A stretch of DNA of 64,000 bases from an uncultured Planctomycetia bacterium (GTDB taxonomy: Bacteria > Omnitrophota > Gorgyraeia > Pluralincolimonadales > Pluralincolimonadaceae). Both the position numbers and the translations under genes were made by a program. Position 1 is the first letter of the stretch. Every line of letters starts with the position of its first letter. Location: positions 69,541 through 133,540 of the forward strand of contig CAZYUB010000004.1 of assembly GCA_964650515.1 (NCBI GenBank), given 5' to 3'. Positions 1 through 64,000 of this stretch are shown piece by piece. A model generated the notes under the pieces. It was not told the DNA's origin and did not search any database. It worked only from the letters and a program-made list of their open reading frames with translations.

Positions 1-846
1 AGGAAGATAAACTTTAACATAACCGGCGGCGAGCCGTTCCTGAGGAAGGACCTCTTCGACCTGCTGCGTTTCCTGGACGGGCAGAAGGAGACCGGAGAGC
101 TCGCGGTAATCACTAATGCGAGCCTGATAGATGAAAAAGCGCTGGAATCGCTAAGCGGCATAAAAAAGCTCAAGGCGGTCAAGGTATCCCTCGACGGCGC
201 GACGGAGAAGACGAACGACGCGATAAGGAAGCCCGGGGCTTTCAGGGCCACGCTCGAGAAGATAAACCTTATCCAGGAGAAGACGCGTTTGGACGTGATC
301 GTAATGCTGACGCTTATGCGCTCGAACTCCTATGAATTGCCGGCGCTCTTCCAGCTCTGCAGGGACCTGCGGGTAAACGGGCTGATGCTCGAGAGGTTCA
401 TCCCGCTCGGGCAGAGCGGGGAGCTGAAATCCGAGGTCATGAAGAAAGAGGACTGGAAGAAGGCCGTAAAGGAGATATGCGAATATATGGAGGTCGACCT
501 TTCCGAGAGCGAGGCGCTGCCGTGCAAGGCCTTCTGGGTCAAATTCGAGGGGGGCGGCGCGAACCTCTTGACGGCGGAATGCAACCTCGGCGAGGACGCG
601 TTCGCGATAATGCCTAACGGCGATCTCTTGCCCTGCCGCAGGTTCGACCTGGTCCTGGGCAACCTTCTCCGCAGGGACCTCGCGTATATCGTGAAGGACA
701 ACGCCGTGCTGCGCGATATCGCCGACAAATCAAAATTAAAAGGGAAGTGCCGCAACTGCCAGATAGGCCGCTGCAACGGATGCAGGGCGCTGGCTTACGC
801 GATGGAAAAAGATTATCTGGCGGAGGACCGCCTTTGCTGGCTATGA
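1..846 (+). CDS. Radical SAM enzyme with C-terminal SPASM/twitch Cys-rich domain (5' partial, continues upstream of window)
   Basis: Frame-1 translation from nt 1 reads [22 protein letters not shown]..., a radical SAM core continuing from upstream. The C-terminus has the SPASM-type cysteine cluster [20 protein letters not shown]. The stop overlaps the ATG of the next gene (ATGA). Confidence 0.75.
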
Positions 847-1883
847 GCAAGACACGGATCATATGCACGCTCGGTCCCGCGAGCGCTTCGCTGCCGGCCA
901 TAAGGAAGATGGGCGAGGCAGGGATGGACGTAGCGCGCCTGAATTTTTCGCATTCCTCGCATAAAGACCAGGAAGCGAAGATAGATATCATAAGGAAGAT
1001 CAATAAGGGGCGCAGGGAGCCGATAAGGATCCTGCAGGACCTCGAGGGATACAGGATAAGGATAGGAAAGCTCGCCGGCGGAAAGCCCGTAGAGGTGAAA
1101 AAACGCCAGAAGGTCATACTGACCAACAGCCGCGCCGTCGGAGGCGGCAGTGTCATACCTTTCGATTACCGCGGGTCGCTGTGCGACATAAGGGGCGCCG
1201 AGTTCATTTATATCGACGACGGCAATATCGCCCTGAAGGTCAGGAGGATATGCAGGGACCGCATAGAGACGTCGGTCTGGGCGGGCGGCGTGATAAAGGA
1301 GAGGAAAGGCGTCAACATGCCCGGCGCGAAGCTGAAGTTCTCCGGCATTACCGCGAAGGACAGGAAGGATATCGCGTTCGGGATAAAGAACAAGGTCGAC
1401 TTCATCGCGCAGTCGTTCGTCAGGAACGAGGAGGATATACTGAAGATCGCGAAGCTCGTGAAGCCGCGCCTCCCGTGCTGCAAGGTCATCGCGAAGATCG
1501 AGAACCGCGACGGCATACGCAACATCGACGAGATAATAGCGGCCTCCGACGGCATCATGATAGCCAGGGGTGACATGGGTGTCTCGATGCCGATACAGCA
1601 GATACCGATAATACAGAAGATAATAATTAAGAGGTGCAACCGCGACGGCAAATTCGTCATAACGGCCACGCAGATGCTCGAGAGCATGACCGAGAGCCTG
1701 CGCCCCACCCGCGCCGAGGTCACCGACGTGGCGAACGCGATAATGGACGGCACGGACTACGTGATGCTCTCCGGCGAGACGGCGGTAGGGCGCCATCCGG
1801 CCGAGACCGTCAGGATGATGGAGAACATAATAGATTTCACCGAAGGATACCTTTACGGCAGGTTCCTGCCTTTAGGAAAATAG
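843..1883 (+). CDS. pyk: Pyruvate kinase (short form, about 347 aa)
   Basis: [40 protein letters not shown]... is a canonical pyruvate kinase N-terminus and barrel. Start chosen at internal Met 33 of ORF 747..1883, which overlaps the upstream stop. Confidence 0.85.
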
Positions 1884-1900
1884 AAAAGGGAATACGCGCT

Positions 1901-2149
1901 ATGCCCCATTACGATTACGAATGCCAGAAATGCAAGCATGTATTCGAGGTTTTCCAGTCGATGACCGACAAGCACCTTACGAAATGCCCAAAATGCAAAG
2001 GCCCCGTAAGGCGCCTTATCGGCGGCGGTTCGGGGATAATATTCAAGGGTTCCGGTTTCTACGAGACAGATTACAAGAAGAAGACCGGAGCGAAGCCCTG
2101 CGAAAAGGCGGCGCCAAGCTGCCCGGCGGGCTGCAAGCATAAACATTGA
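1901..2149 (+). CDS. FmdB-family zinc-ribbon regulatory protein
   Basis: MPHYDYECQKCKHVFEVFQSMTDKHLTKCPKCKG... is the classic FmdB CxxC...CxxC zinc ribbon. Start at Met 90 of ORF 1634..2149. Confidence 0.75.
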   Translation: MPHYDYECQKCKHVFEVFQSMTDKHLTKCPKCKGPVRRLIGGGSGIIFKGSGFYETDYKKKTGAKPCEKAAPSCPAGCKHKH

Positions 2150-2150
2150 G

Positions 2151-3200
2151 GTGATGAGGGCCAGGCAAATGCGCGTAGCCATGTATTACGCAAATAACGA
2201 CGTGCGTACCGAAGAGATGCCTGTGCCGGAGATAAGCGGCGGAGAGATGCTCGTGCGCGTCATCGCGAGCGGGATCTGCGGAAGCGACGTCATGGAGTGG
2301 TACCGCAAGGACAGGGTGCCGCTCGTGCTCGGCCACGAGATAGCGGGCACCGTCGAGAAGACAGGCGCAGGAGTCAAAGGCCTGAGGCCTAACGACCGCG
2401 TCGCGGTATCGCACCACGTCCCGTGCGGCTCATGCCGCTATTGCCTGAAAGGCCGTGAGACCGCCTGCGAAACGCTGCGCAAGACGAATTTCTTTCCCGG
2501 GGGCTTCGCGGAGTTTGTCCGCGTCCCGGCGGTAAATATCGAGAAGGGCGGCGTCTACCCCGTGCCGGATAACGTCACGTTCGAGGAAGCGACTTTTGTC
2601 GAGCCGCTCGCGTGCGTGCTAAGGGGGCAGAGGACCGCGGGAGTAAAGAAGGGCGATACGGTCCTTGTCATAGGAAGCGGGATATCGGGCCTGCTGCATA
2701 TTAAATATGCGAGGGCATCCGGCGCGGGCTTAATAGCCGCGACCGACCTGTCAAAATACCGACTCGATGCCGCGCAACGCTTCGGCGCGGACCGCGTATT
2801 CAACGCAGCGGATTATTCGCCGCAGAAATTAAAAGATATGAATAAGGGTCTTCTGGCGGATGTCGTGATAATATGCGCCGGCGCGGCGCCTGCCGTGCAG
2901 CAGGGCCTGGACTCCGTCGAACGGGGCGGCACCGTGCTTTTCTTCGCGGCCGCCGAAAAAGGCCTCGCGATAAGCAAGCCCATAAACGACATATTCTGGA
3001 GGACCGAGGCCACGCTTACGAGTTCCTATGCCGCCACTCCCGCGGAACATCTCGAGGCGATGCGCCTGATCGGCTCGGGCAGGGTCGGCGTAAAGGACAT
3101 GATAACCCACAGGTTCGGCCTCGCGGGGGCACAGGAAGGTTTCGGGCTCGTCGCCGGGGCCGGGGATTCCATAAAGGTAATAATCAACCCCCACAGCTGA
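2151..3200 (+). CDS. Zn-dependent alcohol/threonine/sorbitol dehydrogenase (MDR superfamily)
   Basis: GICGSDVMEW, GHEIAGTV and CGSCRYCLKGRETAC are the catalytic and structural Zn motifs. A Rossmann GxGxxG (VIGSGISG) is present. Confidence 0.85.
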   Translation: MMRARQMRVAMYYANNDVRTEEMPVPEISGGEMLVRVIASGICGSDVMEWYRKDRVPLVLGHEIAGTVEKTGAGVKGLRPNDRVAVSHHVPCGSCRYCLKGRETACETLRKTNFFPGGFAEFVRVPAVNIEKGGVYPVPDNVTFEEATFVEPLACVLRGQRTAGVKKGDTVLVIGSGISGLLHIKYARASGAGLIAATDLSKYRLDAAQRFGADRVFNAADYSPQKLKDMNKGLLADVVIICAGAAPAVQQGLDSVERGGTVLFFAAAEKGLAISKPINDIFWRTEATLTSSYAATPAEHLEAMRLIGSGRVGVKDMITHRFGLAGAQEGFGLVAGAGDSIKVIINPHS

Positions 3201-3266
3201 TTCGCTTCGCGAATCAATGCGCTGGGGGTAATTCGGCCTGAGGGCCTAATTAAAAGGAGGCATGCC

Positions 3267-3824
3267 ATGGCAGCTGTTTTTGTACTGCTTATCGTAGTGA
3301 TCGCAGTGGTGCTCTGGCTCATCGGGGCCTATAACGGCCTCGTGCAGCTTAAGCTCAGGGTCACGAACGGGTGGGCCCAGATAGACGTCCAGCTCAAGAG
3401 GAGGCACGACCTTATACCGAACCTCGTCGAGACCGCAAAGGGTTACATGAAGTTCGAGAAGGAGACGCTCGAGAGCGTCATAAAGGCGCGCACGCAGGCG
3501 ACACAGGCGACCTCGGTCAAGGACAAGGAAGGCGCGGAGAACCTGCTGACCGGCGCCTTGCGTTCGCTCTTTGCCGTATCAGAAAAATACCCGGAATTGA
3601 AGGCCAACCAGAACATGCTGGCCCTGCAGGAAGAGCTTACCTCTACCGAGAACAAGATCGCCTTCGCCAGGCAGTATTACAACGACGAAGTGACAAGGTA
3701 TAACACAACGGTCAAGATGTTCCCGACGAATACCGTCGCCTCGATGTTCGGGTTCGCCGTCGCGGAATTCTTCGAACTGAAAGACCTCGCGGAGAAAGAG
3801 CCGCCGAAAGTGTCCTTCGCGTAG
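3267..3824 (+). CDS. LemA family membrane protein
   Basis: N-terminal TM helix followed by the LemA consensus (NGLVQLKLRVTNGWAQIDVQLKRRHDLIPNLVETAK...). Confidence 0.85.
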   Translation: MAAVFVLLIVVIAVVLWLIGAYNGLVQLKLRVTNGWAQIDVQLKRRHDLIPNLVETAKGYMKFEKETLESVIKARTQATQATSVKDKEGAENLLTGALRSLFAVSEKYPELKANQNMLALQEELTSTENKIAFARQYYNDEVTRYNTTVKMFPTNTVASMFGFAVAEFFELKDLAEKEPPKVSFA

Positions 3825-3831
3825 GAAGCGG

Positions 3832-5520
3832 ATGTCCTATTCATTCGTAGAGATAGAAAAACAGAAGACGTGGGTCATTAAGTCGGTCTTCGTCTTCCTG
3901 CTCGCCTTTTATTTCATCATCGCCGAGATACTTTGGCTCGTGACAAAGGCGTTCTTTTCCGAACCGCTCGCTTCGGGCCTTACGGGCCGCGCGCCGCTCT
4001 TCACGCCCGCGGAAGCGCTGCTCGTCTTCGCGGTGTCGTTCCTGATCGCCTATACGCACTGGTATTTTTCAACGAGGGACATGATCACGGGCATCCTCAC
4101 TATGCTCGACGCCCACAGCCCGGACAAAAGGGACTCCTACCACAGGGTGTTCAGGAACGTCGTCGATGAGGTCTCTATCGCCACCGGGGGAATGCACATA
4201 GATTGCTACGTCGTGCCGGTCTCCGGCATGAATGCGTTCGCGATATCCGACGGCAAAGGCGCCGCCGTGATAGGCATCACGGAAGGGTTGCTCTCGCGCC
4301 TGAACAGGAGCCAACTCGAGGCGGTAGTGGGCCACGAGGCCGCGCATATAGCGTCCGGGGACAGCTTCTCTACTACGGTCATATGCTCTCTATTCGGCGT
4401 TTATGCCGCCCTGCTCGATGTGGTCAACCGTTTGACGTTAAGGGACTCCTCGGACAGGGACGACCACGGGATAAATATCGGCTCACGGTTCGCCGCTTAC
4501 CTCATCGTCGTGTCTGTAATACTTGCCGTAGTCAAGCAGGTCAACCTGCTTTTGAACATGTTCGTATCGAGGCAGAGGGAATACCGGGCGGACGCCGTCG
4601 CGGTTAGGTTAACACGCAACCCGATAGCGCTCGCCGAATCCCTTTATATAATATCGAGGGGATGGCGCGGTGTGGGGGCGGTGCCGGAGTCGCTGGCGCC
4701 GTTGTTCATTATAAACACGGACCTGAAGGCATTCGACGAGGCCGACGGGCTCTTTCCCGACCTCTTCTCGACGCATCCTCCGGTCAGGCAGCGGCTCGCG
4801 GTATTGCTGGACATGGCCCACGCGGACCTCGCGGGGCTGAAAAAGTCTATAAGGCCGCTTCCCAAAGTGCCGGCCGATACGGGAAAGGTCGCACCGGATG
4901 ACATATTCGAATCCCCGGTCAAGGACTGGATATTGTACAAGGATAATTCGTGGCAGGGTCCGTTCACCATGGCCGACCTGCTCTCGTTAGGGATAGACCC
5001 GTCCTCCTGGATATCGAACGTCAGGGAAGGGGTCATCAAGCACGCCGCCGAGGATGCTGCCGTTACGCAGGCGATCAAAGACAGGGCCGGCAAGGGGCCG
5101 GTCAGGTCGACCGCCGGGGGCGACTGCCCCCGCTGCAAACAATCCCTCACCGAGATGCTCTACGAAGGCGCGCCTGTGCTCGACTGCGGTTTTTGCGGAG
5201 GGATATACGCCAAGAGGAACGTAGTGTCGAGGGTCCTTGCGAGGGAGAATTACTCGTTCTCGCAGGAGGTGAAGGATATCGCCGACTCGCTGCAGAAGGT
5301 CATGTGGCTCTCGCCGCGCCCGAACCACTACAGGATAACCGACCCGCTCGACTGCCCTTCGTGCGGGAAGAAGATGTACCGCGGATTCTTCTCGTACGGG
5401 CTTCCAGTTGAGATAGACCGCTGCCCGGCGTGCGACAGCATATGGTTCGACAGGAATGAGCTGGAGATGCTCCAGTACCTCATAGAGAAGAACAGGGTTC
5501 TTGAAATCGGCCGAAGATAG
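3832..5520 (+). CDS. M48-family (HtpX-like) zinc metallopeptidase with C-terminal GYF_2-like domain and two zf-TFIIB-type zinc ribbons
   Basis: N-terminal TM helices precede the HExxH motif (VVGHEAAHIASGD). A GYF_2/DUF4339-like stretch follows (DWILYKDNSWQGPFTMADLL). Then come two CPxC...C..C...W.DxxEL ribbons (CPRCKQSLTEM...CGFCGGIY and CPSCGKKMYRG...CPACDSIWFDRNELEML). Confidence 0.8.
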   Translation: MSYSFVEIEKQKTWVIKSVFVFLLAFYFIIAEILWLVTKAFFSEPLASGLTGRAPLFTPAEALLVFAVSFLIAYTHWYFSTRDMITGILTMLDAHSPDKRDSYHRVFRNVVDEVSIATGGMHIDCYVVPVSGMNAFAISDGKGAAVIGITEGLLSRLNRSQLEAVVGHEAAHIASGDSFSTTVICSLFGVYAALLDVVNRLTLRDSSDRDDHGINIGSRFAAYLIVVSVILAVVKQVNLLLNMFVSRQREYRADAVAVRLTRNPIALAESLYIISRGWRGVGAVPESLAPLFIINTDLKAFDEADGLFPDLFSTHPPVRQRLAVLLDMAHADLAGLKKSIRPLPKVPADTGKVAPDDIFESPVKDWILYKDNSWQGPFTMADLLSLGIDPSSWISNVREGVIKHAAEDAAVTQAIKDRAGKGPVRSTAGGDCPRCKQSLTEMLYEGAPVLDCGFCGGIYAKRNVVSRVLARENYSFSQEVKDIADSLQKVMWLSPRPNHYRITDPLDCPSCGKKMYRGFFSYGLPVEIDRCPACDSIWFDRNELEMLQYLIEKNRVLEIGRR

Positions 5521-5559
5521 GGTATAATTAGAAACACCCGCCAAATAAGGAGATACAGC

Positions 5560-6354
5560 ATGGATTGGGGCATTAAGAACCGCCTTAGCCGCATAATAAA
5601 GAATGACGGCCGCACAGTGATGCTTGCCGTCGACCACGGATATTTCCTCGGGCCGGTATCCAAGCTCGAGGACCCCGCAAAGACGATAAAGCCGCTGCTG
5701 CCTTACACGGACGCGCTGATGCCTACGCGAGGCGTTCTGCGCAACTGCGTCGACGCGTCGAGCGAGATACCGATAGTCCTGAGAGCTTCGGGCGGTAACA
5801 GCATAATAGGCGAAGACCTTTCGAACGAGGAGATAACGGTCTCGATGAAGGACGCGGTCCGGCTGAACGTCTCGGCGGTCGCGTTCTCGATATATATCGG
5901 CTCGAAGCACGAGCACCAGACCATCGTCAATTTCGCGAAACTCGTCGACGAAGGCATGGAGTACGGGATGCCCGTCCTTGCCGTGACCGCCGTCGGCAAA
6001 GAGCTGGAAAAAAGGGACGCGCGTTACCTCTCTCTATGCTGCCGGCTTGCGGCTGAGATGGGCGCGAGTTTCGTCAAGACGTATTACTGCGATGATTTCG
6101 AGAAGGTCGTCAGGAGCTGCCCGGTCCCGGTGGTCATTGCGGGAGGGCCGAAGCTCAAGACCGAATTCGACGCGCTCGGGATCGCCTGCGACGCGATAAA
6201 GCGCGGCGCGGCCGGCGTGGACATGGGGCGCAACATTTGGCAATCCGAAGACCCGGTCGCGATGATAAAGGCCGTCAGGGCGATCGTGCACGACGGCATA
6301 ACTTTCAAAAAAGCGCAGGATATGCTTAAGGGGCTCCGGAAGAAACACGCTTAA
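5560..6354 (+). CDS. Class I aldolase of the DhnA/DeoC family (fructose-bisphosphate aldolase or ADH-synthase-like)
   Basis: MLAVDHGYFLGP...VKTYY...GAAGVDMGRNIWQ follows the pattern of archaeal-type class I FBP aldolases. Confidence 0.7.
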   Translation: MDWGIKNRLSRIIKNDGRTVMLAVDHGYFLGPVSKLEDPAKTIKPLLPYTDALMPTRGVLRNCVDASSEIPIVLRASGGNSIIGEDLSNEEITVSMKDAVRLNVSAVAFSIYIGSKHEHQTIVNFAKLVDEGMEYGMPVLAVTAVGKELEKRDARYLSLCCRLAAEMGASFVKTYYCDDFEKVVRSCPVPVVIAGGPKLKTEFDALGIACDAIKRGAAGVDMGRNIWQSEDPVAMIKAVRAIVHDGITFKKAQDMLKGLRKKHA

Positions 6355-6367
6355 AGCAAGGGGGAAT

Positions 6368-9124
6368 ATGTTCGTTAACCTGTTCGCGAAGAACGACGAC
6401 TGGATAAAGAACAACAAGGCCTGCTTCAAGCTTCTTGATGATTTCGGCGTGGGCGTCTCCGTCATCAACCCGAAGATGGAAATAATCGCCCTGAACAAGG
6501 TCATGAAGAGGTGGTTTCCCGGGGTCGACCCGAAATCCCGGCCGATATGCCATAAATCCTTCAACTTCCCCCCCAGGAATTCAGTATGCCCGTACTGCCC
6601 GACTATGAAGACGCTTAACGACGGCAAGGTGCACGAGGCCGTCACCGAGACGCCCTACGGCGGGAAGACCATAAACTACCGCATCGTCTCGTCCCCGGTA
6701 GAGGACGATAAAGGCAATGTAGTGGCCGCTATAGAGGTCGTCGAGGACGTCACCGATAAGATGCGTGCGGAGAAACAGCTGCGGGACGCCGAGGACCTTT
6801 ACCATACCACGATCAATTCCCTCAATTACCCGATACATGTCATAGACGGGAATATGAAGATCATATTCATAAACGATACCTTCAAGTCCTGGGGCAGGAG
6901 CCTCGGGCTGAAGCCGGATCTCGTCGGCCTCGATGTCTACGCGGCGTTCCCTTTCCTGCCGGCAAAGGCGAGGGAAGAGTATAACCGCGTATTCCGCTCG
7001 GGCAGGCCCCTTACGACGGAGGAATCGGTCACCGTCGGCGGGAGGGAGATAATATCCGAGACCCAGAAGATACCTATCCTCGAGAGGGGCCGGACGGTAA
7101 AGATCATAACGATAGTCCTGGATATAACACGCATCAGGAAGAACGACAGCCTCATGGGGGATATCAGGCGCCGGCAGGAGGCGATCCTGAACAACATCCC
7201 CGATATGGCGTGGCTTAAGGACAAGGACAGCAGGTTCATCGCCGTCAATGAGCCGTTCGGCAGGGCCTGCGGGATGAGGCCTTCCGATATCGCGGGAAAG
7301 ACCGACCTGGATGTGTGGCCTAAGGAGTTGGCGGAAAAATACCGCGCGGACGACAAGGAGACCATGGTTTCGGGCAAAAGGAAAGTCGTTGAGGAGACCG
7401 TAGCCGATATAGAAAAAAAGATAAGATGGATCGAGACTATAAAGACGCCCGTATACGACGAAAAGGGCAATTGCGTCGGAACGACAGGGATTGCGAGGGA
7501 CATCACCAACAGGAGAGAGCTGGAGGAAAGGATAAAAGAGTCCGAAGAGAAGTACAGGAAGCTCTTTGAGGCGGCTAATGATGCCATCATGATAGCGGAT
7601 ATCAAGACGGGCAAACTGGTAGACGTGAACAGGCAGGCGGAGAAGCTGATGGGCACGCCCAGGCAGGACCTGGTCGGGTCGCACCAGCTTAAGCTCCATC
7701 CCCCGGAAGACGCGGATATCTACAGGGAAAAATTCGGCAATATCGTCAGGGAAGCCATAGAGAACCGCAGCGAGAAGCTGCCGTCGGTAGAGGGCGAGAT
7801 AATAAATTCCGCGGGCGAGAAGATACCCGTATATATAAATGCGTCTTTCCTCGAGCTGGGGGGCAAGGCGGTCGTCCAGGGTGTCTTCAGGGACATGTCG
7901 GAGCTCAGGAAGATAGAGCGTGAGAAGAAAGAGGCCGAGGCGCTCGCGCTGATAGACCCGCATACGCAGCTTTATAATTACAGGTATTTCCAGAGGAGGA
8001 TACATTCAGAGCTCGAGCTCGCGAAGAGGCGCTCGACCCCGCTCTCCGTCCTCATGATAGATATCGATTATTTCAAGTCGGTCAACGATACCTTCGGCCA
8101 CGAATACGGCGATGTCGTCCTGCAGGAGTTCGCTATTCTGCTGCAGCATACCTGCCGGGGCATAGATGTAGTCACGAGGTTCGAGGGGGAGGATTTCGCA
8201 GTGATCCTTCCGGATACGGACGGCCGCGGCGCGTATGCTTTCGCCGAGAGGATACAGAAGGTCATCAAGAAGCACCGGTTCGGCTCGAACAGGGTAAAGC
8301 TCAGGGTCAGTATAGGAGTCTCCGCCTATCCGGAAGACAATATAGCCACCGTCGATAACCTGCTTACGGCGGTGGAGAGATGCGTGCGCCTCGCGAAGGA
8401 CCAGGGCGGCAATACGATAACGACAGCCGCGCAGCTCCGGAAGAAGAAAATAAAAGAGGTAATGCCCGACCGCGAGTCGAAGGAGCGCGTCAGCGCGATA
8501 ACAAAGAAGTTCGTGGACCTGCTCAGGCGCAACAGGCAGAATACCATTGAGGCGGTGTACGCGCTGGCCCATACCGTGGGAGCCAAGAACGCTTATACCG
8601 AAGAGCATTCCGAGGATATGGTCAAGTACAGCACTGAGGTCGGCAGGAAGATGGGTCTCTCCGATGAGGACATTGAGGACATCAGGCACGGCGCGATGCT
8701 CCACGACATCGGGAAGCTCGGTATAAGCGAAAAGATACTTCTAAAGCGCGGCAAGCTGACGAAGAAGGAATATGATATAATAAAGAAGCACCCGCAGATA
8801 GGCGCCGATATAATCAGGCCCGTCCATTTCCTGAAGAACGTCGTGCCGATAATATTGCACCACCACGAGAGGTATGACGGCTACGGTTACGGGTCGAAAT
8901 TAAAGGGGGATGAGATACCCGTCGGCGCGAGGATAGTCGCGGTCGTAGACGTATACCAGGCGCTCGTCTCGAACAGGCCCTACCGCAAGGCGTATCCGAG
9001 GAGGGAGGCGCTGAAGATAATAAAGGACGAGTCAGGAACGCATTTTGACCCGAAGGTGGTCAAGGTCTTCCTGGAGATGCTCGCAAAAGAAAAAGAGAAG
9101 AAAATAAAGAGGAGGTCGAGATGA
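6368..9124 (+). CDS. Multi-PAS signalling protein with degenerate GGDEF domain and HD-GYP phosphodiesterase domain (c-di-GMP turnover or sensing)
   Basis: Three or four PAS-like repeats are followed by a GGDEF fold carrying RGID (RxxD I-site) and RFEGEDF in place of GG(D/E)EF. The C-terminus has HDIGK and HHHERYDGYGYG (HD-GYP-type). The stop overlaps the start of the next gene (ATGA). Confidence 0.85.
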   Translation: MFVNLFAKNDDWIKNNKACFKLLDDFGVGVSVINPKMEIIALNKVMKRWFPGVDPKSRPICHKSFNFPPRNSVCPYCPTMKTLNDGKVHEAVTETPYGGKTINYRIVSSPVEDDKGNVVAAIEVVEDVTDKMRAEKQLRDAEDLYHTTINSLNYPIHVIDGNMKIIFINDTFKSWGRSLGLKPDLVGLDVYAAFPFLPAKAREEYNRVFRSGRPLTTEESVTVGGREIISETQKIPILERGRTVKIITIVLDITRIRKNDSLMGDIRRRQEAILNNIPDMAWLKDKDSRFIAVNEPFGRACGMRPSDIAGKTDLDVWPKELAEKYRADDKETMVSGKRKVVEETVADIEKKIRWIETIKTPVYDEKGNCVGTTGIARDITNRRELEERIKESEEKYRKLFEAANDAIMIADIKTGKLVDVNRQAEKLMGTPRQDLVGSHQLKLHPPEDADIYREKFGNIVREAIENRSEKLPSVEGEIINSAGEKIPVYINASFLELGGKAVVQGVFRDMSELRKIEREKKEAEALALIDPHTQLYNYRYFQRRIHSELELAKRRSTPLSVLMIDIDYFKSVNDTFGHEYGDVVLQEFAILLQHTCRGIDVVTRFEGEDFAVILPDTDGRGAYAFAERIQKVIKKHRFGSNRVKLRVSIGVSAYPEDNIATVDNLLTAVERCVRLAKDQGGNTITTAAQLRKKKIKEVMPDRESKERVSAITKKFVDLLRRNRQNTIEAVYALAHTVGAKNAYTEEHSEDMVKYSTEVGRKMGLSDEDIEDIRHGAMLHDIGKLGISEKILLKRGKLTKKEYDIIKKHPQIGADIIRPVHFLKNVVPIILHHHERYDGYGYGSKLKGDEIPVGARIVAVVDVYQALVSNRPYRKAYPRREALKIIKDESGTHFDPKVVKVFLEMLAKEKEKKIKRRSR

Positions 9125-9675
9125 GGTATTTGTTTGGGGCGGCCGCTATCATGCTAATATTATGCGGGACGGCGTACGGCGAGGGCAATATTGTACCGAA
9201 CGCGAGCTTCGAGGAACTCAAGGGCTTCGACGGCGAGAATCCCGCGGGCTGGTGGTCATGGAACTCCGATTATAACGGGCTTACGGCATCGGCGAGCAGG
9301 ACCGGCGAACAGGCGGTGCAGATCGGCGCCGAAGCGAACAACGAGACGCATAGCGGCGTATTATACCGTTACCGCAACGTGGTCCCGGGCAAGATATACG
9401 ATTTCTCCTGTTACGTCAAGAACTCCACTACGGACCCGATAACCGGCGGCGCTTACGGCCAGTTGAGCATAGAATGGCTCAAGAACGAGAAAGAGACAGA
9501 GCGCACATGGGGCGTGACATGGGGGCCTGACATATCGGATGCCGACTGGAAGAAAGTCGAGATGAGCGCGATCGCTCCGGCAGGCGCGGATGCCTGCAAT
9601 TTCGTGATACAGTTCTTCCGCAAGGACGGCTCGGGCAGTTTCTTCGCGGATGACGTAATGGTAGAGGAAAAATAA
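9121..9675 (+). CDS. Secreted beta-sandwich (CBM4/9-like) protein, family X paralog
   Basis: Signal peptide (MRYLFGAAAIMLILCGTAYG), then NASFEEL...W.W....GL...R.G..A..I...YRY..V.PGK.Y.FSCYVKN...G.AYGQLSIEW...CNFVIQFF...FFADDV. Paralogous to 9706, 11084 and 12641. Confidence 0.6.
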   Translation: MRYLFGAAAIMLILCGTAYGEGNIVPNASFEELKGFDGENPAGWWSWNSDYNGLTASASRTGEQAVQIGAEANNETHSGVLYRYRNVVPGKIYDFSCYVKNSTTDPITGGAYGQLSIEWLKNEKETERTWGVTWGPDISDADWKKVEMSAIAPAGADACNFVIQFFRKDGSGSFFADDVMVEEK

Positions 9676-9705
9676 CGGGGATGTTGGGGAGAAAGGCGCG
9701 CTATC

Positions 9706-10932
9706 ATGCTTAGATCAGTATTGCTAATATGCCTCGCCGCAATGATGCTCCTGCCAGCCGATTACGCATATTCGGTAATGGTCGGCAAGAACCTGCTCGC
9801 GAACAACAGTTTTGAGAACCGCCCCGGGTTCAAGGACCAGGACCCGCGCGATTGGGGGAGCTGGAACAACGCCTTTAACGGGCTGTCCACTACCGAGAGG
9901 AGGAGGGGGCAGCAGTCGGTATATTTCTTATGCCCCAAACAGGGGGAGTCCACGGGCGTCTTCTATACTTATAAGAAGGTCAAACCGGGGAACAAATACA
10001 TATTCCGCTGCTATGTGATGAACTCCCGTGAGGAGCCGATATCCGGCCAGGCCTTCGGCCAGTTGAGCATAGAGTGGAGGAAGACGACGAAGGACAAGGA
10101 CAATAAGGACGTGCAGGTAGAGATAAGCAGGGATTTCGGGCAGAAGTTCGGGCAGAACCTGCCGTGCCTGAAATGGACGCTTGCGTCAATTTCGGCTATA
10201 GCCCCGCAGGACGCGGATAACTGCAATTTCGTCATCCAATTCTTCAATGACACGAACGGCAACGGGAAGTTCTTCGCGGACGACGTGTCGGCCGAAGAGA
10301 TCGACAAGAACATAGCCCTGAAGGACTACGCCCTCGGCAAGACGGGCCCTAAGAACACCCCGTCCTCTTCCGTCCCGTCCCTCGCCGCGTCCGGCTCCGG
10401 GCTCGGGCCTTCGGGCGCGCAGCTGCTTGCCGCGGATTACGATTCCGGGGACAAGCCGAACAACGTAGGCGGCGATATGGGGTGCTGGAACAAAGACCCG
10501 AACGACAAGTCGCAGGGATGCAGCATGAGCTTTACCGGCGAGGGTTCCGGCCGCGGTGGGAAAGGCCGGGTGCTCGCACTCGATTATGACGTCGATTCGC
10601 CTAATGAGGCATTTGACGGCTATTGGATGACGCTGCAGAATAAGGACGTCTCCGCCTACAATAAACTCAGCTTGTGGATAAGGGGCGACACCGAGAAGGG
10701 CTTCTCGAAATCGATAAAGATAGAGCTTAAGAACTCCGCGAAGGAGCAGTCCACATATACCCTTTCCGGCATAACGGGGGAATGGAAGAGGTTCGTTATC
10801 CCGTTAAGCGCGTTTAGCGAGTTGAAGAGCTATTCCTCAATGACGGAATTCGTCATACGCTTTGACGATAAGGTCAATGCCGACAAGAAAGAAGGAAGGA
10901 TCTACGTCGACGATATCGCGTTTACCGAATGA
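9706..10932 (+). CDS. Secreted two-domain protein: family X CBM-like domain plus family Y domain (GDKPNNVGGD...)
   Basis: Signal peptide. The N-terminal half aligns with 9121 (GQLSIEW, CNFVIQFF, FFADDV). A Ser/Gly linker follows. The C-terminal half aligns with 11814..12395 (DSGDKPNNVGGDMGCWNKDPND...VDYDVDSPN...IYVDDIAF). Confidence 0.6.
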   Translation: MLRSVLLICLAAMMLLPADYAYSVMVGKNLLANNSFENRPGFKDQDPRDWGSWNNAFNGLSTTERRRGQQSVYFLCPKQGESTGVFYTYKKVKPGNKYIFRCYVMNSREEPISGQAFGQLSIEWRKTTKDKDNKDVQVEISRDFGQKFGQNLPCLKWTLASISAIAPQDADNCNFVIQFFNDTNGNGKFFADDVSAEEIDKNIALKDYALGKTGPKNTPSSSVPSLAASGSGLGPSGAQLLAADYDSGDKPNNVGGDMGCWNKDPNDKSQGCSMSFTGEGSGRGGKGRVLALDYDVDSPNEAFDGYWMTLQNKDVSAYNKLSLWIRGDTEKGFSKSIKIELKNSAKEQSTYTLSGITGEWKRFVIPLSAFSELKSYSSMTEFVIRFDDKVNADKKEGRIYVDDIAFTE

Positions 10933-10998
10933 TGAGTTTTTTTATCCGCGCCTGCTCACGCGGGCAATTAATTCCCTAAAAATAGCAATTTAGTATTC

Positions 10999-11027
10999 TT
11001 GACAACGACCTATTCACATGGTAAATT
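10999..11027 (+). promoter_or_regulatory. Sigma70-like promoter (TTGACA, 17 nt, TAAATT) upstream of PEP-CTERM copy 1
   Basis: Consensus -35 and -10 with 17-nt spacer. Preceded by the conserved AAAATAGCAATTTAGTATTC element shared with copy 2. Confidence 0.5.
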
Positions 11028-11083
11028 TCCTGTAATGCCCTCGGGGGCAATAGGTTGTCAAAAACATGAAAGGGGGTGGGAGA

Positions 11084-11693
11084 GTGAAGAAAATTTTCTT
11101 CCTCGGGTTAGTAGTTGGGTTAGTACTTTCATTGTCTTCAGCAGCGCACGCCAACATGCTGGTGAATTCCAGCTTCGAGACACCGATGGGTGATAACGCT
11201 GATCCCGACGGTTGGTGGGGTCTTCGTGAATTCCCGACCGCGACGGACGTAGTGATGAAGACGTCGACAGCGGAGAAGTATTCCGGCGCGCAGAGCGGCA
11301 GGATCACCATGACGGCCAATACCACAACGCCCAGGAACTTGTGGGCGGGATGGGGCCAGGAAGTAAGCATCGGAGGCGGGCAGCAGATTACGGCTTCTAC
11401 GTGGCTCAAGGCCACAGCCCGTAATTACGCGAACCCCAAGCTCCAGCTTGAGTTCAAGGACATGGGCGGCGTACAGATCAACAAGACGTCTGTAGCGGCC
11501 CCGACCGGAACGTTCGACTGGACGAACCTCACGACCACGGTGACGACACCGGTAGGCACGGAGACGGTCCTCGTCAACCTTCTCGTTGAGAAGACCTCTG
11601 GCGGCGCCAGCGGTGAGTTCTACTGGGACGACGCATCGATCGATATCGCTGCCGTTCCGGAACCGGCAAGCCTGCTTTTACTCGGCTCGGGCC
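11084..11693. repeat. Direct repeat, copy A of the roughly 610-bp duplicated PEP-CTERM gene body
   Basis: Translated ORFs on both strands are identical between the copies (the antisense MALSHVEAVICCPPP... ORFs match over 130 aa), implying near-perfect nucleotide identity. Confidence 0.8.
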
Positions 11694-11728
11694 TCGTAGG
11701 CCTGCTCGGCCTGAGAAAGAGGAAGTAA
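11084..11728 (+). CDS. PEP-CTERM sorting-domain protein with CBM-like domain (copy 1)
   Basis: GTG start 7 nt after GGGGGTGGGAG. Signal peptide present. The C-terminus VPEPASLLLLGSGLVGLLGLRKRK is PEP motif, TM helix and basic tail. Confidence 0.75.
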   Translation: MKKIFFLGLVVGLVLSLSSAAHANMLVNSSFETPMGDNADPDGWWGLREFPTATDVVMKTSTAEKYSGAQSGRITMTANTTTPRNLWAGWGQEVSIGGGQQITASTWLKATARNYANPKLQLEFKDMGGVQINKTSVAAPTGTFDWTNLTTTVTTPVGTETVLVNLLVEKTSGGASGEFYWDDASIDIAAVPEPASLLLLGSGLVGLLGLRKRK

Positions 11729-11749
11729 CCAGTAAGGTAAATAGATAAC

Positions 11750-11779
11750 GGATGGCCCCTTAAGAAAAAGGGGCCATCC
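11750..11779 (+). terminator. Perfect hairpin (GGATGGCCCCT / AGGGGCCATCC) after PEP-CTERM copy 1
   Basis: 11-bp perfect stem with an 8-nt loop. There is no strong T-tract, so this may be an attenuator or processing site. Confidence 0.45.
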
Positions 11780-11813
11780 AGTTTAAGAAACCCAGGAGGG
11801 TCAAGAAAACCAG

Positions 11814-12395
11814 ATGAATAAGATAAAGGGATATTTTGCGGTACTGATCGTCGCCCTGGCCGTATCCGGGTCTTCATATGCCGCGACGCTGGTGATAGCT
11901 GATTTTGATACCGGAGACAAGCCGAACAACGTCGGCGGAGATTTCGGCGCGTGGGACAAGGACCCGAATGACACTACGCAGGGATGCAAGATCAATTTCA
12001 ACCCGGACACCAAGCACGGTGACAAAGGTTTCGCCCTCCAGGTGGATTATGATGTGGATTCCCCCAACCCCGCTTATAACGGCGTATGGATGAAGCTCAA
12101 CAGCACTGACGGGACCCAGTATGATAAGGTCACGTTCTGGATAAAGGGCGACGAGGTCGCCGGCTTCTCCCCGAAGATGAAGCTTGAGATAAAGAACGAC
12201 AAGGGAGAGGTAGGGAAGTACGTAGTGTCGAATATAACGAAGGACTGGCAGGAGGTCTCCATACCGCTGAGCTCTTTCGGCGGGCTGACGGACAAGAGCT
12301 CGCTGTCCGAGTTCGTTATCGTATTTGACGATATGACCTGTGCCGCAAAGAAACAGGGCACCGTTTACATCGATGATATCGCATTCGTGAAATAG
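11814..12395 (+). CDS. Secreted family Y beta-sandwich protein (GDKPNNVGGD family)
   Basis: Signal peptide (MNKIKGYFAVLIVALAVSGSSYA), then ATLVIADFDTGDKPNNVGGDFGAWDKDPND...VDYDVDSPN...VYIDDIAF. RBS is CAGGAGGG. Confidence 0.6.
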   Translation: MNKIKGYFAVLIVALAVSGSSYAATLVIADFDTGDKPNNVGGDFGAWDKDPNDTTQGCKINFNPDTKHGDKGFALQVDYDVDSPNPAYNGVWMKLNSTDGTQYDKVTFWIKGDEVAGFSPKMKLEIKNDKGEVGKYVVSNITKDWQEVSIPLSSFGGLTDKSSLSEFVIVFDDMTCAAKKQGTVYIDDIAFVK

Positions 12396-12405
12396 GTCAT
12401 TAAGA

Positions 12406-12434
12406 CCCCGCGGGTACTATAAGTGCCCGCGGGG
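12406..12434 (+). terminator. Hairpin (CCCCGCGGG / CCCGCGGGG) after gene 11814..12395
   Basis: 9-bp GC stem immediately downstream of the stop codon. Confidence 0.4.
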
Positions 12435-12469
12435 GCAATATAGTCCACAAAAATAGCAAATTTGTAGTC

Positions 12470-12498
12470 TTGACAAAAGCAGTAATCAGTGATAAACT
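12470..12498 (+). promoter_or_regulatory. Sigma70-like promoter (TTGACA, 17 nt, TAAACT) upstream of PEP-CTERM copy 2
   Basis: Same architecture and the same upstream AAAATAGCAAATTTGTAGTC element as copy 1. The leader to the GTG start is about 140 nt. Confidence 0.5.
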
Positions 12499-12640
12499 TT
12501 AGAAAGCTCAAAGACATCCTTGTTAATACAACCGTGGCATATTTTTTTTGATAAAAGATGCCCACGAGGGCAGAGGCAGTAAAAGGACATTCGAGGTTTC
12601 GGGGAGATAAGCAAAATCAATGACGGAAGGAGGTGAACAA

Positions 12641-13250
12641 GTGAAGAAAATTTTCTTCCTCGGGTTAGTAGTTGGGTTAGTACTTTCATTGTCTTCAGCA
12701 GCGCACGCCAACATGCTGGTGAATTCCAGCTTCGAGACACCGATGGGTGATAACGCTGATCCCGACGGTTGGTGGGGTCTTCGTGAATTCCCGACCGCGA
12801 CGGACGTAGTGATGAAGACGTCGACAGCGGAGAAGTATTCCGGCGCGCAGAGCGGCAGGATCACCATGACGGCCAATACCACAACGCCCAGGAACTTGTG
12901 GGCGGGATGGGGCCAGGAAGTAAGCATCGGAGGCGGGCAGCAGATTACGGCTTCTACGTGGCTCAAGGCCACAGCCCGTAATTACGCGAACCCCAAGCTC
13001 CAGCTTGAGTTCAAGGACATGGGCGGCGTACAGATCAACAAGACGTCTGTAGCGGCCCCGACCGGAACGTTCGACTGGACGAACCTCACGACCACGGTGA
13101 CGACACCGGTAGGCACGGAGACGGTCCTCGTCAACCTTCTCGTTGAGAAGACCTCTGGCGGCGCCAGCGGTGAGTTCTACTGGGACGACGCATCGATCGA
13201 TATCGCTGCCGTTCCGGAACCGGCAAGCCTGCTTTTACTCGGCTCGGGTT
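12641..13250. repeat. Direct repeat, copy B of the roughly 610-bp duplicated PEP-CTERM gene body
   Basis: See copy A. Identity ends just before the C-terminal tail codons. Confidence 0.8.
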
Positions 13251-13288
13251 TAGTTGGTTTGTTTGGTGTTTCAAGAAGGAAGAAGTAA
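12641..13288 (+). CDS. PEP-CTERM sorting-domain protein with CBM-like domain (copy 2, identical mature sequence)
   Basis: GTG start after GGAAGGAGGTG. The protein is identical to copy 1 through LLLLGSGLVGL, then the tail diverges (FGVSRRKK). Confidence 0.75.
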   Translation: MKKIFFLGLVVGLVLSLSSAAHANMLVNSSFETPMGDNADPDGWWGLREFPTATDVVMKTSTAEKYSGAQSGRITMTANTTTPRNLWAGWGQEVSIGGGQQITASTWLKATARNYANPKLQLEFKDMGGVQINKTSVAAPTGTFDWTNLTTTVTTPVGTETVLVNLLVEKTSGGASGEFYWDDASIDIAAVPEPASLLLLGSGLVGLFGVSRRKK

Positions 13289-13405
13289 ATAGTTTGACAG
13301 TTTGCAGGATTGGCTCCGCAAAAGTCTCATCCCCCAAAAATAAGATAGATGCGGGGCCAATCCTGTAAGCAGGGCTATCCGGGACCCTGAAAGGGCGCAA
13401 AGTTA

Positions 13406-13434
13406 TTGCGCTCATGGGCAAAAAGTCATATAAT
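13406..13434 (+). promoter_or_regulatory. Sigma70-like promoter (TTGCGC, 17 nt, TATAAT) for the discoidin-GH gene
   Basis: Consensus -10 TATAAT with 17-nt spacer. It is preceded by a long inverted repeat at about 13300..13362 (CAGGATTGGC...GCCAATCCTG). Confidence 0.5.
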
Positions 13435-13463
13435 AAACGCAAATATCCCGGAGGCCACAGGTT

Positions 13464-16400
13464 ATGGAAAAGAATTTCAGGTCAGCGATAGCCTTATTAT
13501 CCCGCCTTTTCATCATTGCCGCATTTACGGTCAATTTCGCGCAGGCAGATGCCCTGCAGGTTACCGCGTCGTCAAGCGAGAGCAACCTTTACGGGCCTGC
13601 TAACGCCATGGACGGCAATTACCAGAGCAGGTGGAGCAGCGTTTTTTCCGACCCGCAATGGCTTCTTATAGACCTCGGTGAAAAGAAGGACGTCGCGGGC
13701 ATTTCTATAAGATGGGAGGCCGCCTTCGGGAAATCCTATGAGGTGCAGTTGTCCGACGATAAATCCGCCTGGAGGACGGTCTTCACGGCCTCCGAGAGCG
13801 ACGGCGGCACCGATGAGATATATTTCAGGAAGGCCCCCGCAAGATATATAAGGATATTCATGAAGGAGCGCGGCACTTTCTGGGGTTATTCGATACTCGA
13901 ACTGTCCGTGAAGGGCGCGGATGAAGAGCCGGCCGTTACCGGTTCCTCGACCCAGCAGGGCAGCGACCCCTTCAACGCTTTTGACGGGGACCGCTCGACC
14001 GAATGGCTCAACGATTCATGCTCGGACGCGTGGATATCGGTAGACCTAAGGAAGCCGAAGGATATAGGCGGCGTGCAGCTGAACTGGGGGCTGAATTACG
14101 CGAAATCATACGATATATTCACTTCGGACGACGGGAACTCCTGGAGGAAGGCCTATTCCACAGAAAAAGGCAACGGGAGCAAGGACCTGATATATCTCGA
14201 CGCAACGAGGGCCCGGCATATAAAGATATCATGCAGGGAGAGCAATACCGGTTGCGGTTATTCGATAAAGGATATCTCGCTCAAAGGCCCCGACGAGTCC
14301 GCGACGCCGCAGAGGCATTATGAGCTGCTGGCGGAAGAGTCGCCCGCGGGCTATTACCCGAAATGGCTTTCTAAACAGCAGGCATACTGGACGGTCGCCG
14401 GGATAGACGGGGACGACAAGGAGAGCCTGTTGTGCGAGGACGGCACGATAGAGCCCTATTGGCAGAGTTTCTCCCTGATGCCATATCTTTATACCGGCAC
14501 GGGGGGCTTTATTACTTCGGGCAACTCCAAGGTCACCCAGTCGATGGAGAAAGGGTACCTGCCCATTCCGTCGGTCGAGTGGGAGCGGGACGGGATAATA
14601 TTCACGCAGCGGCTGTTCGCCTCGGGTGAACGCGGAAAATCCGCGTCATACGCGTGGTATACGATAGAGAACACCGCGAAGGAGGAAGTCGCCGGGAAAT
14701 TCTTCCTTACGGTAAGGCCTTTCCAGGTGAACCCGCCGTGGCAATACGGGGGGCTCTCCGAGATAAGGAGCATTTCCTGCGAGGACGCGGATATGCCCGC
14801 CGTAAAGGTCAACGGCCTGCCGGCCGTCATATCGATGTCGAAGCCCGACGCCTTCGGCGCGGTAAGGTATAAGCAGGACGATATCGTGAACATCATAGAA
14901 TCCGGCAAGGTCCCGGCGGAGAGGTCCGTTAATGACCCCGACAAGTTCGCTTCGGGCGCGCTTGAGTTCGCTTTCGACCTGAAGCCGGGCAGGAAGGCGG
15001 ATTACTATTTCGCTATACCGTTGCATGGCTGCGACAGCGTGCAGGGCCTGCCGAAGAAACCGGGCAATGCCGCAGGCCATTTCGCGAAACTCCTTAAAGA
15101 CCAGAAGAAATACTGGGAGGCGAAGCTCGATGCCGTGCAGATAGACGTGCCGGACCGGGAGATCGTGGACGCGATGAAGGCGAACCTCGGTTATATCCTG
15201 ATAAACAAGGACCTGCTGAAACTTCAGCCCGGCTCGCGCAATTACAAGAAGGCCTGGATGCGCGACGGCGCGCTGATATCGGCCGCAATGCTGAGGATGG
15301 GCTATAACAACGACGTAAAGGAATTCCTGGACTGGATAGCGAAGAGGCAGTACCCGAACGGGATGGTGCCTTTCATGCTGGAAGAGGGCGGCATGCCGGG
15401 CTGGGCCAAGGACTGGAAGGAATATGACAGCCAGGGCGAGTTCATATTCGCGATATACGACTATTATTGCTTTACCGGAGACAGGGAGTTCCTCGAGCAG
15501 AAGTGGCCTAATATAGAGAAGGCGCTTAAGTTCCTGGTGGAGCTCAGGAAGCAGAGGCTCACCGACCAGTACTGCAAGGGCCCCGACTCGAAGAGAGTGT
15601 TCTGCGGCATCCTGCCGGAGTCGAACAGCCACGAAGGGTATTTCCCGGCTATGCACAGCTACTGGGACGATTTCTGGGCGCTGAAAGGATGGGAGGACGC
15701 GGGTTCCATCGCGAAAATACTCGGCAAGGAGGACGCGGCCAAATGGATAGACGCCGAGAAGGCATCGTTCAGGAAGTCGGTATACGACTCGATAAGCCTT
15801 GTGATGAAGGTGCATAAGATAGATTTCATACCGGGCTGCGCGGACAAAGGCGATTTCGACGCGACGTCGACGGCGCAGGGCATCTACCCCTGCGGCGAGG
15901 GCAGGTACATGCCGCAGCCCCAGCTGAATAACACGTTCGAAAGGTACCTTAAGGATTCGCTGAGGCCCAGGTACAAGGACGATTGGAAAGGCGGATTCAC
16001 CCCTTACGAGATACGCTCGATATCCGCGCTGATAATGATGGGCGAAAGGGAGAAGGCCTTCGAGATGCTGGAATATTTCCAGACCGTAAAACGCCCGCGC
16101 GCATGGAACCACTGGGCGGAGGTCGTGTTCAGCGGATACCGCCATCCGCAGTACCTCGGGGATATGCCCCATACGTGGATAGGCGCGGAATATATATGCG
16201 CCGTAAGGAATATGTTCGTATACGAGGACGGCGGCAAGCTCGTTCTCGGCGCCGGCATACCGAAGGAATGGGCCGACTCCGGCAAGGCGATAAAGGCGGA
16301 GAGGATGCCGACATACTTCGGAGATATAAGCTATACGCTGAGGCCTTGCTCGAAAGGGCTGAAGCTTGAGGTCCGGGGGAAGGCGAGGCCTCCGGAAGGG

Positions 16401-16490
16401 TTCCTGTTCAGGGACCCGGGGACAGGGAAAGAGTTTACATTTAACAAGTTGCCTGCTAATATAATAATATCAGGCAAAGGGGACGAATGA
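13464..16490 (+). CDS. Secreted glycoside hydrolase: two N-terminal F5/8 type C (discoidin) domains plus (alpha/alpha)6-barrel GH domain (GH15/GH63/GH100-like clan)
   Basis: Signal peptide. Two repeats carry the discoidin signature (NAMDGNYQSRWSS...WLLIDLG...YEVQLSDD and NAFDGDRSTEWLND...WISVDLR...YDIFTSDDG). The downstream W.RDGALIS motif region is typical of six-hairpin glycosidases. Confidence 0.7.
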   Translation: MEKNFRSAIALLSRLFIIAAFTVNFAQADALQVTASSSESNLYGPANAMDGNYQSRWSSVFSDPQWLLIDLGEKKDVAGISIRWEAAFGKSYEVQLSDDKSAWRTVFTASESDGGTDEIYFRKAPARYIRIFMKERGTFWGYSILELSVKGADEEPAVTGSSTQQGSDPFNAFDGDRSTEWLNDSCSDAWISVDLRKPKDIGGVQLNWGLNYAKSYDIFTSDDGNSWRKAYSTEKGNGSKDLIYLDATRARHIKISCRESNTGCGYSIKDISLKGPDESATPQRHYELLAEESPAGYYPKWLSKQQAYWTVAGIDGDDKESLLCEDGTIEPYWQSFSLMPYLYTGTGGFITSGNSKVTQSMEKGYLPIPSVEWERDGIIFTQRLFASGERGKSASYAWYTIENTAKEEVAGKFFLTVRPFQVNPPWQYGGLSEIRSISCEDADMPAVKVNGLPAVISMSKPDAFGAVRYKQDDIVNIIESGKVPAERSVNDPDKFASGALEFAFDLKPGRKADYYFAIPLHGCDSVQGLPKKPGNAAGHFAKLLKDQKKYWEAKLDAVQIDVPDREIVDAMKANLGYILINKDLLKLQPGSRNYKKAWMRDGALISAAMLRMGYNNDVKEFLDWIAKRQYPNGMVPFMLEEGGMPGWAKDWKEYDSQGEFIFAIYDYYCFTGDREFLEQKWPNIEKALKFLVELRKQRLTDQYCKGPDSKRVFCGILPESNSHEGYFPAMHSYWDDFWALKGWEDAGSIAKILGKEDAAKWIDAEKASFRKSVYDSISLVMKVHKIDFIPGCADKGDFDATSTAQGIYPCGEGRYMPQPQLNNTFERYLKDSLRPRYKDDWKGGFTPYEIRSISALIMMGEREKAFEMLEYFQTVKRPRAWNHWAEVVFSGYRHPQYLGDMPHTWIGAEYICAVRNMFVYEDGGKLVLGAGIPKEWADSGKAIKAERMPTYFGDISYTLRPCSKGLKLEVRGKARPPEGFLFRDPGTGKEFTFNKLPANIIISGKGDE

Positions 16491-17485
16491 GCGCAAAGAC
16501 ACTCGAAGAACTGGCGGAAAAACTTAAGGTATCGCGCAGGACCATCTCGCGCGCACTGAAGAACGACGTGAACGTCGCGAGCGAGACGCGCCGCCGCATA
16601 CTCGATTACCTGGAGAAGGACAAATATTTCCCGAATGTCCATGCCGCGAGCCTGGCGTCCAAGAAGATAAACGTCATCGGGCTTATTTTCCCCAAGAACG
16701 CCTTCCTGCACGCCGACTTCTTCGCTATAGACACGATAAAAGGCGCGGCCAAGTTCGCGAACGAGAATAATTACCAGCTGATGATGTTCACGCAGAACAA
16801 GTTCGACAGCGACCAGTGCCTTCAGATGTATAAGAGCAAGCTCGTCGGCGGGCTCATGATAGTCGCGATATCCAAGGACGATACGGAAAAGATAGAAGAG
16901 CTCAGGAAGAACCATGTCCCGGTCGCGCTGCTCTTCGCCTATTCGGACGCGGTGGATTCCTTCGGTTGCGACAACAAGCGCGGCGGATACATAGCGACGA
17001 AGCACCTGATAGATACAGGGAAGAAAAGGATCGCTTTCATACACGGCCACGAGAACTGGTTCGATTCCGCGGAAAGGTTCGAAGGGTACAAGAAGGCGCT
17101 TGAGGATGCCGGCATGCCGTTCAGGCAGGAGTATGTCGAGCGCGGCTACTTCAGGTATGAGGATGCCCAGGAAGCGACGAAGAAGCTGATGGCGCTCGAT
17201 AACCCGCCCGATGGCATATTTTCAGCGAACGACAGGATGGCCATAGGCGTCATCAGGGCCCTTAAGGTGGCGGGAAAGAAGGTGCCCGAGGACGTCGCCG
17301 TGATAGGATTCGACAATATACCCATTTGCGATTTCTTCGACCCGCCCATAACTACCGTCGCGCAGCCGGTAATGGAGATCGCCTATACCGCCGGCAACGA
17401 CCTGCTGGATTCCATCAATTCCCCGCACAAGAAACCGCGCCTGCGCCACCTGGAACCGAGCCTCGTAATACGCAAATCCGCCTGA
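16487..17485 (+). CDS. LacI-family transcriptional regulator
   Basis: N-terminal HTH (LEELAEKLKVSRRTISRALKND.NVASETRRRI) and a periplasmic-binding-protein-like sugar-binding fold. ATGA overlap with the upstream GH gene. Confidence 0.85.
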   Translation: MSAKTLEELAEKLKVSRRTISRALKNDVNVASETRRRILDYLEKDKYFPNVHAASLASKKINVIGLIFPKNAFLHADFFAIDTIKGAAKFANENNYQLMMFTQNKFDSDQCLQMYKSKLVGGLMIVAISKDDTEKIEELRKNHVPVALLFAYSDAVDSFGCDNKRGGYIATKHLIDTGKKRIAFIHGHENWFDSAERFEGYKKALEDAGMPFRQEYVERGYFRYEDAQEATKKLMALDNPPDGIFSANDRMAIGVIRALKVAGKKVPEDVAVIGFDNIPICDFFDPPITTVAQPVMEIAYTAGNDLLDSINSPHKKPRLRHLEPSLVIRKSA

Positions 17486-17493
17486 TTGCCGTA

Positions 17494-17522
17494 TTGCGCC
17501 TGCCCTTTATTCGTGCTATAAT
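17494..17522 (+). promoter_or_regulatory. Sigma70-like promoter (TTGCGC, 17 nt, TATAAT) upstream of DUF116-shc
   Basis: Consensus match in the 46-nt intergenic region. Confidence 0.45.
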
Positions 17523-17531
17523 CATCAGCCT

Positions 17532-18320
17532 ATGAAAGAGACCGGCAAGGGAAAGAGGATCGAGGACAGGTTATTAGGGGACGAATGGGCAGATTGGAAG
17601 CCCGGCACAGGAGCCGAGGGCTCATCCGAAGCCCCGAAATCCCTTTTTCTGGTGTTTTCTCTCCTTGTTTTATCCCTGTTATTGCTTGGCATCTGGCTGT
17701 TCTGGTACCTTGCTTTCCCGAGGTTTGAGAGCTTCGGGCCGGGGTTCGTGCCGGCTGCCGGGGCGGTATTCGTCGCGCTCGGGTGCGCGCTGGCGGTGTG
17801 GTATGCCTCGCAGGCCCTGTCGGCGGCGTTCAAGGCAAAGCTGACGCCCTCTTTTGTTGCCAGCAGGCTATCGCTGAGGGTGCTTTTGCCCGGAGCCGTC
17901 AGGATAGCGTCGTTGTTCGGCATAACAAGGGACAGGATAGGGAGCTCGTTCATAAAGTTCCACAACGACCTCATGTATGCGACGGGGACCGGAAGGTCCG
18001 TCAAGAAGATATTGATACTGCTGCCGAGATGCCTCTCGGCGGAAATAAGGAACAAGATCAAGGAACTCGGGGAAAGGTACGAGTTCACCGCATATACCGC
18101 TTTCGGCGGCGATGAGGCGCGGAAGGCCATAAAGGATAACCGCCCGGATGCCGTCATCGGGATCGCGTGCGAAAGGGACCTCATCTCGGGGATACAGGAT
18201 ACGGCCCCGAAGATGCCGGTCTTCGGCCTTGCCAATAAGCGCCCGGAAGGCCCTTGCAAGAACACCTCCATAGATATGGGCGAGTTGGAAAGGATCGTCA
18301 GGTACTGCCTCACTAAATAA
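17532..18320 (+). CDS. DUF116-family membrane-associated protein
   Basis: N-terminal TM helices, then the conserved LLPRCLSAE...IACERDLISG core that I recognise as DUF116. Confidence 0.55.
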   Translation: MKETGKGKRIEDRLLGDEWADWKPGTGAEGSSEAPKSLFLVFSLLVLSLLLLGIWLFWYLAFPRFESFGPGFVPAAGAVFVALGCALAVWYASQALSAAFKAKLTPSFVASRLSLRVLLPGAVRIASLFGITRDRIGSSFIKFHNDLMYATGTGRSVKKILILLPRCLSAEIRNKIKELGERYEFTAYTAFGGDEARKAIKDNRPDAVIGIACERDLISGIQDTAPKMPVFGLANKRPEGPCKNTSIDMGELERIVRYCLTK

Positions 18321-18321
18321 T

Positions 18322-28106: not shown

Positions 28107-28732
28107 GGATAGTGCCGGCCCTGCTGACCGACAAGCCAGCCGACCTGGAGAGGATGATACGCCAGGCGGAGGGTTTCTGCGGGCTCGTCCAGGTGGACAT
28201 AATGGACGGCAAATTCGTGCCCTCAAGGAGCGTTTCGGCCGCGGACCTCGCGAAGATAAAGACCGGGCTTGAGCTCGAGATACACATCATGGTCGAGGAC
28301 CCGTCGAATTATATAGTGCCTTTCAAGGAAGCCGGCGCGGGAAGGATCGTCTTCCATTTTGAATCAAAGGACGACCCCGCCGAAGTGATAAAAAGCATAC
28401 GCGCGCACGGCATGCAGGCCGGCATAGCTATAAACCCGGAGACGCCCGTATCGAAGGCCGAGCCGTATTTCAAGGACATAGACGTGCTGCTCTTCCTCTC
28501 GGTCAACCCCGGCTATTACGGGAGCAAGTTCATCCCCGGCGTGTGCGACAAGGCGCGCTCGCTTAAAGGAAGGAAGGACAGGCCGGTGGTTGCCATGGAC
28601 GGCGGGCTCAAATCCGATAATATCCTGATGATACGCGATGCCGGGGTGGACATGGCCTGCGTCGGAAGCGGCATCTTCGGCAAAGGGGATCCCGCGCAGA
28701 ATTACCGCTCGCTCACGGAGATGCTCGGTTAA
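28103..28732 (+). CDS. rpe: Ribulose-phosphate 3-epimerase family protein
   Basis: VQVDIMDGKFVP and the C-terminal GVDMACVGSGIFG are Rpe signatures. ATGA overlap with the hpnG-like gene. Confidence 0.75.
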   Translation: MRIVPALLTDKPADLERMIRQAEGFCGLVQVDIMDGKFVPSRSVSAADLAKIKTGLELEIHIMVEDPSNYIVPFKEAGAGRIVFHFESKDDPAEVIKSIRAHGMQAGIAINPETPVSKAEPYFKDIDVLLFLSVNPGYYGSKFIPGVCDKARSLKGRKDRPVVAMDGGLKSDNILMIRDAGVDMACVGSGIFGKGDPAQNYRSLTEMLG

Positions 28733-28788
28733 TTTGGTATGGACAACGTTCTTTAATATGATATAATTTAACCAAGAAGGAGGGTAAT

Positions 28789-29142
28789 ATGCGTATATTA
28801 ATCGTATCGATGCTGTTGATTGCCCTTACGTTCACGGTGTCAACTCCCGTACTGGCGGCCGATTCGAGCGGCCTGATCAGGAACGGCCTCGTCGGAGCCG
28901 CGACGGGCGCGGTAGCCGCGGGCGCGTCCCACGGCAAGGCCGGCAAAGGCGCGCTTATCGGCGCAGGCACCGGAATAGCCGCGAATGTAATAGCTGATGC
29001 CATCCTGCCGAGCGAGAAGAGCGCTCCGGAGCAGGCGCCTGCCTCGTCGTCCGGCGACTCGAGCGGTTTCGAGAGGGGATATACAAAAGGCTATGAAGCC
29101 GGTTACCAGGCGGGTTACCAGGCGGGAGTAAAGGGGCAGTAG
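28789..29142 (+). CDS. Small secreted glycine-zipper protein
   Basis: Signal peptide, then GLVGAATGAVAAGASHGKAGKGALIGAGTGIAANVIA (GxxxG repeats) and a YxxGY repeat tail. Extended -10 (TGATATAAT) upstream and a strong terminator downstream. Confidence 0.5.
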   Translation: MRILIVSMLLIALTFTVSTPVLAADSSGLIRNGLVGAATGAVAAGASHGKAGKGALIGAGTGIAANVIADAILPSEKSAPEQAPASSSGDSSGFERGYTKGYEAGYQAGYQAGVKGQ

Positions 29143-29180
29143 GCCCCGCCTTATCCAAGGCGTAGATCTTAACTTCATAA

Positions 29181-29218
29181 AAAGCCCTTTGATGATTGAA
29201 TCGGGGGGCTTTTTGTTT
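29181..29218 (+). terminator. Rho-independent terminator
   Basis: AAAGCCC...GGGCTTTTTGTTTT is a stem followed by a T-tract. Confidence 0.65.
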
Positions 29219-29247
29219 TATAATGCTACCCAATAACAAGGTGGTGT

Positions 29248-30228
29248 ATGAACAGGAAAAGGGTTAAGGGCGAGACGGTCGGCGCGATAATGAAGAACGA
29301 GTTTCTGGCCGTCCCCGAGCATTTCACGATCGAAGAGACGATAAAACATTTCCGGACCGCGTCCCTCGAAAAGGTCTCGAAGCCCTCCTATATATACGTT
29401 GTCGACGATAACGGGCACCTTGTCGGAGTGGTCCAGATGAGGGACCTCCTGAGCCATGCCCCCGGCGTCCGCGTAAACGACATAATGCTCAAGAATGTCG
29501 TAAAAGTCCACGCGGAGATGGACCAGGAAGAGGCGGTAAAATATTTCATAAGGCACAGGTTCCTCGCGATACCGGTCGTCAACAACGACCAGATGCTAGT
29601 CGGCATAATAACGGCAGATGAGATGGTCGATATCGCGGAACTCGAGGCCGAAGACGATATCGCGAAGATAGTCGGTACCGGCGTCGACGAGATAACGAGC
29701 CGGTCTATACCGCGCATAGTCCGCCTGAGGCTCCCGTGGCTCGCGGTCAGCATTTTCAGCGGGTTGGCATGCGCTTTCATAACGGGATGGTTCCAGTACG
29801 AGCTCAAATCGGTCATCGCGCTGGCGCTATTCATACCGATAGTCCTCGGTCTCTCGGAGAGCACCGGGACGCAATCGGCGACAATAGTCGTAAGGAATAT
29901 GGCGCTCGGAAGGGCTACGTTCAAGGACGTCAGATGGCTGCTCCAGAAAGAGATACTCGTCGGCATAATCGTCGGGCTTGCCTGCGGCGTATTTGTCGGC
30001 GGGATAGCGACGATGTGGCAGGAGAGCCCGAAGCTGGGCGCGGCCCTTGCCATGTCTATGTCCGCGTCCATAATGCTGTCGGGCGCCGTCGGCTCCTTCC
30101 TGCCGTTCATATTCCGCGCGCTCGGGTTCGATCCCGCGCTCTCTTCGGGCCCTATAGTGCTTGCCACATGCGACGTGATCACGCTCCTTATATATTTTAA
30201 AGTATCGGGTTTTTTCCTCGCGGGTTAG
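29248..30228 (+). CDS. mgtE: Magnesium transporter MgtE (CBS pair plus MgtE TM domain; no N-terminal MgtE_N domain)
   Basis: Two CBS repeats (VNDIMLKNVVKV..., LAIPVVNNDQMLVGIITADEMV) followed by five TM helices with the MgtE pattern. Confidence 0.8.
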   Translation: MNRKRVKGETVGAIMKNEFLAVPEHFTIEETIKHFRTASLEKVSKPSYIYVVDDNGHLVGVVQMRDLLSHAPGVRVNDIMLKNVVKVHAEMDQEEAVKYFIRHRFLAIPVVNNDQMLVGIITADEMVDIAELEAEDDIAKIVGTGVDEITSRSIPRIVRLRLPWLAVSIFSGLACAFITGWFQYELKSVIALALFIPIVLGLSESTGTQSATIVVRNMALGRATFKDVRWLLQKEILVGIIVGLACGVFVGGIATMWQESPKLGAALAMSMSASIMLSGAVGSFLPFIFRALGFDPALSSGPIVLATCDVITLLIYFKVSGFFLAG

Positions 30229-30247
30229 AAAGGATCCAGGCGGACAA

Positions 30248-30592
30248 ATGAAGAACAAATATAAGTTGGAGGTCTTCCCGAACCTGCATAAAGGTTACGA
30301 GATAAACATTGAGATACCCGAATATACATCGGTCTGCCCGAAGACGGGGCTCCCGGATTTCGGCACGATAACGATAAGGTATATGCCCGGCAGGTCGTGT
30401 ATAGAGCTGAAGTCGCTGAAATACTATATCATCGGCTACCGCAACATGGGCATATTCTACGAGAATGTCATCAACAAGATACTCAAGGATGTCGTCTCCG
30501 CTTGCAAGCCCAAATGGTGCGTCGTGACGGGCGATTTCAACGCGCGCGGGGGGATAAGGACTACCGTGACCGCGAAATACCGCGTAAAATAA
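30248..30592 (+). CDS. queF: NADPH-dependent 7-cyano-7-deazaguanine reductase (type I QueF)
   Basis: EYTSVCPKTGLPDFGTITIRY and IELKSLKYYI are unimodular QueF signatures. Length is 114 aa. Confidence 0.85.
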   Translation: MKNKYKLEVFPNLHKGYEINIEIPEYTSVCPKTGLPDFGTITIRYMPGRSCIELKSLKYYIIGYRNMGIFYENVINKILKDVVSACKPKWCVVTGDFNARGGIRTTVTAKYRVK

Positions 30593-31110
30593 TGAAGATA
30601 ACCACGAAGGGCGGAGATAAAGGGAAGACGAGGTTATGCGGCGGAAGGCCGGTCTCCAAGTGCGACCCCAGGATAAAAGCCCAGGGAGCCCTCGACGAGC
30701 TCGCATCTTTCCTCGGGCTGGCGAAAGTAAAAGTGAAGGACCCCGCCATAAGGAAGAAGATAGGCCTTATCCAGAGGGACCTTTTCAGGATAATCGGCTC
30801 GATATCGTCCGGCGGCGCGGAGGGGAAGAGCTTCTCTATAAAGGATTGCGATGTCAGGATGCTCGAACAGTTCGGGGACGCGGTCGAGGGCAGGATCGGG
30901 ATGCCTTCGGGATTCATCGTGCCCGGGGTGAACGAGAGCTCCGCGGTCCTGCACGTAGCCAGGACGGTCGCGCGCCGCGCGGAATGTTCCGTCGTCGAGC
31001 TCGGGGCCAGGATAAAGGTAGAGCCGTGCATAACGGCCTACCTGAACAGGTTATCCGACCTGCTTTATGTCTTCGCCGTTTGTGAGGAGCGGGGTTCCGA
31101 ACCCGCCTGA
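30592..31110 (+). CDS. PduO-type ATP:cob(I)alamin adenosyltransferase
   Basis: MKITTKGGDKGKTRL is the hallmark N-terminus. The start overlaps the queF stop by 1 nt; the annotated ORF 30397 extension is rejected. Confidence 0.8.
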   Translation: MKITTKGGDKGKTRLCGGRPVSKCDPRIKAQGALDELASFLGLAKVKVKDPAIRKKIGLIQRDLFRIIGSISSGGAEGKSFSIKDCDVRMLEQFGDAVEGRIGMPSGFIVPGVNESSAVLHVARTVARRAECSVVELGARIKVEPCITAYLNRLSDLLYVFAVCEERGSEPA

Positions 31111-31111
31111 T

Positions 31112-31822
31112 ATGGACGCCCCCGTTCCCGCCGATATCCGCGGCATCTTCTCGTTCCTTGCGGGGCGGTATGACCTGTTCAATGCTCTCGCGAGCATCGG
31201 GATGGACAGGTCATGGAGGAAGAAGGCAGCCGGCCTGGCGATGGGCGCCGTGAATCCCGGCTCGTATGTGCTCGACCTTTGCGCCGGCACGGGTGACCTT
31301 GCCATCGAGGTCGCCCTCATGGACAGGTACAGCCGGATAGAAGCGCTGGATTTCTGCGCCGAGATGGTCGAGATAGGCAAAGCGAAGGCGCGAGCGAAGG
31401 GCCTCGACGGACGGATAAACTGGACCGTCGCGGACGCATCCGATATGCCGTATGCCAACGCGACGTTCGACGCAATAACGTGCGGTTTCGCGCTCCGTAA
31501 TATGCGGGAGGGCCTCGATAAAGTTTTCGCGGAATCATGCAGGGTGTTGAAAAGCGGCGCGGTAATGGTAGCGCTGGACCTCACGCGGCCGGAAGGCCGT
31601 GCCAGGAGGATATTGCACCGGATATACCTTAAATGCGCGCTGCCCGTGATAGGGTTCATCATATACGGCAGGACATCCCCGTTCAGGTACCTCGGGGAAT
31701 CGATATCGGGATTTTACACGGCCAAAGAAGTCAGGGAGAAGTTCCTGAAGGCGGGTTTCAGGGAATGCCGCTACGAACCGGCCGGTTTCGGCGCGGCGGG
31801 CATTTATACGGCCGTAAAATGA
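31112..31822 (+). CDS. menG: Demethylmenaquinone/ubiquinone methyltransferase (UbiE/MenG)
   Basis: SAM motif VLDLCAGTGD and UbiE-like FDAITCGFALRN. Confidence 0.8.
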   Translation: MDAPVPADIRGIFSFLAGRYDLFNALASIGMDRSWRKKAAGLAMGAVNPGSYVLDLCAGTGDLAIEVALMDRYSRIEALDFCAEMVEIGKAKARAKGLDGRINWTVADASDMPYANATFDAITCGFALRNMREGLDKVFAESCRVLKSGAVMVALDLTRPEGRARRILHRIYLKCALPVIGFIIYGRTSPFRYLGESISGFYTAKEVREKFLKAGFRECRYEPAGFGAAGIYTAVK

Positions 31823-31832
31823 TACCTCTAAT

Positions 31833-32744
31833 ATGAATAAGATACTGGTATGGCTGGCGGCCCCGAGGCCGCAGTTCTTCACGGCGGCGGTCGTGCCGGT
31901 GGCGCTCGGCGCCGCGGTCGCGTGGGACGGGACGGGGATCATCGACTGGGGCCTGTTCTGGCTGGCCATGGCAGGCGCGGTCCTTTCGCAGGCCGGGCTC
32001 AACCTGACGAATGATTATTATGATTTCAAAAGCGGCGACGACGTAGTCAATAAGACCCCTACGCCGTTCAGCGGAGGAAGCGGGGTGCTGACTCGCGGGC
32101 TGCTGAAGCCCCGGGAAGTCCTGGCGGCGGGGCTGCTGTGTTTTTTCGCAACGGCGGCGATAGGATTTTACCTTGTATTTCTCATAAAAGGATATATCCT
32201 TATAGCTATAGGCGCTATAGGCATATTCCTGGCGTTCTTTTACACCGCAGGGCCGTTCAAGATAGGGTATACGAGGTTCGCAGAGGCGGCCACCGGGATA
32301 GGTTTCGGCCCGCTGATGGTGCTGGGCTCGTATTACGTGCAGGCGCGCCGCCTGGCCTGGGAGCCGTTCTGGGCTTCTGTCCCCGTGGCGATACTCATAG
32401 CGTTGGTCCTGTATATAAACGAATTTCCTGATTTTGAGGCGGACAGCATATCCGGCAAGAACAACACCGTGGTGTCCATCGGGAGGAAGAAAGCGGCCGG
32501 GTATTACGCGCTGTTGATGTTGGCCGCATACCTGTCAACCGCGGCAGGCGCGCTCTCAGGGATCCTGCCGAAAGCGGCCCTTATTACCGCGGCGACATTT
32601 CCGTTGGCCGCCATGGCGATAAAGACGGCAGGGGCGCATTACGATAAGGTGAAGGAACTTCTTCCCGCGAATGCGCTGACGGTGGCAGTACATTTCATTT
32701 TCGGAATGCTTTTAACGATGTCTTACGTTTGGGGGAGAAAATAG
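31833..32744 (+). CDS. menA: 1,4-dihydroxy-2-naphthoate polyprenyltransferase (UbiA family)
   Basis: NDYYDFKSGDD aspartate-rich motif and nine TM helices. Confidence 0.8.
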   Translation: MNKILVWLAAPRPQFFTAAVVPVALGAAVAWDGTGIIDWGLFWLAMAGAVLSQAGLNLTNDYYDFKSGDDVVNKTPTPFSGGSGVLTRGLLKPREVLAAGLLCFFATAAIGFYLVFLIKGYILIAIGAIGIFLAFFYTAGPFKIGYTRFAEAATGIGFGPLMVLGSYYVQARRLAWEPFWASVPVAILIALVLYINEFPDFEADSISGKNNTVVSIGRKKAAGYYALLMLAAYLSTAAGALSGILPKAALITAATFPLAAMAIKTAGAHYDKVKELLPANALTVAVHFIFGMLLTMSYVWGRK

Positions 32745-32753
32745 GAGGAGCGG

Positions 32754-35024
32754 ATGGCGAGCAATGGGACGATCGTGGGGCTTGTGTGTTCGTTTGTTCT
32801 GGTTCTGACGGGCAATTTCAGTTTCGCGCAGGAGGCGGCGGCAGTGGCTAACCTAATGGTACCGAACGCGATGCAGGGGACATGGGAGAATAAGGGTACC
32901 GCAAAGCACAGCTATATATCCGACGGCGCGCGCACGGAAGGCGTGAAGTCGGTCCAGGTAAAATATAACGTGAGCGGGGCCAGGCAGGAATCCGGTTTCT
33001 GGTTCGGCCTGATAGGCAAGGACCTCAGCAAGTACGGGGAGGTCAGCTTCTGGGTGAAAGGCGAGAAGGGCGGCGAGGCCTTCAAGGTAGGCATAAAGGA
33101 CAGCTCCCATTTCGAGGACAAGATAGACATAAAGGACTTGATACCCGGAGGCGTGACTACGCAGTGGCAGAAGGTCACGATCCCGCTGTCGGATTTCAAA
33201 TCGATAAAGAACTGGTTCAGCATGGATAACTTCTCGGTCACGTTCCGCAACGACTACGGCCAGCCGTTCACGGGCACGATATACCTCGACGGGCTTGCCC
33301 TCAGCGGCGAGAGGACGGGTGTGGAGCGCCAGCCGGTGATCAAATGGCCCGCGCCGGAGCTTTCGACGATGACGGACGAGCAGTTCCTCGACCTCATCGA
33401 GCATTCAGCATGCATGTTCTTCTGGGATGAGGCGAATCCCGAGAACGGGCTTATAAAGGATAATTGCTCGGCCTTCATGGCCGACGCCGCGCCGATGGCG
33501 AGCATCGCGTCGGTAGGTTTCGGCCTCCCGGCGTTATGCGTCGCAGTAGACCGCGGCTGGCTGCCGAAGGACAAGGTAGAGGAGAGGATAATAACGACGC
33601 TGAAGTTCTTCAGGGACAAGGCCGAATGCGTCCACGGCTTCTACTACCATTTCCTCGACATGAGGAGCGGCGACCGCTGGGGCGATTGCGAGCTTTCATC
33701 GATAGATACGGCCCTGCTCATGGCGGGCGTTCTGTATGCGGGAGAGTATTTCAAGGGCACCGAGATAGAAAAGCTCGCGAAAGAGCTTTACGACAGGGTC
33801 GATTGGGCATGGATGATGGACAACGGCACGACGCCGAGCATGGGCTGGTTCCCGGATAAGGGGTTCCTCCCTTACAGGTGGTCGGGTTATACGTCGGAGC
33901 ACCTTGTGCTCTATTTTATGGGCATAGGGTCTACGACGCATCCGATGTCGCCGGACTCGTGGAACGCGTTCAGCCGCGGGATGAACACATATAAGGAATA
34001 CAGGTTCAGCGGGCCTCCGGCGCTCTTCACGCACCAGTATTCGCATTGCTATGTCGACTTCAAGGGCAAGGAAGACAGGTTCATGGATTACCAGGAGAAT
34101 TCCGTCCAGGCGACCCTGGCTAACAGGCAGTGGTGCATCGATAACATGACGCGCAGCAAGACGTACGGCCCGGACTGCTGGGGATTGACCGCGTGCGACG
34201 GGCCCGACGGCTACAAGGCGTACGGCGCGCCTAACGGAGAGAACGACGGCACGGTCTCGCCGACCGCCGCGATATCATCGATAGTATTTACGCCGGACCT
34301 GTCGATAAAGGCCGCGAAGTTCATGTATTCGAATTACAAGGACAAGATATGGGGCAAGTACGGTTTTGTCGACGCTTTTAACTGGGACAGGAACTGGGTC
34401 TCGGGAAGGTATATCGGAATAGACCAGGGCCCTATCGTCCTTATGATAGAGAACTACAGGACCGGCAAGGTATGGAAGACGTTCATGGAGAACGCTAACA
34501 TCAAGGCGGCGATGAAGCTTTGTAATTTCACGAAGCCCAAGAAGGTCATAGACACGGTGAATCTTTCGGGCAAGTGGTACCTGAGGACCGGCGATGACTT
34601 CAAATGGTCGAAGCTTAAGTCGGTCGACAAGGAATGGAAGCAGGTAAATGTGCCCGGCGGGTGGGAAGCCCAGGGTTTCGATAATTATGACGGCTATGCC
34701 TGGTACTGGTACGGCTTCAAGATACCGAAAGAGAAGAAGGCCCTCTGGAGTGAGAAGGGTGCCAGGATACTGCTGAGGTTCGGTGGCATTGACGATTGCG
34801 ATATGACCTTCTTCAATAAGAACCTCGTCGGGCAGAGCGGCCTCTTCCCGCCGAAACACCAGTCCGTCTGGGAAAAACAGAGAGAGTACGTTATCCCCCT
34901 GAAGACGGTAAACTTCAAATCGGAGAACTTCATAGCGGTCAGGGTCTATGATTCCGGCAGGGTCGGCGGCATATATAAAGGCCCGGTCGAGATAAAAGTC
35001 ATCAAGGAAGAAGCGCTCGAATAG
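32754..35024 (+). CDS. Secreted multi-domain glycoside hydrolase: family Y CBM-like domain, (alpha/alpha)6 barrel (tentatively DUF3131/GH144-like beta-1,2-glucanase family), and a GH2-type sugar-binding beta-sandwich
   Basis: Signal peptide. The N-terminal domain is alignable to 11814 (FKVGIKD...IPLSDF...IYLDGLAL). The central HSACMFFWDE...SIASVGFGLPALCVAVDRGW region looks like a six-hairpin GH. The C-terminal WKQVNVPGGWE...GYAWYWYGF resembles a GH2 N-terminal domain. Confidence 0.6.
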   Translation: MASNGTIVGLVCSFVLVLTGNFSFAQEAAAVANLMVPNAMQGTWENKGTAKHSYISDGARTEGVKSVQVKYNVSGARQESGFWFGLIGKDLSKYGEVSFWVKGEKGGEAFKVGIKDSSHFEDKIDIKDLIPGGVTTQWQKVTIPLSDFKSIKNWFSMDNFSVTFRNDYGQPFTGTIYLDGLALSGERTGVERQPVIKWPAPELSTMTDEQFLDLIEHSACMFFWDEANPENGLIKDNCSAFMADAAPMASIASVGFGLPALCVAVDRGWLPKDKVEERIITTLKFFRDKAECVHGFYYHFLDMRSGDRWGDCELSSIDTALLMAGVLYAGEYFKGTEIEKLAKELYDRVDWAWMMDNGTTPSMGWFPDKGFLPYRWSGYTSEHLVLYFMGIGSTTHPMSPDSWNAFSRGMNTYKEYRFSGPPALFTHQYSHCYVDFKGKEDRFMDYQENSVQATLANRQWCIDNMTRSKTYGPDCWGLTACDGPDGYKAYGAPNGENDGTVSPTAAISSIVFTPDLSIKAAKFMYSNYKDKIWGKYGFVDAFNWDRNWVSGRYIGIDQGPIVLMIENYRTGKVWKTFMENANIKAAMKLCNFTKPKKVIDTVNLSGKWYLRTGDDFKWSKLKSVDKEWKQVNVPGGWEAQGFDNYDGYAWYWYGFKIPKEKKALWSEKGARILLRFGGIDDCDMTFFNKNLVGQSGLFPPKHQSVWEKQREYVIPLKTVNFKSENFIAVRVYDSGRVGGIYKGPVEIKVIKEEALE

Positions 35025-37226
35025 ATGGCAACGGCGGCTCGAAGGGACTATTTCGGTATACCCGCCTGCGCCTGGAAGAGGGCGCTCGGCGATATTCCTG
35101 AAGGGACTGCCAGCAGCTGCCCCAACAGGGGCGTCGCGCTCGGAGGTTTCGGCGCCGGCTCGTTCATGTACAGCATCTCGGGCTCGTTCGGGCCGTGGTC
35201 GCTGAAGGCCGGCTCTTACGACCAGTTGTGGCTCGGCTCATCCGCGTTCCATTTCCGCGAGAAGGTGGGCGATAAGGAGGAGAGGATACGCACCTTATCG
35301 ACGGATCCCGCGCTAAAGACGAAATGGGAGAAGTTGAAGAAGGGCGACGCGCAATACCACGCGCTGCAGCCGAAGGGCTGGGTCACGTATAGTTGTTTCG
35401 ACCTCGATGTGTCGCAGAAATTCTTCTCCCCGATAATCCCGCATAATTATAAAGAGACCTCTTATCCCGTTGCGGTATGGCAGTTCAGGGTATCCAACCC
35501 GACAAAGCATAAGGCCGAAGCGACGGTCGTGCTGACATGGCAGCATCCTCCTTTCAGCGGCACTTTGCCCCGCAAGGGCTTCAAGAACACCAAAAGGCAG
35601 GAAGGCGGGATAATAGGCATCGTGATGAAGGCGGACCATCCTGAAAACGTGCCCGAGACAGAGGGTTCGGAGTGGTGCATAGCCGCGAAGAGCTCCGATG
35701 ACACAAGGATAATTATCGGGACGGACTGGGACAAGGAGGAGCCGGATTCAGCCGCTATGATCGCGGTGGAGATGTCCCTGGGGCCCGGAGAATCTATGAC
35801 GGTGCCCATAGTTATATCGTGGGATTTCCCGGTGGTAAAATTCGGCGACCCGCACAAGACCGGCACGGAGTGGTGGAGGAAGTATACGGAGTATTTCGGG
35901 CGCGACTCGGCGCAGTCCTTTGCGATAGCGAGAGAAGCGCTTGAGCATTATGCCGTGTGGGAGAAGCAGGTCGACGATTGGATGTCGCCGGTGATAAACA
36001 GCGATAAATACCCGGAGTGGCTGAAGACCGCGGCGTTCAATGAATTGTATTATACGCAGTTCGGCGGGACCTTCTACGAGTCGGGCCTGAAGTCCGGCCA
36101 TGGCCGGGAATATATGGGCCTGCACGAGGACGACCATAAGTTCTTCGTGATGGAATCGATAGGTTATCCTTTCTGCGAGACGTTCGACGTCCGCCATTAC
36201 TGCCAGATACTCACGCTTAAGTTCTGGCCGGAGATCGAAAGGGACATCCTCAGGTGCGTCGCCGACGGCATAGTGCATTTCGACTCCCTGCACCAGACGC
36301 CGCACGACTTCGGCGTGCCGACCGAAGACCCGTTCTTCAAGTTCGACACATACGGCACTAACAAGCTGCACTGGAAGGACCTGCACGCTAAGTTCATACA
36401 GCAGGTAGCGCGGTATTACTATACGCACGATGACCGCGCGTTCCTCGATTACTGCTGGCCGGCGGTAAAGATGACCTACGGGTACATGAAGTCGCAGGAT
36501 ACCGACGGGGACTGCCTTCCGAACAATAACGGCTCCGACAATACTTACGACGCATGGGGGCTCTACGGCACGAGCCTTCTCTGCGGAGGGCTTTGGGTAG
36601 GCGCGCTCGAGGCGATGGAGAAACTCGCGTATGTCGAGAACGACGATATAATAAAGGAAGTCATCGCGATCCTCGACAAGGCGAAGGCGAACCTTGACAA
36701 GCAGCTCTGGTCGGAGCAGAAGCAGTATTACCGCATAGATACCGCCGGGAAGCACTCGGACGCGATAATGGCCGACGGCCTGAACGGCCAGAGGTTCTGC
36801 GAGGTGATGGGGCTCGACGATATCCTGCCGCGCGACAGGATGGTCAAGTACCTGAAGAAGGTCTACGAGATGTGCGTCGTGCCTCTGGAGGACTATAACG
36901 GCGACGGCGTCGGCGACTGCGGCGCGATGAACAGCAAGAACGCCGACGGCACCGATATTGACATTAACATGGCCAAAGAGGTCTGGCCCGGCTCGACATA
37001 CTTCCTCGCGGCGACGATGTACCGCCTCGGCCTTAAGGAAGAGGCCTTAAAGACAGCTTACGGGTGTTATTACATGGTCTACGGGCACGAGAAGAGCGCC
37101 TACTGGTTCAATACTCCCGAGGCGTGGCACAACGGAGGGCATACGCCGAGGCCGTCCAAGCCGGAACAGTACCAGAGAGCCCGCGCGGTGTGGGAGTTCC
37201 TGCTGGAGATCGACGACCCCTTCTAG
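35025..37226 (+). CDS. GH116-family (GBA2-like) beta-glucosidase/glucosylceramidase homolog
   Basis: N-terminal GVALGGFGAGSF beta-sandwich typical of GH116 N-domain, plus a C-terminal (alpha/alpha)6 region. Length is 733 aa. Confidence 0.65.
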   Translation: MATAARRDYFGIPACAWKRALGDIPEGTASSCPNRGVALGGFGAGSFMYSISGSFGPWSLKAGSYDQLWLGSSAFHFREKVGDKEERIRTLSTDPALKTKWEKLKKGDAQYHALQPKGWVTYSCFDLDVSQKFFSPIIPHNYKETSYPVAVWQFRVSNPTKHKAEATVVLTWQHPPFSGTLPRKGFKNTKRQEGGIIGIVMKADHPENVPETEGSEWCIAAKSSDDTRIIIGTDWDKEEPDSAAMIAVEMSLGPGESMTVPIVISWDFPVVKFGDPHKTGTEWWRKYTEYFGRDSAQSFAIAREALEHYAVWEKQVDDWMSPVINSDKYPEWLKTAAFNELYYTQFGGTFYESGLKSGHGREYMGLHEDDHKFFVMESIGYPFCETFDVRHYCQILTLKFWPEIERDILRCVADGIVHFDSLHQTPHDFGVPTEDPFFKFDTYGTNKLHWKDLHAKFIQQVARYYYTHDDRAFLDYCWPAVKMTYGYMKSQDTDGDCLPNNNGSDNTYDAWGLYGTSLLCGGLWVGALEAMEKLAYVENDDIIKEVIAILDKAKANLDKQLWSEQKQYYRIDTAGKHSDAIMADGLNGQRFCEVMGLDDILPRDRMVKYLKKVYEMCVVPLEDYNGDGVGDCGAMNSKNADGTDIDINMAKEVWPGSTYFLAATMYRLGLKEEALKTAYGCYYMVYGHEKSAYWFNTPEAWHNGGHTPRPSKPEQYQRARAVWEFLLEIDDPF

Positions 37227-38530
37227 ATATCCTTCTCGCCCTCGACTTCTATCGGGCGGATACGCGTCACGCTGAAGAACAGGTCTAAACTTTTTATCCT
37301 CTCGACCCTCCTGACTTCCTTTATGCGCGGCAGGATCGACATCGAGAATATCGCGCGAAGCAGGCCCGAGAGCGCGAAGAGCGCCAGCAGCCTGTATCCG
37401 AATAACGGCGGGAGGTTTACCGCGAGGACGCCTCCAAGGAGTGCGCCCGCGCATATTGATGTGCCGTTTATCACGTTAAGGTACGCGACACACCTTGTCC
37501 GCTTCTCGGGCATGACCGCATCGTAGACGAAATTGAAGACCGAGAGGTTGTATCCTGCCCAGACAAACCCCGCGAAGACCTGAATTATGATAAGGTACGC
37601 GACGTTATGGCCGAAGAGCCACAGCAACGGGACGATCGGAATGAAGAACGACGTAAGCCGTATTATCTTCATGTTCCCGACGACGTCCGCGTGCCTGCCC
37701 CAGATGCCCATTGTCAGCAGGGTCGCTATCGTGGGGCTTATCGCGATCACGGTATAGGTCGCGTAACTTAGGTTCAGGTCCCTGAGCATATAGACCGCGA
37801 AGAACGGGCCGGATAGGTTGACCGCGAAACTTATGCTCGCGACATAGAAGACGAACTTCGCGAAATTCGATTCCCTGACCCGCCTTACGAAATCCCAGAA
37901 AGAGAAGTAGTGCTCCCCGGTCACTTTTATCGGCGGCTCGTACATCTTCTTCAGGAAGTACCACGACGTGAACCTTGCCGCGAACGCGAGGCCGAGTATC
38001 ACCATGAAACCGGTCAGCCTGTCCTTGCCGAAGATGTTGAGTATGAAACCGGCAAGGAACGCGCAGGTTATCGTTATTACACCGAGCAGCCTGTTGCGCC
38101 ATCCGAAATATCTGCCCCTGCTGCGCCGGGGTATATGGTCCGACATGAGGCTCGTCCACGCCGGGCCGGGAAACGCGTTGAACGACGCGGCCAACGTGAC
38201 GAATATGATGAGCCAGAAGACCTTGTTATCCCTGAATACCAGCGGTATCAGCGCGATCGGCAGGAACATCAGCGCGTGGAAGAAGACAAAGATCGTTATT
38301 ATCTTTATGCGGCTTTTCAGGCGCTCGGTCACATCGGCGGATTTCAACTGTATAAGCGACGCGATGAGGTTAGGGAAGGCGGTCAGCATGCCTATCTGGC
38401 CGGTCGTGGCGTTTAAGGCGACCGCGAACGGTGTTATGTACTGTTCCGTGAACCCTATGAACGCCGAACAGAACACGCCGTCTATGAACGAATTCTTCAG
38501 GCTCTGCCGTATCTTTCCTTTTTTATCCAT
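37223..38530 (-). CDS. MFS transporter
   Basis: 12 predicted TM helices. Start chosen at Met 23 (MDKKGK), which leaves a 66-nt divergent intergenic region before rlmI. Confidence 0.75.
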   Translation of the reverse strand: MDKKGKIRQSLKNSFIDGVFCSAFIGFTEQYITPFAVALNATTGQIGMLTAFPNLIASLIQLKSADVTERLKSRIKIITIFVFFHALMFLPIALIPLVFRDNKVFWLIIFVTLAASFNAFPGPAWTSLMSDHIPRRSRGRYFGWRNRLLGVITITCAFLAGFILNIFGKDRLTGFMVILGLAFAARFTSWYFLKKMYEPPIKVTGEHYFSFWDFVRRVRESNFAKFVFYVASISFAVNLSGPFFAVYMLRDLNLSYATYTVIAISPTIATLLTMGIWGRHADVVGNMKIIRLTSFFIPIVPLLWLFGHNVAYLIIIQVFAGFVWAGYNLSVFNFVYDAVMPEKRTRCVAYLNVINGTSICAGALLGGVLAVNLPPLFGYRLLALFALSGLLRAIFSMSILPRIKEVRRVERIKSLDLFFSVTRIRPIEVEGEKDI

Positions 38531-38596
38531 AACGCCGTTATTATAGCATAACCCGCCGGCATTGACATATCCCCGATGCGCTGTTAGAATCGGCAT

Positions 38597-39763
38597 ATGG
38601 ATAACGCCTCAGTCAAGCTTACCAAGAAGGGGACAGCCTGGAACAGGACCGGGCACCCGTGGGTCTACATCGACGACATCGAGAGATGCGACCCGTCGAT
38701 TTCGGGAGGCATAGTGGCTGTCGAGGATAACCGCGGTAAATTCCTCGGCAAGGCATTCTTCAACGGGAAGTCGAAGATCGCGCTGCGCCTTATTACGGAC
38801 GAGGATATCCCCGTCGACGCCGAGTTCTGGCGTAAGAGGATCTCTGAAAGCATTGAGGCCAGAAGCGGCATAACGGACGCGGATGCCTACCGGCTGGTTC
38901 ACTCCGAAGCCGACGGCCTGCCGTCGCTCATAGTCGACAGCTACGCGGGCCACCTGTCGATACAGACGCTCTGTCTCGGTATGGACAGGATCAAGCGCGA
39001 AATAACGGATGCGCTCGTAGAACTGCTGAAGCCGAAGTCGATAATAGAGCGCAATGACTCCGCGACACGCAAGCTCGAAGGAATGGAAGAATCGAAAGGG
39101 GCGCTCTGCGGGGAAACGCCCGCCGCGGGCATCGAGGTCCGCGAGGGGAAGATAAGATATACCGTGGATATAATGAACGGGCAGAAGACGGGCGCATACC
39201 TCGACCAGAGGGAGAACCACATAGCAGTCGAAAAATATTCGAGGGGGTCCGTCCTCGATTGTTTCTCGTACCAGGGGCTCTTCTCGCTCCACGCGGCGCT
39301 CGGCGCCGCTGATGTCACGGCGGTCGACTCGTCGGGACAGGCCCTCGGGAAGTTGAAGGAGAACGCGGCCCTCAACGGTATCGGGAATATCGCGGCAAAG
39401 GAAGGGAAAGTGCCCGAAACGCTCAGGGCTTACCAGGCCGAGGGCAGGCAGTTCGACCTTATAATCCTCGACCCTCCCGCGTACGCTAAATCAAAGAAGG
39501 ACCTGCAGGCCGCCGCGCGCGGTTATATAGATATAAATTTCAGGGCGATGAAACTGCTGAAGAAGGGCGGGCACCTTATTACATGCTCGTGCTCGTACAA
39601 CCTGTCGGAAGGCCAGTTCATGGATATCATCGACGAGTCCCTCTGGGAATCGCGCAGGCGGGCGAAGCTCGTGGAAAAGCGCATACAGCCCCGCGACCAT
39701 CCGATACTGTTGAACTTTCCCGAATCGAACTACCTGAAGTGCTTTGTCCTTGAGATGCTATAG
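38597..39763 (+). CDS. rlmI: 23S rRNA m5C methyltransferase RlmI-like (PUA plus class I SAM MTase)
   Basis: N-terminal PUA-like region and the SAM motif region (VLDCFSYQG...DPPAYAKSK). Confidence 0.75.
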   Translation: MDNASVKLTKKGTAWNRTGHPWVYIDDIERCDPSISGGIVAVEDNRGKFLGKAFFNGKSKIALRLITDEDIPVDAEFWRKRISESIEARSGITDADAYRLVHSEADGLPSLIVDSYAGHLSIQTLCLGMDRIKREITDALVELLKPKSIIERNDSATRKLEGMEESKGALCGETPAAGIEVREGKIRYTVDIMNGQKTGAYLDQRENHIAVEKYSRGSVLDCFSYQGLFSLHAALGAADVTAVDSSGQALGKLKENAALNGIGNIAAKEGKVPETLRAYQAEGRQFDLIILDPPAYAKSKKDLQAAARGYIDINFRAMKLLKKGGHLITCSCSYNLSEGQFMDIIDESLWESRRRAKLVEKRIQPRDHPILLNFPESNYLKCFVLEML

Positions 39764-39771
39764 ATGCTATA

Positions 39772-40432
39772 GGGACGGTTCTTGAGCCAATCGGGGAAGT
39801 GTCCCCGCAGGGCCTCCCTGAAGGGCCGCCTTATAGGAAATTCGGTAAATCCAGAAGCCCATTTTCAGTGCCAACAATTCTCTCTTTATAACTACTCCAC
39901 GGGTAATGCAGGGGATTATTGACTATTTTTGCCCTGACAGGATTGGCCTCTATGTAGTTAATGCAGCCGATAAGATATTCATCTTTCTGGATAACCATGC
40001 TCTTGAAGCGGTCTTGCCAAAGATGGCCGACTTTGCCATATTTTGCATTAAACCATATGGAATATGACAGGCTGATACCATGTGCTGTCTTTGACAGTTC
40101 AGAAGGTTCTTTAGGGTCTATGATCATGTGGATGTGGTTGCTCATAAGGCAGTAACCATAGAGTTTAAAACGGTATTTGTTTTTATACTTCTTAAGCAAT
40201 TGCAAGTATTTTTCATGATCATGCACATCGAAGAAAACATCTTGTTTTTGGTTTCCTCTTGCTATAATATGATAACAAGAGTTGTCTAAAATGATTCTAG
40301 CGACTCTGGGCATTTTATTACTCCTTTGTGTAGTAGACGCTGGAAGGTGGAATATTCTTTCATAAATTTATTGGGATGGCAAAGGGGACGTCCCCTGGGG
40401 GACAGTTCCCCGATTGGCTTAAGAACCGTCCC
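39772..40432. mobile_element. IS200/IS605-like or REP-RAYT unit: HUH Y1 transposase gene flanked by about 35-bp imperfect inverted repeats
   Basis: Left end is GGGACGGTTCTTGAGCCAATCGGGGAAGTGTCCCC. Right end is GGGGACAGTTCCCCGATTGGCTTAAGAACCGTCCC, the reverse complement with 3 mismatches. Each end contains a GGGGA-n4-TCCCC hairpin. The interior is markedly AT-richer than the flanks. Confidence 0.75.
39831..40313 (-). CDS. HUH-type Y1 transposase (IS200-like / REP-associated tyrosine transposase)
   Basis: SNHIHMII carries the HuH motif, followed by a Y-containing C-terminal helix (HYPWSSYK). Length is 160 aa. RAYT-family consensus (CYHIIARGN...LYGYCLM). Confidence 0.8.
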   Translation of the reverse strand: MPRVARIILDNSCYHIIARGNQKQDVFFDVHDHEKYLQLLKKYKNKYRFKLYGYCLMSNHIHMIIDPKEPSELSKTAHGISLSYSIWFNAKYGKVGHLWQDRFKSMVIQKDEYLIGCINYIEANPVRAKIVNNPLHYPWSSYKERIVGTENGLLDLPNFL

Positions 40433-40448
40433 TAACCGAAGGAGTGGT

Positions 40449-40964
40449 ATGAAAGCAGCGAAGATATATTCGATCATCTTCATACCGCCGCTCGCGCAGT
40501 ATGTTGTGACGCTAGAGGAGGCGGATGGCTCGAGGCTGCTGCCTATATGGGTCGGCATAAGCGAGGGGGCCGCGATCGCGATGGCCCTCGAAGGGCAGAA
40601 GTTCGTGCGGCCACTTACCCATGACCTCGCGGTCAGCCTCGTCAGGTCGCTCGGGGGTTCAATAGAGAAGATCGTGATATCGGACCTGCGCGATAACGCG
40701 TATTACGCGAAGATAACCGTCAGGCAGGACGACAAGGCGCTGGAGATAGATTCGCGCCCCTCCGACGCGATGGCGCTCGCGGTCAGGACGAGCTCACCGA
40801 TCTTCATCGAGGAGAAGGTCCTCGAGGCCTGTCCCGTCATAAACAAGCCGATAACCGCCGACGAGGTCAAGGCCTTCGAAAAAGAGATAGAGAACCTGCA
40901 CCCCGAAGAGTTCTTCAAGAGGCTCGATGAGGAGGGCGGGAAGACGAAGGGCGGATTGGAATGA
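40449..40964 (+). CDS. Bifunctional nuclease (BFN/DUF151) domain protein
   Basis: The LPIWVGISEGAAIAMALEG...RPLTHDL core is typical of DUF151. Start at Met 42 with an AAGGAG RBS; the longer ORF would run into the IS inverted repeat. Confidence 0.7.
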   Translation: MKAAKIYSIIFIPPLAQYVVTLEEADGSRLLPIWVGISEGAAIAMALEGQKFVRPLTHDLAVSLVRSLGGSIEKIVISDLRDNAYYAKITVRQDDKALEIDSRPSDAMALAVRTSSPIFIEEKVLEACPVINKPITADEVKAFEKEIENLHPEEFFKRLDEEGGKTKGGLE

Positions 40965-40965
40965 T

Positions 40966-42975
40966 ATGGCTGTCGTAAAAGACGCGTTGAAGGAGACACC
41001 GCAGAAGACGGAAGATGCCATCCGTTTCGGCAAGGATGTCTGCGGAGATTTCCAGGCCGCCGTCTCGAAGGAGTGGATCGAGACGAACGGCCTCGGCGGG
41101 TACGCGTCTTCGACGATAATCGGGACGAATACCCGCAGGTACCACGGGCTGCTCGTCGCTTCGGCGAAACCCTCTCTCTCGCGCATGGTCATGCTCTCGA
41201 AGCTGGAGGAGACGCTTGTCTTAAAGGACGGCAGCCGCTATAACCTGTCGTGCAACAAGTACCCGGGGATAGTGCATCCCGAGGGGCACAGGTACCTCGA
41301 CGAATTCCGCCTCGACCCGTTCCCGGTATTCACTTACAGGGCCGGCGACGTGACGGTCGAGAAGGCGGTCTTCATGGTCCGCGGCGAGAACACGACCGTC
41401 ATCACTTACAAGATACTGAAGTCCCCCGGCTACCTCGAACTGCTGGTAAGGCCCCTCATCGCCGCGCGCGACTACCACTGGCTCTCGATCGAGAATTCAA
41501 GCTTCAACAAGGGCGTCGATTGCCTCGAGGGCTACATCAGGATGAAACCCTATAACGAGTCCCCGATGATATATCTCGCGAATAACGCGGACCGTTTCGA
41601 GCATTCCGGTTACTGGTACAAGTCCTTCGAGTATAACCGCGAGAAGGAGAGGGGGCTCGAATACCGCGAGGACCTCTACAGCCCGGGGGAACTCGGTTTC
41701 CTCGTGAGAGAGGGCGACAAGGCGTATATAGTCGCCTCGACCGAAGGCCGCAAGATGCGCTCCGTCGAGGTGCTCGAATCGAGCGAGGTCCTGCGCCATA
41801 ACGAGATAGCCGAGGCGGTAGGCCTGCAGGACAGCGTAGCGGTCCGGCTCGCGGACAGCGCCGACTCGTTCTTCATAAAGAGGGCCGACGGGCTTTCGAC
41901 CGTGGCCGCGGGATACCACTGGTTCTGGGACTGGGGAAGGGACGCGCTGATATCGCTGCCGGGGCTAACGCTTACTCTCGGAAGGTACGACGAGGCGAGG
42001 GAGATCCTGCTGACATTCGCGAAGTTCTGCGACGAGGGAATGATCCCGAACAGGTTCCCGGAAAAATCCAGGGAGCCCGAATACAACAGCGTCGATTCCT
42101 CGCTCTGGTATTTCTGGGCCGTGCATAAGTTCCTCGAATACACGAACGACTACGATTTCGTCGAGTCGAACTTGCTCGACTGCCTCGAGGAGATAATCAA
42201 ATATTACATAAACGGCACGCGGTACGGCATAAAGATGGACCGCGACGGCCTGGTCTCTACATCGGACCCGGACATTCAGCTGACCTGGATGGACGCGAAG
42301 ATAGGCGGATGGGTAGTGACCCCGCGCAACGGCAAGGCGGTGGAGGTCAATGCGCTCTGGTATAATTCGCTGAGGATAATGGAGGACATATGCGAGAAGC
42401 TGAACCTCCGGTACAGGCATGAATGCGCGAGGCTCGCGAACCTCGCGAAGAAGAGCTTCGAGCTGGTCTTCTGGAGCGAGTCCGGCGGGCACCTGTATGA
42501 CTGCGTCAGCGACGAGGGCGTCGACAGGACGCTGAGGCCGAACCAGATATTCGCGCTTAGCCTGCCGTACAGGATCATAAGCAAGGAGAGGGAGAAGAAG
42601 GTGCTCGATATCGTAGGCAAGGAACTTCTTACGCCTTACGGCCTGCGCTCGCTCTCGCCGAACGACAGGAATTACAGGGGCGTCTATTCCGGAGACCAGC
42701 GGATGAGGGACGCGTGCTACCACCAGGGGACCGTATGGCCGTGGTTGCTCGCGCATTTCATATCCGCCTACCTTAACGTTTACGGCAGGAACGCCAAGAC
42801 GAGGCAGGAGGCGAGGAGGTTCCTGACACCGCTTTTCGAGCATTTGAAGGACGCCGGGCTCGGGACGATATCCGAGATATTCGACGGGGACCCGCCGTAT
42901 AATCCCAAGGGCGCGATATCACAGGCATGGAGCGTGGCGGAGATATTGAGGATATATAAGGAAGAACTGCAATGA
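40966..42975 (+). CDS. Glycogen debranching enzyme (archaeal-type amylo-alpha-1,6-glucosidase, GDE_C family)
   Basis: GYHWFWDWGRDALISLPGL, the (alpha/alpha)6 catalytic domain, and the N-terminal GDE_N-like beta-sandwich. Confidence 0.8.
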   Translation: MAVVKDALKETPQKTEDAIRFGKDVCGDFQAAVSKEWIETNGLGGYASSTIIGTNTRRYHGLLVASAKPSLSRMVMLSKLEETLVLKDGSRYNLSCNKYPGIVHPEGHRYLDEFRLDPFPVFTYRAGDVTVEKAVFMVRGENTTVITYKILKSPGYLELLVRPLIAARDYHWLSIENSSFNKGVDCLEGYIRMKPYNESPMIYLANNADRFEHSGYWYKSFEYNREKERGLEYREDLYSPGELGFLVREGDKAYIVASTEGRKMRSVEVLESSEVLRHNEIAEAVGLQDSVAVRLADSADSFFIKRADGLSTVAAGYHWFWDWGRDALISLPGLTLTLGRYDEAREILLTFAKFCDEGMIPNRFPEKSREPEYNSVDSSLWYFWAVHKFLEYTNDYDFVESNLLDCLEEIIKYYINGTRYGIKMDRDGLVSTSDPDIQLTWMDAKIGGWVVTPRNGKAVEVNALWYNSLRIMEDICEKLNLRYRHECARLANLAKKSFELVFWSESGGHLYDCVSDEGVDRTLRPNQIFALSLPYRIISKEREKKVLDIVGKELLTPYGLRSLSPNDRNYRGVYSGDQRMRDACYHQGTVWPWLLAHFISAYLNVYGRNAKTRQEARRFLTPLFEHLKDAGLGTISEIFDGDPPYNPKGAISQAWSVAEILRIYKEELQ

Positions 42976-44177
42976 CCGACAAAAAGGTTAAACCCGGCAT
43001 AAATCCCACAGATTTCGGTTTCTCGATCGTCAAGCTCGCTGCCGCGACCGGCGCGCTTATATGGGGCATATACCATCCGTTCTCCGATCACGACAGGGTG
43101 GTTTTCCTGTGGCTTATAGCGGCTTTCTTCGCCTATAACTTCGCGATATACCTGTCTATATTCAGGTTGCCGGACAGGGCGTCCAAGATATACCTGATCG
43201 AATTCTTCTGCGACCTCACGTTCCTTGCGATCATAGTGCCGATGACCGGGGGCATGAATTCCACATTCACCCTCGGTTATTTCCTGATAGCGGCCGCGCA
43301 GTCGTTCTATTACGGCCTTGCGGGCAGCCTATGGATCGCGCTGGTATCGGTCGTGACGTACATATTATCGTGCCCGCATTGCCTGTACGCCATGCATTGG
43401 ACCGACCTCTCGCTCAGGGCCGGGTTCCTGGCCCTGTTCGCGGTCATGATGGGTTACCTTTCGGACAGGGAACGCCGCATGCACCGCCAGCTCGTGAACG
43501 CCGAACAGCTCGCGGCGATGGGGATGATGTCCGCGCAGCTCGCGCATTCCGTCAGGAACCCGCTGAGCACCATAAGCTTGAGCGCAGAACTCCTAGAGGA
43601 TGAGATAAAGAAATGCGCCGGGAAAGATACCGAGGAAGCGAATACGTTAGTGAAGTCGATAATAAACGAGGTTTACAGGATAAACGACGTCATAGAGGAC
43701 CACCTGAATTTCATGAGGCGCTCCAAGACGGGGCAGAAGAGGTCGAATGTCAACGCCGTAGTGGAATCGTTGATCAGGTTCCTCGAGAAGGAGGGCCAGC
43801 GCAAGGGCATCTCCTTCAGGAGGTCGTTTGATGAAAACCTGCCGGACGCGGCCATCGAGGAGAGCAGGCTGCGCCAGGTGCTGCTGAACATAGTAAGGAA
43901 CTCGTTCGAGGCGATGCCGGAAGGCGGCTCAATCGAGATAAATACGGGACGGCAGAAGAACGAGGTCGAGATATCGGTCGGAGACAACGGGCCCGGCATC
44001 CCGAGGGAATACCAGAAGAGGATATTCGAGCCGTTCTTCACGACAAAGGATATAGGCACCGGGCTCGGGCTCTACATAGCTAGGGACATAATACTCGAAA
44101 GCGGCGGCGGGATATCCTGCGACAGCAGGAAGGACAAGGGGACGACGATAAAATTGAGGCTGCCTTTCGCGGCCTGA
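42972..44177 (+). CDS. Membrane-embedded sensor histidine kinase
   Basis: Six TM helices, a HisKA H-box (AHSVRNPLSTI) and HATPase N/G boxes (NGPGIP, GTGLGLYIAR). Confidence 0.8.
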   Translation: MTDKKVKPGINPTDFGFSIVKLAAATGALIWGIYHPFSDHDRVVFLWLIAAFFAYNFAIYLSIFRLPDRASKIYLIEFFCDLTFLAIIVPMTGGMNSTFTLGYFLIAAAQSFYYGLAGSLWIALVSVVTYILSCPHCLYAMHWTDLSLRAGFLALFAVMMGYLSDRERRMHRQLVNAEQLAAMGMMSAQLAHSVRNPLSTISLSAELLEDEIKKCAGKDTEEANTLVKSIINEVYRINDVIEDHLNFMRRSKTGQKRSNVNAVVESLIRFLEKEGQRKGISFRRSFDENLPDAAIEESRLRQVLLNIVRNSFEAMPEGGSIEINTGRQKNEVEISVGDNGPGIPREYQKRIFEPFFTTKDIGTGLGLYIARDIILESGGGISCDSRKDKGTTIKLRLPFAA

Positions 44178-44190
44178 AAGGGAGGAAGAG

Positions 44191-44547
44191 ATGGCCAGGA
44201 TACTTATAGTCGACGATGATATTGAGTTCGGTATCGCGCTCTCCAAGACGCTTAAAGGGGAGGGGCACGAGACGTCCACCGCGCTGAATACGGCGGACGG
44301 CCTGGAGCGCCTGCGCAAGGACAAGTATGACATAGTATTCGCGGACCTGTCGATGCCGGGGGAGAACGGCCTCGTGCTGCTCGAGAAGTCCAAGAAAGAG
44401 TTCCCCGGGATACCGGTCGTGATGATAACCGCCTTCGGAGACTGGGACATCTACGCGAAAGCCCTCGAAAAGAGCGTATCGAAATTCGTAAATAAGCCGG
44501 TCAAGAAAGAAGAGATAATGCAGATACTTAAGGATGTTTTGGGTTGA
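44191..44547 (+). CDS. Stand-alone response regulator receiver (CheY-like)
   Basis: IVDDD, D (FADLSMPG) and K (KPVK) receiver residues are present. 118 aa with no output domain. Confidence 0.8.
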   Translation: MARILIVDDDIEFGIALSKTLKGEGHETSTALNTADGLERLRKDKYDIVFADLSMPGENGLVLLEKSKKEFPGIPVVMITAFGDWDIYAKALEKSVSKFVNKPVKKEEIMQILKDVLG

Positions 44548-44572
44548 CAAAAAACCGCTTTTAGAATAAAAT
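44544..44572 (+). promoter_or_regulatory. Sigma70-like promoter (TTGACA, 17 nt, TAAAAT) overlapping the REC stop codon
   Basis: Perfect -35 overlapping GGTTGA, with a 17-nt spacer. Drives the ACD-gcv operon. Confidence 0.5.
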
Positions 44573-44648
44573 ACCCCTATCCCACCTTTTCGTTATTGTC
44601 GAGAAGGCTTCGTTAACCCAAAATTAAAAACTTTTTAGGAAGGTCAAT

Positions 44649-46766
44649 ATGAGCAAAAGCGGTCTGGAGAGCCTTTTTAACCCCTCGTCCGTCGCCGTCA
44701 TCGGCGCATCCCCGAAGAAAGGAAAGATCGGCCACGACGTACTTTTCAACCTCAAGGAATACGGCTTCAAGGGGAAGATCTACCCGATAAACCCGAAGGA
44801 CACCGAGGTCATGGGGGAGAAGTGCTACCCGTCGGTACTCGACGTAAAAGGGGATATAGACCTCGCCGTTTTCGCCGTTCCCGCTGCGGCAGTGATAGAG
44901 GTCATGAAAGAATGCGGCAAGAAGGGTATCGGGGCCGCGATAGTCATTACCGCGGGTTTCAAGGAGACCGGGCCGGAAGGAAAGAAGCTCGAGCTCGAAC
45001 TGGCCGCCGTCGCGAAAGAGCATAATATAAGGGTACTCGGCCCCAACTGCCTCGGATTTATAAGCTCCACAGCGAACCTTAACGCTTCGTTCGCCGCCAT
45101 CTCGCCGCTTCCCGGCGATATCGCATTCTTCTCCCAGTCCGGCGCGCTCTGCACCGCGATACTCGACTGGGCCGTAAAAGAAAAGATAGGTTTCTCGAAG
45201 TTCGTAAGCATCGGCAATAAGGCGGACATATCCGAGACCGACCTTTTGAAGTCGCTCGGAGACGACCCCGACACCAAAGTAATACTCGGTTACATAGAGG
45301 ACGTAAAGGACGGCAAGGAATTCATGCGCGTGGCAAGGGAAGTCACGGCCAAGAAACCCGTCATAATCTGCAAGGCCGGCGGCTCCAAAGCGGGCGCGAA
45401 AGCCGCATCGAGCCATACCGGGAGCCTTGCCGGTTCGGACGCCGCGTTCGACGCCGCGTTCGCGCAGACGGGAATAATACGCGCCGAGACGATCGAAGAC
45501 CTCTTCGATTATGCCGTGGCTTTCTCATACCAGAAATTGCCCAAGGGGCCGAACCTGGCCATAATCACGAACGCCGGAGGGCCCGGCATTATCGCGGTAG
45601 ACGCCGTAGAGCGTTCGAAATACGCGAAGGTCGCGTCCCTGAGCAAGGAGACCACCGATTACCTGAGGGGCGCCCTGCCGAAGACCGCTGCGCTTAACAA
45701 TCCCGTGGACGTAATAGGCGACGCCGACGACCAGAGATATAAGATCGCGGTAGGCGCCCTGCTGAAAGACCCCGGCGTGGACGGCCTTATAGTCATATTG
45801 ACCCCGCAGAGCAGCAGCAAGATAAAAGAGACCGCCGATGTGCTCGTCTCGCACAGGGACGGAAAGCCGATATTCTCGAGCTTCATAGGCGGCAAGCTCG
45901 TAGACAAGGGCGTATCGATATTGCAGGACAACAAGATTCCGAATTACCGTTTTCCCGAGAGGGCCATATCGTCCTTCGATATAATGGTAAAGCACAAGAA
46001 CATGACGGACCTGCCCAAGGAATCGGTAAAGTCCTTCCCGGCGGACAAGGCCAGGGTAAAGAAGATAATCGACGAGGCGATAAAAGCGGGACAGAAAGAG
46101 ATACCGGAGTATACGGCAAGGGATATAATCGAGAGCTACGGGTTCAGGATCCCGAAGAGCACGCTCGCTAAAGACGCTCCTGCGGCTGTGGCCGCGGCTG
46201 ATAAGACGGGATATCCCGTCGTCATGAAGATCGCGTCGCCGGACATCCTGCATAAGTCGGATGTCGGCGGCGTAAAGGTAGGGCTCAAGGACGCTTCGCA
46301 AGTCGAGGCGGCGTTCAATGAGATGGTAAAAAAGGCGAAGGCCGCGGTCCCGAACGCGAATATCCTCGGCGTCCTTATCCAGGAGATGGCTGTGGGCGGC
46401 AAGGAGGTCATCCTCGGGATGACGAAAGACCCGCAGTTCGGCCCGATGCTGATGTTCGGCCTCGGAGGCATATACGTTGAAGTGCTCAAAGACGTCGCCT
46501 TCAGGATAGCGCCGATCACGCCCCGCGAAGCCGGGGAGATGATAGATTCGATAAAGTCGGTCGCGCTGCTTAAGGGCGCGCGCGGGGAGAAACCCGCCGA
46601 TATAGATTCGATAAAGGAAGGGCTGCTCAGGCTTTCCCAGATGGTAACGGACTTCCCGATGATAAAGGAACTCGATATTAATCCGCTCAAAGTATTTTCC
46701 GCGGGCGATAAGGGCGGTTCTATAGCGATTGACGCGAGAATAAGCATAGACCTGGATAAAAAATAA
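44649..46766 (+). CDS. Acetate--CoA ligase (ADP-forming), fused alpha/beta (ACD family)
   Basis: CoA-binding N-terminus (VAVIGASPKKGKIGH), a succinyl-CoA-synthetase-like ligase-CoA domain and a C-terminal ATP-grasp. Length is 705 aa. Confidence 0.85.
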   Translation: MSKSGLESLFNPSSVAVIGASPKKGKIGHDVLFNLKEYGFKGKIYPINPKDTEVMGEKCYPSVLDVKGDIDLAVFAVPAAAVIEVMKECGKKGIGAAIVITAGFKETGPEGKKLELELAAVAKEHNIRVLGPNCLGFISSTANLNASFAAISPLPGDIAFFSQSGALCTAILDWAVKEKIGFSKFVSIGNKADISETDLLKSLGDDPDTKVILGYIEDVKDGKEFMRVAREVTAKKPVIICKAGGSKAGAKAASSHTGSLAGSDAAFDAAFAQTGIIRAETIEDLFDYAVAFSYQKLPKGPNLAIITNAGGPGIIAVDAVERSKYAKVASLSKETTDYLRGALPKTAALNNPVDVIGDADDQRYKIAVGALLKDPGVDGLIVILTPQSSSKIKETADVLVSHRDGKPIFSSFIGGKLVDKGVSILQDNKIPNYRFPERAISSFDIMVKHKNMTDLPKESVKSFPADKARVKKIIDEAIKAGQKEIPEYTARDIIESYGFRIPKSTLAKDAPAAVAAADKTGYPVVMKIASPDILHKSDVGGVKVGLKDASQVEAAFNEMVKKAKAAVPNANILGVLIQEMAVGGKEVILGMTKDPQFGPMLMFGLGGIYVEVLKDVAFRIAPITPREAGEMIDSIKSVALLKGARGEKPADIDSIKEGLLRLSQMVTDFPMIKELDINPLKVFSAGDKGGSIAIDARISIDLDKK

Positions 46767-46769
46767 TAC

Positions 46770-47867
46770 ATGGACTCCGGCGAAAACAGGAAGACCCCTC
46801 TCTACGAGGCCCATAAGGGCCTCGGCGCGAAAATTGTCTCTTTCCACGGTTGGCTTCTGCCGATACAGTATACGAGCATAATAGAAGAGCATAACGCCAC
46901 GCGCACCAAGGCGGGCCTTTTCGATATATCCCATCTCGGCAAGCTCGAGGTATCGGGCAAGGCCGCGAAACCATTCCTTCAGAAGATATTCACTAACAAT
47001 ATAGATAAGGCTGCTCCCGGCAGGATCGTCTATTCCCCGTTCTGCAACGACCGCGGGGGGATACTCGACGACGTCTTTATTTATTGCGCCGGCGGCGACA
47101 GGTATATACTGATAGTAAACGCTTCTACCTTCGAGAAGGACCTCGCGTGGTTTAATTCGCGCAACAGCGCGGGGGCCTCAATAAAGGATATCAATGACTC
47201 CCTCGGCGGCATAGCTTTGCAGGGCCCCGCGTCGGAGAATATCCTGCAGGGCCTGTGCGATACGGGCCTTGCGGCCTTAAAGCACCGCAGTTTTGTCGAG
47301 ACGAAAGTGTGCGGCCATTACGCGCTGCTTTCGAGGACCGGCTATACCGGCGAAGACGGGTTCGAGATGTTTATACCGGCCGGGAAGTCCGTAGAGGTCT
47401 GGAACGCTATCTTATCGGCCGGTAAGGCGTATGGCCTTATACCAGCGGGCCTCGGGTCGAGGGATACGCTGCGCCTCGAGGCGGGATGCCCGTTATACGG
47501 CACCGATACCGACGAGACGAAAACACCCCTCGAGACGGGCCTGATGTGGGCGGTGGATATGGGCAAGGATTTCATAGGCAAGGCCGCGATAGCGGAACGC
47601 TCCGCGGCGGGGGCGAAAGAACGCCTCGCGGCGTTCGAGATGCTCGACAGGGCCATACCGCGCACCGGTTATGCGGTAGAGAAAGGCGGCTCGGCCATAG
47701 GGACGGTAACGAGCGGTTCCTATTCGCCGACGCTTAATAAGAACATAGGTTTCGCGTATATCACGCCCGGCAACGCGGCGGTCGGCAACGCGATTGATAT
47801 AGTCGTGCATTCGGAGAGGAAGAAGGCCGTTGTCGTGAAGGCCCCATTTTATAGGAGAAAAAAATAA
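46770..47867 (+). CDS. gcvT: Glycine cleavage system T protein (aminomethyltransferase)
   Basis: TPLYEAHKGLGAKIVSFHGWLLPIQY and GLFDISHLGKLEV. Confidence 0.9.
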   Translation: MDSGENRKTPLYEAHKGLGAKIVSFHGWLLPIQYTSIIEEHNATRTKAGLFDISHLGKLEVSGKAAKPFLQKIFTNNIDKAAPGRIVYSPFCNDRGGILDDVFIYCAGGDRYILIVNASTFEKDLAWFNSRNSAGASIKDINDSLGGIALQGPASENILQGLCDTGLAALKHRSFVETKVCGHYALLSRTGYTGEDGFEMFIPAGKSVEVWNAILSAGKAYGLIPAGLGSRDTLRLEAGCPLYGTDTDETKTPLETGLMWAVDMGKDFIGKAAIAERSAAGAKERLAAFEMLDRAIPRTGYAVEKGGSAIGTVTSGSYSPTLNKNIGFAYITPGNAAVGNAIDIVVHSERKKAVVVKAPFYRRKK

Positions 47868-48256
47868 TGGCTGACGTTGAAAAATTGCTTTTCGCGAAGA
47901 CGCATGAATGGCTCAGGATAGAAGGGAACACGGGATATGTCGGGATATCGGACCACGCTCAGAAAGAGATAACCGATGTCGTGTTCGTCGAACTCCCGAA
48001 GATCGGCAAGGAAGTCGCGAAAGATGGCGAAGCCGCCGTCGTCGAATCGGTAAAGGCGGCGTTCTCTATATACGCGCCGGTATCCGGCAAGGTCGTCAAG
48101 GCGAACAGCGCGGTGGAGAAGGACCCGTCGATCGTGAACAAGTCGCCATACGACGACGGTTGGTTCTTCGCGATAGAGCTAAAAGACGCCAAAGAGGCGG
48201 ATACGCTGATGTCTTTTAAGGATTACGAGGAATTCATAAAGAGCGGAGCGCACTGA
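47867..48256 (+). CDS. gcvH: Glycine cleavage system H protein
   Basis: The lipoyl-lysine motif ESVKAAFSIYAPVSG is present, with typical length. Confidence 0.9.
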   Translation: MADVEKLLFAKTHEWLRIEGNTGYVGISDHAQKEITDVVFVELPKIGKEVAKDGEAAVVESVKAAFSIYAPVSGKVVKANSAVEKDPSIVNKSPYDDGWFFAIELKDAKEADTLMSFKDYEEFIKSGAH

Positions 48257-48257
48257 T

Positions 48258-49592
48258 TTGAAATATTCGCCGCATACCGATAAGGACAGGAAAGAGATGC
48301 TCGCCGCGATCGGCGTATCTTCCGCCGAAGAGCTCTTCGGGGCGATACCGGAAGGGCTGCGCGCGAAAAAACTCGACCTGCCGGAAGGCATATCCGAGCT
48401 CGAGCTGAAAAAGGCGATCCATGACAAGGCCGACAAGAACTATTCAACGAACAAACTGATATCCTTCCTCGGCGGCGGCGCTTACGAGCACCATATACCG
48501 CAGGTCGTCGAGAGCATGATATCGCGCGGGGAGTTCCTCACGGCTTATACCCCCTACCAGGCGGAAGCAAGCCAGGGCACGCTGCAGGCGATCTACGAGT
48601 ACCAGAGCCTGATATGCGAACTGACCGGGATGGACGCGGCGAACGCCTCTATGTACGACGGAGCGTCGGCACTCGCGGAAGCCGTCCTGTTGGCCGTAAG
48701 GGAGACGGGAAGGGCCCGCGTGATATTTTCCGAGTCGCTCCATCCGGAATACAGGCAGGTCGTCAGGACCTACCTTGAGGGTTATAAGATAGAATTTATT
48801 GAGATCCCGCACAAGGCAGGCGTCTATGACGAAGCCCTGCTGAAGAAAGAAACGGATGACAACACGGCGTGCGTCATCGTCCAGAACCCAAACTTCTTCG
48901 GTTTCATAGAAAAGGCCGGCAACATAGAAGCGGTCTGCCACGCGAAGGGCGCGCTGCTTATCGCGTGCGTCAACCCGCTCTCGCTCGGGCTGCTGAAGCC
49001 CCCCGGCGAGTACAACGCCGATATAGCGGTCGGGGAAGGCCAGCCGCTCGGGATACCGATGTGTTACGGGGGCCCGTACCTCGGCTTCTTCGCCGTAAAG
49101 GAAAAACATATGCGCAGGATGCCCGGAAGGGTCGCCGGCATGACGAAGGATGCCGACGGGAACCGCGGTTTCGTGCTGACCATGCAGGCGCGCGAACAGC
49201 ATATCCGCCGCGAGAAGGCGACATCGAACATATGCTCGAACGAAGGGCTCATGGCGCTGGCGGCGTGCGTTTACCTTTCGTCGATGGGCAGGGACGGCAT
49301 CAGGGAAGTCGCGCGTCAGAACGTCCTGAAGAGCCGTTATATGAAAGACAGGATATTGAAATTGAGCGGTTTCGAGCTTTTCTCCGATGCGCCGTTCTTC
49401 AACGAATTTGTGGTCAGGTGCGGAAAGGACCCCGAGAAGATCATAGCGGACCTGCTCAAGCACGGCATAATGGGCGGCATTCCGCTCGGCAGGTTCTACG
49501 CCGGGATGAAGAATTGCATGTCTATCTGCGTGACGGAAACGAAATCAAAGGAAGATATGGACAGGTTCGCCGAAGTCCTGGGTAAGCATTGA
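48258..49592 (+). CDS. gcvPA: Glycine dehydrogenase (decarboxylating) subunit 1
   Basis: TTG start. FLGGGAYEHHIP and TAYTPYQAEASQG. Confidence 0.9.
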   Translation: MKYSPHTDKDRKEMLAAIGVSSAEELFGAIPEGLRAKKLDLPEGISELELKKAIHDKADKNYSTNKLISFLGGGAYEHHIPQVVESMISRGEFLTAYTPYQAEASQGTLQAIYEYQSLICELTGMDAANASMYDGASALAEAVLLAVRETGRARVIFSESLHPEYRQVVRTYLEGYKIEFIEIPHKAGVYDEALLKKETDDNTACVIVQNPNFFGFIEKAGNIEAVCHAKGALLIACVNPLSLGLLKPPGEYNADIAVGEGQPLGIPMCYGGPYLGFFAVKEKHMRRMPGRVAGMTKDADGNRGFVLTMQAREQHIRREKATSNICSNEGLMALAACVYLSSMGRDGIREVARQNVLKSRYMKDRILKLSGFELFSDAPFFNEFVVRCGKDPEKIIADLLKHGIMGGIPLGRFYAGMKNCMSICVTETKSKEDMDRFAEVLGKH

Positions 49593-49609
49593 GAACACCT
49601 GAGGCGTTG

Positions 49610-51064
49610 ATGGAAAAACTTATTTTTGAGGTAAGCTCCGCGGGCAGGAAGGGCTATTCCCTGCCGAAGCTCGACGTCCCGGACGCCGAGATCAAATCGC
49701 TTATCCCGCAGGATATGCTGCGCGGGCCCGAAGCGGCGCTCCCGGAGGTCAGCGAGCTCGATTGTGTCCGCCATTTCACGCGGCTGTCCCAGCTGAACTA
49801 TTCGGTCGATACGAATTTCTACCCGCTCGGCTCCTGCACGATGAAATATAACCCGAAGGTCAACGAGAAGATGGCTTCCCTGCCGCAGTTCACCGGCCTG
49901 CACCCTTACCAGCCCGAATCGAGCGTCCAGGGCATGCTCGAAATTCTATACGAGACGGAGCAGATGCTCTGCAAGATCTGCGGGATGGACGCTTTTACGC
50001 TGCAGCCGGCCGCGGGCGCGCACGGCGAGCTCACGGGAATGCTCATAGTCCGCGCGTACCACACGTCAAAAGGGAACCCGCGCAGGAAGGTCCTTATACC
50101 CGATTCGGCCCACGGGACGAATCCCGCGAGCGCCGCGTTATGCGGTTACGAGGTCGTCACGGTCAAGTCCGATAAGAACGGCAGGGTGGACCTCGACGCG
50201 CTGAAGGCCGCCGTCGACGCGGATACGGCCGTAATGATGCTGACCAACCCTAATACGCTCGGCCTTTTCGAGAATAACGTGAAACAGATAGCCGATATGG
50301 TCCATAAGGCGGGAGCGCTGTTGTACCTTGACGGCGCGAACATGAACGCGCTCGTCGGGATCGCGAGGCCCGGCGACATGGGTTTCGACATATGCCATGT
50401 GAACCTGCACAAGACATTTTCAACCCCGCACGGCGGAGGCGGCCCTGGGTCCGGCCCCGTCGGGGTCACCGCAACGCTGGCGGATTATCTTCCCGTGCCG
50501 CGCGTTAAATTAAAGAGGAACAAATATATCCTCGACGCGGAATCGAAGAAGTCGATCGGAAAGGTCCGCGCGTTCTACGGCAATACGGGGATAATAATAA
50601 GGGCGTACTGCTATATGAGATCGCTCGGGTGCGACGGGCTCAAGGACGCGACCGTGGAAGCGGTCCTCAACGCCAATTACCTGAAGGCGAAGCTCAAGGG
50701 CTATTACACGCTCGCGGTCGACGGCGAACCGTGCATGCATGAGTTCGTGCTTACGGGCAAGGACAAGAAGGCCTTTGGGGTAAAGACGCTCGATATCGCG
50801 AAGCGCCTGCTTGATTACGGATTCTATGCCCCGACGGTATATTTTCCGCTGATAGTGGAAGAAGCGATAATGATCGAGCCGACCGAGACAGAATCCAAGG
50901 ATACGCTCGACTCATTCGCCGGGACGATGATCAAGGTCGCCGGCGAGGCGGCATCCGAGCCGGCATTGCTGACGTCCGCGCCGCACACGACGCCTGTACG
51001 CAGGCTCGACGAGGTGTTCGCGGCAAGGGAGCTCAACCTCAGATGGAAAAGGCCTGGCGCCTGA
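49610..51064 (+). CDS. gcvPB: Glycine dehydrogenase (decarboxylating) subunit 2
   Basis: YPLGSCTMKYNP and the PLP-lysine region (NLHKTFSTPHGGGGPG). Confidence 0.9.
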   Translation: MEKLIFEVSSAGRKGYSLPKLDVPDAEIKSLIPQDMLRGPEAALPEVSELDCVRHFTRLSQLNYSVDTNFYPLGSCTMKYNPKVNEKMASLPQFTGLHPYQPESSVQGMLEILYETEQMLCKICGMDAFTLQPAAGAHGELTGMLIVRAYHTSKGNPRRKVLIPDSAHGTNPASAALCGYEVVTVKSDKNGRVDLDALKAAVDADTAVMMLTNPNTLGLFENNVKQIADMVHKAGALLYLDGANMNALVGIARPGDMGFDICHVNLHKTFSTPHGGGGPGSGPVGVTATLADYLPVPRVKLKRNKYILDAESKKSIGKVRAFYGNTGIIIRAYCYMRSLGCDGLKDATVEAVLNANYLKAKLKGYYTLAVDGEPCMHEFVLTGKDKKAFGVKTLDIAKRLLDYGFYAPTVYFPLIVEEAIMIEPTETESKDTLDSFAGTMIKVAGEAASEPALLTSAPHTTPVRRLDEVFAARELNLRWKRPGA

Positions 51065-51726
51065 TAATCGACGGCGCGCGCGAGCCCGCCATGAACATGG
51101 CCATAGACGAAGCTATGATGGCAAAAGTGGCCGACGGCAGCTCGACGCCGGCCCTGCGCATATACAAATGGCTCAACCCGTGCGTGTCGGTTGGGAAGTT
51201 CCAGCGCTATGAAGCGGCACCCGGCACCGAGGTCGTAAGGCGCCCGACAGGCGGCGGCTCGGTCCCGCACGGGGCCGGAGGGATGACGTATTCGCTCGTA
51301 TACCGCGAAGGATCACAAGGGATCCTGAAGGGCGCCGCGGCTTCCTACAGGCAGATACACGGCTGCGTAGCCGGGGCGCTAAGGTCGCTGGGGCTCGACG
51401 CCCTGCTCTTGAGCCCGGAGAGCGCGCAGGCAAAGCCGTTCGGGGAGTGTTTTTCATCCCCTGTTTCCGCGGACGTTATCATCGGCGGCAGGAAGGTCGC
51501 CGGGGCGGCCCAGAGGAGGAAGAACGGGGCGGTCCTGCACCAGGGCGAAGTCAGTTTAGACCTTGACGTTTCCGGCAAATGGTCGTATAATGACGTTCAA
51601 ACCGCATTCATAAACTGCCTATCCGAACAGCTGGATTTGAGGTTCCTGGAAACCCGGGTCTCTGAAGAAGAGGAAAATCTGGCGAAGGAACTGGTTATGG
51701 TGCGCAACGAGGAGGTGACAAAATGA
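51043..51726 (+). CDS. Lipoate-protein ligase / octanoyltransferase (LplA-LipM family catalytic domain)
   Basis: RRPTGGGSVPHG and the later GRKVAGAAQRR are BPL_LplA_LipB signatures. Overlaps the gcvPB end by 22 nt; an alternative start is Met 17. Confidence 0.75.
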   Translation: MEKAWRLIIDGAREPAMNMAIDEAMMAKVADGSSTPALRIYKWLNPCVSVGKFQRYEAAPGTEVVRRPTGGGSVPHGAGGMTYSLVYREGSQGILKGAAASYRQIHGCVAGALRSLGLDALLLSPESAQAKPFGECFSSPVSADVIIGGRKVAGAAQRRKNGAVLHQGEVSLDLDVSGKWSYNDVQTAFINCLSEQLDLRFLETRVSEEEENLAKELVMVRNEEVTK

Positions 51727-51908
51727 AGGCCAAGGTAGACCCGAATCTTTGCACAGGCTGCGAATTGTGCACTAACATATGCCCGGACGTCTTCGAGATG
51801 AAAGGGGATGTCGCCGTGGCAAAGGTCAGCCCGGTTCCCGCGGCTGCGGAAGCTACGTGCAAGGAAGCCAAGGAAAGCTGCCCCGTAGAAGCGATATCCA
51901 TAGAATAA
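51723..51908 (+). CDS. Small 4Fe-4S ferredoxin
   Basis: CTGCELCTNICP plus a distal C...CP, all in 61 aa. ATGA overlap with the lipoate ligase. Confidence 0.65.
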   Translation: MKAKVDPNLCTGCELCTNICPDVFEMKGDVAVAKVSPVPAAAEATCKEAKESCPVEAISIE

Positions 51909-51930
51909 CGGATAAAAAAGGAGCAATGTA

Positions 51931-52293
51931 ATGAAAAAGCTGGCGTTAGTGTTGTTAGTCGCGTTCGTAGCATCGATGATAGCCGCAAACGTTTTTGCCG
52001 CCGAGCAGCAGGAGAGCGGTTTCGTGAAGTTCTGGCGCGGAGTGTTCCAGTGGCCGTTCAATGCCGCCAAGGACAGCGCGCAGGTGGTCGGTGATACGGG
52101 CGTAAAGGCCGTAGGCACGGTCGCGGATGAAGGCAAGGCGCTAGGCGGGACATTGACGGGCGAAGAAGGTTCCGCTGAAAAGCTCGTTACGAATCCCGTT
52201 ACCGGCACGGCGGACACGATAAAGACCGGCGTAGTAGGCACAGGCGAAATGCCCGGCAAAGCCACGGATGAATCCTGGCCGTCCAACAAGTAA
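51931..52293 (+). CDS. Small secreted Gly/Thr-rich hypothetical protein
   Basis: Signal peptide (MKKLALVLLVAFVASMIAANVFA). There is no recognisable domain. A terminator lies downstream. Confidence 0.4.
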   Translation: MKKLALVLLVAFVASMIAANVFAAEQQESGFVKFWRGVFQWPFNAAKDSAQVVGDTGVKAVGTVADEGKALGGTLTGEEGSAEKLVTNPVTGTADTIKTGVVGTGEMPGKATDESWPSNK

Positions 52294-52326
52294 TATCGAT
52301 ATCCAAACGCAATAAAACAAAGATAA

Positions 52327-52360
52327 AAAAGCCCGGGGCCTTCAACGATCCCGGGCTTTA
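52327..52360 (+). terminator. Rho-independent-like terminator
   Basis: AAAAGCCCGG...CCGGGCTTT hairpin. Confidence 0.55.
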
Positions 52361-52378
52361 CCTCTAATCCGACAATAT

Positions 52379-53632
52379 ATGGGAAAGACAATATCGGAAA
52401 AGATCCTTTCCGGGCATTCGGGAAGGGAATTGAAAGCGGATGATTTCGCGATCGTAAAGGTCGACCTCTGCCTGTTACAGGACGGCACGGGCCCGCTCGC
52501 GGTAAGGCAGCTCGAGCAGCTCGGGATAAAGGAGGTCGTGAACCCGCAGGGCATCGCGGTATTCCTCGACCACGCGGCGCCTTCCCCGAGGAAAGAGCTC
52601 TCGAACGACCATATTACGCTGAGGAATTTCGCCCGCAGGACGGGATGCTACCTTTTTGAGGTCGGAGAGGGAGTCTGCCACCAGATAATGAGCGAGATGT
52701 TCACCTCGCCGGGAGATGTCCTCGTCGGGGCGGATTCGCATACTTGCACAGGGGGCGCCTTGGGAGCTTTCGCGACAGGCATGGGCTCTACCGACGTCGC
52801 TGTCGCGATGGGGCTCGGCAAGACATGGTTTCGCGTGCCGCGCACTATCAAGGTGGTCGTAAACGGCAAGTTCCGCCCGGGGGTATTCGCAAAAGATTTC
52901 ATGTTATTCCTTATAGGCACGCTCGGCGCCGAAGGCGCGACGTATAAGGCCCTTGAGTTCACCGGCGAGGCGATGGAATCACTTCCCATGCCGGAGCGCC
53001 TCGTCATATCGAATATGGCGGTGGAAGCCGGGGCGAAGGCCGGCATATTCGCTTCGGACAAGATGACGAAGGCGTACCTGAAACAGCACGGCAGGGAGGA
53101 CAAGTACAGGGAGCTCCGTTCCGACAAGGACGCCAAGTACGATAAGGAAATAGATATTGAAGTGGATAAGCTTGCCCCTATGGTCTCGATGCCGCATACC
53201 GTGGATAACACGAAGCCGGTCGATAAGGCCGGGAAGGTCAAGGTCCACCAGGTATTCATCGGGTCATGCACGAACGGCAGGATAGAGGACCTGAGGGTCG
53301 TAGCGGATATATGGAAGGGCAAGAAGCGCGACACGGATACACGCGTCATAATAACTCCGGCGTCGAAGGACGTATACATGCTCGCGGTCAAGGAAGGGCT
53401 CATCGAGACGTTCGTGGATTTCGGGGCGACCGTCACGACCCCCGGCTGCGGCGCGTGCGTGGGCGTGCACGGGGGTATACTCGGGGACGGCGAGAACTGT
53501 GTCTCGACATCCAACAGGAATTTCCTCGGCAGGATGGGCAACCCGAAGGGCTTCGTCTACCTGGCATCACCGGCTACGGCGGCCGCCTCGGCGATCAAGG
53601 GCGAGCTGGCCGACCCAAGGGAGTACTTCTGA
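52379..53632 (+). CDS. leuC: LeuC-type aconitase-superfamily hydro-lyase large subunit (3-isopropylmalate/homoaconitate/citramalate dehydratase-like, archaeal type)
   Basis: MGKTISEKIL..., LLQDGTG, GADSHTCTGGALGAFATGMGSTD, and GSCTNGR as a cluster ligand region. Confidence 0.8.
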   Translation: MGKTISEKILSGHSGRELKADDFAIVKVDLCLLQDGTGPLAVRQLEQLGIKEVVNPQGIAVFLDHAAPSPRKELSNDHITLRNFARRTGCYLFEVGEGVCHQIMSEMFTSPGDVLVGADSHTCTGGALGAFATGMGSTDVAVAMGLGKTWFRVPRTIKVVVNGKFRPGVFAKDFMLFLIGTLGAEGATYKALEFTGEAMESLPMPERLVISNMAVEAGAKAGIFASDKMTKAYLKQHGREDKYRELRSDKDAKYDKEIDIEVDKLAPMVSMPHTVDNTKPVDKAGKVKVHQVFIGSCTNGRIEDLRVVADIWKGKKRDTDTRVIITPASKDVYMLAVKEGLIETFVDFGATVTTPGCGACVGVHGGILGDGENCVSTSNRNFLGRMGNPKGFVYLASPATAAASAIKGELADPREYF

Positions 53633-54132
53633 TGATATTACGCGGGAAGGCATGGAAATTCGGCAACGATATCTCGACGGACCTCATAGCGCCGGGAAGG
53701 TATTTCCACCTGCGCTCCGACCTCAACGAACTCGCGAAACACGTCCTCGAGGATGCTGATGCAGAGTTCGCGAAGAAGGTCGGCAAGGGCGATTTCGTCG
53801 TCGGCGGAAGGAATTTCGGCTTAGGGTCATCGAGGGAGCATGCGCCTACTATAATCAAGATAGCGGGAGTATCATGCGTCCTCGCGAAGTCGTTCGCGAG
53901 GATATTCTTCAGGAACGCGATAAACATCGGGCTGCCTGTTATAGAATGCGATACGGACAAGATCGCGGCGGGCGATGAGCTTGAGATAGACCTCGAGAAA
54001 GGCGTAATAAAGGACGTCACCAAAAAAACTGAGCTCAAGTTCGCCCCTATCCCGAAGGCGATGACGCAGATACTCGGCGACGGCGGGCTGGTCGAGCATA
54101 TAAAGAAGCACGGGGATTTCAAGATTGAATAG
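53632..54132 (+). CDS. leuD: LeuD-type hydro-lyase small subunit
   Basis: MILRGKAWKFGNDISTDLIAPGRY and FGLGSSREHAP. The start overlaps the leuC stop by 1 nt. Confidence 0.8.
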   Translation: MILRGKAWKFGNDISTDLIAPGRYFHLRSDLNELAKHVLEDADAEFAKKVGKGDFVVGGRNFGLGSSREHAPTIIKIAGVSCVLAKSFARIFFRNAINIGLPVIECDTDKIAAGDELEIDLEKGVIKDVTKKTELKFAPIPKAMTQILGDGGLVEHIKKHGDFKIE

Positions 54133-55066
54133 CATGAAGGTCGCGGTTATAGGGGCCGGGCAGGTGGGCGGGACGTGCGCGCAGAGGATAGTCGAGCGCA
54201 AGCTCGCCGATGTCTCCATAGTCGATATAGCCGACGGCCTCGCGAAAGGCAAGGCGCTCGACCTCGGCCAGGCGGGAGCGATAGAGGCGTATAATTTCAA
54301 GGTCGAGGGAAGCACCGACTATTCGATAATAAAGGGCGCTCGGGCGGTGATCGTGACGGCGGGGCTCGCGCGCAAGCCGGGCATGTCGCGGGAGGACCTG
54401 CTCGCGAAGAACGCGGCCATCGTAAAGGATATCGCGCAGAACATAAAGAAATACTGCCCGGATTCCATAATAATAATGGTCACGAACCCGCTCGACATAA
54501 TGACATACCTCGCGTGGAAAGTGTCGGGGTTCGACACGAAGAGGGTCTTCGGAATGGCCGGCGTCCTCGATACGGCAAGATTGAAATATTTCATGTCGCA
54601 GACGCTCGACGTCCTTCCGACGGAGATAGAGGCGATGGTCCTCGGCGGGCACGGGGATTCGATGGTCCCGTTGATCGGCCGCACGACCGTAAAGGGCAGG
54701 CCCATAAGCGAACTGCTTACACAGGAAGAGATAGGACTGCTGGTCCAGAGGACGCGCGACGGCGGGGCGGAGATAGTATCCCTTTTGAAGACCGGCAGCG
54801 CGTATTTCGCGCCTTCGAGCGCCGTATGCGACATGCTCGAGGCGGTCCTGAAGGACAGGCCGGAAGTCCTGCCGGCAAGCGTATATCTTGAAGGACAGTA
54901 CGGCATGAACGACATATACTGCGGCGTGCCCGCGAAGATAGGCGGGGACGGCGTAGAAGAAGTGATAGAGCTGCAGCTTTCTTCCGCCGAACAGGACGCG
55001 CTTAGGAGGTCGGCGGCGCAGGTAAGGGAAGGCATAGAATACCTCAAGAGATCCCGGGCGATATAA
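54125..55066 (+). CDS. mdh: Malate dehydrogenase (LDH/MDH family)
   Basis: MKVAVIGAGQVGGT Rossmann motif, catalytic MAGVLDTAR, and an LDH-like MDH architecture. An alternative start is Met 4 at 54134. Confidence 0.85.
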   Translation: MNSMKVAVIGAGQVGGTCAQRIVERKLADVSIVDIADGLAKGKALDLGQAGAIEAYNFKVEGSTDYSIIKGARAVIVTAGLARKPGMSREDLLAKNAAIVKDIAQNIKKYCPDSIIIMVTNPLDIMTYLAWKVSGFDTKRVFGMAGVLDTARLKYFMSQTLDVLPTEIEAMVLGGHGDSMVPLIGRTTVKGRPISELLTQEEIGLLVQRTRDGGAEIVSLLKTGSAYFAPSSAVCDMLEAVLKDRPEVLPASVYLEGQYGMNDIYCGVPAKIGGDGVEEVIELQLSSAEQDALRRSAAQVREGIEYLKRSRAI

Positions 55067-55082
55067 CCGAGAGGGACAAAAG

Positions 55083-56480
55083 ATGAGAATAGGCGAGATC
55101 AAATTCAATAAAAAGACGAATACCCTCGAAGAGGAGTATTACAGGTACGAACTGCAGGATATCGGCGAGCCGAACCTGTTCAGGGAGATCTATAATTATT
55201 CCGATGTCCCGAAAGTGGTCTTTAACCACAGGATCGTCCCGATGAACCCGCCGGACGATATCTGGATAACCGATACGACGTTCAGGGACGGGCAGCAGTC
55301 GCTTCCGCCGTTCACCGTGAAGCAGATAGTCGACCTCTACGACATGCTCCACAAGCTCGGCGGGCCGAGCGGGCTTATCCGCCAGTGCGAGTTCTTCCTG
55401 TATACGGACAAGGACAAGGAAGCCGTCCAGAAGTGCCTGGCTAAGGGCTATAAGTTTCCGCATATAACCGGATGGATAAGGCCGGTCAAGGAGGACTTCA
55501 AGCTCGTCAAGGAGATGGGCCTTAAAGAGACGGGCATACTTACGTCCGCATCGGATTACCATATCTTCCTGAAACTCAAGAAGTCCAGGAAACAGGCGAT
55601 GGACATGTACCTCGGCATAGTCAAGGCCGCCCTCGACATGGGCATAGTGCCGAGATGCCACCTCGAGGACATAACGCGCGCCGACTTCTACGGTTTCGTC
55701 GTGCCTTTCGTGCAGGAGCTCATGGAACTCTCGAAGGAAGCGAAGATACCGATAAAGATAAGGGCATGCGATACGATGGGCTACGGCGTGACATATCCCG
55801 GCGTCGCCCTGCCGCGGAGCGTCAAAGGCATCATATACGGCCTTGTAAACCTCGCGGAGGTCCCGCCCGAGCAGCTCGAGTGGCACGGCCATAACGATTT
55901 CCACCACGGGCTTATAAACGCGACGACATCATGGCTCTACGGCTGCTGCGCGGCAAACGGCGCGCTTCTCGGCATCGGCGAGAGGACCGGCAATACCCCT
56001 ATAGAAGCGCTCGTAATGGAGTACTTGGCGCTCAGGGGTGTCAAGGACGGGATAGATACGACCGTCATAACCGACATAGCCGAATACTTCGAGAAAGAGA
56101 TAGGATACGAGATACCGCACAACCAGCCGTTCGTCGGCAGGAGCTTCAACACGACGAGCGCCGGCATACACGCGGACGGCCTCATGAAAGACGAGGAGAT
56201 ATATAACGTCTTCAACACCGAGAAGATCCTCAAGAAGAAAGTCGCCGTCGCTATAAACGACAAGTCGGGCGTCGCGGGTATCGCCAAATGGCTGAACCTG
56301 AACCTCGGCCTCAAGAAAGAGGATGAGGTGGGCAAGGACAATCCCGGCGTCGCGAAGATAAAGGAATGGGTGGACTCTGAATTCGCGAAAGGCAGGACCA
56401 CGTCGATATCGAAACAGGAGATGGTGAGGAAAGCGAAGATGTACCTGCCTGACCTTTTTGGGAGCGACACGGAAGATTAG
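55083..56480 (+). CDS. DRE-TIM (HMGL-like) acyl-CoA:2-oxoacid condensing enzyme of the homocitrate/Re-citrate synthase family
   Basis: WITDTTFRDGQQS, HGHNDFHHG. A roughly 55-aa N-terminal extension and about 465 aa overall length resemble Re-citrate synthase/homocitrate synthase. Confidence 0.65.
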   Translation: MRIGEIKFNKKTNTLEEEYYRYELQDIGEPNLFREIYNYSDVPKVVFNHRIVPMNPPDDIWITDTTFRDGQQSLPPFTVKQIVDLYDMLHKLGGPSGLIRQCEFFLYTDKDKEAVQKCLAKGYKFPHITGWIRPVKEDFKLVKEMGLKETGILTSASDYHIFLKLKKSRKQAMDMYLGIVKAALDMGIVPRCHLEDITRADFYGFVVPFVQELMELSKEAKIPIKIRACDTMGYGVTYPGVALPRSVKGIIYGLVNLAEVPPEQLEWHGHNDFHHGLINATTSWLYGCCAANGALLGIGERTGNTPIEALVMEYLALRGVKDGIDTTVITDIAEYFEKEIGYEIPHNQPFVGRSFNTTSAGIHADGLMKDEEIYNVFNTEKILKKKVAVAINDKSGVAGIAKWLNLNLGLKKEDEVGKDNPGVAKIKEWVDSEFAKGRTTSISKQEMVRKAKMYLPDLFGSDTED

Positions 56481-56484
56481 CCTG

Positions 56485-64000: not shown

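Follow-up and report, generated by a model that had tools for sequence, protein, structure and literature searches.

The 64-kb window, by which we mean the whole stretch of DNA analysed, carries exactly five consecutive open reading frames, g1 to g5, on the forward strand at positions 9121-13288, preceded by a signalling gene (g0) and followed by hydrolase-like and regulatory genes (Table 1). Apart from a signal peptide, each of the five contains nothing but β-jelly-roll domains, one or two per protein, and in g3 and g5 a PEP-CTERM tail. In all five N-termini, as read directly from the sequences, a basic n-region is followed by a hydrophobic core and then by an AxA-like cleavage site (AYG/E, AYS/V, AHA/N, SYA/A and AHA/N in gene order). 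The paralogous array of secreted β-sandwich proteins, built from two recurring domains (families X and Y), that was proposed in a preliminary description of this locus is confirmed. The bivalent layout of g2 comprises a CBM_4_9-type domain (residues ~29-198), a low-complexity linker (~200-237) and a CBM11-type domain (~238-408), and its AlphaFold2 model resolves into two β-sandwiches (pLDDT 80-97) with the linker disordered. g3 and g5 are near-identical copies, 100% identical in DNA over codons 7-208 (606 nt); g3 is an extra copy relative to related loci L001 and L003/L010, and g5 is the positional orthologue of the lone PEP-CTERM gene at such loci. This near-identity had been overlooked in the preliminary description, as had the recognition of both domain families by Pfam.

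Table 1. Features of the array and its surroundings, with positions counted from the start of the window
Feature	Position	Strand	Description
g0	6368-9124	+	Four PAS, GGDEF and HD-GYP-type domain (HD...HHHERYDGYGYG); Pfam, NCBIfam
Ribosome-binding site AGGAGG	9110-9115	+	Read directly
ATGA g0/g1 stop/start overlap	9121-9124	+	Read directly
g1	9121-9675	+	184 aa; signal peptide, one CBM_4_9-type β-jelly-roll (family X); no anchor
g2	9706-10932	+	408 aa; signal peptide, CBM_4_9-type domain, linker, CBM11-type domain
Promoter-like element upstream of g3	10982-11027	+	ATAGCAA...CTTGACA, 17 nt, TGgTAAATT
g3	11066-11728	+	220 aa; signal peptide, divergent CBM_4_9-like jelly-roll, PEP-CTERM tail VPEPASLLLLGSGLVGLLGLRKRK
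Stem-loop just after g3	11749-11780		13 bp, GC-rich; -28.7 kcal/mol, z -5.7
g4	11814-12395	+	193 aa; signal peptide, one CBM11-type domain (family Y); no anchor
Stem-loop after g4	12406-12434		13 bp; -28.2 kcal/mol, z -5.7
Promoter-like element upstream of g5	12453-12498	+	Second copy
g5	12620-13288	+	222 aa; CBM_4_9-like protein with PEP-CTERM tail
Long stem-loop after g5	13300-13370		-41.9 kcal/mol, z -6.3
Hydrolase-like gene	13464-16490	+	Two CBM32-like discoidin domains, uncharacterised (alpha/alpha)6 glycoside-hydrolase-like region
LacI-family regulator	16487-17485	+	Start overlaps stop of hydrolase-like gene
Distant family Y/CBM30-like domain	32754-33300	+	N-terminus of GH144-like (PF10091) enzyme; Pfam, BLASTP

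Assignment of the two domain families

Within family X, g1 shares 46% identity with the N-terminal half of g2, while g3 and g5 share only about 20% with g1 (BLASTP E 0.004). Because profile-profile comparison of the g1/g2N family with the g3 family returned a probability of 98.9% at E 1e-17, the grouping of both as family X is real. g4 and the C-terminal half of g2 are 48% identical (E 2e-60), and X and Y show no relationship at profile level. Both families had been described as unannotated, which they are not: Pfam recognizes family X as CBM_4_9 (PF02018; 35.0 bits for g1 and 28.6 bits for g2 against a cut-off of 25.9) and family Y as CBM_11 (PF03425; 34.7 bits for g4 against 27), the latter matching 25/25 family Y members at E<=0.01. 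The structure predictions and Foldseek searches that had been proposed as checks gave concordant results. The AF2 model of g3 (pLDDT 89) grouped with CBM16, CBM22 and CBM4 (TM normalized to target 0.70-0.78), the CBM-like fold being found also in phage fibres and Stig cyclases, and the g3 family profile matched CBM16 in the PDB at E 9e-9; the model of the g2 C-terminal domain matched CBM11 of Clostridium thermocellum (1v0a; TM 0.72, rmsd about 3 Å, and also 6r3m). Family X belongs to the CBM_4_9 superfamily and family Y to the CBM11/CBM30 group, and we interpret the array as a lineage-specific set of carbohydrate-binding-module proteins, non-catalytic and exported through Sec, in a Candidatus Omnitrophota bacterium.

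A Y-like domain was also said to head the glycoside hydrolase at 32754, and this is borne out by BLASTP of g4 against its N-terminus (29% identity over 123 aa, E 5e-13) and by Pfam, in which this domain scores 41.6 bits for CBM30 (cut-off 27) and 24.9 bits for CBM_11. This GH144-like enzyme adjoins a GH116. Elsewhere, family Y homologues mostly take the form of long-linker lipoproteins, and 6/25 give weak matches to SGBP_B_XBD.

Conservation within family X is highest in the N-terminal N-x-x-F-E and C-terminal D-D motifs, which we take to join both ends of the sandwich, often via a structural Ca2+, and not to form the ligand cleft; alignment of the g3 family profile to the PDB revealed that the CBM16-1 ligand residues Gln121 and Trp125 are not conserved. 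In sequence, family Y relates only marginally to CtCBM11 (profile E about 7e-4); the PDB profile alignment retains equivalents of Tyr53 and Asp128 and lacks those of the ligand-contact residues Tyr129 and Arg126. A surface motif, KPNNVGGxFGxWNKDPxDxTQxC, is very strongly conserved across family Y alignments and suggests that a binding site is conserved too. Given that neither CtCBM11 nor CBM16-1 has its ligand residues preserved here, specificity cannot be transferred from these modules, and carbohydrate binding by g1-g5 is predicted from fold and family only. The preliminary description of an uncharacterised matrix or glycan-binding family thus stands as to the plausible role but not as to novelty, as both domains are catalogued by Pfam and the homologues are listed at NCBI as 'carbohydrate binding domain-containing' or 'PEP-CTERM sorting domain-containing' proteins of Candidatus Omnitrophota. 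Agreement with known CBM families, which it had regarded as evidence against its proposal, was found at the level of family and not of specificity.

Regulatory and exosortase context

The GGDEF domain of g0 has a degenerate A-site (RFEGEDF), as in 4/4 g0 orthologues, and an intact RxxD I-site (RGID); because the catalytic motif is degenerate (EGEDF), g0 is probably a c-di-GMP phosphodiesterase only. The reported ATGA overlap with g1 is present, with AGGAGG upstream, and is conserved in L003, L004 and L010; L005 and L001 instead show a gap of some 26 nt. In all four lineages, g1 or g2 either overlaps g0 or starts no more than 30 nt after it. Co-transcription with g0 looks likely for g1 and g2 alone. 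g3, g4 and g5 are set apart by strong stem-loops, the first of which (11749-11780) is likely a terminator or transcript boundary, and g3 and g5 are each preceded by a conserved σ70-like element that recurs ahead of PEP-CTERM orthologues in L001, L002, L005 and L006 and ahead of a PEP-CTERM paralogue in L024. No counterpart of the pepA σ54 site was found for g3/g5. The claim that the array lies under a c-di-GMP module therefore goes too far: only g1 and g2 are tightly linked to g0, g3 and g5 have their own promoters and hairpins, and the degenerate GGDEF motif tells against it. The adjacency of g0 is conserved only within one fairly narrow clade and may reflect descent, not function, because the whole clade neighbourhood is syntenic. 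In favour of a c-di-GMP link, a distant homologue in an independent lineage (L008) adjoins a REC-GAF-GGDEF gene with intact RYGGDEF together with genes for a secretin, a GNVR chain-length determinant, a kinase-like ATPase and a flippase, that is, an intact cyclase with EPS-export neighbours. On balance, we conclude that this link is weaker than first claimed.

The two proposed exosortase-type substrates are upheld, as the tails of g3 and g5 score 30.5 and 29.7 bits for PF07589 (cut-off 20.7) and 25.9 and 25.4 for TIGR02595 (cut-off 16), and such a tail is present in 71/73 family members. No exosortase or EPS genes occur within the 64-kb window. Lack of an exosortase from the genome had been put forward as counterevidence; the MAG UBA6215, which carries an orthologous array on L010 (gene order g0-g1-g2-g4-PEP-GH-LacI), encodes an exosortase (TIGR02602, 154.6 against a cut-off of 105.55) and EpsI (88.9 against 42.8) on another contig (L025), with an stp1-like glycosyltransferase upstream and two paralogous PEP-CTERM jelly-roll genes directly after. 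Exosortases are common in Omnitrophota. The PEP-CTERM proteins of the window and UBA6215 share only 43% identity compared with 68-89% for flanking genes, a divergence that we count as suggestive of surface exposure.

Candidate roles and related systems

The best explanation overall, to which we give even confidence, is that these exported CBM proteins act as glycan binders of the cell surface or EPS layer. g3 and g5 would be exported, cleaved by exosortase at the PEP-CTERM and kept at the surface or within the exopolysaccharide layer, where the jelly-roll would bind glycan and join polymer to the cell, in a manner resembling the small PEP-CTERM floc protein PepA. The anchorless g1, g2 and g4 would be soluble periplasmic or released glycan binders, g2 being bivalent (X plus Y). 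Production of g1 and g2 together with the HD-GYP-type phosphodiesterase g0 would link their synthesis to the switching of surface or matrix state, with the PEP-CTERM genes presumably transcribed from their own conserved promoter. This reading draws on the CBM assignments, the PEP-CTERM tails, the exosortase system of UBA6215, the L008 neighbourhood, the partial likeness to PepA, the divergence of the PEP-CTERM protein and the close spacing of g0 with g1 or g2. Several observations weigh against it: the adjacent glycoside hydrolase and LacI gene, which point to nutrient glycan capture; the occurrence of the fold in phage fibres and Stig cyclases; the unconserved ligand-contact residues of CtCBM11 and CBM16-1; the window devoid of exosortase and EPS genes; the restriction of the g0 adjacency to one syntenic clade; and the separate g3/g5 promoters lacking a pepA-like σ54 site.

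Nutrient glycan capture is a possible, if doubtful, alternative, in which the array proteins would bind environmental polysaccharide as do the surface glycan-binding proteins of polysaccharide-utilisation loci in Bacteroidota, the PEP-CTERM copies at the surface and g1, g2 and g4 in the periplasm, and then pass it to the discoidin-(alpha/alpha)6 hydrolase; LacI would be the sugar-responsive regulator. The hydrolase and overlapping LacI genes directly after the array are conserved in L003/L010, yet L001 retains g2, the PEP-CTERM gene and LacI with the hydrolase absent. Likewise, the Y-like domain fused to the GH144-like enzyme beside GH116, the SusE/F-like linker lipoproteins and the SGBP_B_XBD matches argue for capture, whereas the locus has no SusC/D-like or other glycan transporter, a search identified no substrate for the hydrolase family, the PEP-CTERM genes have separate promoters and strong stem-loops that uncouple them from the hydrolase, and their paralogues group with exosortase, EpsI and EPS genes instead of hydrolases.

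A structural or other non-lectin function of the jelly-rolls, as surface-coat subunits, protein-protein interaction modules or enzymes that share only their fold with CBMs, is unlikely. Conservation centred on the end motifs and not the ligand cleft, the missing CBM ligand residues and the Stig cyclases among the Foldseek matches would fit such a role, but the sequence-level matches are specifically to CBM families, the family Y surface motif is very strongly conserved and the neighbouring genes are glycan-active.

Ultra-small cells and a presumed dependence on hosts characterise many Omnitrophota. Similarly unlikely is that fast-evolving, surface-tethered lectin-like proteins bind the envelope glycans of a partner or host cell, as the rapid PEP-CTERM protein divergence, the copy-number change and gene conversion in that family, the likeness to receptor-binding domains of phage tailspikes and fibres, and the adhesion domains, including discoidin, proposed for Omnitrophota host contact (PMC10066038) might imply, since the window encodes a fairly complete metabolism of free-living type (hopanoids, glycine cleavage, TCA enzymes) and the adhesins of that study are giant ORFs unlike the small g1-g5 proteins.

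Considered as surface or matrix glycan binders, the array proteins resemble four known systems. They share the β-jelly-roll and N-x-x-F-E ... D-D end motifs of the CBM_4_9 superfamily (CAZy CBM4, CBM16 and CBM22), by the Pfam scores of g1 and g2 and the CBM16 match of the g3 profile, but the module stands alone, carries a signal peptide and optionally PEP-CTERM, is no glycoside hydrolase appendage, and departs from CBM16-1 in its ligand residues. Family Y, in the group of CBM30 and of CBM11 from Lic26A-Cel5E, shares the fold and the Tyr53/Asp128 equivalents of the latter, but differs from CtCBM11 in its own strongly conserved N-terminal motif, unaligned to CtCBM11, and in occurring as a stand-alone protein, lipoprotein or X-Y fusion. 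SusE/SusF lipoproteins of Bacteroidota are likewise non-catalytic tandem β-sandwich glycan binders beside a glycoside hydrolase and regulator, and most Omnitrophota family Y homologues are linker lipoproteins too; unlike them, the array lacks a SusC/SusD pair, its window copies have no lipobox, and anchoring, where any, is by PEP-CTERM. As in the PEP-CTERM/exosortase (XrtA/EpsH-EpsI) system with PepA (Zoogloea, Aquincola), g3 and g5 are small proteins with a signal peptide and C-terminal PEP-CTERM tail, and array paralogues adjoin exosortase, EpsI and EPS genes. PepA overexpression lowers soluble exopolysaccharide and raises bound polymer, and the proposed holding of exopolysaccharide to cells is modelled on that work (PMC9850573). 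The floc_PepA model shows partial similarity (40-42 bits over about 110 aa), half the PepA cut-off, and the array protein is therefore not a PepA orthologue; it comes from a different phylum, its globular part is a recognizable CBM fold, and its promoter is σ70-like where pepA has a σ54 site. We thus view the array as a tidy, fairly ordinary fresh case of already known surface and matrix protein sets.

Layout and predicted regulation of the array

The ORF list places five consecutive genes, g1 to g5, on the plus strand where the preliminary description had put them, and by direct reading each product starts with a typical Sec-type signal peptide, as had also been claimed; in the PEP-CTERM protein this peptide reads MKGGGRVKKIFFLGLVVGLVLSLSSAAHA/NM. 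The reported overlap of g1 with the upstream PAS/GGDEF/HD-GYP gene (g0) was likewise seen in the sequence, with the g1 ATG lying inside the g0 stop as ATGA at 9121-9124. The 3' end of g0 runs ...AGG AGG TCG AGA TGA, which sets an AGGAGG six bases 5' of the g1 start codon, and a gap of 30 nt separates g1 from g2.

Coordinates of the array genes and of the promoter-like elements
Feature	Position	Strand	Remarks
g1	9121-9675	+	184 aa, ORF list
g2	9706-10932	+	408 aa, ORF list
Promoter-like element ATAGCAA...CTTGACA-17-TGGTAAATT	10982-11027	+	upstream of g3
g3	11066-11728	+	220 aa, ORF list
g4	11814-12395	+	193 aa, ORF list
Promoter-like element ATAGCAA...CTTGACA-17-TGGTAAATT	12453-12498	+	upstream of g5
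g5	12620-13288	+	222 aa, ORF list

The same promoter-like element stands 5' of the PEP-CTERM orthologues in four related loci fetched from other genomes (L001, L002, L005 and L006) and of a paralogue in a fifth (L024). A strong stem-loop lies after each of g3 (-28.7 kcal/mol, z -5.7), g4 (-28.2 kcal/mol, z -5.7) and g5 (-41.9 kcal/mol, z -6.3). Transcription probably proceeds in four units: g0-g1-g2; g3, possibly joined by g4; g5; and the adjoining hydrolase gene with its LacI-family regulator gene. A small conserved stem-loop, TGCCCnCGnGGGCA, often with a T-run before it and with no match in Rfam, occurs in the PEP-CTERM 5' leaders at 11035-11056 and 12558-12574 and in L001, L003, L005 and L006. 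Three regulatory candidates were discarded. For the long leaders of g3 and g5, a riboswitch, whether for c-di-GMP or for another ligand, was rejected on Rfam, which gave 0 matches anywhere in the window when gathering scores were applied and only noise at E<=5 over 9000-13600. A sigma54 promoter like that of pepA was rejected as TGGCAC-N5-TTGC does not exceed chance frequency and occurs nowhere upstream of the array. The GCGCAA-N5-TTGCGC inverted repeat at 13395-13411, a candidate LacI operator 5' of the hydrolase gene, is kept only in the near-identical L006 and is absent from L003 and L010.

The GGDEF A-site of g0 (residues 604-618) is degenerate, reading RFEGEDF in the window, RFEGEGF in L001 and L003, and RFQGEDF in L005, so that none of the four orthologues carries the GG[D/E]EF A-site of an active cyclase. 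In GGDEF enzymes a degenerate A-site predicts absence of cyclase activity, and the domain is therefore predicted to serve nucleotide binding and regulation, its I-site RxxD being kept as RGID. For the HD-GYP domain, c-di-GMP breakdown is predicted: g0 has the HD_5 domain (PF13487, 133.5 bits), and of the HD and HHExxDGxGYP motifs used here to recognise an HD-GYP phosphodiesterase the four orthologues conserve HDIGK and HHHERYDGYGYG, with the last P of GYP changed to G (GYG). The earlier proposal that the surface proteins lie under a c-di-GMP module thus comes down to a probable joint production of g1 and g2 with a predicted c-di-GMP phosphodiesterase, and does not extend beyond these two.

Two domain families of carbohydrate-binding type

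Both recurring domains had been described as unannotated, and for both this proved incorrect. Family X belongs to Pfam CBM_4_9 (PF02018, gathering cut-off 25.9 bits), with g1 at 35.0 bits and g2 at 28.6 bits; g3 and g5 taken alone score 16 bits each, under the cut-off, and CBM_4_9 matches at E<=0.01 are present in 18 of the 73 g3-family members (best 3.7e-9). The N-terminal half of g2 is 46% identical to g1, whereas g3 and g5 are only ~20% identical to this pair; the recurrence of the domain across the array is nonetheless upheld by hhalign, which matches the alignment of the g1/g2 N-terminal family to that of the g3 family with a probability of 98.9% (E 1e-17). Against solved modules, the g3-family profile finds CBM16 (E 9e-9), CBM22 (5e-7) and CBM4 (1e-5). 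The AlphaFold2 model of g3 (pLDDT 89) shows a helix at the N-terminus with the domain after it, and Foldseek aligns this model with CBM16 (2zey, 3oea), CBM22 (4xup) and CBM4-2 at probability 1.0 and a TM to target of 0.70-0.78, and matches it also to CBM61 and to CBM-like receptor-binding domains of phage tailspikes.

Family Y, which is unrelated to family X in profile comparison, corresponds to Pfam CBM_11 (PF03425; CAZy CBM11; gathering cut-off 27 bits). Here g4 scores 34.7 bits and the C-terminal half of g2 24.8 bits, slightly under the cut-off; the two are 48% identical to each other (E 2e-60). Across the family, 25 of 25 members hit the model with E<=0.01 (best 4.7e-10). The g2 model consists of two sandwiches with a disordered linker between them, and Foldseek aligns it with CtCBM11 (1v0a, 6r3m, 6r31) at a TM to target of 0.72 and an rmsd of 2.9-3.3 A. 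The beta-glucan-binding residues of CtCBM11 we take to be Tyr22, Tyr53, Tyr129, Asp99, Arg126 and Asp128. In the profile alignment Tyr53 corresponds to a conserved Y88 and Asp128 to a conserved D160, Tyr129 and Arg126 are replaced, and the N-terminal part including Tyr22 falls outside the alignment. Family Y has a very strongly conserved motif of its own, ADFDSGxKPNNVGGxFGxWNKDPxDxTQxC. In the profile alignment of family X, equivalents of the Gln121/Trp125 region of CBM16-1 are not kept. The structure prediction and Foldseek comparison proposed in the preliminary description thus yield CBM families for both domains and no transferable specificity: family and fold are known, and ligand assignments from CtCBM11 and from CBM16-1 were both rejected since the key residues are not all conserved.

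Duplication and genomic setting

Over 606 nt (codons 7-208), g3 (11084-11689) and g5 (12641-13246) are 100% identical in DNA, whereas the gene ends and leaders have diverged, the ends with many synonymous changes. This pattern is the hallmark of gene conversion acting on paralogues that are themselves older. An assembly artefact is ruled out by L006 (~91% DNA identity), whose contig opens partway through the last part of a g3-like gene and then takes in g4, g5 and the hydrolase gene; because this locus has both the end of a g3-like gene and g5, the duplication is real.

L006 comes from the closest species-representative genome, Omnitrophota bin Go_SlDig_bin_77, and all named homologues belong to Candidatus Omnitrophota, with the NCBI names 'carbohydrate binding domain-containing protein' or 'PEP-CTERM sorting domain-containing protein'. 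Beyond this phylum, g3 has few full-length relatives (Auribacterota, 36%; one Planctomycetia, 27%). A genome scan was dropped as a direct search for the family: its pattern was the PEP-CTERM motif itself, so that, of the 27 loci from outside Omnitrophota, the majority have only the tail in common with the family.

Four related lineages keep the block DeoC, PAS/GGDEF/HD-GYP, [g1], g2, [g4], PEP-CTERM gene, [hydrolase], LacI, DUF116 and squalene-hopene cyclase, where brackets mark genes that vary. L001 is without g1, g4 and the hydrolase, and L003, L004 and L010 have a single PEP-CTERM gene, located after g4, so the g3 of the window is the extra copy. Since gene content differs among lineages, the stretch from g0 to LacI is a variable spot in otherwise fixed surroundings. 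Between the window and the metagenome-assembled genome UBA6215 (L010), the PEP-CTERM proteins are only 43% identical, compared with 68-89% for the neighbouring proteins.

Elsewhere in the window, the hopanoid gene cluster includes at 21241-25661 a split TPP-dependent decarboxylase (157 + 183 aa) of sulfopyruvate/phosphonopyruvate decarboxylase-like type and a class V aminotransferase. The genes after these encode a nucleotidyltransferase, a CDP-alcohol phosphatidyltransferase and an LPG_synthase_TM protein, and the whole 21241-25661 set may form a pathway to an unusual lipid head group. On the minus strand, 39831-40313 encodes an IS200-like Y1 transposase. Across 60001-64000 the G+C content drops from ~0.56 to 0.47-0.50; within this stretch lie genes for a GT2 glycosyltransferase (60842-62383) and for an HlyD-like protein (62385-63341).

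Proposed surface attachment and its alternatives

The two array members said to end in PEP-CTERM anchors are g3 and g5, whose tails, each with a PEP motif, a hydrophobic helix and a basic end, exceed both the Pfam cut-off (PF07589, 20.7 bits; g3 30.5, g5 29.7) and the NCBIfam cut-off (TIGR02595, 16 bits; g3 25.9, g5 25.4). The equivalog model for the flocculation PEP-CTERM protein PepA (NF033554), which calls for 80 bits over its full length, gave 39.5 and 42.5 bits at model positions 151-261 only. The 64-kb window contains no exosortase gene. When the fetched loci were screened by hydrophobicity, a candidate emerged in L025 that scores 154.6 against the TIGR02602 cut-off of 105.55 and is closest to XrtA (NCBIfam); EpsI (88.9 vs 42.8) and then two PEP-CTERM jelly-roll genes follow it, and an stp1-like glycosyltransferase of the PEP-CTERM/XrtA system lies upstream. 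L025 and L010, the latter with the orthologous array, are separate contigs of UBA6215, which thus holds both array and exosortase system. L024 has three PEP-CTERM jelly-roll genes in tandem at the same position before thrS. L025 2405-10654 and L024 353-2877 represent a second conserved Omnitrophota locus, made up of an stp1-like glycosyltransferase, WecA-like, AraC and TPR proteins, exosortase, EpsI, two to three tandem PEP-CTERM jelly-roll genes and thrS. Exosortase homologues numbered 758, many with Omnitrophota names. In L008 (9989-18385), from a separate lineage, the family is independently associated with c-di-GMP signalling as well as with EPS export: immediately downstream of a PEP-CTERM jelly-roll homologue come genes for a REC-GAF-GAF-GGDEF cyclase with an intact motif (RYGGDEF), a secretin, a GNVR chain-length determinant, a kinase-like ATPase and a Wzx-like flippase. 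Our literature search found nothing on PEP-CTERM or exosortase in Omnitrophota, of which the main survey treats giant adhesin-like ORFs only (PMC10066038).

In the best-supported mechanism, to which we would give an even chance, g3 and g5 would be exosortase cargo that stays on the cell surface or within the EPS layer and binds glycan through its jelly-roll, and g1, g2 and g4 would act as binders without an anchor, g2 being bivalent. What the data establish are the domain families, the tails, the gene linkage and an exosortase system in a genome with the orthologous locus, and from these glycan binding, localisation and role are inferred.

The main alternative, which we regard as somewhat unlikely, is that the array captures nutrient glycan for the adjoining hydrolase (13464-16490, 1008 aa) and its LacI regulator. 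This adjacency speaks for it, as does the occurrence of a distant family Y copy (29% over 123 aa, E 5e-13) at the N-terminus of the glycoside hydrolase at 32754, where the preliminary description had placed one, and as do family Y homologues elsewhere, which are mostly lipoproteins with an L-x-G-C lipobox and a ~70-aa acidic, proline-rich linker ahead of the domain. However, the hydrolase is missing from L001, and the PEP-CTERM paralogues keep company with exosortase and EPS genes. The hydrolase itself has two CBM32-like discoidin domains resembling the chitosan-binding DD1/DD2 of a Paenibacillus glucanase/chitosanase (E 3e-23). Its catalytic region (~730 aa) appears to represent a large (alpha/alpha)6 family of glycoside-hydrolase-like proteins, so far uncharacterised, for which 3022 cluster representatives pass E<1e-3 and 717 pass E<1e-30; with no Pfam family over cut-off and only weak PDB matches (GH94 phosphorylases, MmpH, GH15-like enzymes), it was rejected as a guide to the array ligand. 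The locus at 32754-37226 encodes a GH144-like enzyme (PF10091, endo-beta-1,2-glucanase family) with a CBM30/CBM11-like N-terminal domain and, directly after it, a GH116-like enzyme; an MFS transporter gene at 37223-38596 lies on the opposite strand. A structural, non-lectin role of the jelly-rolls and adhesion of the array proteins to host cells are both improbable.

Should surface or matrix attachment hold, these genes would name likely surface/matrix glycan binders of one lineage in an uncultured and poorly understood phylum, provide single-domain proteins of 150-170 aa that can be expressed, have high-confidence models and suit work on glycan arrays, and help to explain how cells attach in digester flocs or to partners. 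A bolder extension, which we consider unlikely, is that small PEP-CTERM jelly-rolls are the principal exosortase cargo of Omnitrophota and form, with soluble X, Y and X-Y proteins, a phylum-specific, c-di-GMP-coupled surface lectin system; fast-evolving by duplication and gene conversion, it would set what these ultra-small cells stick to (own matrix, floc or host envelope) through a glycan-recognition site that no characterised CBM shares, such as the family Y motif KPNNVGGxFGxWNKDPxDxTQxC. CBM folds, PEP-CTERM sorting and a c-di-GMP enzyme as neighbour are already known kinds. Since every component is of a known type, the gain is incremental, and what is new is limited to describing this set of families in Omnitrophota and its genomic behaviour.

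A polysaccharide utilisation locus of Bacteroidota has a SusC/SusD pair, whereas the array neighbourhood is without both, no neighbouring gene matching a TonB-dependent transporter or the SusD family. The likeness we propose is to PepA, whose overexpression moves exopolysaccharide from the soluble to the bound form (PMC9850573), and g3 and g5 may play an analogous role.
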